Assembly (NCBI RefSeq): GCF_001447785.1
Contig: NW_015165932.1
Location: forward strand, 1-64,000
DNA from: Gekko japonicus
Taxonomy: Eukaryota
Direction of reading: 5' to 3'
DNA: 64,000 bases
Position 1 is the first letter of the stretch. Every line of letters begins with the position of its first letter. A program made the translations under genes and the position numbers. Shown one piece after another: positions 1-64,000 of the stretch. The notes under the pieces were generated by a model, which made no database searches, was not told the origin of the DNA, and saw nothing but the letters and a program-made list of their open reading frames with translations.

Positions 1-1672
1 AACATTACATCGTCCACAAAAGCTCTGTACTTATAGGGAAATCCTTTGTTGGTTAAACCCTAAATTTCTTTATCTTCCTTAATCTGTCTCAACAGTACTT
101 CTAATATCCATATGAATAATAATGGGGATAGAGGACAACCTTGCCTCGTCCCCTTTTGTACTTTAAAGTAATCTGTCGTCTCCATATTGATTACTAATGC
201 TGCTTTTTGTTCCGAATAAATAGCTTCTATTGTATTTCTAAATTGTTCTCCAATGTCAATCTTTTCCATCACTCCATACATAAAGTCCCAATTTAAATTG
301 TCGAAAGTTTTTTCTGCATCTACAAAGAAAAATCCAACCTCTTTTTCTGGGTGTTTATCATAATATTCAATTGCATCAATCACCACTCTTATATTGTCCT
401 TTAGTAAAAAACCTGCTTGCTCCTCTTCAATAGCATCCTTTAAATATACCTTTATCCTCTCCGAAATAATTTTTGCAAAAAGTTTGTAATCATTGTTCAA
501 AAGGGAGATTTGGTCTATAATTTTTCACATCAGTTAAATCTTGTGCTTCTTTGGGGATAAGCGAAATTGTAGCTTCTTTCCACGATTCTGGTAATTTCTT
601 TGTTCTTCTTATTTCATTTACCAAGAGTTCAAAAGTCGGGACTAGCTCCTCTTTAAATTTTTTATAAAACATGGCAGTAAAACCATCTGGTCCTGGAGCT
701 TTCCCTAATTTTGTCTCCTGAATTGCTTTATAAATCTCTTCTTTCGTTATTGTGTTATTTAACATTATCTTAATATCATCTGCAATTTTTGGTATCTTCA
801 TTTTGTCCAAATAATTCCTTATTTTGTCTTTATCTGTTGATTTCTTTCGAAAAAGGTTGGCATAATATTTGAAGAATGCTCTCTTAATTCCATTACTGTC
901 CACAATTTCTTTTCCTCCTTCCATTATTCTAGTTATTTTATTCTCCCGTCTTTTCTTCGATTGCCATGACAAATATTTTCCCGGTTTATTAGCCCCTTCA
1001 AATTACTTCTGTTGCAATTTTTTCAAATTCCAATAAATTTCTTGATTCATTAAAGTGTTCAATTGTTCTTGTAGGATTTGGATCTCTCTGATTAATTTCT
1101 TTTTCCCTGGTCTTTTCTTCAATTCTTTCTCCTTTATTTGAATTTTTGCCAGTATGTTAGTTTGCTGTTCCAACCTCTTTTTTCTTTCTCTGCTGTTCAA
1201 AGATATTAACAGCCCTCTCATTACTGCTTTGTAAGCATCCCAGACTTTCTATATCTGCATATCTTGAGTCCTCTTTGTTTGAAAAAACTGCTGTTTCTTT
1301 ATTTATAATGTTTGCAATCTCTTGTTGGTCCAACAAGTCTTCATTCAGTCGCCATCTGGGTTTCTTTTTCTTTTCTTTTGATAACCATAATACTGGGTTA
1401 TGGTCGGAATTTACTTTCGGCAAAATTTCCACTTTCTGTGTTTTCAAAGCTAGGTCCCCCGTTGTCCAAATCATGTCAATCCTTGAGAAAGAATCATGTC
1501 TATTTGAGTAGAATGTAAAGTCCTTAGTTGTAGGATTCCACTTTTTCCATAAATCTTCCAATTTCTCCTGCTTAACCAATTTGAAAACAGCTTTTGGTAG
1601 CTTCCCTATCCTATCGTCTGGTTTTTTTTGACTTCCGGTCCAATTTGTTGTTAATTGTACCATTAAAGTCCA
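1..1672 (-). mobile_element. L1/Tx1-clade LINE ORF2 fragment (APE endonuclease C-half + RT N-half), 5'-truncated, frameshifted, runs off window start
   Basis: Minus-strand frames give DFN..FTFYSNRHDSFSRIDMIW..SDHNPV (APE), KAPGPDGFT, NYRP, DAEKTFDNL, GTRQGCPLSPLLF (RT) across ORFs 1157-1732, 1003-1221, 490-972, 60-500. Confidence 0.92.
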
Positions 1673-2496
1673 CCCTGAGCACTTATAGGGTGCATCAAAT
1701 CGCCATTTTTCCCCGACCAGAAGCCTCCACAAGTGGGGTTATGATATGATAGGGAAACCAAAAGAATTGTAATATTCTGCCAAAATGACACTGAGTGATG
1801 AATATTATAATAAAACATGTGGTCTTTGTTTAAGGTAGTCACAACAAACAATACTTATTTTCAATACACAATACAAGCAATGCTATTATCCAGTAAGAGA
1901 ATCACTCTATAATACTCATATCCCATCAAAGAATCTATTTAAACATGTAACATAACTACATTCAAATCAAGGTATCACAACTCAACTGTGTAGCAATCAA
2001 GATCCAAAAATGAGTCCAAGAGATCACAGTCTTTAATCTTGATCTACGCAGACCAATGAAGATGAGACAAAGACTCCAGATTATTCTATACTTCATTTCA
2101 TGTAAACTTCCTCAAATCATTGACTGCTTTTGTAGCTAAATATAGTTAAAATAGGCAGCCACTCCTCAAATAGTATTATTCTTATGGTGCACATTTCTGC
2201 AGTTGTTACAATGACTTACAATGCACTCAATCACTCACTTCCTATGGAACTAATCCTTGAATTGTAATAGTTGCCTGAGCATACTCACCATAACAACATA
2301 ATTAGCTGAACTTTAGTTATATGTTACGTTTATTTTACTTTTGTCTTTTTAAGTTTCTTGAGTTTCCTTTTTAAGAATTATAATTATCATATGACATTGC
2401 ATGTAGTGTAGCCAGGAGATCTAAAGATTGTCTGGCAGCCTTAAATTATAATCCTTTTACTGTTATGCACCACTAGGTGGTGACCTAGACTTTGGA

Positions 2497-2630
2497 GGGG
2501 CTGAGAGAGCTCTGAGAGCTGTGACTGACCCAAGGTCACCCAGCAGGCTTCACGTGGAGGAAGTGTGGAATCGAACCTGATTCTCCAGACCAGAGCTCGC
2601 CACTCTTAACCACTACCCCATGCTGGCTCT
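2497..2630 (-). mobile_element. tRNA-derived squamate SINE (5' part)
   Basis: Reverse complement starts GAGAGCCAGCATGGGGTAGTGGTTAAGAG (A box) and contains GGTTCGATTCC (B box). Confidence 0.75.
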
Positions 2631-2696
2631 CATACTATAAAAGAAAAATACTTTTAAAGAGTTAAAATATTATGAAGTATGATCTGGGGATGTAGC

Positions 2697-2855
2697 TGTC
2701 AGTATAGGCAAGATCACAGCATGTCATGTACATGAGTTAGATCCAGATGATCTAGAGTGACAGCCAGAAGGTCACATGATACCTATGGTTTCATCACATC
2801 TGCAGATGTCAGAATGACTAAGCAATTGTACAGCACTGAACTATGATTGGTCAAC
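2697..2855 (+). repeat. Copia 5' LTR remnant (first 159 bp only)
   Basis: Matches 5440-5598 with 2 differences by eye, then fuses directly to pol. Confidence 0.92.
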
Positions 2856-5450
2856 GTCTTCTACATAGAAGGTTGGGGCATGTAAATTTTCACACTATAG
2901 GTAAAACCCTTGAGTGTTTGGGAAATACAAAAGTTAAGAAGTGTGATAACTACCTAGAATGCAATGTTTGTAAGCAATCTAAATCACAAGCCTACGCAGT
3001 TGCAAAGGTCAGTGGGAGAGTGACTAATGAACCGTTAGAATTAGTCCATGCCAACATAATTGGTCCATTTCCAAACAGTGTGTCGGGCAGAAAATTCCTT
3101 CTTTTGGTAGTTGATGATTATTCAAGATTTTGCTAGACTTATCCTCTGTGTAAGAAATCTGGGACATGTGCTACTATTAAGCAATGGGCTGCAAATGTTC
3201 AGAGGCAGCTAGAATGTTTGATTTGCTCTTTCCAAACTGATATGGGGGGAGAGTTTATGTCTGAGGAGTTACAAAAATGGTTAAAATTACATGGGATTGA
3301 GCACAGGGTCACTAATGTATGCACACCCCAGGAAAATGGCATTGTTGAAAGACAAGGTGCTATATTGCAAACGATGATGCATGCCTTAATTAATGACTCT
3401 GAACTACCCATTTTGTTCTGGGCTGAAGCTATGAAGTTTGCATGCTACACTCTGAACTGTGTGTGGACAAAAGCTATAAATGACATCCCTTATAAGGCTT
3501 TATATGGGAAACAACCTAGCTTAGAGCATCTTAGAATTTTTGGCACCAAAGCCTGGGTAAACATCCCCTTAAAGCAGAGACATAAAGGAAAAGCAAGGGC
3601 AGAGAAGCTAACCTTCTTGGGCTATCAGACAGGCATTCTCCAACCCACACAATATGCTTAAATATAGCAGATCAGCTAATTTCTGTGAAAATGCTAATTG
3701 GTCCAAAATCCATGCTCAAGTGTTGTTACCATTAACTGAGAACACTGAGGAAACTCAGGAGGTGAAGCAGGAGGTTCATTCACCTGCTAGGTCAACCTCT
3801 GGGGATGAGCAGAGTGTGCAGCAACCACTCAGAGTTTCTAGCCGCTCTACTAAAGGTGTGCCACCACAAAGGTACGGGATTAATCACATGTATATTCCCA
3901 ATGACTATGATGATGTGTTGTCACTTAAGGGAGAACAGAAAAATGTTTGGTTGAAGGCAATGCAACCAGAGTACAATTCTTTACAGTCCCATGAAGTGTT
4001 TTCACCTAGTGAGTTGCCAAAGGACAAAAAGGCACTAGGGTATAGGTGGTTATTCAAGGTAAAGTCCACAAATGATGGTGACATAAAATATAAAGCTCGT
4101 TTGGTCGCTAAAGGCTTCCTGCAAAATGAAGGGACAGATTTCCATGAATGTTTCAGTCCTACGATAAGAATGGAAAGTGTAAAGGCAGCACTTGTGCTCG
4201 CTGCTCTTAGAGGTATGACTGTAAATCATTTTGACTTTGAGACAGCATATCTCAATGCACCTCTTAAGGAGGAATTATATCTCAAACAGATACCAGGTTT
4301 CGAGTGTACAAATCCAGATATGGAGTTGCGTTTGCATAAAGGGCTCTATGGATTGCGTCAGAGTGCATATCTCTGGGGAGAATGCTTGAAAGAAGCTTTA
4401 ACAAAACTAGGTTTCAGGCAGAGTATTGCTGATCCCTGTCTGTATAGTGTCAGCATACACAATCAACAGTGTTATGTGCTCGTGTTTGTTGATGACATTT
4501 GCTTCCTGCATTATGATGATAAACAGTTAGTTTGGTTCACCAAAACAATGCAGCAACAATTCAATGTAAAAGACCTGGGCCACATCCAAAACTATTTGGG
4601 AGTACAAATCTCCAAAAATGTTCAAGGATTTTTTGAGTTAAGTCAGGTGGACAAAATTGCACAATTATTGGAGAAGTATAATATGACCGAAGCTCATTGT
4701 GTAGATACTCCTATGACTACAAACTATTGTAAAGAAAGTGATGAAAAAATGTTTGACAACAAAAATCTGTATCGGTCACTAATTGGGTCATTGTTATATC
4801 TAGCGTGTTCTACCAGACCAGATATCTGTATAGCAGTGCACTGGTTGACACAAAAGTGTTCTAGTCCGACTGAGGGGGACTGGAAAGCAGCCAAAAGAGT
4901 GTTAAGGTATCTGAAAGGTACTGTAAACAAAAAACTTGTTCTAAATGTGACTGCAGGCATGGAACTATTTGGATATAGTGATGCCAGCTGGGGAAAGAGG
5001 CCAGATGGAAGGTCTACCTCAGGTTTTGCCATTTTTATGTACGGGGCTTTGATAGCATGGAACTCAATTAAATAGACCCATGTATCGACCAGTACTTGTG
5101 AAGCGAAATTCTCAGCAGTAAGTGATTGCATCATCCAGATGGAGTGGTTTCACCAACTACTGCTAGACCTTGATGTACAATGTAAATTGCCAATGTCAAT
5201 ATACTGTGACAGTTCTGCTGCTAGGCAACTAGCAAGTAATCAAGGAGTGCATACTAGCAGTAAGCACATACTGATTAGGTACCAGAATGTTAAGGACGCT
5301 ATATGTTGTGGATTGATACAATTGGTACAGTGTTCAAGTGATGACAACATTGCTGATGTATTTAATAAGAATTTACCAAAAGAAAGATTTGCAATGTTAT
5401 GTGATAAAATGCCCATGACTCGCTGTATCTTGGGAGGCGTGTCAGTATAG
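2856..5450 (+). pseudogene. Copia pol remnant (GAG-pre-integrase, rve integrase, RVT_2, RNase H)
   Basis: LHRRLGH, VDDYSRF, QTDMGGEF, PQENGIVER, YKARLVAKG, LYGLRQS, VFVDD, GYSDASWG, IYCDS, KHI, IADVFNK; in-frame TAG at 3134-3136 (conserved W) and 5073-5075 (conserved Q); frameshift near 3650. Confidence 0.93.
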
Positions 5451-5782
5451 GCAAGATCACAGCATGTCATGTACATGAGTTAGATCCAGATGATCTAGAG
5501 TGACAGCCAGAAGGTCACATGATACCTATGGTTGCATCATATCTGCAGATGTCAGAATGACTAAGCAATTGTACAGCACTGAACTATGATTGGTCAACAT
5601 GTGTATATATTGTAATGAGTTCTTGACCAAGTAGCCTGCCTTATGGTTGTATTTTCAGTGAAGCACTTTGTCAGTCAGAACTGTGAACTGCTGCAAAGTT
5701 GTGTGTATGTATATAGCTCTGTAAATAAACTGTTTATACTCTACCACAACACCTCTGCTACTTCTGACTTCAAACACCATCA
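5440..5782 (+). repeat. Copia 3' LTR (343 bp, complete)
   Basis: TGTCAG...CCATCA, TATA-like TATATA (~5604), AATAAA (~5724), preceded by PPT and followed by TSD. Confidence 0.92.
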
Positions 5783-5797
5783 GTAGCATGGTATGGT

Positions 5798-5910
5798 ATA
5801 GCCCCATCTCATCAGAAACTAAGTAGGGTCAGTACTTGGATGGGGATGACTCTGCAGAGGAAGGCAATGGCAAACCAACATTACTTCTCAGTTTCCTTGA
5901 AAGCCCCATG
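5798..5910 (+). mobile_element. 5S rRNA-derived SINE, degenerate
   Basis: ATCTCATCAGAAACTAAGTAGGGTCAGTACTTGGATGGG resembles the 5S internal control region, followed by a GAGGAAGGCAATGGCAAACC body. Confidence 0.6.
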
Positions 5911-6574
5911 CTGTTCTCACCATACATTGGCTGAGAATAGACAGCACATATACACATAAGGGTGATATGAGCAAAACCTTCCATGCCCTTCTCTCTGCTT
6001 AGGAAGCCTGCATGTTCAAAAAATTTCCTCCTCCCAGGTCTGACAATTCTATTTGGTAGCATTACTAGCCATACAGTTGTTCAATAAAGCAAATGAATCA
6101 ATCCAGCTTCAAAGCATTTGGTGATTTTCAGTCTTCTAATCTCCTAAAACATTAGTTACAGAATAACACATTTTGTTGATTGTTCTCACTATGTATAATC
6201 TGTCTTGAGGCCATGTGAGAAAGGCCGATTGTAAACAATGTAAATAAATAAATAAGCCACAAATAGTCCACCATGTTTATTAACCTGACATAATATCATC
6301 ACAAGTATTTTGTTTTTGCAAGGAGATCTAGTTTCCTTCCCAGATGACAACCACTGTTTCTACAACATTTACACTCTAACAGATTAAATAACACACTGGA
6401 AAACAAAGAATTAAATATAGATAAAATGATTGACAGGGCATTGGAACATGAAAAGTATTGTTCCATAGAGATAAATTTCAGAGTCTAATCGAATTTGTGC
6501 CTATGAGTTTATCAAAATTTCACCATTAATTATGACATGTTTTATAACTTTATGGACATAGACTTTAAGATTTG

Positions 6575-7476
6575 TTAATTGTTTCTCCTTATTAGTTGCC
6601 CTCTGCTGTTAAGTTTCGGTCTCAGTACAATGATATAACATTTAGGAGAAAAGATACAGCCTAGTAACCCAGCACTGGAGGCCAAGATGGAGAAGACCTC
6701 CACGGCCACCATGTCTTTTCCTCTTGTGCTCAGATAGGTTGGAACAAAAGACAGCCAAACACTGCAGAACACCAACATACTGAAGGTGATGAATTTGGCT
6801 TCATTGAAACTGTCTGGTAACTTCCTGGCAAGGAAAGCCACAACAAAGCTGATAAATGCCATGAATCCCAAAAATCCTAAAACACAGTAAAACATGGTGA
6901 CAGACCCTTCATTACATTCCAGTATAATTTTGTCAGTCATTGAGTACACATCAAAATCTGGGAATGGAGGAGTTGTCGTTAGCCATGCAGTACAAATTAT
7001 GCCCTGAACAAGGGAGCAGGAAAGAACAATGCAACTGGCCAGTTGGCTCCCCACCCATTTCCTCATCCTGGACCCCGGCTTGGTGGCCATGAAAGCTAGA
7101 ATGACAATGAGGGTTTTGGCCAGTATGCAGGAAACAGCCACTGAGAAGATGATGCCAAAAACACTTTGTCGAAGGAGACATGTTAGGTTTTCTGGTTGAC
7201 CAATGAATAGAAAAGCACAAAGGAAGGAGAGGAGGAGGGAGATGAGGAGGATGTAGGTGAGGTTCCTGTTGTTGGCTTTAACTATGGGAGTTTCCTGGTG
7301 TTTAATGAAGATCCCAAGCACCAAAACTGTGATGAAACAAAAAGAAATGGCAGAAATAGCCAGACTTATCCCCAAAGGTTCTTTATAAGACAAGTAGCTT
7401 ATATTTTTGGGAATGCATGAGTCTTGCTTATTGTTTGGATTCTGATCTTCTGGGCATTGAAAACACTCATCTATGT
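6575..7476 (-). CDS. Vmn2r: V2R-1 exon 6 (Cys-rich end + 7TM)
   Basis: TTTCAG|AC acceptor; [12 protein letters not shown]...RRNN*. Confidence 0.95.
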
Positions 7477-10400
7477 CTGAAAAAAGAAAATAGCTGTACT
7501 CATTACAGTAACAAGATTTTACTATTGCAAAGTCATGAACTAAACTATATCAGATTCTGAAAGACAATTTTCAGCCTTGTCATGGAATTATATTCCTAAA
7601 AAGTATACTCAGAGAAGATCCAGAATTAATTTAGCTCTTAAATTTCTAGAAAAGCTCAGCCCCTTCATAGACAGAATGATATCTCCTTGGATATCATCTT
7701 TCCTACCAGTGCCATGTTCTTCAGTCAAGTGTCATGTTATAGAGAAAACCATGCATGTATCACTTATGACGTCACTTTTTCACAAATTTAAAATCCTTCA
7801 TACTCCCTATCTGATTTTTTTTTATTCTTTTGTTTGAGTAAGGTATAGAACAATAGAATAAGCACATCACTGGCCCTCTTATCAGCAATAAATCAGGAAT
7901 GACTTGCTAAGCTACATTAAGGTAAGTCTGTACATGTTGGATCACATGTTGGACACATGTTAGATCACAGCCAATGCTTTAGACAACTCTATATAATCAT
8001 ATATTACCTTCTTGGTTTGAAATCTTCCCTTGTGGACATGGCTGGCAAACATAGCAGCAAAATGGCTTCCCTTCCTTCTTCACTTTGTGATAACCCAAAT
8101 GACATTGGTCATTGCACAGAGAACGAGGCTGTATCTGTCCATAAGTGAAAGTCAAAGTTTTAACATTCAGAATGATGTACTTCATTTATAAAATGACACT
8201 TAAGAAGTAGGTTGTTGTTGGTCTAATATATGGGTGCTACTTCTAGAGAATATGTGACATGCAATTCTTTGTTTGTTTTTACTATGTAGTAAGACCTTGG
8301 GTTTATTTATTTATTTATTTTTCACATTTATATCCTGCCCATCCCGTAAACGGGCTCAGGGCGGGTTACAATATTTTAATAAATACAATAACATTTAAAA
8401 CACATTAAAACATATGTAAAACATATCTATGGGAATACATCCAATTTTAGTTTATATTTCTACGCTTTGATGTGATCTGCTCATTTCCTTTACGGCTACT
8501 GCAGATTTTGCCATGAATATGTTTAGCTATTGAACCTACCATGTGTTGGATCCCCAGGCATTCGAAATAACTCCACGTTTGTTTCAAAGCAAGGTTTATT
8601 TCAAAGCGATGGTTCAAGCCGGAACAAGGACATTGTTAGGAATGACTACCAATATACATGCAAAACATAATAAAGAAAATTGAACCAGTTTAGAACCAAT
8701 GAGCCCAGTTCCCGCGGGCGGGAATGGGCATGGAAACTCGCGCCCATTTCATGGGAACGTAACCGTTCACTAGAATCAACATAGGTTCAGTTCTCAGGGC
8801 AGATACCCATAACAAGCAGAGCGAAGCTGCGACTCCCACCAGCTGCATGACCTTGGCCAGTTCCGCAGAAAACAACTACACAGCATATGAACTCTACAAT
8901 AACGAGGGGGGGGGAAGGCACCCTAGGTGTGAAGCAGGTAATCCCAGATATAATGGCAGCTAGCTGACATACTGCCCCCTCAAAATTACCCATTAACCAC
9001 CACCTCCCGGATTCGGTGGGAGACCTCCCGGTTTGCCCGGGAACTTTTTGTGGAACCTTTGCAACATGTAAGGGGCCCGAATATCCCCTTCTTCCACCCA
9101 TTCCTGGTGCTGGGGACCGAAATCAACCCATTGAATGAGGTACCACAGTTTACCACGCTTAATTCTAGAATCCAGGATGTCAGCAATCTCGAAATGTTCA
9201 TCCCCGTCGAGAATGATGGGAGGAGGGGAATCGCGTGCTGGCCTCCACTTACCATGGCCAGTGTCCTTTTTCAAGAGACTCATGTGAAATACAGAATGCA
9301 AAGACTTCAAATTTTTAGGCAACTCAACGTCTACAGCCACATCATTGATAATGCGCCGCACCTTGAATGGCCCAATGAATTTCCAACTCAGCTTTCTACA
9401 AGGTTGCAGGAGTTTGATATTTTTCATTGACACATAAACAAAATCACCAGGCTTGAGGTCCCAACCCTCCACCCTTCCTCTATCAGCCTGATGTTTGTAA
9501 GCTCGTTTGGCATCATCCAAAGTAGAACATAACAATGGCCAGGCATCCTGCAAAGATTTACACCACAACCCTGCATCAGTATGCTGAAGAGGAGTGGGCC
9601 CTCCTAGAAATGGTAAAGGAGAGCTGTCATATCCAAGAGCAGCCTTGAAAGGAGACATATTAATAGAGTTATGGAATGTGTTATTATAACAATATTCAGC
9701 CAGTGGAAGCAAGTCACACCAATCATTCTGCTGGTAATTAGAAAAACAACGCAAATATTGCTCCAAAGTTTGATTTACGCGTTCTGTCTGGCCGTCAGTC
9801 TCTGGGTGGTAAGCGCTACTCAAACCCTGCTCCACCCCCATCAGTTTCATCAATTCCCTCCAAAACTTAGAAACAAATTGTGTCCCACGGTCCGATATCA
9901 CCTTAGCTGATTTTACGTGGGGGGATTTTACGTGGTGTAGAAACAATTTTGCCAGTTTTTGAGCCGTTGGGAGGGACGGAAGGGGAATAAAATGGCTTTG
10001 CTTGGACAGCAAGTCCACCACGACCCAAATCACAGTTTTCCCTTTACTGAGGGGAAGATCAGTAATAAAATCCATAGAAATCACCTCCCAAGGCCTGGAT
10101 GGAGTGGGGAGGGGATGTAGAAGACCAGGGGTTTTGCCCCCCCTTGGTTTGGACAATGCGCAAGTTTGACAGGTGCGAACAAAGTCCAGGAGATCTTTGC
10201 GCATGTGCGGCCACCAAAACTGCCGCCGTAGTAGCTGGAGGGATTTCACGAAACTCCAATGACCCGCCAGCTTAGATCCGTGAGCGAGGTGTAGAACTTC
10301 CCTGCGAAGAGAAACAGGCATATACAGTTTATTGTCAGAATAGACCAACCCCTCCGGGCTGCGGACACAACCTTGCAATGTAGCAATGACGTCTTCATCT

Positions 10401-13400
10401 TCCTGAGAGAACTCCGCACGGTAATGCCCCCCACAATCCGGTGAGGGAAAGGGTGGAGTAGAAGTAACAGGAGACGAGGCAGGCTTGGGAAGTTTGTGCG
10501 CTTGTGCCCTCGTCACGACCGCCCCTCCCAACTGGGCGGGTGTGAAGATCGAGTCAATGATGACTTCATGCAAGCTCTCGTGTTGCGGGAGGCGGGACAA
10601 GGCATCGGCCAGCGAGTTAGAAGACCCGGGGAAATGGTGCAGTGTGAACTGGAACTTTGAGAAAAAGTCTGCCCATCGCAATTGCTTGGCATTGAGAGAA
10701 CGGGGGGATTTTAGGGTCTCAAGGTTTTTATGATCAGTCCAGACCTCAAAAGGGACCCTAGCCCCCTCCAGCCAATGGCGCCATGTGGAAAGGGCCAGGC
10801 GAATCGCCGAAGCTTCTTTCTCCCACACACTCCAGTGGCGTTCAGCATCAGAAAACTTCTTGGACACAAATGCTAGCTGATGCAATTTCCCATCCACCCC
10901 CTCCTGTAGAATCGTTGCTCCCATAGCTACATCAGATGCGTCTGTTTGGACAATGAATTTTTTCTCCTCATCAGGGTGGGCCAAGATTGGTTCGGAGGTG
11001 AACATGCTTTTCAATTTATTAAACGTCGCATCACATTCTGGTGTCCATTTCAGCGGAGCCCCCGGTATCGTAGCGTCAAAACCCTTCCCCTTTGTTTTTA
11101 ACAAGTCAGTGAGGGGCAGGGCTATTTGGGCGAACCCCTTTATAAAAAATCTGTAAAAATTAGAGAATCCTAAAAATGCTTGGAGTTGTCGCCTGGTTTG
11201 GGGGGGTTCCCACTCTACCACATCCTTAATCTTCCCGGGATCCATTTCCAACCCTCCTCCCGAGATCCGGTAGCCCAAAAAGTCAATGTGTGGTTGTTGA
11301 AACTCACATTTAGGGAGCTTGGCAAACAATTTGTGCTTATGCAATGTTTTAAGGACTTTTCGGACCAATTTGACATGGGAGGGGAGGTCTTGAGAGTACA
11401 GTAAAATGTCATCCAAGTAAATAAGTACACCCTTAAACAAATACTCATGTAACACCTCATTAATCAAGTTCATGAAGACCCCAGGAGCCCCCTGAAGGCC
11501 GAAGGGCATTACTAAGTACTCGAATTGCCCCAGCGGGGTATTGAACGCAGTCTTTCCCTCATCCCCTTCCCTGATTCGCACCCGGAAGTAATCATCACGC
11601 AGATCGAGTTTGGGAAAAATCTTCCCTTTGGTAGCCTCCGCAACCAAGTCTTTAATCAAAGGGAGGGGGTACGCGTTAGTAGCGGAAATTGCGTTCAAAC
11701 CCCTGTAGTCGGTGCACAAACGGAGCCCCCCATCCTTCTTTTTCCTGAAGAGCACAGGGGCGGCAAAAGGAGAGGAGGCAGGGCGGATGAAACCCCGGGC
11801 AAGGTTCTTGTCAATGAACTTGCGGAGCTCCAGTTTTTCCGCGGGCCCCATGGCGTAGATCTTCCCCTTTGGGAGTTTGCAGCCCGGTAACAGCTCAATG
11901 CCACAACCTGATTTGCGATGGGGGGGCAGTTCGTCCGCCTCCTCTTCCCCAAAGACCTGTGCTAAGTCATGATACTTCGGGGGGAGGGACGCCAGTTCTT
12001 CTGCTGTTAAGGCAGCGCAAGGAAAGTCAAGTGCAGGCGGGGCCCCCCATGTTTCGTCCCAACGGTGCTCCTGGCATTTAGGGGAGACAAAGTCAATTCT
12101 GCCCTCCTCCCACAGTACATAGGGATCGTGAGAATACAACCATAGGGCTCCTAGAACCAGAGCAAACTGCGATTTGGGAGTTACCACAAAAGACCTTTCT
12201 TCCCAATGGGCACTCGCACCCACTCTCAATGGCATAGTCTCATGAGTACAAGGGTCCATGGGCGCCCCATCCATCTGTGTAAAGATAATCGGGGACTTGA
12301 GTCTCTTTATGCCTGCTTCCAAACTAGCCACCACTGTGGGGCTAATCAAGTCTCTCCCACACCCCGAATCGATCAGTGCTTTTACTCGCACATGCGTTCC
12401 TAGGTTGGGGTTCAAAAGCGAGACCGTGACAAAAAATAAAGAGGGGGGCTCTCTCACCACTATAGGCACCTCCTGGTCCAAAAGGTCCTGCCGTTGTGCG
12501 CCTTTCACAGCAGGACATTCTCGTTTCCCGTCGGCTCAGGCTCAGAGTCGTTTGAGTCCTCCTGGGGTTCCTCCGATGCGGCTTGCAAAGCCGTGGAGAA
12601 TTTGGGTTTGGCGCTCCCTCTTTTTTGTTGGGTAGCTGGTTTCCCTTTCGGCGTCGGTGGTGCTGTCTTGTCCTTCCCTTGTCCGGTTCCGCAGTTTGCC
12701 GCGAAATGGCCCCTTTCCCCGCATTTCAGGCAAAGACCCATCTTCATCCTCAGGTCTCTGGCCGCGTCCGACAGGTGCCCTGGTTTAGGCTTCGAAGTGG
12801 TGTGTGGGGTCCCTCTCCCCCCACTGGCTGCCAAGTCTAGCCGGATGGTCTGGAGGCGGCTCTCCGCGTTCTCCGCTTCTTGAGCCCATGCCATCAAAGA
12901 ATTCAGGTCTACCGAGCGTAACACAGTCTCTCTGATCTCCGCATTCAGACCCACTCTATACATTTCCACCAAAATTTTGTCAGGCCAATCGCGTAACTTA
13001 GCGGCATGATTATGGAACTCAGCAGTGTAGTCTTTCACCGAGCGTCGCCCTTGCTTGAACGTGCGTAGAAAAGCTTTAGCCCGGTTTTCTGCATTTACAT
13101 CCTCAAACTGGGTTCTTAGTGCCCACATGAAATCTCGTAAGTTAAACAGTTCAGGGCCCTGGTTAGAGTGTAATCCCACATACCAGGTCGCAGCTGCTCC
13201 TTTCAATCGGGAAGCAATCACGTCGATTTGACCGCTGTCATCGGGAAACAGGTGTCCATGCTGGGTTACGAATTTTTGGACCCTCACTGTAAAGAAAGCC
13301 AGTTCTTCCGGGTTCCCGTCAAATGTGGCATCCAGTAAGTCCTTTGGCCTCGCCCTTGGTTCCGCTGGTGGGAGTCCAGGTGCCCCGGGTCCTCCCGGAG

Positions 13401-16400
13401 GGGGAAGAACCGGTGCTACCGGCGGTCCCGGTTGAGCGGGGATCAGAGGGGGTGGCAGTCCGGGTGGCGGAGCTTGCCCTGGGATGGGGCCCTGCGATCC
13501 TGTATATTGGTAGTCATTCCTAACAAAATGTTGGATCCCCAGGCATTCGAAATAACTCCACGTTTGTTTCAAAGCAAGGTTTATTTCAAAGCGATGGTTC
13601 AAGCCGGAACAAGGACATTGTTAGGAATGACTACCAATATACAGGCAAAACATAATAAAGAAAATTGAACCAGTTTAGAACCAATGAGCCCAGTTCCCGC
13701 GGGCAGGAATGGGCATGGAAACTCGCACCCATTTCATGGGAACGTAACCGTTCACTAGAATCAATATAGGTTCAGTTCTCAGGGCAGATACCCATAACAA
13801 GCAGAGCGAAGCTGCAACTCCCACCAGCTGCACGACCTTGGCCAGTTCCGCAGAAAACAACTACACAGCATATGAACTCTACAATAACGAGGGGGGGGGG
13901 AAGGTACCCTAGGTGTGAAGCAGGTAATCCCAGATATAATGGCAGCTAGCTGACACCATGATGGAAAGGGTCAACCAGATCACTTGATCTATTCAGCACA
14001 CACCAAACAGCCTCAAACACTTGCCAAACTGGTTTGTATCAGGTTTTTTCAAAACTGCATATGTAAAGATGTTGCCAATTCAAACTGATTGCCAGCAATT
14101 AGCATTACTAAGGACTACTTAGACCAATACCAAAGGGTAAGATTTTATTGAAATGTGGTATTTATTCTTGACTGATTTATATAATTTGTGAGTTATCAAT
14201 TGTCTATTTAAACAATTGCCTGATCGATAGAGCAATTATTAAGCAAGGATGGGGCTCAGTAGAATTTAGTCATCCTGTGGGAGAATATACATACTACACA
14301 AAACACAATTGTGCAGTACTGCATGACTAGGAAGGAATACGGTGGAGGAATACAGTAAAGCAACCTGTTGAATGTCAGTTAACAGAACCCATCACTGAAA
14401 AATCAGGACCGTGTTTGCAACTGGTGAACAGGATGAACCAAACTATTCAAGTATCCTAATTTTTGTTGATTATATTTTCACTTTTTGGTTGGCACAATTC
14501 ACATGTAATATTTACTAAATGTGCTAATTCCAAAATAAGTTCCACGGTTCTGTTCCATAGAAACATGTTCCATCAGAGTGAATTTGCTTCTTCATAGGAG
14601 TGCTCAATGCATGACATACTGAATAGGACCATACACTGTACATAGTATTATAGCTTCAAAGGCCACAATTTAATATAATATGCAATATAACATCAGGATT
14701 TTGCCATGACAAAAAGCACAGTAGAACATCATGGTTTGAATGAGTCTCATCTCATTAACATAGCAGAATCTCTTTCTGGGTCTGACCAATGAATCACCTT
14801 TCTTAATACTGAGAAAGCCAATTAATATAATACAAAATGTGTTTGGACACTACCTGGTTAAACAAGTGGGGCCATACGATGGCGTCTTCACAAATGGTGA
14901 ATGTTTTGTCCGGTGGAGCTTTTGGCTCTATCCTTCCAACCTTGACTCTAAGAAAGGACCGGTTTGGGAATGTGAACCAGTTGATAATATCAAATCCAGA
15001 TAGCAACTCTCCATTTTGATCAAGGGAGATCTTTTCCTCCAGGCTGTTGTTAAAGGAGATGTTTCGCAGAATGTGATGGAGCTACATTGGGGAGGGGGCA
15101 ATCAGCTAACAAGAACATATAAAAAGATACACAAGAATCTTTCAGAGTTGATGGCTACGATGAATGGTCCTGCTTTTTAAAATAATCATTTGCAGGTGAG
15201 TAGTAGGGTTGCCAACTTCAGTTTGGGAGATTCCTGGAGATTTGGGGGAGTGATGAGGGCTGGGTTTGGGGAGGCAGAACTCAGCAGGATATAATGCCAT
15301 CAAGTCCACCCTCCAAAGCAGCCATTTTCTCCAAGGGAACTGCTTTCTGTTGTCTGGAGATCATTGGTAATTCTAGGAGATCTCCAGGCCCAAACCTAGA
15401 GGATGGTAACTCTAGCAGCAGCAATAGTATTGACCACTTTAATGTTTTGATCATTTTATACATTACTTTAGTCTTCATTGCCTTATTTTCATAACTGTAG
15501 TCCACCTTGAGTCTCAGAGAAAAAGGTGGATGATAAATTATGTCAATAAATAAATACAGTAGCATTAAGCAGCCTGCTAGCACAGCCTAGCTTGATCTCA
15601 TCAGAGCTTGGAAGCTAAGTAGGGTCTGCCATGTTTAGTACTTGGATGGGAGACCCCCAAGGAAGAAGGGAGTTGCTGTGCGAACCACCTCTGCTCATCT
15701 CTTCTCTTGAAACCCCTGTAGTCCTAGGGCCCTGATGCATTGGTTGTGACTTGATGGCACACAATTAGTAGTAGTAGTAGTAGTAGTAGAAAGCAGCATT
15801 AGGAATTGAACAAGAAATGCTAGTGTGTTTACTCGAAAGGAAGATGACTTAACTTCTTTTTTCTAAAAAGGAATCATCATCTGCTTGGGTATACAGATCT
15901 GTTGAGGGGTGCTTTGCTGAGTTCTTGAAGTCTTGATGTGAGAGGTGACTGCCCATGTGGAGATTATTGGAGGAAGTGCAAAAATTCATTCACCACCTCA
16001 AAGCAGTGGAAGCCATGGCAAATACTCCCTTTCAGGCTCCTTTAAGTGTGCAAGGGAGAGAGGTGGAGTCGGTGGGCTCACTGGCTTTGAAAACTTACTT
16101 GGCAAATGGTAAGAAGTGGTAGGAACAGTTGGGGTGGATTTGCTTCTCTATGGAGAGAGAAACCCCAAAAGCCTGTGGGTTTTACAGCAGTTTAGTGAAG
16201 CATTAGCTATAGTTACTATTAGTGTGTGGATATTTTAGATGGGGAAGGCTGTGGCAAGTAGTTAATTTTAGTCATCCCTGCTGGATTGGCAATATAACAC
16301 AGACTGCTGAAAACTGACTTCCTACCATGGAGAGCATTGTGAATTGTGAGTTTAACAGTGTATTTCTAAGTAGAGTTACACCCTTCTAAGCCCACTAATG

Positions 16401-19400
16401 GTGATGGACTTGGAAGGACACAATTCTATTTAGGATTGCATTGCTAGTTGGTCTTATGCAAGTCTTTGCCTAGTAGTTCAGCTCTTTAGAGCGAGGTGTT
16501 TAAAAGCCAGTCCCTTGCCTTTTAAAATTTGAAACAATGTGATCCAATACTACTTGTGAACAGTTCTGATGCCTTTTCTGCCCTGGCCCCACCTGGTGGA
16601 ACACGCTCCCCATCAAGATCAGGGCCCTGCGGGATCTTACTCAATTTTGCAGGGCCTGCGAGACAAAGCTGTTCTGCCAGGCTTTTGGTTGAGGCAATGG
16701 GTGTCCACAAATGGCCTCCCCGAGGTTGCTGTCTCCTACCTACTAACCACCCATCTGCCAGCAACCGGCCATAACAGGCAGTATTAACGGGTCGGAATTT
16801 GCACCAGCAGCTATAACTACTGATTTTGAATGTTCGCAATGTCATGTTTTATTGTGTTTTAAACCTTGTCGTATTATTTGAGATGATGTGACCCACCTTG
16901 AGCCCGCTCACTGGATGGGTGGGATACAAATATGAAAAATAAAGAAATAAAGATATATAAAAAGTGGAAACAATTTTTTTTCTTCTCTAGTCTATATTGC
17001 CTACGTGGATCCCTATGTAATAATATAATGTACAGTTATCTTTTTGTTTAGGATCGGTCATTTTTACCCTTGTTTTAGAGACTGCTGTCCTAAATAAATG
17101 TGCCCAGAAGATTACCTTCCACAGTTGTCGTTTTGGAAGCTTCCATCTCCTTCCAGCCCCCATTCCTCTGTGTCTGGATGTAAATGAATTCATGGCATGC
17201 AAACCTTGTGACACAGCATAAATCACATTGTAAATGTTGTGGCTATGAATAGTCATGCTCAGTTCAAAAACAGAACTAGGTAGAGTCTCTAGTTTTTCTT
17301 GCCCAGAGCAGATATTTTGGAGCAGGTTGTATCCTGTGGAGTTGGGGAATGAACATATAAAAACCTGTTCCCAGAAGACCTTGATAAAACTGTCTTCTTT
17401 CACTGAGGTAGGGTTCTTACTATGAAGAAATTTCCGGAATCCTAATGGCTCCTTGAAATGAGCAGCAAAGGATATAGCACCATGGAGAAACCGTATGTCC
17501 CAACTGCTTTGAAAGGCAAGTGACGAAAAATCCATCTGTGCCGTCAAAATCCATACTTTTTTCAGTGTTGGTAGATCCTCAGTTTCTGGTATCCGAAGCC
17601 ACAGTCTCAAAACCATCATGGTCTGAATTTCACCATGCAGTATCACAGCGTTGGCGGTACTTTGCAAGACAACCTGGTATTTTTTGAACTCCCCTTCTAC
17701 TAAGGCAGTCATATCAGTGGAAAAAATCCCTCCTGGGAATCTGTCTATGAAGTCAATGCAGATACCCCTTTGGGGGAAAATGGGAAGCACGTTCTGTACA
17801 AACTTTTCTCCATTGTCGTCATCCAGATAGAGTACTCCAATCCATGTCCACTTGAAATGCGACAATAACTGGCAAATGCCCTCATACTGAAAGGCCCCAT
17901 TTGGGAACATTGGATAGAAGAAGCCTCCATGATCTGTGCTGTCCCACACTGGTGCAGAACCATATATAAACTATGAAAAAATTGAAAAGAGAGATAAAAG
18001 AGAGAGATCTTGGGCAAGAGAGAGATCTTGGAGTTGTAGTGGATAACTCACTGAAAATGTCGAGACAGTGTGTGACTGCAATAAAGAAGGCCAATGCTAT
18101 GCTGGGGATTATCAGGAAGGGTATTGAAAACAGATCAGCCAATATCATCATGCCCCTATATAAATCAATGGTGCGACCTCATCTGGAATACTGTGTGCCG
18201 TTCTGGTCACCACACCTTACAAAGGATATTATAGCTTTGGGAAAAGTGCAGAAAAGGGCAACTCGAACGATAAAAGGGTTGGAACACTTTCCCTATGAGG
18301 AAAGGTTAAGGCGCTTAGGGCTCTTTAGCTTGGAGAAAAGACGGCTGAGGGGTGACATGATCGAGGTTTATAAGATTATGCATGGGAAAGAGCAGGTAGA
18401 GAAAGAGGTACTTTTCTCCCTTTCTCACAATACAAGAACTCGTGGGCACTCCATGAAACTGCAGAGCGGTCGGGTTAGAACGGATAAAAGGAAGTACTTC
18501 TTCACCCAAAGAGTGATTAACACATGGAATTCACTGCCACAGGAAGTGGTGGCGGCTACAAGCATGGACAGCTTCAAAAGGGAATTAGATAAGCATATGG
18601 AGCAGAGGTCCATCAGTGGCTATTAGCCACAAGGTATAGCTAGGGGCTCTGGGGCAAGTGATGCTCTGTCTTCTTGGTCCTTGGGGCCTGCCTCTGCATG
18701 GCAAACCCTGTACCTCCTTGGTGGTCTCCCATCCAAATATTAATGAAGGTCAATTCTGCTTAGCGTCTGAGATCTGATGAGATCAGGCTAGCCTGTCTAT
18801 CCAGCTCTTTACAGTTCTACATTTGACAAACTGTAATGATTGACTCAAAAATTATAGGCAATCCAAATTTATTTATTTTTTCAGTGAGTATTTTCAGTGA
18901 GCCAGTTTGTACCGGCAAGGCGGGGTATAAATGGGAAGCAAATATATAAATAAATTTATGAACCAGAGATACACATTTCCCCCAAATTCTTTGAATGTGG
19001 TTCACCAGTGTACACCATGTATAACAACCAGAGCTCAGCAAAGTTAGTAGACTTACATATATTTTAAAATAATTATTCCCAAGGGCTTTGATGACCAGGT
19101 GGTATTTTCAGAGTCAGATGAAAGGAAGCAAGACAAAGGGGCCTCCTGGAAAAAACACATGTCCTTCATATTCCCTAAAAGGCCACATAAGGGCTTGTCA
19201 GCATTTAGGAAGATCCACCCTGCCTCCCATGTGCCATGTGCATATCTTACCTGTGGAATCTTGTAGGTAGACAGAATGGTTGCCATGTGGAGGCAGATAT
19301 CAAAATTGGGGCCCCCAATGACAGCTACCAGATTGCTCTGGGTGTCACACTTATAGTTAGGGGTGAATTTGCCTTGTGTGGAGAGAAGTTCCATTGAGGC

Positions 19401-22400
19401 AAGATAGGCATTGTTTGCACTGAATCGGCTGTTAAAAATGTGAAAGCCTAGGGTGACATTGTGTAAAATCCATGGATTTTCGTTGATCTCCTTGATGGCA
19501 AATTCCAAAGCCAGAATGTGCTGGTACATCTGAGGTATGGATCTGCAAGGAAAGTTAGATTTTGCATCTCAGGGAATGCCCTTTGAAGTATGGATTTTGC
19601 CACATGTTATCTCTTTATTTAATTTTTTTGTATTAAATTAGATTCTATGGAACCAGTCCAAGAACCGTCGAAGCAACATTGTCAAATATACCTGGGCTTC
19701 TCATAATAGAAGCCCAACAGAATCACGAGCTTGCTGTTCAAGAACATCATGATCTACAGTGTTCCTTTGCTTTGCCACATCTTCCCTTGCACTAATTGTC
19801 AGAGATGTTCAGCAACTCACCAGCTAAATTCACATCCACCTCATGGGTCATCATGAGCTGATTTTGCACTGAGCTGTTTGGCTGCATCTGAATGAGTTTA
19901 ACTATTTACATTAAGAACTAGCATGGTCAAGTAGTTAAAGGTGTTGGACTCAGATCTGGGAGACCCAGGTTCGAATCCCCACTTTGCCATGGTAGCTTAC
20001 AAGGTGATGTTGAGCCAGTCACACAATCTCAGCCTAACTACCTGACAGGACAGTTGTGAAGATAAAATGGGAAGAGGGGGGTCCCTACTGGGGAGGAAAG
20101 TGGCATATAAATGAAGCCAATAAATAAATACATTTATATTATTCAAGACTGAATATTTGCAGCTACTGTCCCACTCCCTCACACCCATCTGCTGATGTTG
20201 CTACCTCCAATTAATTAAAGGCTCCTAGATAAAATAAACATATTTGTTGGAGGTTTTTTTTAACATGATACTTACTTCTTAAGTGTTGCTATGTGCCTTC
20301 ACTGGCTCATGGACCTGGGTAAACTTCTGATCACTTACCCGGTATATGCTTGCACCAAATACAGGCAATGTATTCGTTGCAGGGTTATTTAAAGGATGCA
20401 CCTGACTTCACAGATGCAAAGAGGCGATGAACTGTTGAGTGATCCTGTGCTTAACAATTTGTCCTTTCATCAGTTAAAGTGACAGAAAACATGAAGCAGA
20501 AACTGAAGATTTTGTCTCTGTTGTCTAGGACTAAGGGACATTCACTCAGCCCTACTCACAGGTCAAAATATGTAAGAAACCAAAGATATCAATGACTGTA
20601 GAAATTGTAAATAGAACTGTAAAAGCTTGGAATATGTACCACCCAGCTACCTATTCTCATCTTAGGCAGAATATCCAATATGTATTCAGATTGCCAAAAT
20701 CATTCTCCCCAGATGAACTAATCAGTGCAGAAACAACTCATATCCAGAGCTATTTTTGGGCAGGAACGCACAGGAACGGAGTTCTGGCTGGCTCCTGAGT
20801 TGGCCACACCCAGCAGGAACTCATTAGCATAATAGGCCACACCCAACAGCAGAAACTCATTAGGATTGGCTACATTAGAGGTGTGTGGCCTAACATGCAA
20901 AGGAGTCCCTGCTACAAAACAAGGCCTTGGGTTTTGACAAAAAACAAGGTAAACAGAATAAGAAGCAAAAGGTGGGTGTGGCTGAATGACTACACTTCTG
21001 GCAACACGGGGCTGCTGCCTACTACACTAATGAGCTGTGGTGTCAGGGTGTGGCCTAATATGCTAATGAGTTCCTGCTGGGCTTTTTCTACAAAAAAAGC
21101 CCTGCTCATCTCTACAAATCTAGTGCTGTCCAAATTCTTGAGATTATTGATTATTGATTTTTCCATATATTGGCAACAGTCCTCAAGCTTTTTCAAGTGG
21201 GACCCATTTCTAAACTTACTCTAATTTTTGGAAAGCCAGTGTCAAAGTCATTTATTTTTCTTTCAACTACTGTCAAAGTAGTTTATTTAAAATGTATTGT
21301 TTTATAGCCTGCTTTCCTTTCTAAGACACAAAGTGGGTCGCACAACATAAACCATGTAATCAGACAACATAATCCAGTCTACAATGCAACGGGACTGGGA
21401 TGACCAAATTAGAAAAACAATGCAAAAGAAAAAGGCATCCTACACGATGTATCATGAACAATGGAGAAAAAGAAATTAAGAAGGGAGAAGACAATGCAAT
21501 AGGAACAGGGTAAAACATACAATAAACAGCGGAGCAGACAACAATCCTGTTCATTTTAGAAAGACACATCCTTCTAAACCATCCCATTATATTATTATAG
21601 TCCCTATTCCCTTTACAAAAATGTCCTCCTGAACAATCCTGTTTTATTCAATCTGCAGAATCATGTACTTTCCTTCTCCTTGATGAATATGTAGCATTTC
21701 TGAGGATCAGGCTGCTTTTCACAAGCCTTCTTCACAAGCAAACATGTTTACCCTTGAGCCTCCCAGTACCGCCTCTCCTAGCTTTCCCTATTTCTCTTCT
21801 GCCTTGCAGTAAATCTCCAAGAGCATCATGACCTCCTTTTGGATCCCAACCTGTAGTTTGAGAACCACTGTATCAATAGAAAAAGACTTAACCAGTTGCT
21901 TCATTATTGAACATGCCAAGGCACAAAATTTGGCCACCTGCAAAATGGTTGCGTTAGAACCATCTGAAAGAAGGAGGGAAATTTTAAAAAATGCATCAGG
22001 TCTGCCAGGAAAGTTAGATAAGACTGGAGTTATATATGTAGAGACTGAATGATCCTATGCACCGGACAATACAGTAACATATCATCAATTTTTTCAACCA
22101 TATCCAATGGACAGGGGCAAACATGCTGACATTAAGAGATACATGCATGTCTAACCCTTCCAAAAGAGGTGATGGTCATATGGAAGGAGGCAAGATGGCG
22201 ATAAATAAACAACATTATCCAGCTGCTCTACCGTTCTAGTTTTTTAATTGTGTTTTAATGGACCAGGTTATTTTATGCACTGGACTATGTAGCTTATTTA
22301 GGCTAATCACACCAATTGTAACCTTTATACATCAAACTGGAAGTCAGACTTACAACCACTATATTAAAAGAAGCCTATTGTATTATATAAAGAAATAGAT

Positions 22401-22957
22401 TATGATAGCACACCCCAAAGCTGGTGAACAAATGAAAACTTCAATAATCTACTAATGTAAAGGTTGCATTACTTCTCCCATATAGCTATGACTTTTTCTT
22501 TAAAAAAATTAATCTACATAAATATTAACATCTTGGAAATAAAGGATGCTGTATCACACTTCTATTGTTGTCAGCTACCAATTTTTTTGCAAATATCCTA
22601 ATGGTAGCTTAGAAAGAGGTATCTCATATCTCTGGAAAGCAAGCCCAAGGAGTGATGCTACTTGTTCTTCACTTTGCTGACCTTAATGCAACTGCTTAGG
22701 ACCCAGTGACATGATAGAAAAAAATATCCAAACCCTTACATGGGATCATCAAAGAGCTTATGAAAAGGGTAGTGTTCGAACGTTATTGGATCTGAGAACA
22801 TGTAGATCTGAGAAATAATGCCACCAATGATCAGGTCTCCTGGCTGATAATACTTATGACGAATTGGGAGAGGGTTCCTGGTGCTGCACATAATAACGGA
22901 AATCTTGCACACTGTCTGAGGCAACATCACCAGCACCACTACCATATATACCACCAT
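6575..22957 (-). CDS. Vmn2r: V2R-1: vomeronasal type-2 receptor (family-level call), 6 exons, ~873 aa, apparently intact
   Basis: Exons 22957-22740, 19542-19251, 17970-17116, 15081-14854, 8134-8008, 7476-6575; all GT-AG, phases compatible, total 2622 nt; signal peptide, Venus flytrap, NCD3G, 7tm_3 ([35 protein letters not shown]). Confidence 0.93.
8008..8134 (-). CDS. Vmn2r: V2R-1 exon 5 (NCD3G, 127 bp)
   Basis: [11 protein letters not shown]...[18 protein letters not shown]; CAG acceptor, GTAAT donor. Confidence 0.92.
8544..8969 (-). repeat. Gypsy 3' LTR (426 bp)
   Basis: About 7 substitutions and 1 poly-G indel relative to 13529-13955, counted by eye. Confidence 0.95.
8993..12529 (-). CDS. 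pol: Gypsy Pol (protease, RT, RNase H, integrase, chromodomain), expressed by -1 frameshift
   Basis: LIDSG, YLDD, TDASD, HHCC zinc finger, [37 protein letters not shown] chromodomain; 1171 aa open frame. Confidence 0.95.
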   Translation of the reverse strand, partial: GKRECPAVKGAQRQDLLDQEVPIVVREPPSLFFVTVSLLNPNLGTHVRVKALIDSGCGRDLISPTVVASLEAGIKRLKSPIIFTQMDGAPMDPCTHETMPLRVGASAHWEERSFVVTPKSQFALVLGALWLYSHDPYVLWEEGRIDFVSPKCQEHRWDETWGAPPALDFPCAALTAEELASLPPKYHDLAQVFGEEEADELPPHRKSGCGIELLPGCKLPKGKIYAMGPAEKLELRKFIDKNLARGFIRPASSPFAAPVLFRKKKDGGLRLCTDYRGLNAISATNAYPLPLIKDLVAEATKGKIFPKLDLRDDYFRVRIREGDEGKTAFNTPLGQFEYLVMPFGLQGAPGVFMNLINEVLHEYLFKGVLIYLDDILLYSQDLPSHVKLVRKVLKTLHKHKLFAKLPKCEFQQPHIDFLGYRISGGGLEMDPGKIKDVVEWEPPQTRRQLQAFLGFSNFYRFFIKGFAQIALPLTDLLKTKGKGFDATIPGAPLKWTPECDATFNKLKSMFTSEPILAHPDEEKKFIVQTDASDVAMGATILQEGVDGKLHQLAFVSKKFSDAERHWSVWEKEASAIRLALSTWRHWLEGARVPFEVWTDHKNLETLKSPRSLNAKQLRWADFFSKFQFTLHHFPGSSNSLADALSRLPQHESLHEVIIDSIFTPAQLGGAVVTRAQAHKLPKPASSPVTSTPPFPSPDCGGHYRAEFSQEDEDVIATLQGCVRSPEGLVYSDNKLYMPVSLRREVLHLAHGSKLAGHWSFVKSLQLLRRQFWWPHMRKDLLDFVRTCQTCALSKPRGGKTPGLLHPLPTPSRPWEVISMDFITDLPLSKGKTVIWVVVDLLSKQSHFIPLPSLPTAQKLAKLFLHHVKSPHVKSAKVISDRGTQFVSKFWRELMKLMGVEQGLSSAYHPETDGQTERVNQTLEQYLRCFSNYQQNDWCDLLPLAEYCYNNTFHNSINMSPFKAALGYDSSPLPFLGGPTPLQHTDAGLWCKSLQDAWPLLCSTLDDAKRAYKHQADRGRVEGWDLKPGDFVYVSMKNIKLLQPCRKLSWKFIGPFKVRRIINDVAVDVELPKNLKSLHSVFHMSLLKKDTGHGKWRPARDSPPPIILDGDEHFEIADILDSRIKRGKLWYLIQWVDFGPQHQEWVEEGDIRAPYMLQRFHKKFPGKPGGLPPNPGGGG
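12478..12529 (-). promoter_or_regulatory. -1 programmed ribosomal frameshift signal (G GGA AAC + stem/pseudoknot)
   Basis: Heptamer at 12529-12523 in the gag frame, 6-nt spacer, GTCCTGCTGT/ACGGCAGGAC stem; pol is in the -1 frame. Confidence 0.8.
12505..13498 (-). CDS. gag: Gypsy Gag (Pro-rich N-terminus, retrotransposon capsid, CCHC zinc knuckle); start codon unresolved
   Basis: [44 protein letters not shown]. Confidence 0.88.
13529..13955 (-). repeat. Gypsy 5' LTR (427 bp)
   Basis: Direct repeat of 8544-8969; sense AATAAA near 13585. Confidence 0.95.
14854..15081 (-). CDS. Vmn2r: V2R-1 exon 4 (228 bp)
   Basis: [13 protein letters not shown]...GFDIINW.TFPN...IVWPHLFNQ; TAG acceptor, GTAGTG donor. 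Confidence 0.92.
15204..15413. mobile_element. hAT-like MITE (TAGGGTTGCCA-type ends); related degenerate copies at ~30101-30440 and ~31065-31260
   Basis: Ends TAGGGTTGCCA...TGGTAACTCTA; shared internal GCCATTTTCTCCA(A/G)GGGAACTG motif. Confidence 0.55.
15588..15789 (+). mobile_element. 5S rRNA-derived SINE with (TAG)n tail
   Basis: GATCTCATCAGAGCTTGGAAGCTAAGTAGGGTC..TTAGTACTTGGATGGGAGACC matches the 5S core; non-5S body; microsatellite tail. Confidence 0.7.
16566..16950 (+). mobile_element. L2-like LINE 3' end
   Basis: Degenerate AFSALAP.WWN.LP..IRALRDL..F.RAC.T.LF.QAF C-terminus, then 3' UTR ending CCACCTTGAGCC...GGGATACAAAT and A-rich tail. Confidence 0.65.
17116..17970 (-). CDS. Vmn2r: V2R-1 exon 3 (855 bp, Venus flytrap)
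   Basis: [64 protein letters not shown]; CATAG acceptor, GTAATC donor. Confidence 0.94.
18014..18686 (+). mobile_element. CR1 LINE 3' fragment (ORF2 C-terminus + part of 3' UTR)
   Basis: [60 protein letters not shown]; nearly identical to 35706-36224. Confidence 0.93.
18687..18795 (-). mobile_element. 5S-derived SINE 5' part
   Basis: Reverse complement TAGCCTGATCTCATCAGATCTCAGACGCTAAGCAG...TTTGGATGGGAGACCACC. Confidence 0.65.
19251..19542 (-). CDS. Vmn2r: V2R-1 exon 2 (292 bp)
   Basis: [41 protein letters not shown]; GCAG acceptor, GTAAGA donor. Confidence 0.94.
19915..20130 (+). mobile_element. tRNA-derived SINE, near full length
   Basis: A box-like TGGTCAAGTAGTTAA, B box GGTTCGAATCCC, MIR-like core, AATAAATAAA tail. 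Confidence 0.7.
20744..21103. mobile_element. Two related short hAT-like MITE pieces in inverted orientation
   Basis: GCAGGAACTCATTAGCATA.TAGGCCACACCC occurs on both strands; end ...CTACAAAAAAAGCCCTG. Confidence 0.5.
22740..22957 (-). CDS. Vmn2r: V2R-1 exon 1 (signal peptide + N-terminus)
   Basis: [31 protein letters not shown]..; donor AT|GTAAGG. Confidence 0.9.
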
Positions 22958-23339
22958 GCTGCAAGGAAAGCTTCTTTCTAGATGTTGATAGTCCTGTTCC
23001 TACATCGATTTTGGAGGTTTTTGTGTAGAAGCAGGACTTGAACAGCCACTCAGTCTGATGATGTGAAGGCAAAATTGTTCTATGTGACACATTAGAGGAT
23101 CGGTCTGATGGGTCTTTTTTCCCCTCAAGTGCCGACTCTGAAAGGCACAGAAGAGACAAGTAATATCCTTTTGTCTTAGTTCACAATTTTGCTAGCTATT
23201 AGTGGGACACCTTAGGGACCTATTAAAGAGGTTATCATAGTCATCAATAATTTGACAATAACAGGGGAGCTAATGACTTGTTCTGAGTTGTAAGTTCTCT
23301 GTGCCACTGCAGAAGAAAACATGTAATTTGATAATTACA

Positions 23340-23885
23340 GGGTGCATTCAGATGGGCAGCTAATCCCGCCAGTATGCCAGCTCAAATTTGATCCCGAACT
23401 TTTTAATCTGTCCTCGCATGACCAGAAATCCCCTGGGGGAATCGTCTTACCACGCGCTGCTTCCGCTGTGGATTGTCTAGACGGCGTCCACTGAATGAGG
23501 CATGCATGGGGTGGCTTTTAAAAAAAAAAGTTTGCGCATGTGCATAGGCGTGATATCATGGCCTTGTTTATCCACGCATGCTCAAAATCAAGATTTTTAA
23601 ACAATGGCACCCGTTTGGGATAATCTGATGTCAGACCATCCTGGACAGGCACCATTTTTTAATTGCACGGTGGAACGATCAGACAGGGGAAAGTCCATGA
23701 CTGGCCCATTGGAACCAAAAACTCCAAATTTTAACTAGTACCTTTTTAGTAAGGCACTAAAGCACGGCAAAACGCGATGCTCATGGAAGATGGACATTTC
23801 CCAGATGTTAATGTCTGGACATGACATATAAATCCATGAGGCACTTGTACCTCACGTGGATCTAAAGAGCCGTCTGATCGGACTC
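23340..23885. mobile_element. PIF/Harbinger-like MITE in V2R-1 promoter
   Basis: Imperfect TIRs GGGTGCATTCAGATGG / CCGTCTGATCGGACTC, 3-bp TSD ACA; removing it restores a motif conserved in the other V2R promoters. Confidence 0.75.
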
Positions 23886-24049
23886 ACAGAGGAGATAATG
23901 ACCTATCTTCAGTTACAGTTTGTTGTGATGTTGCAGAAGAAATCACATCTCAGTCATGTCAATCACATCTCAACAGAAATCTTTGCCAGTCTGCAGAAGG
24001 AGTGCAAGAGATGTGCAGGGCTGTAATGACCCATGACAATGGCCACAGT

Positions 24050-24180
24050 CACACACATCAAATAATTCACTTGCAATCCACTTTCAATGCACTTTCCAAT
24101 GGATTTTGCAAGTTCACACAGTAAAAATCCAGTTGCAAAGTGCACTGAAATGGATTAAAAGTGGATTATTTACTGTGTGA
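24050..24180. repeat. Palindromic MITE-like element
   Basis: CACAC..AATAATTCACTTGCAATCCACTTTCAATGCACTTT... mirrored by ...AAAGTGCACTGAAATGGATTAAAAGTGGATTATTTACTGTGTG. Confidence 0.55.
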
Positions 24181-24649
24181 CTGCAACCAATGAAAGATTG
24201 CTGGAAAACTGCAGCCTGAAGGGTGGGGGGAGTTGTAATAAAAGAATATACATATTGCAAAATCCATATCTGTAGAGGTGGCAGAAATGTCCAAGTTCAA
24301 ATCTGTGCCCATCTTTCAAAACTGAAATGTTTTGAAATCCCAGAAGAAAGTTCCACTATTCATGGAATGGCACTTCATGATCTAATCCATGCCTAGCCAA
24401 AGAGAAACTCCCCAAATAAATTCAGAACAAATTAAAACAAGCCCATAAAGCATAAAGGCAGAGAGAACTTTATTCAGCAAAAAAACCTGTTGTCCAGTGC
24501 TTTGGTTAGGATGCTGGACTAGAATTGATAAGACCAGAGTTCCAATCCCCACTCTACCATGAATCATTCAGGGGGACCCTGGGCCAGTCTCATCTTTCAG
24601 CCTAAGCTACACTTCAAGATTGTTGTGCACAGAAAATTTCTGGGGGGTC

Positions 24650-24860
24650 ATAAGAACATAGGGACATAAGAGAAGCCAATGTTGGATCAGGCCAAAGGCC
24701 CATCCAGTCCAACACTCTGTGTCACACAGTGGTCAAAAATACCAGGTGCCATCAGGAGGTCCACCAGTGGGGCCAGGACATTAGAAGCCCTCCCACTGTT
24801 GCCCCCCCAAGGACCAAGAATACAGAGCATCACTTGCCCCAGACTGAAAGTTCCTATCTA
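24650..24860 (-). mobile_element. CR1 3' UTR and tail
   Basis: CATAAGAACATA tail; its right end is the reverse complement of the CR1 3' UTR seen at 18648-18686. Confidence 0.8.
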
Positions 24861-25178
24861 TAAAGGTAAAGGTAAAGGTTCCCTTACTCGAATGCCAGTC
24901 AAATCCGACTCTAGGGTTGCGGTGCACATCTCCGTTTCCAAGCCGAAGACCCAGCGCTGTCCAAAGACGTTTCTGTGGTCATGTGGCCGGCATGACTAAA
25001 CACCAAGGCGCACGGAACGCTGCGGTGGCTCAAGTGGTTAAGACGCTGAACTGCAGGCTGTGAAAGGTCAGTAGTTCAGCAGTTCGAGACCTGAGTTGCC
25101 GCATGACGGAGTGAGCTCCCGTCTCTAGTTCCAGCTCCTGCCAACCTAGCAGTTTGCAAGCAAGAAATTGCAAGTAGA
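24861..25178 (-). mobile_element. Sauria SINE with inverted 5' half
   Basis: (AAAGGT)n tail and 3' half on minus strand (24861-25021); tRNA-like head and body on plus strand (25022-25178). Confidence 0.8.
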
Positions 25179-25325
25179 TCACTTTAGGAAGTGTTTGATC
25201 ACTTCCTAAGGATTATTATGGGATGTTGCTACTGTAGTGCATAGAAGTTCTGGTGCAATCTGAAAATCATGATTGCTGCCACATTTGGACACAAAAAATT
25301 GTACACAGACCTCAAAGAAGTGTAG

Positions 25326-25440
25326 TGTGATTATCTCCCTTGTAATTATCAAAATCACTATAATTGATCTACACCGTTCAAACTCCAGTGGCTCTCCACA
25401 ATACATTAAAAATAAACATCTGAAATGTGTGTTTATAAAA
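25326..25440 (+). promoter_or_regulatory. Putative V2R-2 core promoter (conserved ATTATC-N9-ATTATC element, TAATTG, TATA-like TTTATAAAA)
   Basis: Motif at 25330-25353 is shared with all other V2R upstream regions; TATA-like box at 25432-25440. Confidence 0.6.
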
Positions 25441-25665
25441 ACCCCACTGGATTCTTCATACCTAAGACGAGGGGCTGAAGACATACATGTTCTTATCCTT
25501 AATCAATATTCCTCAATTGGCACCCAGACAAATAGCCTGGTGAAGGTCAGGCTCAGAATTGCATTGGCAATGCCAGCTTCAATCCAAGCCACCTTCTAGA
25601 AGTCCTGGAGGAAAAAAGGAAACCCGGAGACTCTGCGTCTTGGGTGAAGCTTTGCCACCATCAAG

Positions 25666-25874
25666 ATGGAATCTTCATTGCTGCTCCTGCCCTATCACGC
25701 GGCATACAAAATACATAGTTTGAAGTGTGTTCAGACAGAACCCCTTCAGATACCCCATGAGTGGTATCAGTCAGGTGAACTACTCATTGGTGCGGTTGTA
25801 ACTCATATTGGTGGTAATTCCCCCAAAATTTCCTTTGAGAAACACCCTTCTCAGGAATCTATTAACTTGCTATA
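25666..25874 (+). CDS. Vmn2r: V2R-2 exon 1
   Basis: [23 protein letters not shown]..; TA|GTAAGG donor. Confidence 0.88.
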
Positions 25875-28800
25875 GTAAGGAATGTTTTCTCTCTGTCAAA
25901 ATGATTGTTGGAAATTCATTATTTTTTTGCTTGCATAATTAAGTTGAAAGGACAAGGGTATATAGTGTTTTTTTAACATGTGTATGTGCAAAAGAATTAG
26001 AATGTTATAGAATTAGTAGTATAATGGAATAGCTCAGCAGGTCACTTTTGTAGGGGAATAGGAGTGCACTGTTTTATGATCACCTAGTTTGTTCTTCTAC
26101 ATTGTACCTCACTTCATGCATTATGGTATATCCTCCCTTTGTGTTTCAATTGTTTTCCAATTTTGTAATCCTGATGGTTGTGTCTTGATGAGAAAACGGG
26201 GCTACATTATGAAGTAGATAACAATAGATAGATGATAGACGGACGGCCAGACTGATGATAGATGGGGTGTGTGTGTGTGTAATTCTGAGAAAACAAAGAG
26301 ATAGTATAAGGAAAATGTAGAAAGGAAAATAAGGGTTATCTAACATAATTTTATACATACACAAATATGTGCGTGTGTGTGTAACAAAGTATAAAAGACA
26401 GAAACATTTTCAATTACATTGAAAAAATTTGGGGACTTTGTCTATAATGTACAATGATATTTACTTCTAATGGGATACATTTATTATGATTTTAACCATA
26501 GTCCCATCCCAACAAGCCCCAACAGCTCTTTACTTATGTGTTTAGAGCTAGTTCTCTCAGAACATAATAGGCAGAGACTGAATGGTTAATTCAAACAGCA
26601 AGAGAGATAATGGGGCTGCCTTGTAAACTTTCCCTGGATATTAGAAATGTATCAGATATGTTACTATTTACTATGATTCTACCCACAGTCCCATCCCAAC
26701 ATGTCTCAATAGATCTTTTCTTATGCATATATGGCTAGTGTCTTACCAAAATGATACAATGATTTCATATCCTGTATAATTCTCCTGTCAAACAAAAGAC
26801 AATGATATTTGCAGTTTTGTCCCCAAGTTCTACCAGCACATCCTGGCCTTGGTGTTTGCTGTCTATGAGATTAATAATAATCCCAAAATCTTGCCAAATC
26901 TCACGTTGGGGTTCCACATCCTTGACAACTACTCTAAAGCAAAGATGGCTTATCGTGCTACACTGGACCTACTTTTCAAATCACATAGGTTTGTTCCCAA
27001 CTATCAATGTGGCTCCAAGAAAAAACTAATAGGAGTTACCGGGGGACTTGATTTGGATACTTCCACACACATGGCAGACGTCTTGGGTCTTTACAAGATT
27101 CCACAGGTAAGATCAGTGCATGGTGATGATTGGGGTTTCTCAAATGTCAACTGTCATATATTAGGGGCTGGCTTCTTCTGCATGAAAAGCTGTCCCAGCC
27201 AAGATCTGTGTGTCACAGGGGTGATCTCCCTGAGGTACACAGATCCCAGTTCTGGCTCCTTCTGCAGCACAGTTTAAATATAGTTTCAAACAGCTCCATG
27301 GGCTTACGATTAAAATGAGTGTAGAGCTTTCGTCTTGTACTGAAACGACATGATTGATTCCTCGAATAAGAATAGTGATAAGTAAAGCAGTCTCAGATGA
27401 CAGAAGATATCGGCAGTCTATTATTTTCTGAGGAGGAGGAAGATTACCTGATGAAGAAAAATGAAATGTGAACAGCACTCCAGAAATCACATTGTTATTA
27501 AGAGTGTTTTGTCACCTCGATGGATTCGGACTGTATTCTTAAGGTCTCAGACTGTGTGCAAAGGTCTCACCCAGGATTCTTGTCTGTCCATGAATAACCT
27601 GGAAACCCCTGACAGTGCTACAGCCAGGTAACTGGTCAGGGAGCAGCCTTTCTCACCACTTTTCAGATACTCTTTGGTAAGGTGACCAAGGAAGGGGGTG
27701 TAGAGGATCATCTGGCTCATAGAACTGATTAGTGTCTAAAGCTCCTTTTACTTTTTGTCAAGAGGAGGCATTCCTTGTCCATCACCTCCACATGTTGCTG
27801 GTCATCTATAGCTTTTCAATGGTGAAATTCCAGGACCAAGGAACTCCCCTCCCTTCTGACTGGTCAGCTAAGAGAAGGTGGTTTGATGACATGTCAGAGG
27901 ATGCCCCCCTAAATTTTTACCATTAAGTACACACTTGTACTTTTTAGGACTACCCACTTAATTCCTTATCAGTCCTAACAATAGGCCTACTTAATGCCAA
28001 GCTACTCAAAGCCAGTAACGTGTAAAATGTTAAAACTTTCACAAGTTATATAGAAATGGGCAAAAAGTACAACTGTTCACCCCCTAAACAACCAGATAAT
28101 CCTATCCTACTGAACAAGAGAAGTAGGAAGAAAGTGCCAAACAGAAGTGTAGGTCAGGCCTCTTAGAAGTTATATGCCAATCCTGATCAGCATAGCTTCT
28201 GACCAAGTCCAGCCATCCAAGTCAATATGTGCCTTACCTAAAAGAGTTAGTAGACCATGGTATCCCCAATACCAAGAAAGTTGGGAACTGGAAATAAAAT
28301 GATTGTTCTCAGATACTTTTCTCACCTCTCTCTCCAATTTATGTCTTTTAGATTTCATATGGATCATTTGAATCAACAACAAATTACAAAACCTATTTCC
28401 CTTCCTTTTACCGCATGGTGCCCAATGAAGCCCTTCAGTATGTGGGAATTGTTCAGTTGCTTCTGCATTTCAGATGGAAATGGGTTGGGCTCATCACTAC
28501 AGATGGCCAAGCTGGGGAACGTTTCTTGCAGGTGTTGGAGCCGATGCTTTCTAAGAATGGGATCTGTTCAGCCTTCACAGAAAGAGCCCCAACAAAAATC
28601 CATGCAGACAAAGCAACTGAAATCCTTCAAAACTTTTACACGAATAGTTCAAGTTTCCTAGAAAGTGAAGGCAATGCAATTATTGTACATGGAGAAACAT
28701 CCAATGTTATATGGGTGGCAACCGCTATATGGGTAAGATCTCTAGCTGATTTGGGGTATACAGAGAGAAGCTCTGCAGGAAAAGTGTGGATAACAACTGC

Positions 28801-31800
28801 CCAAATTGACTTTGCCTTCACAAGCGCTCAAACATCCTGGGACATAGAAATGTTTCATGGTGCTCTTTCCTTCACAATTCACTCCAGTGAGTTAACAGGT
28901 TTCCAAACGTTTCTTCAGACTGTAAAACCTCCATGGACAAATGAGGATGGTTTTTTCAAGAACTTCTGGGAAGAAGAATTTGATTGTTCTTTTCCCAGTT
29001 CTAGAAAGTCTGCAGAGAATAATGAACTATGTAGTGGAGAAGAGAGCCTGGAGAGTGTCCCAGCAACATTTTTTGAAATGAGCATGACTGGCCACAGCTA
29101 CAGCATCTATAACATAGTTTATGCTATGGCATATGCCTTACATTTAATGCACATAAAGGATGGGAAGACACAGGAAAGCAAGAATGTGAAGTCCTGGCAG
29201 GTACTTAGATAACCTGTCATGTTCTCAGTACCATATGCTGGTGTGAAATGCATTGGGCAGCATATCAGTAACAATAACAATATTCTAATACTCTGTTTCT
29301 CTTTTTCTCATTTGGCCTAGCTCCACTCATTTCTGTGCTGGAATTCATTCAATAACAGTGCTGGAGATGAGATCGTGTTCAATGACCATGGAGAACTAGC
29401 AAGTGGATTTGATATTACAAACCTAGTCACTTTTCCAAACAACTCTTATGTCCGCATCAAGGTTGGAAGGCTGGATCCTTCCGGCCCTTCAAGAAAGGAG
29501 CTCACCATTCATGAAGACAGAATTGCATGGCATAAAAGGCTAACACATGTATGTATAGGTGGCCCCTTGCCCGTAAGGCTATTAAGCAGTTGATTATGAA
29601 GATTAATATCAACAAGTGGGGACCAGCAAGAAACTTGCAGGAGCGTCTACCCAATTCCCCCACCTCTGCTTCTTCCCCTTCCCCCCACTTATCTCNNNNN
29701 NNNNNNNNNNNNNNNNNNNNNNNNNNNNNNNNNNNNNNNNNNNNNNNNNNNNNNNNNNNNNNNNNNNNNNNNNNNNNNNNNNNNNNNNNNNNNNNNNNNN
29801 NNNNNNNNNNNNNNNNNNNNNNNNNNNNNNNNNNNNNNNNNNNNNNNNNNNNNNNNNNNNNNNNNNNNNNNNNNNNNNNNNNNNNNNNNNNNNNNNNNAC
29901 ACTCTTTCTCCTTCCTGCCACCCCTTTTCTTACTCTCTCTTCCTGTCACTTCTTTTCTGCCCCAAAATCATCACTCTTTATGCATCACTCATTATTCACT
30001 GTCCCGGTCTCCCACCTACTTCCCCCCCCCACAGCAGTAGTGGCAGCAGCTGCTCTCTAGGAATCTCAACAGATTGCCTAAATACAGAGATCAGTTTCTC
30101 TTAGGGTTGCCAGCTCCATGTTGTGAAATCCCTGGAGATTTGGGGGTGAAGACTCCCAAGGCTTCAGCTTGGAAGTGACCTCAGCAGGGTAGAATACCAT
30201 AAACTCCACCTTTCAAAGAAGCCATTTTCTCCAGGGGAACTGATCTCTGTAATCTGGAGATCAGTTGTAATTCCAGGAGATCTCCAGCCCTCATGTGGAG
30301 ATTGGCAACATTAGTTCCCTGGAGGAAGCAACTGCTTTGAAAGGTGGAGTCTATGGCCTTATGTCTGTCTTGTCCCTCCCTGCCTCAATCCCCATCATCC
30401 CCAGGCTCCACCCCTCAAACATCCAGGAATTTCCCAACCTGATGTTGTCTTATTTCCTTCCCAACCTACCTTTATCTGCGCCTTTGTCTTCAGCTTTCCA
30501 TCTCCTGAGGGAAACTATGGTCTTTCTCCACAGTGGTCCCGGTCACACGGGAGGTTTAGGGCCAGAAGAAAGCCGGATTGGGGGCGCAGCAAACGGGTGC
30601 GATCAAACCGCAACATCTGGGAAGCGGCGCACACCCATCCCCGATCCGGGCCTTCAGGCCGAAAATCCGCTGTAAAAAAAAATACCTACACAGCAGGACT
30701 TACCTGAAACGCTGCAGCAAGCGCGGCTGTTGGAGCGCCGGAGCGCCTGTCTTCCGGAGCAATCGAGGCTCCCAGCCAAACTGTGCATGCACACACATGC
30801 GCAGCCGGCAGCCTCACGCTCCCTTCCATGGCTTTCTCCCCAGCATCTGATCGTGCCGGGGAGCAACTGCGCGGCGGCTCATGGGATCTGTGTGATCCCG
30901 CTGCTGCGTGTCTCTTTTGGCGCGGCTTTCAATTTTCCCCAGTGTGGCAGGGGCCAGTGAAGACTAAAGCAGTCTCTCCTCCTTTTTATCCACACAATAA
31001 CCCTATGAGGTAGGTTAGGCTGAAAGTATGTGACTGGTCCAAAATTACTTAGTGAGCTAAGCCTATGTTTGCCAGCCTACAGGTGGGACCTGGACATTTA
31101 CAACTGAATTCCAAACAACAGAGATCTGTCCCTTTGGAGAAAATGGGGGAACTCTGTGGCACTATATCCAGCTGAGGCCTCTCCCTTATCCAAACTCTGC
31201 ACTTCTCAGACTTCAACACAGAATCTCCAGGAATTTCCCAACCTGGAGCGGGCAATCTTGGTCCCAGGCCTGGCTCCAACCCTCCCTGCTATTTAGCCAT
31301 TCATAAGGCAGGAGGTATCCTCCTCTATCCCAGATCCAGTCCTGCTTTTGCAAAGAGAGAGAGAAAGAGAGAGAGAGATGTAAGCAAAATCTGCACTTTC
31401 TCTCAGATGATAAAAACCATAGTCATCTATTAAAACAATTGGGGGGGGTTTCCTTCTCCATGCCATAAAATTCACTGACATTTCTTTAATGATCCAGCAC
31501 AAATCTTGAAAACCCTGGAAAGTTCTATCTTCTTGGGTTAGTGGCTCAGGTGAGGGGCTATGGCTGGGCACCTCTCAGCCCATTTTGTGTGGCGAGGATA
31601 AACAAAGATACTGACAGTGTTTAGAGTCAGGGTGGATCTGTCAGAACAGGCAGCCATACACCGGATGCCTAGCTGAGCCCACCAATTTAAATATATTAGC
31701 ATATTTATTACACAGATCATTTTAATGAATTAAATCTGCTAGTTAAATCCAAAATTTTGTCTCAAGTCTTCCCTGAATAGATGCCTGGGGCAAAGCCCCA

Positions 31801-34800
31801 ACTGACCACACACACTTTGTAAAACACCTAGCAGGTTCCAAGAAAGATGTTGGCTGGTACTATGGTTCCCATGGGTACCATGTTGGACACCCCTGCGGTA
31901 AGTATTTATGACAATTGAGATCTCAGATATCATATTTGGAGATCTCGGATATCATATTGGAGATCTCAGATATCATATTTCTGTATATTCAATCCACTCT
32001 AAAGTGCTAAATTGTTCTATTGTCCTGGAATAGGTGCCTCCAATCTCTGTCTGTAATGACCACTGCAAGCCAGGATACAGCAAGAAAAAGAAAGAGGGAG
32101 AGAAATTTTGCTGCTATGATTGTGCTCCATGTCCAGAAGGGAAGATGTCAAACCAAGAGGGTAGGTGTACTCTTACAAATACTCATCGAGTTACAGAGAA
32201 AGATATTTGATGAACTAATTGCTGGGGTTGGACCTGGGGATATTTGAATATCTGCAAGGAATATTAAAAATATGGTAATGATTCTGTTACTTTAACATGA
32301 GGAATGCTTGCACCCAGACACCCACGACAGTGGGCAGCCCCTTGTCTAGAAAGAGCAGCTTGAGGGCCTGCCCCAAAGAGCCATGGGGTCCATTCAGGCC
32401 TGACCAGCATCAAATAACCTTCCTTGTCCTTTCCCTGCACCATCGAAGCCCTGAGACATATGTGGATGTGGTGGCTCAAAGCCCTGAGTACTTCTTAGAC
32501 CCAAACCAATGTCCACCAATGCATGTAGACTTGGTGGCTCGAAGCCCCAAGATGTATGTAGACATGGTGGCTCGAAGCCCTTAGATATATGTAGACATGG
32601 TTCTCAAAGCCCCAAGTCCAACCCTGCTGCACAACCCCCAAAGCGTACAACTACATATGTAGATACGTTGCCTCAAAGGCCAGAGTCCAACTCTGACAGC
32701 CAAAGACCAAAGCGTGCAATGACATATGTAGTTATGGTGGCTCGAAGCCCTGAGATGTATCTAGATGTGGTGGCTCAAAGCCCCAAGCCCAACCCTGACA
32801 CCCAAAACAGAAAGTGAGCCCATAATGCTCACACACACCCAGGGCTGAAACATACCGCCAGTATTTGAAAGACAGATGGAAAGCCAGACTCCCCTGAGTT
32901 TCAGTGGAGACTCCCCAAAGTTCCCCCATGGCAGCTGGGAGGGTATAATAAATGTGGGCCCTCATCCAAGGCACCCACTAGTTAAGGTTTAAACACACAG
33001 GTGCAGAGCACACCCACAAATGAGGGTGCATTATTCTACTCTGCACCTGGATCCAGAGCACACCCATCCATCAGGGTGAATTCTTCTCCACTGCAGATTA
33101 ATGAAAACACATATAGAAGAAGAAGAAGAAGAAGCCCTCATCCAAGGCACCCACTAGTTAAGGTTTAAACACACAGGTGCAGAGCACACCCACAAATGAG
33201 GGTGCATTATTCTACTCTGCACCTGGATCCAGAGCACACCCATCCATCAGGGTGAATTCTTCTCCACTGCAGATTAATGAAAACACATATAGAAGAAGAA
33301 GAAGAAGAGAAGAGATTGGAATTTGGGGGAAAGCCGACAGGAGATGAAAAGTCTCTGGTTCAGGTTGGATCATCTGAGAGAGATGAGGGGGTACCAGTTG
33401 CTTTTCTACAGGGAGGTGGATTGAAATTGTCCACAGAGGCCATGGCTGGTGACATGGACTGCCGGACAACGACTCGAGATAGCAAGAGGAAGGATGCAGG
33501 CTTAACTTGTAAGGGAAATTACAGCTGTTTCTATACAAATGCTAGAAGTGTCCGAGGTAAAATCGGGGAGTTGGAGTGCTTGGTGAGGGAGGGAAAAATA
33601 GACATTGTGGGTATTTCTGAAACTTGGTGGGATGAGGAAAATCAGTGGGACACAGTGATTCCCGGTTATATATTATATCGGAAGGATAGGGGGGGAAGGG
33701 TTGGAGGTGGGGTAGCTCTGTATGTCAGAGAGGGTATAAAGTCTAGAAAGATTGAGAGGCTAAATGAATTGGATTCGCTTCTGGAAGTTCTATGGGTTGA
33801 AATAGGGGGGCCAAAAGGAAACTTAACACTGGGAGTTTGTTATCGCCCACCAGATCAAAAGATAGAGGAGGATTATAAAATGATGAATGCCTTAAAGATA
33901 GCAACTAGACAAAAACACTGTGTAATAATAGGTGATTTTAACTACCCACACATTGATTGGGTCAATATGTGTTCTAGCCGGGAAAAAGAGATTGAGTTTC
34001 TAGACACTCTAAATGACTGTGCTATGGAGCAGATGGTCACGGAACCTACCAGGGGAGAGGCGATCCTTGATTTGGTCCTAAGTAACACTCAAGACCTGGT
34101 GAGAGATGTAAAAGTGATTGCACCGCTTGGAAACAGTGATCATAATGTTGTTGAGTTCATCATTTGTACAAATAGAGAATTGGCCAAAAAGACTCACACA
34201 ACCATTTTTAACTTTAAAAGGGGTAATTTCTCTGATATGAGGGGACACGTGGGGAGGAAACTGAAAGGAAAAGTAGAAAGGGTCAAAACAATTGGGGAAG
34301 CTTGGGATCTATTTAAAACTACGATCCTAGAAGCTCAAAAAATATATATTCCGCAGGTTAGGAAAGGCACAAACAGGTATAGGAAAAAGCCTGCATGGTT
34401 AACAAACAGAGTAATGGAGGCTGTAAAAAGTAAAAAGAATTCCTTTAAGCAGTGGAAAGCTAGTCACAGTGAGGCTGATAAAACGGAACACAGGCTATGG
34501 CAAATAAAATGCAAGTCTGAGGTCAGGCAGGCAAAAAGGGAATATGAGGAGCATATAGCAAAAAACGTAAAAACCAACAATAAAACTTTCTTCAAATACA
34601 TTAGAAACAGGAAACCAGCCAGGGAGGCAGTGGGGCCCTTGGACGACCAAGGGGTAAAAGGAGTATTGAAGGATGATAGGGAAATGGCTGAGAAGCTAAA
34701 TGCATTTTTTGCCTCCGTCTTCACTGTGGAAGATGAGAAGTGCTTGCCCACTCCAGAACCACTGATTTCAGGAGGGGTGTTGAAAGACCTGAGTCAGATT

Positions 34801-37800
34801 GAGGTGACGAGAGAGGAGGTCCTAAAACTGATAGACAACTTAAAAACTGAAAAATCACCAGGCCCAGATGGCATACATCCGAGAGTTCTGAAAGAACTCA
34901 AATGTGAACTTGTAGATCTCCTGACAAAGATATGTAATCTTTCCTTAAAATCTGCCTCCATTCCTGAGGATTGGAAGGTAGCTAATGTCACTCCCATCTT
35001 TAAAAAGGGTTCCAGAGGAGATCCGGGAAATTACAGGCCAGTCAGTCTGACGTCGATACCGGGTAAATTGGTGGAAACCATTATTAAGGAAAGAATTAGT
35101 AGGCACATAGATGAACAAAACCTATTGAGGCAGACTCAGCACGGTTTCTGTAAGGGAAGATCTTGTCTCACTAACCTGTTAGTGTTCTTTGAGGGGGTGA
35201 ACAAACATGTGGACAAGGGGGATCCAATAGATATTATTTACCTTGACTTCCAGAAAGCTTTTGATAAAGTTCCTCATCAAAGGCTCCTAAGTAAGCTCAA
35301 AAATCATGGGATAGAAGGACAAGTCCTTTTATGGATCAAAAACTGGCTAGTTCATAGAAAACAGAGAGTGAGTGTAGGTGGGCAATTTTCTCAGTGGAGG
35401 GTGGTAAGCAGTGGGGTACCGCAGGGATCAGTACTTGGTCCACTGCTTTTTAACTTGTTCATTAATGATTTGGAGATGGGAGTAAGCAGTGAAGTGGCTA
35501 AATTTGCGGATGATACAAAGTTGTTCAGGGTGGTGAAAACCAGTGAGGATTGTGAGGCACTCCAAGGGGATCTGTCAAGGATGGGCGAGTGGGCGTCAAC
35601 ATGGCAAATGGGGTTCAATGTGGCCAAGTGCAAGGTGATGCACATTGGAGCCAAAAATCCTAAATATAAATACACATTGATGGGGTCTGAACTGGCAGAG
35701 ACTGAGCAAGAGAGAGATCTTGGAGTTGTAGTGGATAACTCACTGAAAATGTCGAGACAGTGTGTGACTGCAATAAAGAAGGCCAATGCTATGCTGGGGA
35801 TTATTAGGAAGGGTATTGAAAACAGATCAGCCAATATAATAATGCCCCTATATAAATCAATGGTGAGACCTCATTTGGAATACTGTGTGCAGTTCTGGGC
35901 ACCACACCTTAAAAAGGATATTATAGCTTTGGAAAAAGTGCAGAAAAGGGCAACTCGAATGATAAAAGGGTTGGAACACTTTCCCTATGAGGAAAGGTTA
36001 AAGCGCTTAGGGCTCTTTAGCTTGGAGAAAAGACGACTGAGGGGTGACATGATCGAGGTTTATAAGATTATGCATGGGAAAGAGCAGGTAAAGAAAGAGG
36101 TACTTTTCTCCCTTTCTCACAATACAAGAACTCGTGGGCACTCCATGAAACTGCAGAGCGGTCGGGTTAGAACGGATAAAAGGAAGTACTTCTTCACCCA
36201 AAGAGTGATTAACACATGGAATTCTCAGAACTATGGCTTGCCCAAGGTCATCCAGCCAGGGGCAAGTGGAGGAGTGGGGAATCAAACCCTGTTCTCCCAG
36301 ATTAGAGTCCGCACACTTAACCACTACACCAAACTGGCTCTCACACCAAGCTGGCAGGGCCACCCCTCAAGTCTATGACAGCACCCCAGCAGGACACCAC
36401 AAAGAAGGGAGGGGGGTGCAATTCTCATAGTACCCCCTCCGGGGATGCAATACACAGCCAGTACTTGGGGGACAGCTGAAAAGGCAGACATCCCCAGACT
36501 TTTGATGACGTACCCCCATGGTAGCTGGGAAGGTATAATAAATGTGCCCTCATCAATGGGGGTGTATTATTACTCTGAAACTGGGTTTGGAGCGCACCCA
36601 TCCATTGTGGTAAATTCTTCTACTCCAAGGATAAATGGAAACATATGCGAAGCTGGCAGGGCCACCCCTCAAGTCTAAAATGGCAGGTTATGAAGGACAG
36701 GTGAAAAAGTAGACCAGGCATCCCTAAACTTTCAATAAAATAACCCCATGGCTGCTTGGCAAGCACCCCAGCCAGACACCACAGGGAAAGGAAGCATGTC
36801 AACAATGCTCCCAGGCCCCCTAAGGCCCAAATACATAGATCCTCTGGTCACAGCCCACCCCTAGGTGAAATTTCTGGTTCTTCACCATTAGCGGAACACA
36901 GAGAAGAATCATAGAATCATAGAGTTGGAAGGGGCCTCCAGGCAGGCACCAGCCAGAAGTGAGCTCTCCAGGTTTGCACAAATATACATTCCATCATTCA
37001 TTTAATTTAGTTAGCACCCCTGTCACCCCCAAAAATCCTGGCTGCAGCCCTGACTTTCACCCTTATGGTGATCACAAATCGTAGGGGCTGGGGGTATATA
37101 AATGTGGGTCCTGTGAGGAGGCACCCAGTAGCGAAGCTGCAGTGTTCACCATGAGCACAGAGACTGTGGCTCAGAGTCCTAAGTCTGCTCCACACCCAAA
37201 ACCCAACAGCAGAGAGCCAATCACAAGCAGGAGGGGTGGGTGTATAGAAATGTGGGTCCTCTGGGGAGGCATCCAGTAGCGAAGCCCCAGTTCTCATCAT
37301 GAGCACAGAGACTGTGTGGCTCAGATCCCCAAGTCCACCAACCTACACCCAAACCCCAGCACCAGACAGCATAACACAAGCAAGAGGCATGCAGGTATAT
37401 CAATGTGGGTCTTCTGGGGAGGCACCCAGTTGCATTGCAGTTTTGTAAACAGTTTGGTTGATTGGTGCCAGTCTGTCTCCATTCATGAACCAACACAAAT
37501 CACCATGAACAGCGCTAAACGTTTGTGAGCCAGTTCATACCCATCTCAATTCATATCCCTGCTTAGAAACTTAAAATAGGCATCCTTCCTTTTCCAGACA
37601 TGGAACACTGTGTTGCCTGCTCAGAAGATCAATATCCAAGCAGTAGTCAAGATCAATGCATCCCCAAGATCCAAAATTTCCTCTCCTTGGCAGAACCTCT
37701 GGGCATTCTGTTAGCCTGCTTGGCTCTCTTCTTTTTGCTGATCACAGCTCTGATGCTCGGAATTTTCATTAAGCACCAGAACACTCCCATAGTCAAAGCC

Positions 37801-38586
37801 AACAATCGCAGCCTCACCTACATTCTTCTCACCTCGCTCCTTCTCTGCTTCAGTTGCTCTCTGCTATTCATTGGACAGCCAAATGAGTTGACCTGTCTGC
37901 TCCGACAAACATTGTTTGGAATCATCTTCTCAGTTGCTGTTTCTTCTGTCTTGGCAAAAACTGTGACAGTAGTTGTGGCTTTCATGGCCTCCAAACCAGG
38001 AAGTATTGTCAGGAAATGGATGGGGAAAAGAATGATGTATTCAATTGTCATTTCCTGTTCTCTTGTTCAAGTAGGTATTTGTAGTCTTTGGTTGAGTATT
38101 TCTCCCCCATTCCCAGATCTGGACATGGACTCATCGATGGAAAACATCATAGTGAAATGCAATGAAGGGTCAGTCACCATGTTTTACTGTGTCTTGGGCT
38201 ACATGGGCTTTCTGGCCACCATCAGCTTCACTGTGGCTTTCCTAGCCAGGAAGCTGCCTGACACTTTCAATGAAGCCAAGTTCATCACCTTCAGCATGTT
38301 AATCTTTTGCAGTGTCTGGCTGTCCTTTGTCCCGAGCTACCTGAGCACCAGAGGAAAAGACATGGTGGCCATGGAGATCTTCTCCATCTTGGCCTCCAGT
38401 GCTAGCTTACTGTGCTGTATCTTTTCTCCCAAATGCTATATCATAATACTGAGGCCTGAGTTGAACAGCAGAGAGCAGCTGGTAAGAAAAAAAAAGATCT
38501 TTAATACTCTATCCACCTGCTCTCTTGGTACTGAAGTACGTTGTGAATGTCCATGGCAGTGCAACCATGCAAAATACAACACTTAG
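25666..38586 (+). CDS. Vmn2r: V2R-2: vomeronasal type-2 receptor (family-level call), 6 exons, ~897 aa, open frame with extended C-tail
   Basis: Exons 25666-25874, 26815-27106, 28352-29200, 29321-29548, 32034-32160, 37598-38586; GT-AG, phase-compatible, total 2694 nt. Confidence 0.92.
26815..27106 (+). CDS. Vmn2r: V2R-2 exon 2
   Basis: [19 protein letters not shown], 292 bp. Confidence 0.93.
28352..29200 (+). CDS. Vmn2r: V2R-2 exon 3
   Basis: [26 protein letters not shown], 849 bp. Confidence 0.93.
29321..29548 (+). CDS. Vmn2r: V2R-2 exon 4
   Basis: [22 protein letters not shown], 228 bp. Confidence 0.9.
29696..29898. other. Assembly gap (N run); further gaps at 38917-39133, 41878-42012, 59811-59852
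   Basis: Runs of n. Confidence 1.
30535..30955. mobile_element. PIF/Harbinger-like MITE
   Basis: TIRs GGTCCCGGTCACACGGG / CCAGTGTGGCAGGGGCC, 3-bp TSD AGT; same family as 60810-61252 in opposite orientation. Confidence 0.8.
31917..31980. repeat. 3x ~21-bp tandem repeat GAGATCTCAGATATCATATT
   Basis: Single copy at the paralogous position in V2R-3 (~52378). Confidence 0.85.
32034..32160 (+). CDS. Vmn2r: V2R-2 exon 5
   Basis: [29 protein letters not shown], 127 bp. Confidence 0.92.
32440..32790. repeat. Degenerate ~33-bp minisatellite inside a repeat-rich, hAT-like insertion (~32300-37550) in V2R-2 intron 5
   Basis: Repeated ATGTAGACATGGTGGCTC(G/A)AAGCCC; the insertion is absent from the 588-bp paralogous intron 5 of V2R-3. 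Confidence 0.7.
32958..33309. repeat. Perfect 176-bp tandem duplication
   Basis: 32958-33133 repeated at 33134-33309, both ending in (GAA)n. Confidence 0.9.
33314..36224 (+). mobile_element. CR1 LINE with uninterrupted ORF2 (APE endonuclease + RT), truncated at both ends
   Basis: [57 protein letters not shown]; ends at ...TWNS with no 3' UTR. Confidence 0.95.
36225..36342 (-). mobile_element. tRNA-derived SINE 5' part (its (GAA)n tail lies at 33292-33313, on the other side of the CR1)
   Basis: Reverse complement GAGAGCCAGTTTGGTGTAGTGGTTAAGTGTGCGGACTCTAATCTGGGAGAACAGGGTTTGATTCCCC. Confidence 0.8.
37598..38586 (+). CDS. Vmn2r: V2R-2 exon 6 (7TM)
   Basis: TTCCAG|AC acceptor; [35 protein letters not shown]. 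Confidence 0.94.
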
Positions 38587-38916
38587 GCTGCGGTCACACG
38601 GAACATTAGCCACCCTAGTCAGATGGAAGACATGCGGAGTTTCCGGACGCGATCTCACCGGCACGTCTGGGAAGCGTAGCACTCCCGTGGCCCAAACGAG
38701 GCTTCCCACTGAACCCGCGCAGCAAAAAACTAGTACCTCGGAGGTACTAGTATCCGGAAACCGCGGGGCAAGGGCGGGCGTCAGATCGCGCTTCCGGTGG
38801 CATCCGGCGCCCGCCCATGTTCCCGTCCGTGCGAAAATGTTTTTTCCCCCAGGTCTTCGTGGATGCGCAAAAGCACCCTACGGAGCATGCGCAGTCGTGC
38901 TGTACAGAAAAAAAAA
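38586..38916. mobile_element. Harbinger-like MITE (left part, runs into gap)
   Basis: TTA|GGCTGCGGTCACACGG end similar to the other Harbinger-like TIRs in the window; CpG-rich. Confidence 0.6.
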
Positions 38917-39833
38917 NNNNNNNNNNNNNNNNNNNNNNNNNNNNNNNNNNNNNNNNNNNNNNNNNNNNNNNNNNNNNNNNNNNNNNNNNNNNNNNNNNNN
39001 NNNNNNNNNNNNNNNNNNNNNNNNNNNNNNNNNNNNNNNNNNNNNNNNNNNNNNNNNNNNNNNNNNNNNNNNNNNNNNNNNNNNNNNNNNNNNNNNNNNN
39101 NNNNNNNNNNNNNNNNNNNNNNNNNNNNNNNNNAAAGAGTGTAGTCTGCTCCTAATAATCATTTGTATGTAGAATATTATGGGTGATGAAATCATAGTTT
39201 GTATAACAGGATCTTTTGCCTGGTTTCAATGATAGAAGTGTTAAAATATCTTAAATTCACCCTAACAGAAGTCATTAGAAAAATATTGGGGTTAAGCAGC
39301 TCAAAGCCTATTACAGAGAATCCATACTGTCTCTCTGTTTAATGAATGAAATAAAGGAATCGTACCTCTGAGTGATCCATGTAAATCTAAAAAACAAAAC
39401 ATGAAAAATTCTTCAAAAGTTAAATTCAGCAACTACACCAGATATTGAAATATGGGCTGAAACAATGTTGGACTTTGCTGACAAAGATAGACAAGAAACA
39501 AAAGTGAAAATAACTCATGGTGGTAATTCCTTAAATGTAGGGAATTTCCAGAAGAGATAGATGGTTTTCGTTCAAGTATGTCATAGTATTTTCTGTAAGT
39601 GATTATAGATTCAGTAGTAGGGATTTTTATCTGTGCTAAGTTTGCCTCTTTTGGGGGAATTGTGTCATTTCATGAGTAAAATACAAAAGCAGTTTGTTTC
39701 ATCATCAACACAGTTGTGATTGCTCGTATAAAATACAACAGCACGGCAGCATGAGTTTTAGATGAGGTTCTTTCCAGAAAGTAGGAGCATCTAGCTGCTG
39801 CTCGTAATATGACAACTGCTGCTGCTCTGGCTG

Positions 39834-39940
39834 CTAGTACTACTATAGCTATTACTACTACTACTATCACTACCACTACTACTTCATGTAGCTACTACTA
39901 TGTATACTACTATGTATACTATGTAGTATACGATGTATAC
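39834..39940. repeat. (TAC)n / TATGTATAC simple repeats
   Basis: Direct inspection. Confidence 0.8.
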
Positions 39941-40969
39941 TCCCTTGGCTTTTGATGTATTTGACTCATACAAAATGAAACTCAATAGATTGAAGGTGAT
40001 CTTGTGGTGAGTATGTTATAAGGATTAAATGGAAAAGGGGAGGGTAATGTCAAGCACTATTGGCCCTTCTTGGGGGGAGAGGGGATATACATATCCAATC
40101 AGTAGCCAAGTGTTCTGAAAGAGGGGCAGGACTCTGATCAAAGGCAAGAAGCAACATTGCAATGCCCCTCCCACCAAAGGCAGTATCCAACCTTCCATTA
40201 ATGTAACTAGTAGACTAGGAGCAGAGGAGAGAAAATATATCCTTAAAGATTATGGTAGAAGAATTTGAGAATTCTTTGTTTGCAGCTCAGTGATTTAAGG
40301 CCAAAGTAGGCATCACAGAGAACACATCTCTTCCTTGTATACCCCTTCAACACATTGTGAAGAGAGATTGCTGACATCACTCCATCAATGAATCACTGAA
40401 TCAGAGTGGGAATGCAAAAATGCTTTCACTAGACAATACTCAGGAGACTTGCAACCATTTGCAATAGTGGTAGTACATGTACTTTGGTTTAGAGCCATTA
40501 GGTACACTCATTTTCATCACCCCTGATCCCATAAAATTCCTGTCATTTTCCACTTGGTGAACATCAACTTTTGCTAGAATTTCAGCTCATGAAATTGCAT
40601 TCGAAACCAGATGACATGTGAGCCCCTTGGTTAATTTTAGCAACTGAAAGGATAGTGACAGCTAGCCATACATTTCACATAGTATAGTTTAGTTTGGTCC
40701 TTAGTCTACCAAGAATGCTAATTGTATGATGTCTTGCAGATAACTCATGAATTTAGACTCAGGTGCCGGATATGATTGAGGTTTGGTTGCAGGGGAGGAA
40801 GTATCCCCTTGTAGTACTGCCACTTCTGTTCAAAGCATGCCCATTTCCTGTTTGATTCCCTCCTAAGTCTTATTATGGAATGTTGCCAGTTCTGGTGCAA
40901 TCTGAAAACCGTGTTTGCTTCAACAATTTGACACAAAGAATTGTACACAGATCTAAAAAAAAAGCATGG

Positions 40970-41086
40970 TGTGATTATCCCCCCAGTAATTATCAAAATG
41001 ACTATAATTGATCTACCCGGTCAAAACTCCAATGTATCTCCACAACACATCAAAAATGTGCATCTGAAATGTGTGGTTATAAAAAT
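40970..41086 (+). promoter_or_regulatory. Putative V2R-3 core promoter
   Basis: ATTATCCCCCCAGTAATTATCAAA (40974-40997), TAATTG, TATA-like TTATAAAAA (~41078). Confidence 0.6.
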
Positions 41087-41339
41087 ACCTCTGGATTCTT
41101 CATAACTAATACAAGGAGCTGGAGACATAACTAAGTCAACGGACTTTATCTTTAATCAACAATCCTCAATTGGCATTCAATACTTGGTTTCTGTGTCCCA
41201 TTCTGTCAGGCAATAACCTTGTTGAATTCCAGGCTCAGAACTGAATTGAAAGTGCCAGCTACCATCCCAGCCACCTTCTGGAAGTGCTGGAGGAAACCAG
41301 GAGACTCTGCATCTTGAAAGAATCTTTGCCATCAGCAAG

Positions 41340-41548
41340 ATGCAGTCTTTGATGCTGCTCATGCTTTTTCATGAAGTGCATGACGTCCACACTACGAAAT
41401 GTGCATGGGTAGAAACCCTGCAGATTCCCCATGAGTGGTATCAGCCAGGTGAAATGCTCGTTGGTGCAATCGTAACTCATATTGGTGGCAATTCCCCCCA
41501 AATTTTCTTCGACAAATACCCTTCTCGGGAATCCACTCACTTCCTATA
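41340..41548 (+). CDS. Vmn2r: V2R-3 exon 1
   Basis: [24 protein letters not shown]..; TA|GTAAGG donor. Confidence 0.88.
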
Positions 41549-44500
41549 GTAAGGAATGTTTTCTCTATGTAACAATATTTATTTTTAAGTGTATTGTTTG
41601 TTTGTTTTTGCCGGTATGATTGAGTTGAAAGGAGATGGGTATTGTTTTTAAAATGTGTATGTGCAAAGGAATTAGAATGGTAGTATAATGGAATAGCTCA
41701 GCAGGTCACTTTTGTAAGGGAATAGGATTGCACTGTTTCATGATCGCCTAGTTTGCTCTTCTACATTGTACTTCACTTCATGCATTATGGCACGTCATGC
41801 CTTTGTGTTTCAATAGTTTTCCAATTCTATAAACCTGATTGTTGCATCTTGATTAGGAAATTGGGCTACATATAACANNNNNNNNNNNNNNNNNNNNNNN
41901 NNNNNNNNNNNNNNNNNNNNNNNNNNNNNNNNNNNNNNNNNNNNNNNNNNNNNNNNNNNNNNNNNNNNNNNNNNNNNNNNNNNNNNNNNNNNNNNNNNNN
42001 NNNNNNNNNNNNTATAGTCTGCCTTTTTTGTAGATGTGTATGCATTGTATATACCCAATTGTCACACACTGACACCGATAATTAGGATATTGTTAAACAA
42101 ATGACATGCTCAAAAATTAGGACTAATCTCACTTGGCCAGCTGGATCTCTACAAACATTAACTTTTACATGCCATGTCCACTCTGTAGGTTTCAGTAGTT
42201 CATTTTTATAAGTTTGCAAATTGAGACCAAAACGTTCTGATTTGTTTAGATTTGTTTGATAACATCAGGTTATTAGAAATGTTTTGAATGATACACTTTA
42301 AGTGGAATATGACTAAGAGATACAGGTAAAACATCTGCATATAACTAGGTGTTAGAGCATTATTCACCATTTTGAAGTGTTGTTATTCTATACAATTTTA
42401 GATTTAGAACAGTTAGTTACAACAGGAAAACAAATAACAGGGGTGCCTTATAAACTTTCCCGGGTTATTTAGAAATATATTTGAGATGTTGTAATTTACT
42501 ATGATTTTACCCATAGTCCCATCTCAACAGGTCCCAACAAATCTTTTCTTATGTGTGTATGGCTAGTGTTTTCAATTATTTGATTTCCTGCATAATTCTA
42601 TATAATGCAGTGATTTCATATCCTGTATAATTGTCCTGTCAAACCAAAGGCAATTTTATTTGCAGTTTTGTCCCCAAGTTCTACCAGCACATCCTGGCCT
42701 TGGTGTTTGCCATCTCTGAAATTAATAACAATCCCAAGATCTTGCCCAATCTCACATTGGGGTTCCATATCCTTGACAACTACTTTGAAGCAAGGATGGA
42801 TTATCGTACCACTCTGGACCTACTTTTCAAATCACAAAGGTTTGTTCCCAGCTATCAATGTGGCTCCAAGAAAAAACTAATAGGAGTTACTGGGGGACTT
42901 GATTTGCATACTTCCACACACATGGCAGACGTCTTGGGTCTTTACAAGATTCCACAGGTAAGATCAGTGCATGGAGATGACTGGGGTTTCTCAAAACTTT
43001 CCTTGCCTTTCTGGTAATACTTTTTAAGTTTCACAAAGAAGATAAAAGCTTGAGTCCCCTAGCACCTTTAAGACCAACAAAGTTTTATTCAAGGTGTAAG
43101 CTTTTCTGTGCAAGCACACTGCATCAGATACAAAACTGGACTCAAACTTTGTTCTGGTACTTTAGACCAACATGGCTACCCAGCTGAATCTACCACAAAG
43201 AAGATAATGATAGCTGGAAAAAGAAAGAAAAGAATGTGAAATATATGGTTTTGTCACTGGAGACTGAGACACAGCACTATAGGTAGATGTGAGGGAAGGT
43301 TTCGGAGAATTTAAGTTTAACATATAAAGTGTTCAGTCATAGATGGCTGAAAAAATGGAGGAAGGAGAGAACATGCCCACAAAAGAAAATTGCCTTGTTC
43401 AACCTTGATTCATTTTAGCTGGTACAACAAAATACAACTCCTATTCACATTGCTGATCATGGCTGGCAGCTGGAACACTTCAGTTAGGACAGGATTTTCT
43501 GTGCAAGCACACTGCATCAGATACAAAACTGGACTCAAACTTTGTTCTGGTACTTTAGACCAAACTTTGTTCTGGTACTTTAGACCAACATGGCTACCCA
43601 GCTGAATCTATCACAAAGAAGATAATGATAGCTGGAAAAAAAGAAAGAAAAGAGTGTGAAATATATGGATTTGCACTGGAGACTGAGACACAGTACTATA
43701 GGTAGATGTGAGAGAAGGTTTCAGAGAATTTAAGTTTAAGTTTAACATATAAAGTGTTCAGTCATAGATGGCTGAAAAAATGGAGGAAGGAGAGAACATG
43801 CCCACAAAAGAAAATTGCCTTGTTCAACCTTGATTCATTTTAGCTGGTACAACAAAATACAACTCCTATTCACATTGCTGATCATGGCTGGCAGCTGGAA
43901 CACTTCAGTTAGGACAGGAAAAGGGAGGAATGAACATCATGCTTATTTATATTAGATTTAATGCTGGTGTATTCTAATAAATATGTTTGTAATTTGTAAT
44001 TTTCACTTTAATGTAAAGTAAGTTCCGTTCATACTTTATGTTAAGCAAATGTAAAGTAAAAAAGCAATACCTTAGGATCCCGGTCTCGCACCATGAGAAC
44101 AAGGATTATCAGATGGCCCACTTCCATTTTAGTGAAGAAGTTCTTTTGAGGTTTTGCTTTGTATGATTGCCACCTTAGAGAAGGGTGACTTCCAGGGATA
44201 GGATGTTTGCCATTGTCATGTGAGAACTCGACAGAACTCGAGACCTCCTTTCAGTCAGCAGATCATCCAGTCTGAATCTGTTCTCTTTTATTTTTTATTG
44301 CTTTTCTACTACATACTACAAAGGAAAGGGATATACAGGGTACTAATGTCACGGTCAGGTATGACAACTAACACTAATAAAACAAGAGATATAGCAAGGA
44401 TCATAATACATATGGATTACTGATTAGTCATTCCTACTATTATCAGATTACAAACATACAACAGGATGATACTGGTTTTCTTATTTCACTAAGACTAAGT

Positions 44501-47500
44501 CAAACCCATTTATCCTTATTTGATGCATCATAGCATCTTAAAGCACTCATGGACTTTCAGGATTTCAATAAAGTCACTATTTCCTGTGTTTAGCTTTATC
44601 ATATTTCTATTGGACATTAAGTGTTTTTGGAGCTGCTTCTCCTATTTCAGAAACAGATTCTTCTGCAGAGCTGCCAAAAATAATTTCACTGGCTTCTGAG
44701 TCACAATCGCTTTTTTCCTCTGTTTGTACGGTGGCCTCTGCTTTCCCTTGGACTTTGGATGTGGATTGTTGCTGCTACATGAAAATTTTTGCTTTTTGGA
44801 CAGAATCATTCTTCTCTTTCTTTCTGTTGTATTTGAAGAGAAGTCCTTCTGGAAATATCCATCTGAAGGGAGTGGAGTTCTTATGCAGAAAAGCAGTTAG
44901 ATTTTTGTACTGTCATCTCCTCTTGTGGATTTCAAATGGAATGTCCTTTAAAATCTTCGCTTCTTCGCCTTTGATTTTCAGTGGTTTCCCATTTGTTGCT
45001 TTTAAAATTGAATGTCTGGTTGATCTTTTGGAGAATTTAACAAATATTTCACCAGGCAGTTTATTTTCCTTCATAAAATCCAGATAGGTTCGGTAAACCA
45101 TATCCATTTTAAATCTGCCATTGGTGTCAATGCTTCACTCAAAAGTTCTTTTAAATTCTCCCCTTGTTAATCTGGGATACCCTGGAATCGCAGGACGTAT
45201 AATGATTTTTCCATTTGTACCTGTAACAATTGTTCTTTATCTGAGATCCGTTCTTTTTCCACTTCCTCCAGTTGCTGTTTGATAGCATTCACCTTATTGT
45301 CAACTTGTTTCATTGCTTTATTCATCTCATCTGTCTTCTTGGCTGTGTCCATCATTTGCTTCTGGAGACAATCTAATTTGCAATTGACATTAGTCATCTG
45401 GCACAACGCACAACGCTGTGGCCATCATCTTTGGGAAGTCAGTAACTGCTTCCGGTTTATGAGCTGAGATCACTGAATCGGCACTTCCTGGAGAAGATCT
45501 TAGCCTTTTCACCATTTTGTCTCCTCTGGTCGACATTGTTTACACAAGAATAAAGTTTGTTTGAGAAGCCTGTAAGTCTATTTATTTATTTCTGTGTTGA
45601 GCTATTCAGCACCCCTTTTGGCTAGATTGAAGCTTTTCTATTTACAACCGTGTCTTGCCTCCAAATTATTGCTTAGAAACTGCTTTTCTTTTCAGGGGGA
45701 ATCCCCAGCTCCTCCCCTCCCACCATAGGAGTTTGGGGCTTGTGATTGGTTCTCCGCTTTAACGTTTGACTAGCTCTTCGGGGCTTCGATAAACTCACAG
45801 TTCATTTGGATGATTTTTTTTCAAAGTAGGAAGAGCTTTGAATCACAGGATCACTTGCTCGCCTCGTCCGGCATGTGCTTCTAAGTGCCATAATGGCCTT
45901 GCGGAAGCGGGACCTATCAGGATAAAGGGGAGCCTTAATTCCTTGGCCGTCACCTCAGAAGAGGCAGCCATCAGCACCCCAGGCTGTGAACCCCCCTGCA
46001 GGGGCTCTAGGGGGGCATGGAAACATCCACACACCCTCCCATCTGCCACAATTTAGGTCACTCACATCAGAGTGTGATGTGAGCACACCCATCCAGCGAA
46101 TCGCCAAAACCGGAAATCTCAATTGTTCTCTTTTAGATGCAGGTTGAAAAGGACTTTTCTTTACCCAAGCTTTTCAGTTAATTAATCTGCTCCTCTGAAT
46201 TCATATTTAATTCTCTGGTTTACTTTTCCCCTCTCCACTATTTCATTGTTAAGGTTTCCTTTATTATGAAATGTTCTAAAACTCTCTGAAGAATTATGGA
46301 TACACTAGTTTTCACAGATTTTGACTCAGACTTTGCTGTACAAAGTCCTGACCTCTACCTGACACCCCACATAAAGTAAAGGAGGCTTCCGATTCTCTCT
46401 GCAGCAAATATAGGTGTAGTTACAAAGTTTTCTCTTACTCCATGGTTACAAAGAAAGGCTCTCTTTTATTTATTATCTACATCCTTTATTCATCAAAACC
46501 ACAAATCATCACATCATTTTTAACTGTGTGAAGTGGCATGCACACACAAACATAGCCTTTACTGGCGTTTCAACCAACAGATACTAAAAGGAAGGGCAGA
46601 ACTTGATGTCTGGCACACTACCCTGTAGGCTGGGAAGGGATAAAACAAGTAGGACATTCTCTTTCACACTCAGTATCCTTCCCACCACTTTTCAGGTACT
46701 CTTCAGGAAGGAGACCAAGGAAGGGTGTGTGGAGGATCATCAGTTTTCTTGCAACCCGCTTTTGGCTCCTAGAACTGAATAGTGTCTAAAGCTCCTTTTA
46801 CTTTTTTTAAGCCTGCATCCTACATAGTACATCAAGAGGAGGCATTCCTTGTCCACCACCTCCATCTGTTGCTGGCCATCCATACATTTTCAATGGTGAA
46901 ATTCCAGCACCAAGGAACTCCCCTCCCTGTCCCTTCTGACTGGTCAGCAATGAGAAGGTGGTTTGATGACATGTCAGAGGATACTCCCCTAAACTTTTAC
47001 CATTAAGCACACACCTGTACTATATAGGACTTCCCACTTAATGCCTAATCAGTCCAAACCACAGGCCTACTTAATGCCAAGCCACTCAGAGCCTGCAATG
47101 TAATATTACACTTTCACCAGTTATTTGGAAATGGGCACAAAACACAACTGTTCACCCCCTAAACAACCAGCAATCCTATCCTGGTGAGCAAGAGAGGTAG
47201 GAAGAAACTACTGGACACAAGTGTTGGTGGTGGTGGTGTTCAGTCGCACAGTCGAGACCGACTCTTTGCGACCCCATGGACCAGCTCCCGCCAGGCCTTC
47301 TGGTCTTCCGCCGTCCTCTGAAGTTTGCTCAACTTCATGTTCGTTGCATCGATGACACTGTCTAACCATCTCATCCTTTGCTGTCCCCATCTTCTTTGAC
47401 CTTCAATCTTTCCCAGCATCAGGGTCTTCTCCAGTGAGTGCTCCCTTCTCAGTTGGTGGCCAAAGTATTTGAGCTTCAGTTTCATTATCTGGCCTTCCAG

Positions 47501-50500
47501 GGAACAGTCAGGGTTGATTTCTTTTAGGATTGACTGATTTGTTCTTCTTGCAGTCCAAGGGACTCTCAAGAGTCTTCTCCAGCACCATAGTTCAAAAGAA
47601 TCTATTCTTCAGCGCTCGGCTTTCCTTATAGTCCAACTCTCACAGCCATACATGACTACTGGGAATACCATTGCTTTGACCATATGGACTTTTGTTGGCA
47701 GGGAGATGTCTCTACTTTTTATCATGCTGTTTAGGTTCGCCATTGCTTTCCTCCCAAGGAGCAGGCATCTTTTAATTTCATGACTGCTGTCACAGTCTGC
47801 GGTGATCGGGCCTTTTAAAAGTCACTCACATGCCAACCCTGATCAGTCGCAGAGCAGAGTTTCTGACCAAGTCCAGCCATCAAGTCAATAAGTTCCTTAC
47901 CTGGAAGAGTAAGTAGAGCAAGGTATCCCCAATACCTAGAAAGTTGGGAAATGGAAATAAAATTATTATTCTCAGATACTCCTTCTCATCTCTCTCTCCA
48001 ATTTATGTCTCTTAGATTTCATATGGATCATTTGAAACAACAACAAATTATGGAACATATTTCCCTTCCTTTTACCGCATGGTCCCCAATGAAGGCCTTC
48101 AGTATGTGGGAATTGTTCAGTTGCTTCTACATTTCAGATGGAAATGGGTTGGGCTCATCACTACAGAAGACCAAGCTGGGGAACTTTTCTTGCAAGAAAT
48201 TGAGCCAATGCTTTCTAAGAATGGGATCTGTTCAGCCTTCACAGAAAGAGCAGCTACAAAACAACATATGGATATCAGAGCTGAAAACATTCAAAATTTT
48301 TACAGTAATAGTTCAGTTTTCCTAGAAAGCGAAGCCAATGCAATTATTGTACATGGAGAAACATCCAATATTATATGGCTGGCAACTGTTATATGGTTAC
48401 GGTCTCTAGCTGATTTGGAGTATACAGAGAGAAGCTCTGCAGGAAAAGTGTGGATAACAACTGCCCAGATTGATTTCACTTTCACAAGCACTCAAACATC
48501 CTGGGACATAGAAATGTTTCATGGTGCTCTTTCCTTCACAATTCACTCCAGTGAGTTAACAGGTTTCCAAACATTTCTTCAGACTGTAAAACCTCCATGG
48601 ACAAACAAGGATGGTTTTTTCAAGAACTTCTGGGAAGAAGAATTTGATTGTTCTTTTCCCAGTTCTAGAAAGTCTGCAGAGAATAATGAATTATGTAGTG
48701 GAGAAGAGAGACTGGAGAGTATTCCAGCAACACTTTTTGAAATGAGCATGACTGGCCACAGCTACAGCATCTATAACATAGTTTATGCTATGGCATATGC
48801 CTTACATTTCATGCACATAAAGGATGGGAAGACACAGGAAAGCAAGAATGTGATGCCCTGGAAGGTACTCTGTCCCCATGACTTAGATACCCTGTCATGT
48901 TTTCAATACTGTAAGTTGGTGTGAAATGCATCAATCAGCATATCATTAATCATTACAATATTCTAATACTCTATATCTCTTTTCCTCATTTGGCCTAGCT
49001 CCACTCATTTCTTCATTGGATTTCATTCAATAACAGTGCTGGAGATGAAATTGTGTTCAATGACCATGGAGAACTAGCAAGTGGGTTTGATATTACAAAC
49101 TTGGTCACTTTTCCAAACAACTCTTATGTCCGCATCAAGGTTGGAAGGCTGGATCCTTCGGGTCCTCCAGGAAAGGAGCTCACCATTAATGAAGCTAGAA
49201 TTTCATGGCATGAAAAGCTAACACGTGTATGTATGGGTGACCCCTTAGCCCATAAGACTATCAAGCAGTTGATTATGAAGAATATCAATAGTACCATCTG
49301 CCAAGCTAGGTGTTTTTTATCTACTGTGTATGGAAATCCCACCACACTTTACAATCCCAAAATATTCGTTTAACCTTACAATTCCAAGATACAGGCAAGC
49401 AATTATGTTCAGAAAATTAAATGTGCTACCATCTGCAATCTCTATAGGCCATGTATTTGGTATACTATTTTCAGACAGATATTGCAGTTGTGGCTAAGAA
49501 GTCATGGAAACTCTGAAGCATGTTCTATTTGAAAGTCCATGGTATAAGGAGATAGATTCAGGTTGGTAGCCATGGTGAAAGATAAAGGTAGATTCAATGC
49601 CATATGTATTTTTTTTAGAATTTTTTATTGCTTTTCACTATAAACTACCAAACGACACACTACAAATTCAGAGTAGCAAGGTACATTAATCTATCTTGCG
49701 CTTTGGATGTTTCCCTACCCTACATATTCATGTTTACAATATATCATTTAATTTCTAAGTAATAAGTATTCAAATAGAAAGAACAAAAGTTTCTTAATTT
49801 TAGTATTGCATAAGGGCAATAATATAAATTCTTTAAACTTTAACATAGAAAGATCTCAGAACATCATTTGGATGTCTTTTTGTCTTTGCGCTTCTTCTTC
49901 TTCTTCTTCTTTTGCCAGGGGATTTTAACCTTGTAAGATCTGGGTGCAGCATCTCCCAAATCAGAATCAAAGTCACAGTCAAAGATTTCACCCAGGGACA
50001 CTGAAGTAGATGAAGAGCTGTCAGTGGCTGATGTCTGATGATCGCTGTTTTCTTCTGTCACCTTCTTTTCCTCTGCTTCTTTTCTTTCTGTCTTTTTGTC
50101 GGAGTTTGATGCTGCGTCAGGAATGCTTCTGCTTTAGAGAGAGAGTCAATCTTTTCCTTCTTCTCTTTGTAGTTGAATATAAGACCTTCTGGTAAAATCC
50201 ATCAGTATTGGACATTGCTCTTTTGAAGGAATATTGTGATGTTTCTATATTGCTTCCTCTTCTTACGTATTTCAAATGGAACATCTTTCAATATTTTTAT
50301 CTCTTCCTCTTGGATTTTTAATGTTATGACAGTAGAAGCTTTAAGTATCAAGTCTCTTGTTGATCTTTTTGCAAATTTAACAAATATTTCCCATGGAAGT
50401 TTTTTTTTTAACAAACTCTGAATAAGTTCTATAAATCATATCTATGTCTGCTTGCAATATTTCAGGTTTGCTGTTAATCAAGGGGGCCAATGCTTCACTT

Positions 50501-53500
50501 AGGATTTCTCTTAAATTTTCATCTTTTTTTTCTGGTACCCCTTGAAATTTTAAAACATATACGGATCTTTCCATTTGTAATTGTAGTAATTGTTGTTTTT
50601 CAGAAGCTTTTTCTTTATCAGCAATGTCCATTCTTTGATCCATCTCTTTGGTCTTAGTTTCAACCTTTTTTAGCTTTTTGTCCATCTTCTTTGATTTATC
50701 TTTGGTCTCCTTCAGCTCCTTCTGCAAATCATCAAATTTCTTATTGAGATTCGTCAGCTGATCCAGCAGGGGGCACAAGGCTTCAGAAATCGTACCAGCT
50801 ATATTGGTGGCAGTTTCTGGTCTTGTGACTGGTGATGCTGTGCTGGCACTTCCTGTGGTGCCTCTACCTCTGAACGCCATTCCCCCCCCATGATGCAACA
50901 TTGTTTACATTAAGGTAAAAGTTCTTAAAAGTTCTACAGTTTTTCTGTGGACTGAACAACGAGCCCTGCTGCAATCCGCTTGGGTTGGGTGGGTTTCTAA
51001 GAGCTTGTTGTTGGTTTGCTTCCCGTTTCACTGCTTTTTATGCTGTAGAATAGAGTTCTTCCTCCCGAGAGTTCCCCCCCTTTCTCTATGGGGCTTTGAA
51101 GTCTCGCTGTCAGTTCCTCCACCCTCTTTACTTTTGTCTTTCTTTTGAAACTTGCTCACTCACTATTTTTTTCCCTCTGGGTGTCATTCCATAGGGAGAG
51201 TCCTTTTGCTTAAGTCCTTGCATGCTCTGGTCCGGTAATTTCTCTGGCCGCCATTGCTGGCCTCGGGCCCAGTCTTTCAGTATTCATGCTGTTGAGTCTA
51301 TATATGTGAAGAGATTGGCCAGTATCAGAGCCCACTACTCTACATGTGATGTAAGTAGCTCGGCTACTATAAAATCACTTCCTGGGGCTTAACCATTTTT
51401 CAACTGCAATATCAGCAATGTGACTTCACTTACTCTAACTGGCAACCATGATGGAACATCTCTTAAGGAGTTAATAATGGGTGGTTTATATTGTCAGTCC
51501 TCATACAAAGTGGCAAAATGGTTTTCCCAGACCTCCACTTGTCTAGAACTTGCCAGAGTATCAACTTTGCTTCCCTGTAAGCCAGAAGTCATTTTCCAAA
51601 AACTTATATTATCTTTGAACATAGTAGCCTTAATAAGTGGTTGCCATAAAAGGTATGTGGCTGCCATCTTTTTGTTTTTCAACAGGATTTAGTAGGCTCT
51701 TTTCTTGGCTTGAGTTTCAATTTTAGTATCCAGGGTGAGGTTAGATTGAAATGCTTTAAAGCATTCTATAAGCTCTATCTTAGCCTGGATGCTCTCACGC
51801 TCAAACCAGGCGGGCTGATCACAATAGGTAGGAATGATTGGCAAGCAGTCTGAGATATCCAAAAGATTGGAGGTAGTGTCTGGAACAGTGCATCACTGGC
51901 TGTGCAGCAGAGTGTGGCTGGGAAGGAACAGTGCTTGGTGCTGAGCAACATCTTTCTGAACCTGGTAGTGGCTGTACAGTGCATCCAGTGAGGGGCTGTA
52001 GCTGGGCACATCTTGGCACATTTTGTATAGGCAATAATAAACGAACCCAGAAAAAGATCCTGGCTGTGTTTACAGTAAGGGTGGATCTGCCAGAAAAGGA
52101 AGCACAGGATGTCTAGCACAGCCCACCAGTTTAAATATGTTAGCATATTTATGATGCAGATCATATTAATGCATTAAATCTACTAGTTAAACACAAGCTG
52201 TTGTCTCAGGTCTTCACTGAATAGATGCCTGGGGCAAAGCCACAACTGGCCACACACACTTTCTAAAAAAAACCTAGCAGATCCCAAGAAAAATGTTGGC
52301 TGGTACAATGAATCCCAAGGGTACCATGTTGGGGTTCTCCTTCAGTAAGTATTTATAACAATTGATGTGCCCTCCTGGAGATCTCAGATATCATATTTCT
52401 GTATATTCAGTCGACCCTAAAGTGCTTTTTGAAGCCTACATTCTCTTATTTCCCCAGAATAGGTGCCTCCATTCTCTGTCTGTAATGACCACTGCAAGCC
52501 AGGATACAGCAGGAAAAAGAAAGAGGGAGAGAAATTTTGCTGCTATGATTGTGCTTCATGTCCAGAAGGGAAGATGTCAAACCAAGAGGGTAGGAGATGA
52601 ATTGTTACAAATACTCCTCGAGATAAATAGAAAGCATTTTAGTGAACTAACTGCTGGGGTTGGACCTGGGGGTATTTGAATATCGGTATTTTAAGCAATA
52701 TGAAAAACATGCTAATGATTCTGTTTAACATCAGTTCATAATCATTTCCTTAGTTCTTCACAGATTCTGCAGAGGTATTATGGGGATTTCAGAGGTACAA
52801 TGCAATTCTAAGAAGAATATCATTGTTCTAGGTCAAATTGACAAGAATGGGCTTGGAGGGGTGTAATGTCTGATTAGGATTGTACTGATATTATGAACTA
52901 TGAAAAATGAGTGTCAAAAATCTTTCAACCACGAGGAGATTTATTTGGTCCTTTCTGTCCTTGAGAGAAGGATCGATAGCCACTTTAGAGTATACAATAC
53001 TGATGTAGAAAAACTGTTCAGTCCCTGGCATCCCATGATTTTTCTATCATGTTAGGATACTTTCAAAAAATTGTTGTCACTCAGAGCCTTAGTTATGGAG
53101 CTAAATGTAATTTACTACCTCATATCTGCTTCATATGCCTGCTTAGAAAATTTAAGTAGACATCCTTCCTTTTTCAGACATGGAATACTGTGTTGCCTGT
53201 CCAGAAGATCAATATCCAAGCAGTAGTCAAGATCAATGCATCCCCAAAATTCCAAATTTCCTCTCCTTGGAAGAACCTCTGGGCATTCTGTTAGCCTGCT
53301 TGGCTCTCTTCTTTTCGCTGATCACAGCTTTGATGCTCGGAATTTTCATTAAGCACCAGAACACTCCCATAGTCAAAGCCAACAACCGCAACCTCACCTA
53401 CATTCTCCTCACCTCGCTCCTTCTCTGCTTCAGTTGCTCTCTGCTATTCATTGGACAGCCAAATGAGTTGACCTGTCTGCTCCGACAAACATTGTTTGGA

Positions 53501-54088
53501 ATCATCTTCTCAGTTGCTGTTTCTTCTGTCTTGGCAAAAACTGTGACAGTAGTTGTGGCTTTCATGGCCTCCAAACCAGGAAGTATTGTCAGGAAATGGA
53601 TGGGGAAAAGAATGATGTATTCAATTGTCATTTCCTGCTCCCTTGTTCAAGTAGGTATTTGTAGTCTTTGGTTGAGTATTTCTCCCCCATTCCCAGATCT
53701 GGACATGGACTCAGTGATGGAAAACATCATAGTGAAATGCAATGAAGGGTCAGTCACCATGTTTTACTGTGTCTTGGGCTACATGGGCTTTCTGGCCACC
53801 ATCAGCTTCACTGTGGCTTTCCTAGCCAGGAAGCTGCCTGACACTTTCAATGAAGCCAAGTTCATCACCTTCAGCATGTTAATCTTTTGCAGTGTCTGGC
53901 TGTCCTTTGTCCCGAGCTACCTGAGCACCAGAGGAAAAGACATGGTGGCCATGGAGATCTTCTCCATCTTGGCCTCCAGTGCTAGCTTACTGTGCTGTAT
54001 CTTTTCTCCCAAATGCTATATCATAATACTGAGGCCTGAGTTGAACAGCAGAGAGCAGCTGGTAAGAAAAAAGCATTATGATATTTAA
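41340..54088 (+). CDS. Vmn2r: V2R-3: vomeronasal type-2 receptor (family-level call), 6 exons, ~871 aa, apparently intact
   Basis: Exons 41340-41548, 42666-42957, 48016-48864, 48999-49226, 52463-52589, 53178-54088; GT-AG, phase-compatible, total 2616 nt. Confidence 0.93.
42666..42957 (+). CDS. Vmn2r: V2R-3 exon 2
   Basis: 292 bp, [13 protein letters not shown]. Confidence 0.93.
43102..43918. repeat. ~0.4-kb imperfect tandem duplication in V2R-3 intron 2
   Basis: 43102-43494 repeated at 43495-43918 with several SNPs and two micro-duplications. Confidence 0.88.
44290..46123 (-). mobile_element. ORF1-only L1-derived element (HAL1-like), full length, decayed
   Basis: 5' end GAGATTTCCGGTTTTGGCG; ORF1 coiled coil + RRM/CTD fragments (45167-45406, 44913-45107); 3' AATAAA/A-rich end; TSD TGTTCTCTTTT (44279-44289, 46124-46134); no ORF2. 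Confidence 0.78.
47228..47807 (-). mobile_element. RTE-BovB LINE 3' fragment
   Basis: [55 protein letters not shown]; (CAC)n tail; absent at the paralogous V2R-2 site. Confidence 0.92.
48016..48864 (+). CDS. Vmn2r: V2R-3 exon 3
   Basis: 849 bp, ISYGSF..MPWK|GTACTC. Confidence 0.93.
48999..49226 (+). CDS. Vmn2r: V2R-3 exon 4
   Basis: 228 bp, [16 protein letters not shown].. Confidence 0.9.
49609..51270 (-). mobile_element. Second ORF1-only L1-derived element (HAL1-like), decayed
   Basis: CpG-rich 5' end with CAATGGCGG; ORF1 fragments 50377-50901, 50202-50414, 49864-50061; 3' end TTTTTTATTGCTTTT (+ strand) shared with the 44290 element; TSD not resolved. Confidence 0.68.
51380..51750 (-). 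mobile_element. LINE ORF2 linker fragment (L2/CR1 group), old
   Basis: [24 protein letters not shown], similar to the LINE part at 58116-58345. Confidence 0.45.
52463..52589 (+). CDS. Vmn2r: V2R-3 exon 5
   Basis: 127 bp, [23 protein letters not shown]. Confidence 0.9.
53178..54088 (+). CDS. Vmn2r: V2R-3 exon 6 (7TM)
   Basis: TTTCAG|AC acceptor; ends VRKKHYDI*. Confidence 0.95.
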
Positions 54089-54764
54089 TAGTCCATCCAC
54101 CTGCTCTGTTGTTAGTTCTGTTTGTGCTGAAGTATCCTGGGAATGACCATGGCAGTGCTAGTCTAATCTATTGAAAGAGTCAGTGTGGTCTATTCCAAAA
54201 TATTCTTTTTTATTCCAGATGTTATGGGTGAGGAAACAACTGCCTGTATAATAAGTTCTTTTTTCCTGATTTCCATGGTAGAAGTCATTACTAAAATGGG
54301 GAAGGGGCTCAAAGCCCATCAAGGAGGTTCCATGCTGACTCTCTGCTGAATGGATAAAATAAAGGAATCAAACATTCTAGTGATGCATGTAAATCTACAA
54401 AATAGAATGTGAAAACTTCTTCGAGAGAGAGGAAAGCAGTAGCTACACTGCATATCGAAATATTGACTGAAACATTGTTAGACTTTTATGACAAAGAAAG
54501 AGTTGCCTTTAAAAGACAAGAAACAAATGTGAAAATAATATATGGTGGTAATTCCTTAAATATAGGGAATGTAAGAAATAGATAGATAGATGGTTTTCAT
54601 TCAAGTATGTCACAGCCTTTTTTAAAGTGATTATAGATTCAGTAGTAGGGATTTTTATATGTGCTACATTTGCCTCTTTGGGGAATTGTTTCATTTCATC
54701 TGTAAAATACAAAACAGTTTGTTTCATCAACACAGTTGTGGCTGCTCATGTAAAATACAACAGC

Positions 54765-57700
54765 ATTGATCTATAATCTAATGTATTACAGCAAGAGCCA
54801 GTAAAACAGTACAGTTCTGATATAAGAAAGATTAAAACAGTAATAACATAGGAGTTGTCTAAAAACATTAACAAGAGAAAATTAATAAAATTAGTAAAAT
54901 AAAATAATATTAAGAGAATCACACAATTTTTTCAGCTAAAATAAGTTTACATTTCCTAATAGCTAAGCAACAAAATTTTGCCACAGAGTAAGTCACTGAG
55001 CTCTGAACGTCTTCTAAGAGGAATTTACAAAGGACTTCTGGCCTAAAGTCAAGATAAGACTGCAGAGAGCTAAATCTAGACAGAAGGGGCAATATAAGAA
55101 GATGGTCTCGTTCCTCCTGATAGAATCTGCAGAACCAGGAGGACATGAGTAACTGATTCCACCATATTAGCCATGCATGGGCATATACGTTCATGCATTG
55201 GAACTCGAGTGAATTTACCTTGCAGTATAGTGGAAGAGAGTGCCTCAAAACGGACTCTGGAAAAGGTCCATCTATAGGGCTCATAGGTAATGTTAACTAA
55301 ATAAAGGGCAGCAGTAAAATTAGGCCAAGATTTTATATTTTGGAAGTTCTTGAGTAGTGAAGTTTCTTCATTTTGTAATTCAGTATCATGAACCCTCTGC
55401 GCGACAGCTGTTCTTGCCTTGTATAGGCTTCAATAGAAGAGATCTTCTGGGAATAGGCCAATCTGATTTAATTTATTAAGAATTTGTGTGGACCAGGCAG
55501 GGTATGGGTCTGAAGCTAAAAGGTAAGGTATTAAACCTTTTGGGTTGTAATGAATTTTTAGGCAGAGTGTTATAGCCTGCTCACAGACCTTTGCTTCAAC
55601 TCTGAGTAGCTCAGCCTCTTGTCTAAGTGTTACAGTAGAAGTGCTTCTAGGAACGCCAAATAGAGATCTAAGAAATTTAGACTGAACCCTTTCAAGGGTC
55701 TTTAGATTGGCAGAAAGTCCAATTTGTGAACCATACCGGAGTTGAGCCAATGGGTTTGCCTGGAAGGTTTTTAAGGCCATGGAGAGAAAACCTGCACCTT
55801 TCCTTATAAATAATCTAAGAATGGCATTTGCACTTCTCTCTGCCAGGTTAGCTGATGAGGATAGATGTGCTGAGAATTTGGAATTATATGAAAAGGTAAT
55901 GCCTGAGTATTGAAAGTTCTTAACTTGATCTATGGCATTTCCTTTAATATTGCAGTTGAACTTCCTGAATGGGTTACCAAAATGGACAAATTTAGTTTTA
56001 GCAAAATGAATAGTTAATAATTCGGAGTCACATTGCTCTTTAAATTTTTATCAGGGCTCACTTCAGGCCAATCCTTGTCTGGGATAAAAGAACAGCATCA
56101 TCAGCATACATTAATATTGGAACCTTTCTGCTACCTGAGAATGAGGGAGCATGAGCATCAACTGAATAAAGGCATGTGATCAAAGAGTTAAATAAGAAAG
56201 GAGCCAGAAGGCAACCTTGTCTGACTCTTTTTTTTTTTGCACTGGAATTCTTTTCGATAGTTTCCCATCTTGTGTGAGTCTTATTTGGATAGTATTATTT
56301 TCATGCAGTTTAATTAATAAAAGCAATAGCCTTCTATCGATACCCATGTCAGGCAATTTGGCCCAAAGCCTTCACATAGAAACAGAATCAAAGGCTGCCT
56401 TGAGGTAATCTAGGACCAAGCAATGATCAATAGTAGCGCGCCCAGGTGTGAAACCAGTAATTTGCTATGATCTAGCCATTCACACAGCTTCGGACAGAGG
56501 TATTAAGTATATAACTTACAAATCACATTCAGAAGACTAATTGGCCTGTAGTTCAATGGGCCATAGGGGCTACCCTTTTTAAATAAAGGAACAATTATAG
56601 CCAAGCCCCAGTCTTTAGGAATCTGGAGCCCACCAATCTATGTGCAATTTTAAAAGCTCAGCAAGTCAACCTCCTGGGGCTTTTCCAGATTTCAGTTGTG
56701 ATATTAACAAGTGTCAGGTCCCACCGCAATCAACGGAGTACACACTTGTAAAAAGGTATTACTTTATTGAAGCCATGAGTCACTGGGAACACAACGGTAA
56801 CTTCTTTATCAGTGCTTAATACTTCTCATCGTTTCTACTCATTAAAACAAAGCAAAGCAGAGAGCCGCCTCCATCTCTTAACCACCTGTGACCTTGGAAA
56901 TGATAATGTTACAGCAGACAGGCCTGGCGTAGACTAACAAGAATGCAGCTATGAATATATGTGTATGGGTAAATGGGCTGACTACTAGGGAGGGGGGGAA
57001 AAACATACAGAAAAGGTACATTGGCAAATACAGGTACCAAATACATATAGGAGGTCCGAGAACCATTGGCAGCTTGCTGACATACTGCCCTCCCGAAAAT
57101 TCACTTCCCACCACAATCTCCCGGTCAGGCCGGGAGACCTCCCCGTTTCCCCGGGAAATTCCGATGGAACTTGTGCAGCATGTGAGGGGCCCGAATATCC
57201 CCTACTTCCACCCATTCAAGGTGCTGGGGTCCGAAGTCTTTCCATTCCACCAGATAAAACAGTTTACCACATTTCAGCTTAGAGTCTAGAATACTCGCTA
57301 TCTCGTAATGTTCCTGGCCATCCACCAGGACAGGCAGTGGCGGTACATTGTCCCCTCGCCAGGGGCAGGACCCATTGTGTTTCTTCAGAAGGCTGAAATG
57401 AAATACAGAATGTAAGGATCTCAAATTCTTAGGCAGTTCCACATCAACAGTGACTTCATTGATAAACCTTTGCACTTTAAAAGGTCCTATAAATTTCCAG
57501 TCCAATTTCCTGCTGGGACGCAACATTTTGATATTTTTGGTAGACACATACACCAAGTCCCCAGGCCGCAGAGCCCAACCCTCCACCCTACCTCTATCGG
57601 CCTGTTTCTTGTAAGCTGCCTTGGCAGCATCCAGTGTCTTGCAGAGGAGAGGCCATGCCTCCTGCAGTTGTTTACACCACATACTTGCATCACCCGTCCC

Positions 57701-58345
57701 CAATTCCTGCCCCCCCCAAAAAAAATGCATAGGAGGGCTGTCATAGCCATACAGTGCTTTAAAAGGGGACATGCCAATGGACACATGGCAAGTGTTGTTA
57801 TAACAGTACTCAGCCAGAGGTAATAAGTCACACCAATCATCTTGTTGCTTAATACTTCTCACAGTTTCTACTTATTAAAACAAAGCAAAGCAGAGAGCCA
57901 CCTCCATCTCTTAACCACCTGTGACCTTGGAAATGATAACGTTACAGCAGACAGGCCTGGCGTAGACTAACAAGAATGCAGCTATGAATATATGCACATG
58001 GGTAAATGGGCTGACTACTGGGGGGGGGGAACTTACAGAAAAGGTACATTGGCAAATACAGGTACCAAATACATATAGGAGGTCCAAGAACCATTGGCAG
58101 CTTGCTGACAACAAGGTGGTCTCAGATACAGAGACTGGAGGCCATTGTGTGGAGTGATCTAAAAGAATATCAGGAGGAGCAAGATACTGCTGATCTCTAA
58201 ATAAGCTGTTATAATGCTCTTCTCATGCTTCTGCAGAGATAGGATTGGGAGCATTAGAAGTCTTGATTTGTGAATTGGAGATGATTTTCCAGAAGCTGAC
58301 ATTATCCTACTTTTGTTTCTGATTTATTTGACAAATATGAAAAGA
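54765..58345 (-). mobile_element. Decayed L2/CR1-group LINE (RT region), interrupted by a Gypsy insertion
   Basis: Minus-strand remnants GKAPG, PKDWGLAIIVPLFKKG, NYRPISLLNV, LKAAFDSV, QGCLLAP, YADDAVLL; absent from the paralogous spacer downstream of V2R-2; clade uncertain. Confidence 0.7.
56712..58110 (-). mobile_element. Gypsy chromovirus, heavily deleted (partial 5' LTR + integrase C-terminus/chromodomain + 3' LTR)
   Basis: TSD ACAAG (56707-56711, 58111-58115); 3' LTR 56712-57082; partial 5' LTR 57846-58110; ORF 57125-57862 is homologous to the Pol C-terminus of the 8544-13955 element. Confidence 0.93.
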
Positions 58346-59236
58346 AGCTAAATGGTTTGAAGGCTGTCATGTAGCGAGGATGTTATGAGGATTAAATGGA
58401 GAAGGGGAGGGTAAAAATAGATATCATTTGCCCAATGAACTGAAAGAGAGACTCCAACCAAAGGCTAGATCCAACATTCTAATGTCCCTCCCACCAAAGA
58501 CAGGATCCAACCTTCCTGTAGGCTGGGAGTAGATGAGAGAATATATATTCCTAAAGCTGCCGCCTAAGATTATGATAGAAGAATTCAAGATTTATTTGTT
58601 TGCAGCTCAGACACTTAAGGCCAAAGTAGGCATCATGGTTGAACACACCTCTTCCTTGTACACCCCTTCACCACATTGTGAAGAAGGATTCCTGTCCTTC
58701 CTTACACCATCAATGAATCACTGAACAAAAGTGGGAATGGGAAAATCATCCCTGATCTCATAAAATTCCTGTACATTTCCCCTAGGCAAACATCAACTTT
58801 TGCTAGACTTCTAAAATTCATGGAATTGTATCCTAATCCAGATGACATGTGAGCCCCTGTTTTTAGCCATTGAAAAGATAGTGAGAGCTGGCCACGTATC
58901 TCACATAATATAGCCTAGTTTGGTCCTCAGTCTGCCAAGAATAAAAATTGTATGATGTCTTGCAGATATCTCACGAATTTAGATTCAGGTGTGGGATGTG
59001 ATTGAGGTTTGATCATTCAGTCCTTGAAGAATTTGGTTGCAGGGGAGGAAGTATCCCCTTGTAGTACTGTCACTTCTGTTCCAAGCATGCCCATTTCCCA
59101 TTTGATTCCCTCCTAAGTCTTATTATGGAATGTTGCCACTTTAGTACATAGAAATTCTGGTGCAATCTGAAAACCATGTTTGCTTCCACATTCTGACACA
59201 AAGAACTGTACACAGATCTCAAAAAAAAAAGTGTAG

Positions 59237-59352
59237 TGTGATTATCTCCCCTGTAATGATCAAAATCACTGTAATTGATCTGCCCTGTCAGAGCTGCAAT
59301 GGCTCTCCAGGATACATAAAAAATGAGCATCTGAAATGTGTAGTTATAAAAA
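59237..59352 (+). promoter_or_regulatory. Putative V2R-4 core promoter
   Basis: ATTATCTCCCCTGTAATGATCAAA (59241-59264), TAATTG, TTATAAAAA (~59344). Confidence 0.6.
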
Positions 59353-59596
59353 CTCCTGTGCATCTGTCATAGCTAAGATGAGGGACTGGAGACATCATCT
59401 TTAATCGACACTCCTCAGCTGGCATGCAACATTTCCTTTTTGCACCCCATTCAGTCAGATGACAAAGCTGGTAAACGCCAGGTTCAGAATTTCATTTGAA
59501 GTGCCAGCTGCCGTCCAAGCCACCTTCTGGAACTCCTGGAGAAAACTAGGACACCAGGAGAGTCTGCATCTGGAATGAAACTTTGCCATCATCAAG

Positions 59597-59805
59597 ATGG
59601 AATCTTTGGTGCTGCTCCTGTTCTGTCATGTGGCGTACAAGATACATAGTCTGAAGTGTGTGCAGACAGAACCCCTTCATATTCCCCATGAGTGGCACCA
59701 GCCAGGTGAACTGCTCATCGGTGCGGTTGTAACTCATATTGGTGGTGATTCCCCTAAAATTTCCTTTGACAAACACCCTTCTCAGGAATCTACTAACTAC
59801 CCACA
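59597..59805 (+). CDS. Vmn2r: V2R-4 exon 1
   Basis: [24 protein letters not shown]. Confidence 0.88.
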
Positions 59806-62800
59806 GTAAGNNNNNNNNNNNNNNNNNNNNNNNNNNNNNNNNNNNNNNNNNNTTTCTTCTCTGATGAAGTTCTAAGATAGGTATAGTTTTAAATATATGC
59901 ATATGCAAAGGAACTAGCATGGTAGTATAAAGGAATATCTCAGATCACTTTCGTAAGGGAATAGGTCTGAATAGGTTTTATTGCCACCTAGTTTGGTCCC
60001 CCCCATTGTAACCACTTTATACATTATTGTATGTCATGCCTTACACAATATTTTGAGGGCATTGTTTTCCAGTTCTGTAATCCTGAGCTTTGACTCTTGG
60101 TGAGAAAGGTGGGCTGTATAAGAAGTAGATAAAATTTGATAGATGGACTTTCATCCATCTTTGTAGATAGATGAAACATTACTTAATGTTTTGCCTCCCT
60201 TTCTACATAGGTCTGTCTGTGTGCACAAATTGATTGACACCAATAATTAGGTTTATTTTGAAAATAAAATTCTCAGACGTTAGCACACATAGACTAAGAC
60301 TACATGCTCAATAGGATCTCTTCCAACATTAAACTTTATATGCCATGTCAAGGTTCCAGTAGAAACATCCTGAGTCTTTAGCCTGATCTGTTGTTTGACA
60401 ATGACAGGGCTTTACAAGTCTAGAGAAGGACAAGCCCATACAGAGAAATGTTTCTTTGAAAAAATCATCACCATGATGGGAGTGTAAACTCTCCCACTTA
60501 TCAATCAAAGGGGCTAGCAATGCATTCCAGGATACAGCCATTGACCTCAGTAGTTAGAGTGTAAGGCAGACCTGTGACATTGAAACCAAATTCCTATTTG
60601 ACCTCGATGCTCACTATGTGACTTTTTGCAAACACAGCCTAAAATTTAATTCACTGACAACCTTGGAGGCTTACTAAAATTGATGACTAGTTTGTTAACA
60701 CTTATCACAGACCTTGGGTTTACTGGCAAAGAAATATTTATAAATGAAAGCAACGTTCTTGGCAAAACAGTATTTCTTATTGTAGCTATCCTGATTCCTG
60801 ATCAACCATGGCCCCTGCCACACGGGGGGGGGGGAACATGGGCAAAGTGCGGCTTTTTAAAGTCGCATCAAAAAAGACATGCGGCAGCAGGATCACATTG
60901 ATCCCCTGAGCCGCCGCGCACTTCCTCCCCGGCACGATCAGATGCCGGGGGGAAGCCACTGAAGAGGGAGGGAGGCAGCCGAACTGCGCATGTGTGCGTG
61001 TGCGCACTTCAGCTGGGAGGCTGGATTGCTGCAGAGGATGAGCACGCCGGCGATCCCACGGCCGCGCTTACTGCGGTGCTCCAGGTAAGTCCTCCTCTGT
61101 AGGAGGTTCTTTTTTACAGCGGGTTTTCCTGGTGTAAGGATGGATTGGGGACGGGTGCGCGCTGCTTCCCAGATGTTGCGGTGAGATCGCGCCCATTTGC
61201 TGTGCCCCCGATCCGTCCCTCCCGGGCCAAAATCTCCTGTGTGACCGGGGCCCATGTTAAGAGATGGCCACATTTCCAGATCTTCAGCCATGTGAATGGG
61301 CTGAATTACACTCACAAGTCATATCCTTCTTTCACCCAAATTTCAGGACCCTCTTCCCAATTTATTACCATTTTCTCATTATTTTTATCGCCATAGAATG
61401 AATATTTTATATTGACTTGTCTATGTTTTTAAATGATGTCTTTTATTCTATTACTGTAAAATGTATACTGCTTATCAGTTTTTGGAAGCCGCCCTGAGCC
61501 CGCCTGGTGGGGAAGGCGGGGTAAAAGTGAAATAAATAAATAAATAAGTTATTTTAATGAGTAACAAATTAAAACCAAACTGATTTGTTTAGATTTGTTC
61601 AATAACATGAGGTTATTCCAAATTATTCTAATGTGATCCCTTAATCTGGAAAAAATAACTAAGAAATGCAGGAAAACATCAGAATATAGATGGCTCTATA
61701 TTGTTTACATTTTGAAATTTTATTGTTCTCTAGGAACATAATAAACTGGGGTTGAATGGTTAGTTCAAATAACAAAAGAGCTAACGGGGCTGCCTTGTAA
61801 ACTTTCCCTGCCTTTTAGAAACTTATCAGACATGCCACTATTGACTATGATTCTACCCACAATCTCATCCCATCAGGTCTCAATAGATCTTCTCTTATGT
61901 GCATATGGCTAGTGTTTTGTCAAAATGATGCAACGATTTATTGTAGGTATCCTGATCAACCATGCTAAGGGTGGCCTCACTTCCAGATCATGGGCAATGT
62001 GAAAGAGTTGATTTACACTAAGAAGGCAAAATTTTCTTTGACCCAAATGTTTGGACCCCCATTCCCAATTTATTTTATTACTGTTTGTTCCTTAGTTCGT
62101 TTGTATGAGTTTGCAAATTGAGACCAAAGCGTTCTGATTTGTTTAGATTTGATCGATAACATCAGGTTATTACAAATGTTTTGAATGATACACTTTAAAT
62201 GGAATATGACTAAGAGATACAGGTAAAACATCTGCATAAAACTAGGTGTTAGAGCATTATTCACCATTTTGAAGTGTTGTTATTTTCTAAAATTGTATCT
62301 TTAGAACAGTTAGTTACAACAGGAAAACAAATAACAGGGGTGCCTTATAAACTTTCCCGGGTTATTTAGAAATATATTTGAGATGTTGTAATTTACTATG
62401 ATTTTACCCATAGTCCCATCTCAACAGGTCCCAACAAATCCTTTCTTATGTGTGTATGGCTAGTGTTTTCAATTATTTGATTTCCTGCATAATTCTATAT
62501 AATGCAGTGATTTCATATCCTGTATAATTGTCCTGTCAAACCAAAGGCAATTTTATTTGCAGTTTTGTCCCCAAGTTCTACCAGCACATCCTGGCCTTGG
62601 TGTTTGCCATCTCTGAAATTAATAACAATCCCAAGATCTTGCCCAGGTCCCAACAGAACTTTTCTTATGTGTGTATGGCTAGTGTTTTCAATTATTTGAT
62701 TTCCTGCATAATTCTATATAATGCAGTGATTTCATATCCTGTATAATTGTCCTGTCAAACCAAAGGCAATTTTATTTGCAGTTTTGTCCCCAAGTTCTAC

Positions 62801-63073
62801 CAGCACATCCTGGCCTTGGTGTTTGCCGTCTATGAGATTAATAACAATCCCAAAATCTTGCCAAATCTCACATTGGGGTTTCATATCCTCGACAACTACT
62901 CTGAAGCAAAAATGACTTACCATACCACTCTGGACCTACTTTTCAAATCACATAGATTTGTTCCCAACTATCAATGTGGCTCCAAGAAAAATGTACTGGG
63001 AGTTATCGGGGGACTAGGTCTAGAAACTTCCATGTACATGGCAGACGTCTTGGGTCTTTACAAGATTCCACAG
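59597..63073 (+). CDS. Vmn2r: V2R-4: vomeronasal type-2 receptor, partial (exons 1-2; remainder beyond window)
   Basis: Exon 1 59597-59805 (CA|GTAAG), exon 2 62782-63073 (292 bp). Confidence 0.88.
60810..61252. mobile_element. PIF/Harbinger-like MITE
   Basis: TIRs GGCCCCTGCCACACGG / CTGTGTGACCGGGGCC, 3-bp TSD CAT; inverted relative of 30535-30955. Confidence 0.8.
62563..62645 (+). pseudogene. Duplicated 5' fragment of V2R exon 2 with intact acceptor (decoy exon)
   Basis: 219-bp tandem duplication; fragment matches V2R-3 exon 2 (GCCATCTCTGAAATT); read-through hits TAA at 62744-62746. Confidence 0.8.
62782..63073 (+). CDS. Vmn2r: V2R-4 exon 2
   Basis: [22 protein letters not shown]|GTAAGA. 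Confidence 0.92.
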
Positions 63074-63849
63074 GTAAGATCAGTGCATGGAGATGACTGG
63101 GGTTTCTCAAATGTCATATTAACTTCCCTTGCCTTTCTGGTTGTACTTTTTAAGGTTCACAAACAAGATAATCATAGTCAAAAACAAAAGAGAAAATCAT
63201 GTGAAATATATTGATTGGCACTGCAGACCGAGACACAGCTCCATAGGCAGATGTGAGGGAGGGTTTTCTTTCATTGGTAGATGTAAGGAAGGTGCTGTGG
63301 CTCAATGGAAGAGTCTCTGCTTTTCATCCACATGGCTCCAGGTTCATTCTCTGGCACCTTCAGTTAAAAGGACCAGGCAGTAGGTGATACATACATACAT
63401 ACAATTTCATTTTCTATACCGCTCCATCCCGGAGGCTCTGAGTGGTTTACATAGGGATTTTATAACTTCCTAGCTAGGGCCACAATGTATGGGAGAGGTG
63501 TGTGCCTACCAGGCACCCCGCCGGCTTGTTGTTCCTTCTTCCTTCCTGCGGCTCCTCTTTGTTACGGCGTCGCGGCGTGGCACGGCTCCGCAGCGGCTCC
63601 GTTTGGACTAGTTCCACAGTCCGCGACTGTGCAACGACTTGCTGCACTAGCCTCCATCCTGACTGGCTCTGGCTGTGCTGCGTCGCTGCATCGCCACATC
63701 TCTGGACCAGTCCTGCCCGGAATGCTTGCTGGCCGATGTTGATTCGCTGCCATGTTTTTCCAGCCGGATCGCCTCACTGCCCGTTGCCACTGCCAGAATC
63801 ACCGCTCCTCTCCGCCGCTGCTACACCAGAAGGCGGGTGCCCCCCTGCA

Positions 63850-63960
63850 GCTAAGGCAGGTACCCATTTATCTACTAACTAGGCTTTCGAACTGCTGGGT
63901 AGGCGGGAGCTAGGACAGGGACTAGAGCTCACCCCGGCCACGGTGGGACTCAAACAGCCT
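63850..63960 (-). mobile_element. Sauria-SINE-like 5' segment
   Basis: Reverse complement GGGGTGAGCTC..CTCCCGCCTACCCAGCAGTTCGAAAGC..AGTAGATAAATGGGTACC. Confidence 0.6.
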
Positions 63961-64000
63961 TTATGGCTGTTCGTTGATAAATTAACTGCAGGCTTTTTAC

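Follow-up and report, generated by a model that had tools for sequence, protein, structure and literature searches.

The 64-kb window, by which we mean the whole stretch of Gekko japonicus DNA that was analysed (64,000 nucleotides), contains four class C receptor genes. All nine exon frames tested match PF01094 (ANF_receptor) or PF00003 (7tm_3), the best protein matches of these host genes are V2Rs, and the translation of V2R-2 exon 3 agrees at 100% identity with a V2R 26-like protein annotated in Gekko japonicus. V2R-1 comprises six exons with an open frame of about 870 codons. As the frame is open, we rejected the possibility that it is a pseudogene, and apparent premature stops near the exon 1 ends were likewise dismissed because they span the splice donor. 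V2R-1 and V2R-2 are transcribed divergently with 2.7 kb between their start codons (22957–25666). Repeats make up about half of this gap and the two promoters were therefore formerly much closer to each other. The positions of all features upstream of the four genes are collected in Table 1.

The locus shows several further peculiarities. Intron 4 of V2R-1 carries an LTR retrotransposon (8544–13955) with a long pol frame and 427-bp LTRs that are 98% identical. The transmembrane exons of V2R-2 and V2R-3 (37550–38562 and 53130–54158) differ at 2 of 123 four-fold degenerate sites, compared to 9–15% of such sites in exons 2 and 3, which suggests recent gene conversion between the transmembrane exons. 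Around exon 2 of V2R-4 (61547–63171) we noticed partial tandem duplications, including a second copy of the 5’ part of the exon; these may be real or an artefact of assembly. A 231-nt contig of low depth from run X3, which we guess to be an RNA sample, corresponds to positions 25595–25824 with 0 differences and lies over V2R-2 exon 1. Run X5 yielded 0 reads for V2R exons. Neither result enters our argument on expression or on the start site.

Table 1. Coordinates of receptor genes, element copies and associated features in the window.
Feature	Position	Strand	Remarks
V2R-1 first coding exon	22740–22957	-	ATG 22957; head-to-head with V2R-2
V2R-1 copy B	23251–23277	-	uninterrupted, degenerate, 317 bp from ATG; overlooked in the preliminary description
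V2R-1 copy A, right half	23327–23339	-	including duplicated target bases; 23336–23327 without them
Inserted 546-bp dispersed repeat	23340–23885	.	3-bp target duplication (4 bp also readable)
V2R-1 copy A, left half	23886–23902	-	
V2R-1 copy A, CACAA block	23914–23927	-	
V2R-2 CACAA..AA(C/T)TGTA block	25290–25303	+	within a block of ~75–100 bp also recognisable in V2R-1
V2R-2 27-bp core (GTNATTATC-type repeats)	25327–25353	+	
Third homeodomain-type site TAATTG	25361–25366	+	in V2R-2/3/4; V2R-1 without it at the equivalent place
V2R-2 TATAAAA box	25434–25440	+	predicted start 25458–25465
V2R-2 first coding exon	25666–25874	+	ATG 25666
V2R-3 core copy	40971–40997	+	TATA 41078–41084
V2R-3	ATG 41340	+	
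V2R-4 core copy	59238–59264	+	TATA 59345–59351
V2R-4	ATG 59597	+	

The element upstream of V2R-2, V2R-3 and V2R-4

A preliminary description of this DNA had proposed a 24-bp promoter signature, and the quoted 24-mers are indeed found at 25330–25353, 40974–40997 and 59241–59264. Scanning with the 24-mer and allowing up to 3 mismatches gave 4 matches, where 0.08 are expected. The element reaches 3 bp further in 5’ direction than had been quoted, resulting in a 27-bp core with the structure of a 9-6-9 direct repeat of 15-bp period: GTNATTATC, six bases, GTAATKATC and finally AAA. Each of the 9-bp repeats holds a TAAT core and a TCCC-type half site lies between them. In V2R-4 the second repeat reads TAATGA, by which the GATA sequence is lost and the homeodomain site is kept. 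A tandem-repeat origin of the motif was considered and rejected, as TRF reported no array at this site.

The element had been placed 330–400 bp before the start codon and close to a TATA-like box in all four genes. This applies to V2R-2, V2R-3 and V2R-4, in which the distance to the ATG is 336, 366 and 356 bp, respectively, and a TATAAAA box is located 104 bp past the motif start, a spacing that is fixed inside a block conserved to 92–96%. It does not apply to V2R-1 in its native state: the left half of copy A lies 942 bp from the ATG, and we found no match to TATA[AT]A[AT] in the 1073 bp upstream of this gene. The CACAA block reported further upstream is present at 25290, 40932 and 59197 as well as at 23927 on the minus strand.

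Two other sites coincide with the two best conserved windows of the three promoters (22 of 24 columns each). The sequence TGGTGCAAT at 25251–25259 (+) has equivalents in V2R-3 and V2R-4 and was not seen in V2R-1; we take it to be one base off an ATF/C-EBP composite site, and ATF5 has been linked to vomeronasal neurons. The other window holds a CATCTG E-box at 25417–25422 (+), presumably of the NeuroD/Neurog type, which is invariant in the three genes and lies 17 bp before the TATA box.

If the element were part of a common repeat, high copy numbers would be expected at its position. We found a raw-read depth of 0 in the bin containing the motif (25274–25379), while neighboring repeats reach depths of hundreds to tens of thousands at 80% likeness. 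Contig depth in the motif bin was 218, of which 204 came from three long contigs fitting V2R-2, V2R-3 and V2R-4. With no raw reads and about three contigs, the motif does not belong to a common repeat; an ancient, decayed repeat may nevertheless be its origin. Further paralogues were not found at 80% likeness or above in runs X1, X6, X3 and X5 (4 of 24 runs). The one exact metagenome match obtained by pattern scan is located inside a bacterial-type coding frame and was regarded as chance.

V2R-2, V2R-3 and V2R-4 can be aligned across approximately 1 kb comprising promoter, exon 1 and intron 1 at 73–77% identity, and between 25192 and 25666 69% of the columns are invariant. The expectation that the motif would be more conserved than its flanks in a paralogue alignment turned out to be wrong: 20 of its 24 columns are invariant in the three genes, a value equalled or exceeded by 76 of 452 windows. 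Four-fold sites of exons 2 and 3 differ by only 8–15% among the three genes. Because conservation of the flank reaches the same level, we discarded conservation within the trio as evidence for function. Being recent paralogues with the whole 5’ flank alike, the three genes represent one lineage and count as one observation. The motif had been described as common to all four receptors, but the number of independent lineages is two rather than four.

Split and intact copies upstream of V2R-1

For V2R-1 the preliminary description had given a reconstructed copy of the element. This sequence does not exist natively, as an insert of 546 bp interrupts copy A; the rejoining itself is sound. The same 3 bases are found at both ends of the insert. 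In addition, V2R-1 contains a 76-bp tandem duplication that is collinear only when the insert is removed, which independently supports the rejoining. Copy B lies within the second unit of this duplication.

Mean raw genomic read depth of the insert was approximately 366x in comparison to 0–10x in unique bins. Assuming a genome size of 2.5 Gb for the single-copy depth baseline, the repeat therefore occurs in several hundred copies. Because its other copies differ by 12–18%, the insertion is old. PIF/Harbinger MITEs are marked by a 3-bp target duplication, short terminal inverted repeats and many copies, and the insert is a candidate Harbinger-type MITE: duplication and copy number fit, although the terminal arms are imperfect (11 of 16 positions match) and a 4-bp duplication is equally readable. 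No empty insertion site was present among the 15 joints listed in the repeat-swamped tables (901 more joints). Another dispersed repeat is located at 24037–24213, just upstream of V2R-1 copy A; its inverted arms are strong and its read depth exceeds 1000x.

Conservation between two receptor lineages

The age of the two lineages was assessed with a FastTree phylogeny of 137 exon-3 segments, 134 of them (at least 220 aa) from the 120 matches listed, which are biased towards V2R-2, and 3 from the window. V2R-1 pairs with a receptor of the snake Candoia (support 0.96), and both fall inside a clade that also holds genes of monitors, horned lizards and lacertids (0.95). V2R-2 first groups with 55 non-gecko receptors (0.87) and only then meets V2R-1, from which it follows that, wherever the root is placed, the split of the two lineages predates the divergence of geckos. 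On the basis of this tree the lineages of V2R-1 and V2R-2/3/4 are older than the separation of geckos from the other squamates.

We compared the motif across this split. Rejoined copy A matches V2R-2, V2R-3 and V2R-4 at 24, 23 and 24 of 27 positions, and copy B at 22, 21 and 22. The top local alignment of each V2R-2/3/4 promoter is the one with rejoined copy A (scores of 39, 34 and 39, respectively), and in each case 0 of 300 shuffles reached the score. The same test with the native V2R-1 region was marginal (scores reached by 5, 19 and 9 of 300 shuffles). A profile built only from the upstream DNA of V2R-2, V2R-3 and V2R-4 matches native copy B with E=3e-4 in the 19-kb V2R-1 region and with E=0.001 in the whole window; none of ten control non-coding profiles reached E<0.05 in the 19-kb region (best 0.051). 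With a 27-bp weight matrix derived from the three genes, rejoined copy A scored 34.5 and copy B 27.9, in comparison to 12.3 for the best unrelated site among roughly 126,000 positions. In all 13 comparisons of introns and downstream regions between the lineages the best ungapped 27-mers matched at no more than 21 of 27 positions. The motif is therefore the best-conserved non-coding 27-mer between the two lineages, while copy B alone (21–22 of 27) is barely above the intron maximum.

That no other non-coding DNA of V2R-1 aligns, as had been claimed, was too strong a statement. Intron 1 can be aligned weakly with that of V2R-2 and that of V2R-3, in both cases better than any of 100 shuffles, but not with that of V2R-4. 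This weak homology is collinear and extends over 21353–21643 (-) in V2R-1 and 25960–26200 (+) in V2R-2, with the corresponding part of V2R-3; it may be the remnant of an old repeat or a second conserved intronic element. The stretch between motif and ATG of V2R-1 is 60–67% identical to that of the trio when gaps are introduced.

The similarity between the lineages could have arisen with no special function, either because a slow-changing stretch of promoter was inherited and noticed as the best window, or through old gene conversion between V2R-1 and V2R-2. We consider this unlikely. In favor of it, weak homology remains in intron 1 and over the full length from motif to ATG, V2R-1 tolerates a split copy A, and at a neutral identity as high as 60–65% a window with 24 of 27 matches would arise with P=0.11–0.36. 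However, 73 of 136 four-fold sites differ between V2R-1 and V2R-2, which suggests a neutral identity of only about 46% between the lineages, and at 45–55% the probability of a best window with at least 24 of 27 matches drops to P=0.0003–0.023. Copy A moreover resembles V2R-2 and V2R-4 (24/27) no less than it resembles its tandem partner copy B (23/27), and both tandem copies have retained the same 18 of 27 columns that are invariant across all five copies, although the difference between core and flank in the comparison of A and B (23/27 versus 33/48) is not significant (Fisher p=0.17). Gene conversion has been proposed for mouse V1R promoters (PMC1955453), and in its favor the V2R-1 and V2R-2 promoters are inverted neighbors approximately 2 kb apart; against it, copy A fits the distant V2R-4 equally well as the adjacent V2R-2. 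Conservation of the motif thus probably exceeds plain inheritance.

Possible role and related receptor promoters

We favor the reading, with a probability of roughly 60%, that the motif is a conserved block of two ancient lineages and serves as a proximal promoter element with homeodomain factors on its two TAAT cores. The earlier proposal of a conserved proximal cis-element thereby remains the best reading, as the motif is the sole part of a 500-bp V2R-2/3/4 promoter profile that matches V2R-1 significantly, but it is backed by two lineages instead of four. That it takes part in vomeronasal expression or in the choice of receptors, as had also been suggested, is a proposal by analogy with odorant receptors. 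All five copies keep the first TAAT core and four of the five keep the second, and each of the four upstream regions holds TAATTA, TAATGA or TAATTG at or beside the motif. Against this, TAAT occurs frequently in AT-rich DNA. The consensus of homeodomain sites is TAATT/GA/G. This consensus agrees with the matrix table in PMC3247239.

According to our model, factors of the Lhx2/Dlx/Emx class would bind the two TAAT cores, which are separated by one and a half helical turns, and an O/E (Ebf) protein might join them at the half site in the center. In vomeronasal neurons the bound factors would open the promoter and determine the frequency of choice, as homeodomain sites do at mouse odorant-receptor promoters, and transcription would start 25–30 bp past the TATA box, about 130 bp downstream of the motif. 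In V2R-1, which has an open frame despite lacking a perfect native motif copy and a TATA match, copy B lies at the corresponding distance and has probably performed the function ever since the transposon split copy A. AP-2e peaks from the vomeronasal tissue of mouse show an enrichment of Ebf, Dlx and Lhx motifs (PMC9525060), making such factors plausible in this tissue. At its center the motif is similar to the left O/E half site. A full O/E (Ebf) site of the TCCCNNGGGA type was not found in any copy; the best matches inside the motif have 2 mismatches in V2R-2, V2R-4 and copy B and more in V2R-3.

The element might also be functional and be read by a GATA-type or another non-homeodomain factor, e.g. 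a multi-finger protein on the 9-6-9 repeat, which we regard as quite improbable. GATA and homeodomain cores had both been described and both are present, but of the two readings that of GATA is the weaker one. V2R-2 and rejoined copy A have retained both WGATAR sites, and all five copies also agree in bases outside the TAAT cores (GT, CC and TCAAA), which goes beyond the needs of bare homeodomain sites. Yet a tandem arrangement of GATA sites is not maintained: each of them survives in 3 of 5 copies, 2 of 5 copies have the two together, V2R-3 has lost the W of the first site, and the substitutions in V2R-4 and copy B each break one GATA site and keep TAAT. The first site of copy B furthermore agrees by eye with 7 of the 8 bases in the core of an Lhx2 gel-shift probe (PMC5608512). 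Even less probable, in our view, is a functional element outside the proximal promoter, located in a 5’ UTR intron or acting as an enhancer shared by V2R-1 and V2R-2, with transcription starting elsewhere. Such an arrangement would be compatible with a start site that is predicted rather than mapped, with the acceptor-like pyrimidine tracts before the ATG of V2R-1, V2R-3 and V2R-4 and with the missing TATA match of V2R-1. On the other hand, V2R-3 and V2R-4 are not members of divergent pairs and still keep the motif at its fixed distance from the TATA box in the conserved block, and in mouse nanoCAGE tag clusters are located near the 5’ ends of V2R genes (PMC3927265).

Squamates depend on large V2R repertoires. 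If the favored function as a homeodomain-bound promoter element is true, the 27-bp element with its fixed spacing would be a first testable cis-element for V2R genes. V2R-1, in which one copy is split and the other degenerate, offers a natural experiment. A more far-reaching reading, which we put forward tentatively and hold to be rather doubtful, is that of a V2R-specific signature: a double-homeodomain repeat of 15-bp period around an Ebf half site that squamate V2R subfamilies have retained from before the divergence of geckos, that sets the frequency with which each V2R is chosen and that has been tuned by tandem duplication and transposon insertion. According to a preprint of December 2025, little is known about how V2Rs are switched on and chosen (PMC12710957). 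The literature searched, largely open-access papers, describes no V2R promoter motif in the text available (including PMC12400810, PMC4154679 and PMC12294341).

Homeodomain and O/E sites are established motifs of odorant-receptor promoters (PMC3247239, PMC5318403). The gecko element is similar to mouse odorant-receptor promoters in having TAAT-core sites proximally upstream in a large chemoreceptor family and a TATA box in a subset of genes; it differs in that two cores are arranged in a fixed 15-bp direct repeat without a full O/E palindrome, and in that the host genes are class C receptors with six exons. The Lhx2/Ebf composite of the Greek Islands (PMC5608512) likewise has a homeodomain site abutting a TCCC/TCTCC pyrimidine run at fixed spacing, and its Ebf part tolerates degeneracy (Monahan et al., PMC5608512). 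In the gecko element a second TAAT repeat takes the place of the Ebf purine half, and in comparison to the Sfaktiria probe of that study (one probe, by eye) the homeodomain site has the opposite orientation and lies nearer by 1 bp; as judged by eye from this single probe, the element lacks a full Ebf site placed directly beside an Lhx2 site with the spacing stereotyped for the composite. In addition the composite marks distal enhancers, not promoters (PMC5608512).

Within the vomeronasal system, mouse V1R promoters show a comparable pattern of broad homology within subfamilies, short motifs across subfamilies and O/E-like motifs (PMC1955453, PMC3247230). The gecko element is found in V2Rs and crosses a split older than geckos. 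The V2R-derived promoter of mouse Fpr-rs1 indicates that 5’ sequence of a V2R is enough for basal vomeronasal expression; the passages on this promoter in the review PMC7873101 define no motif. If the more tentative V2R-specific signature were true, it would represent a vomeronasal counterpart to the homeodomain/O/E code of odorant receptors.
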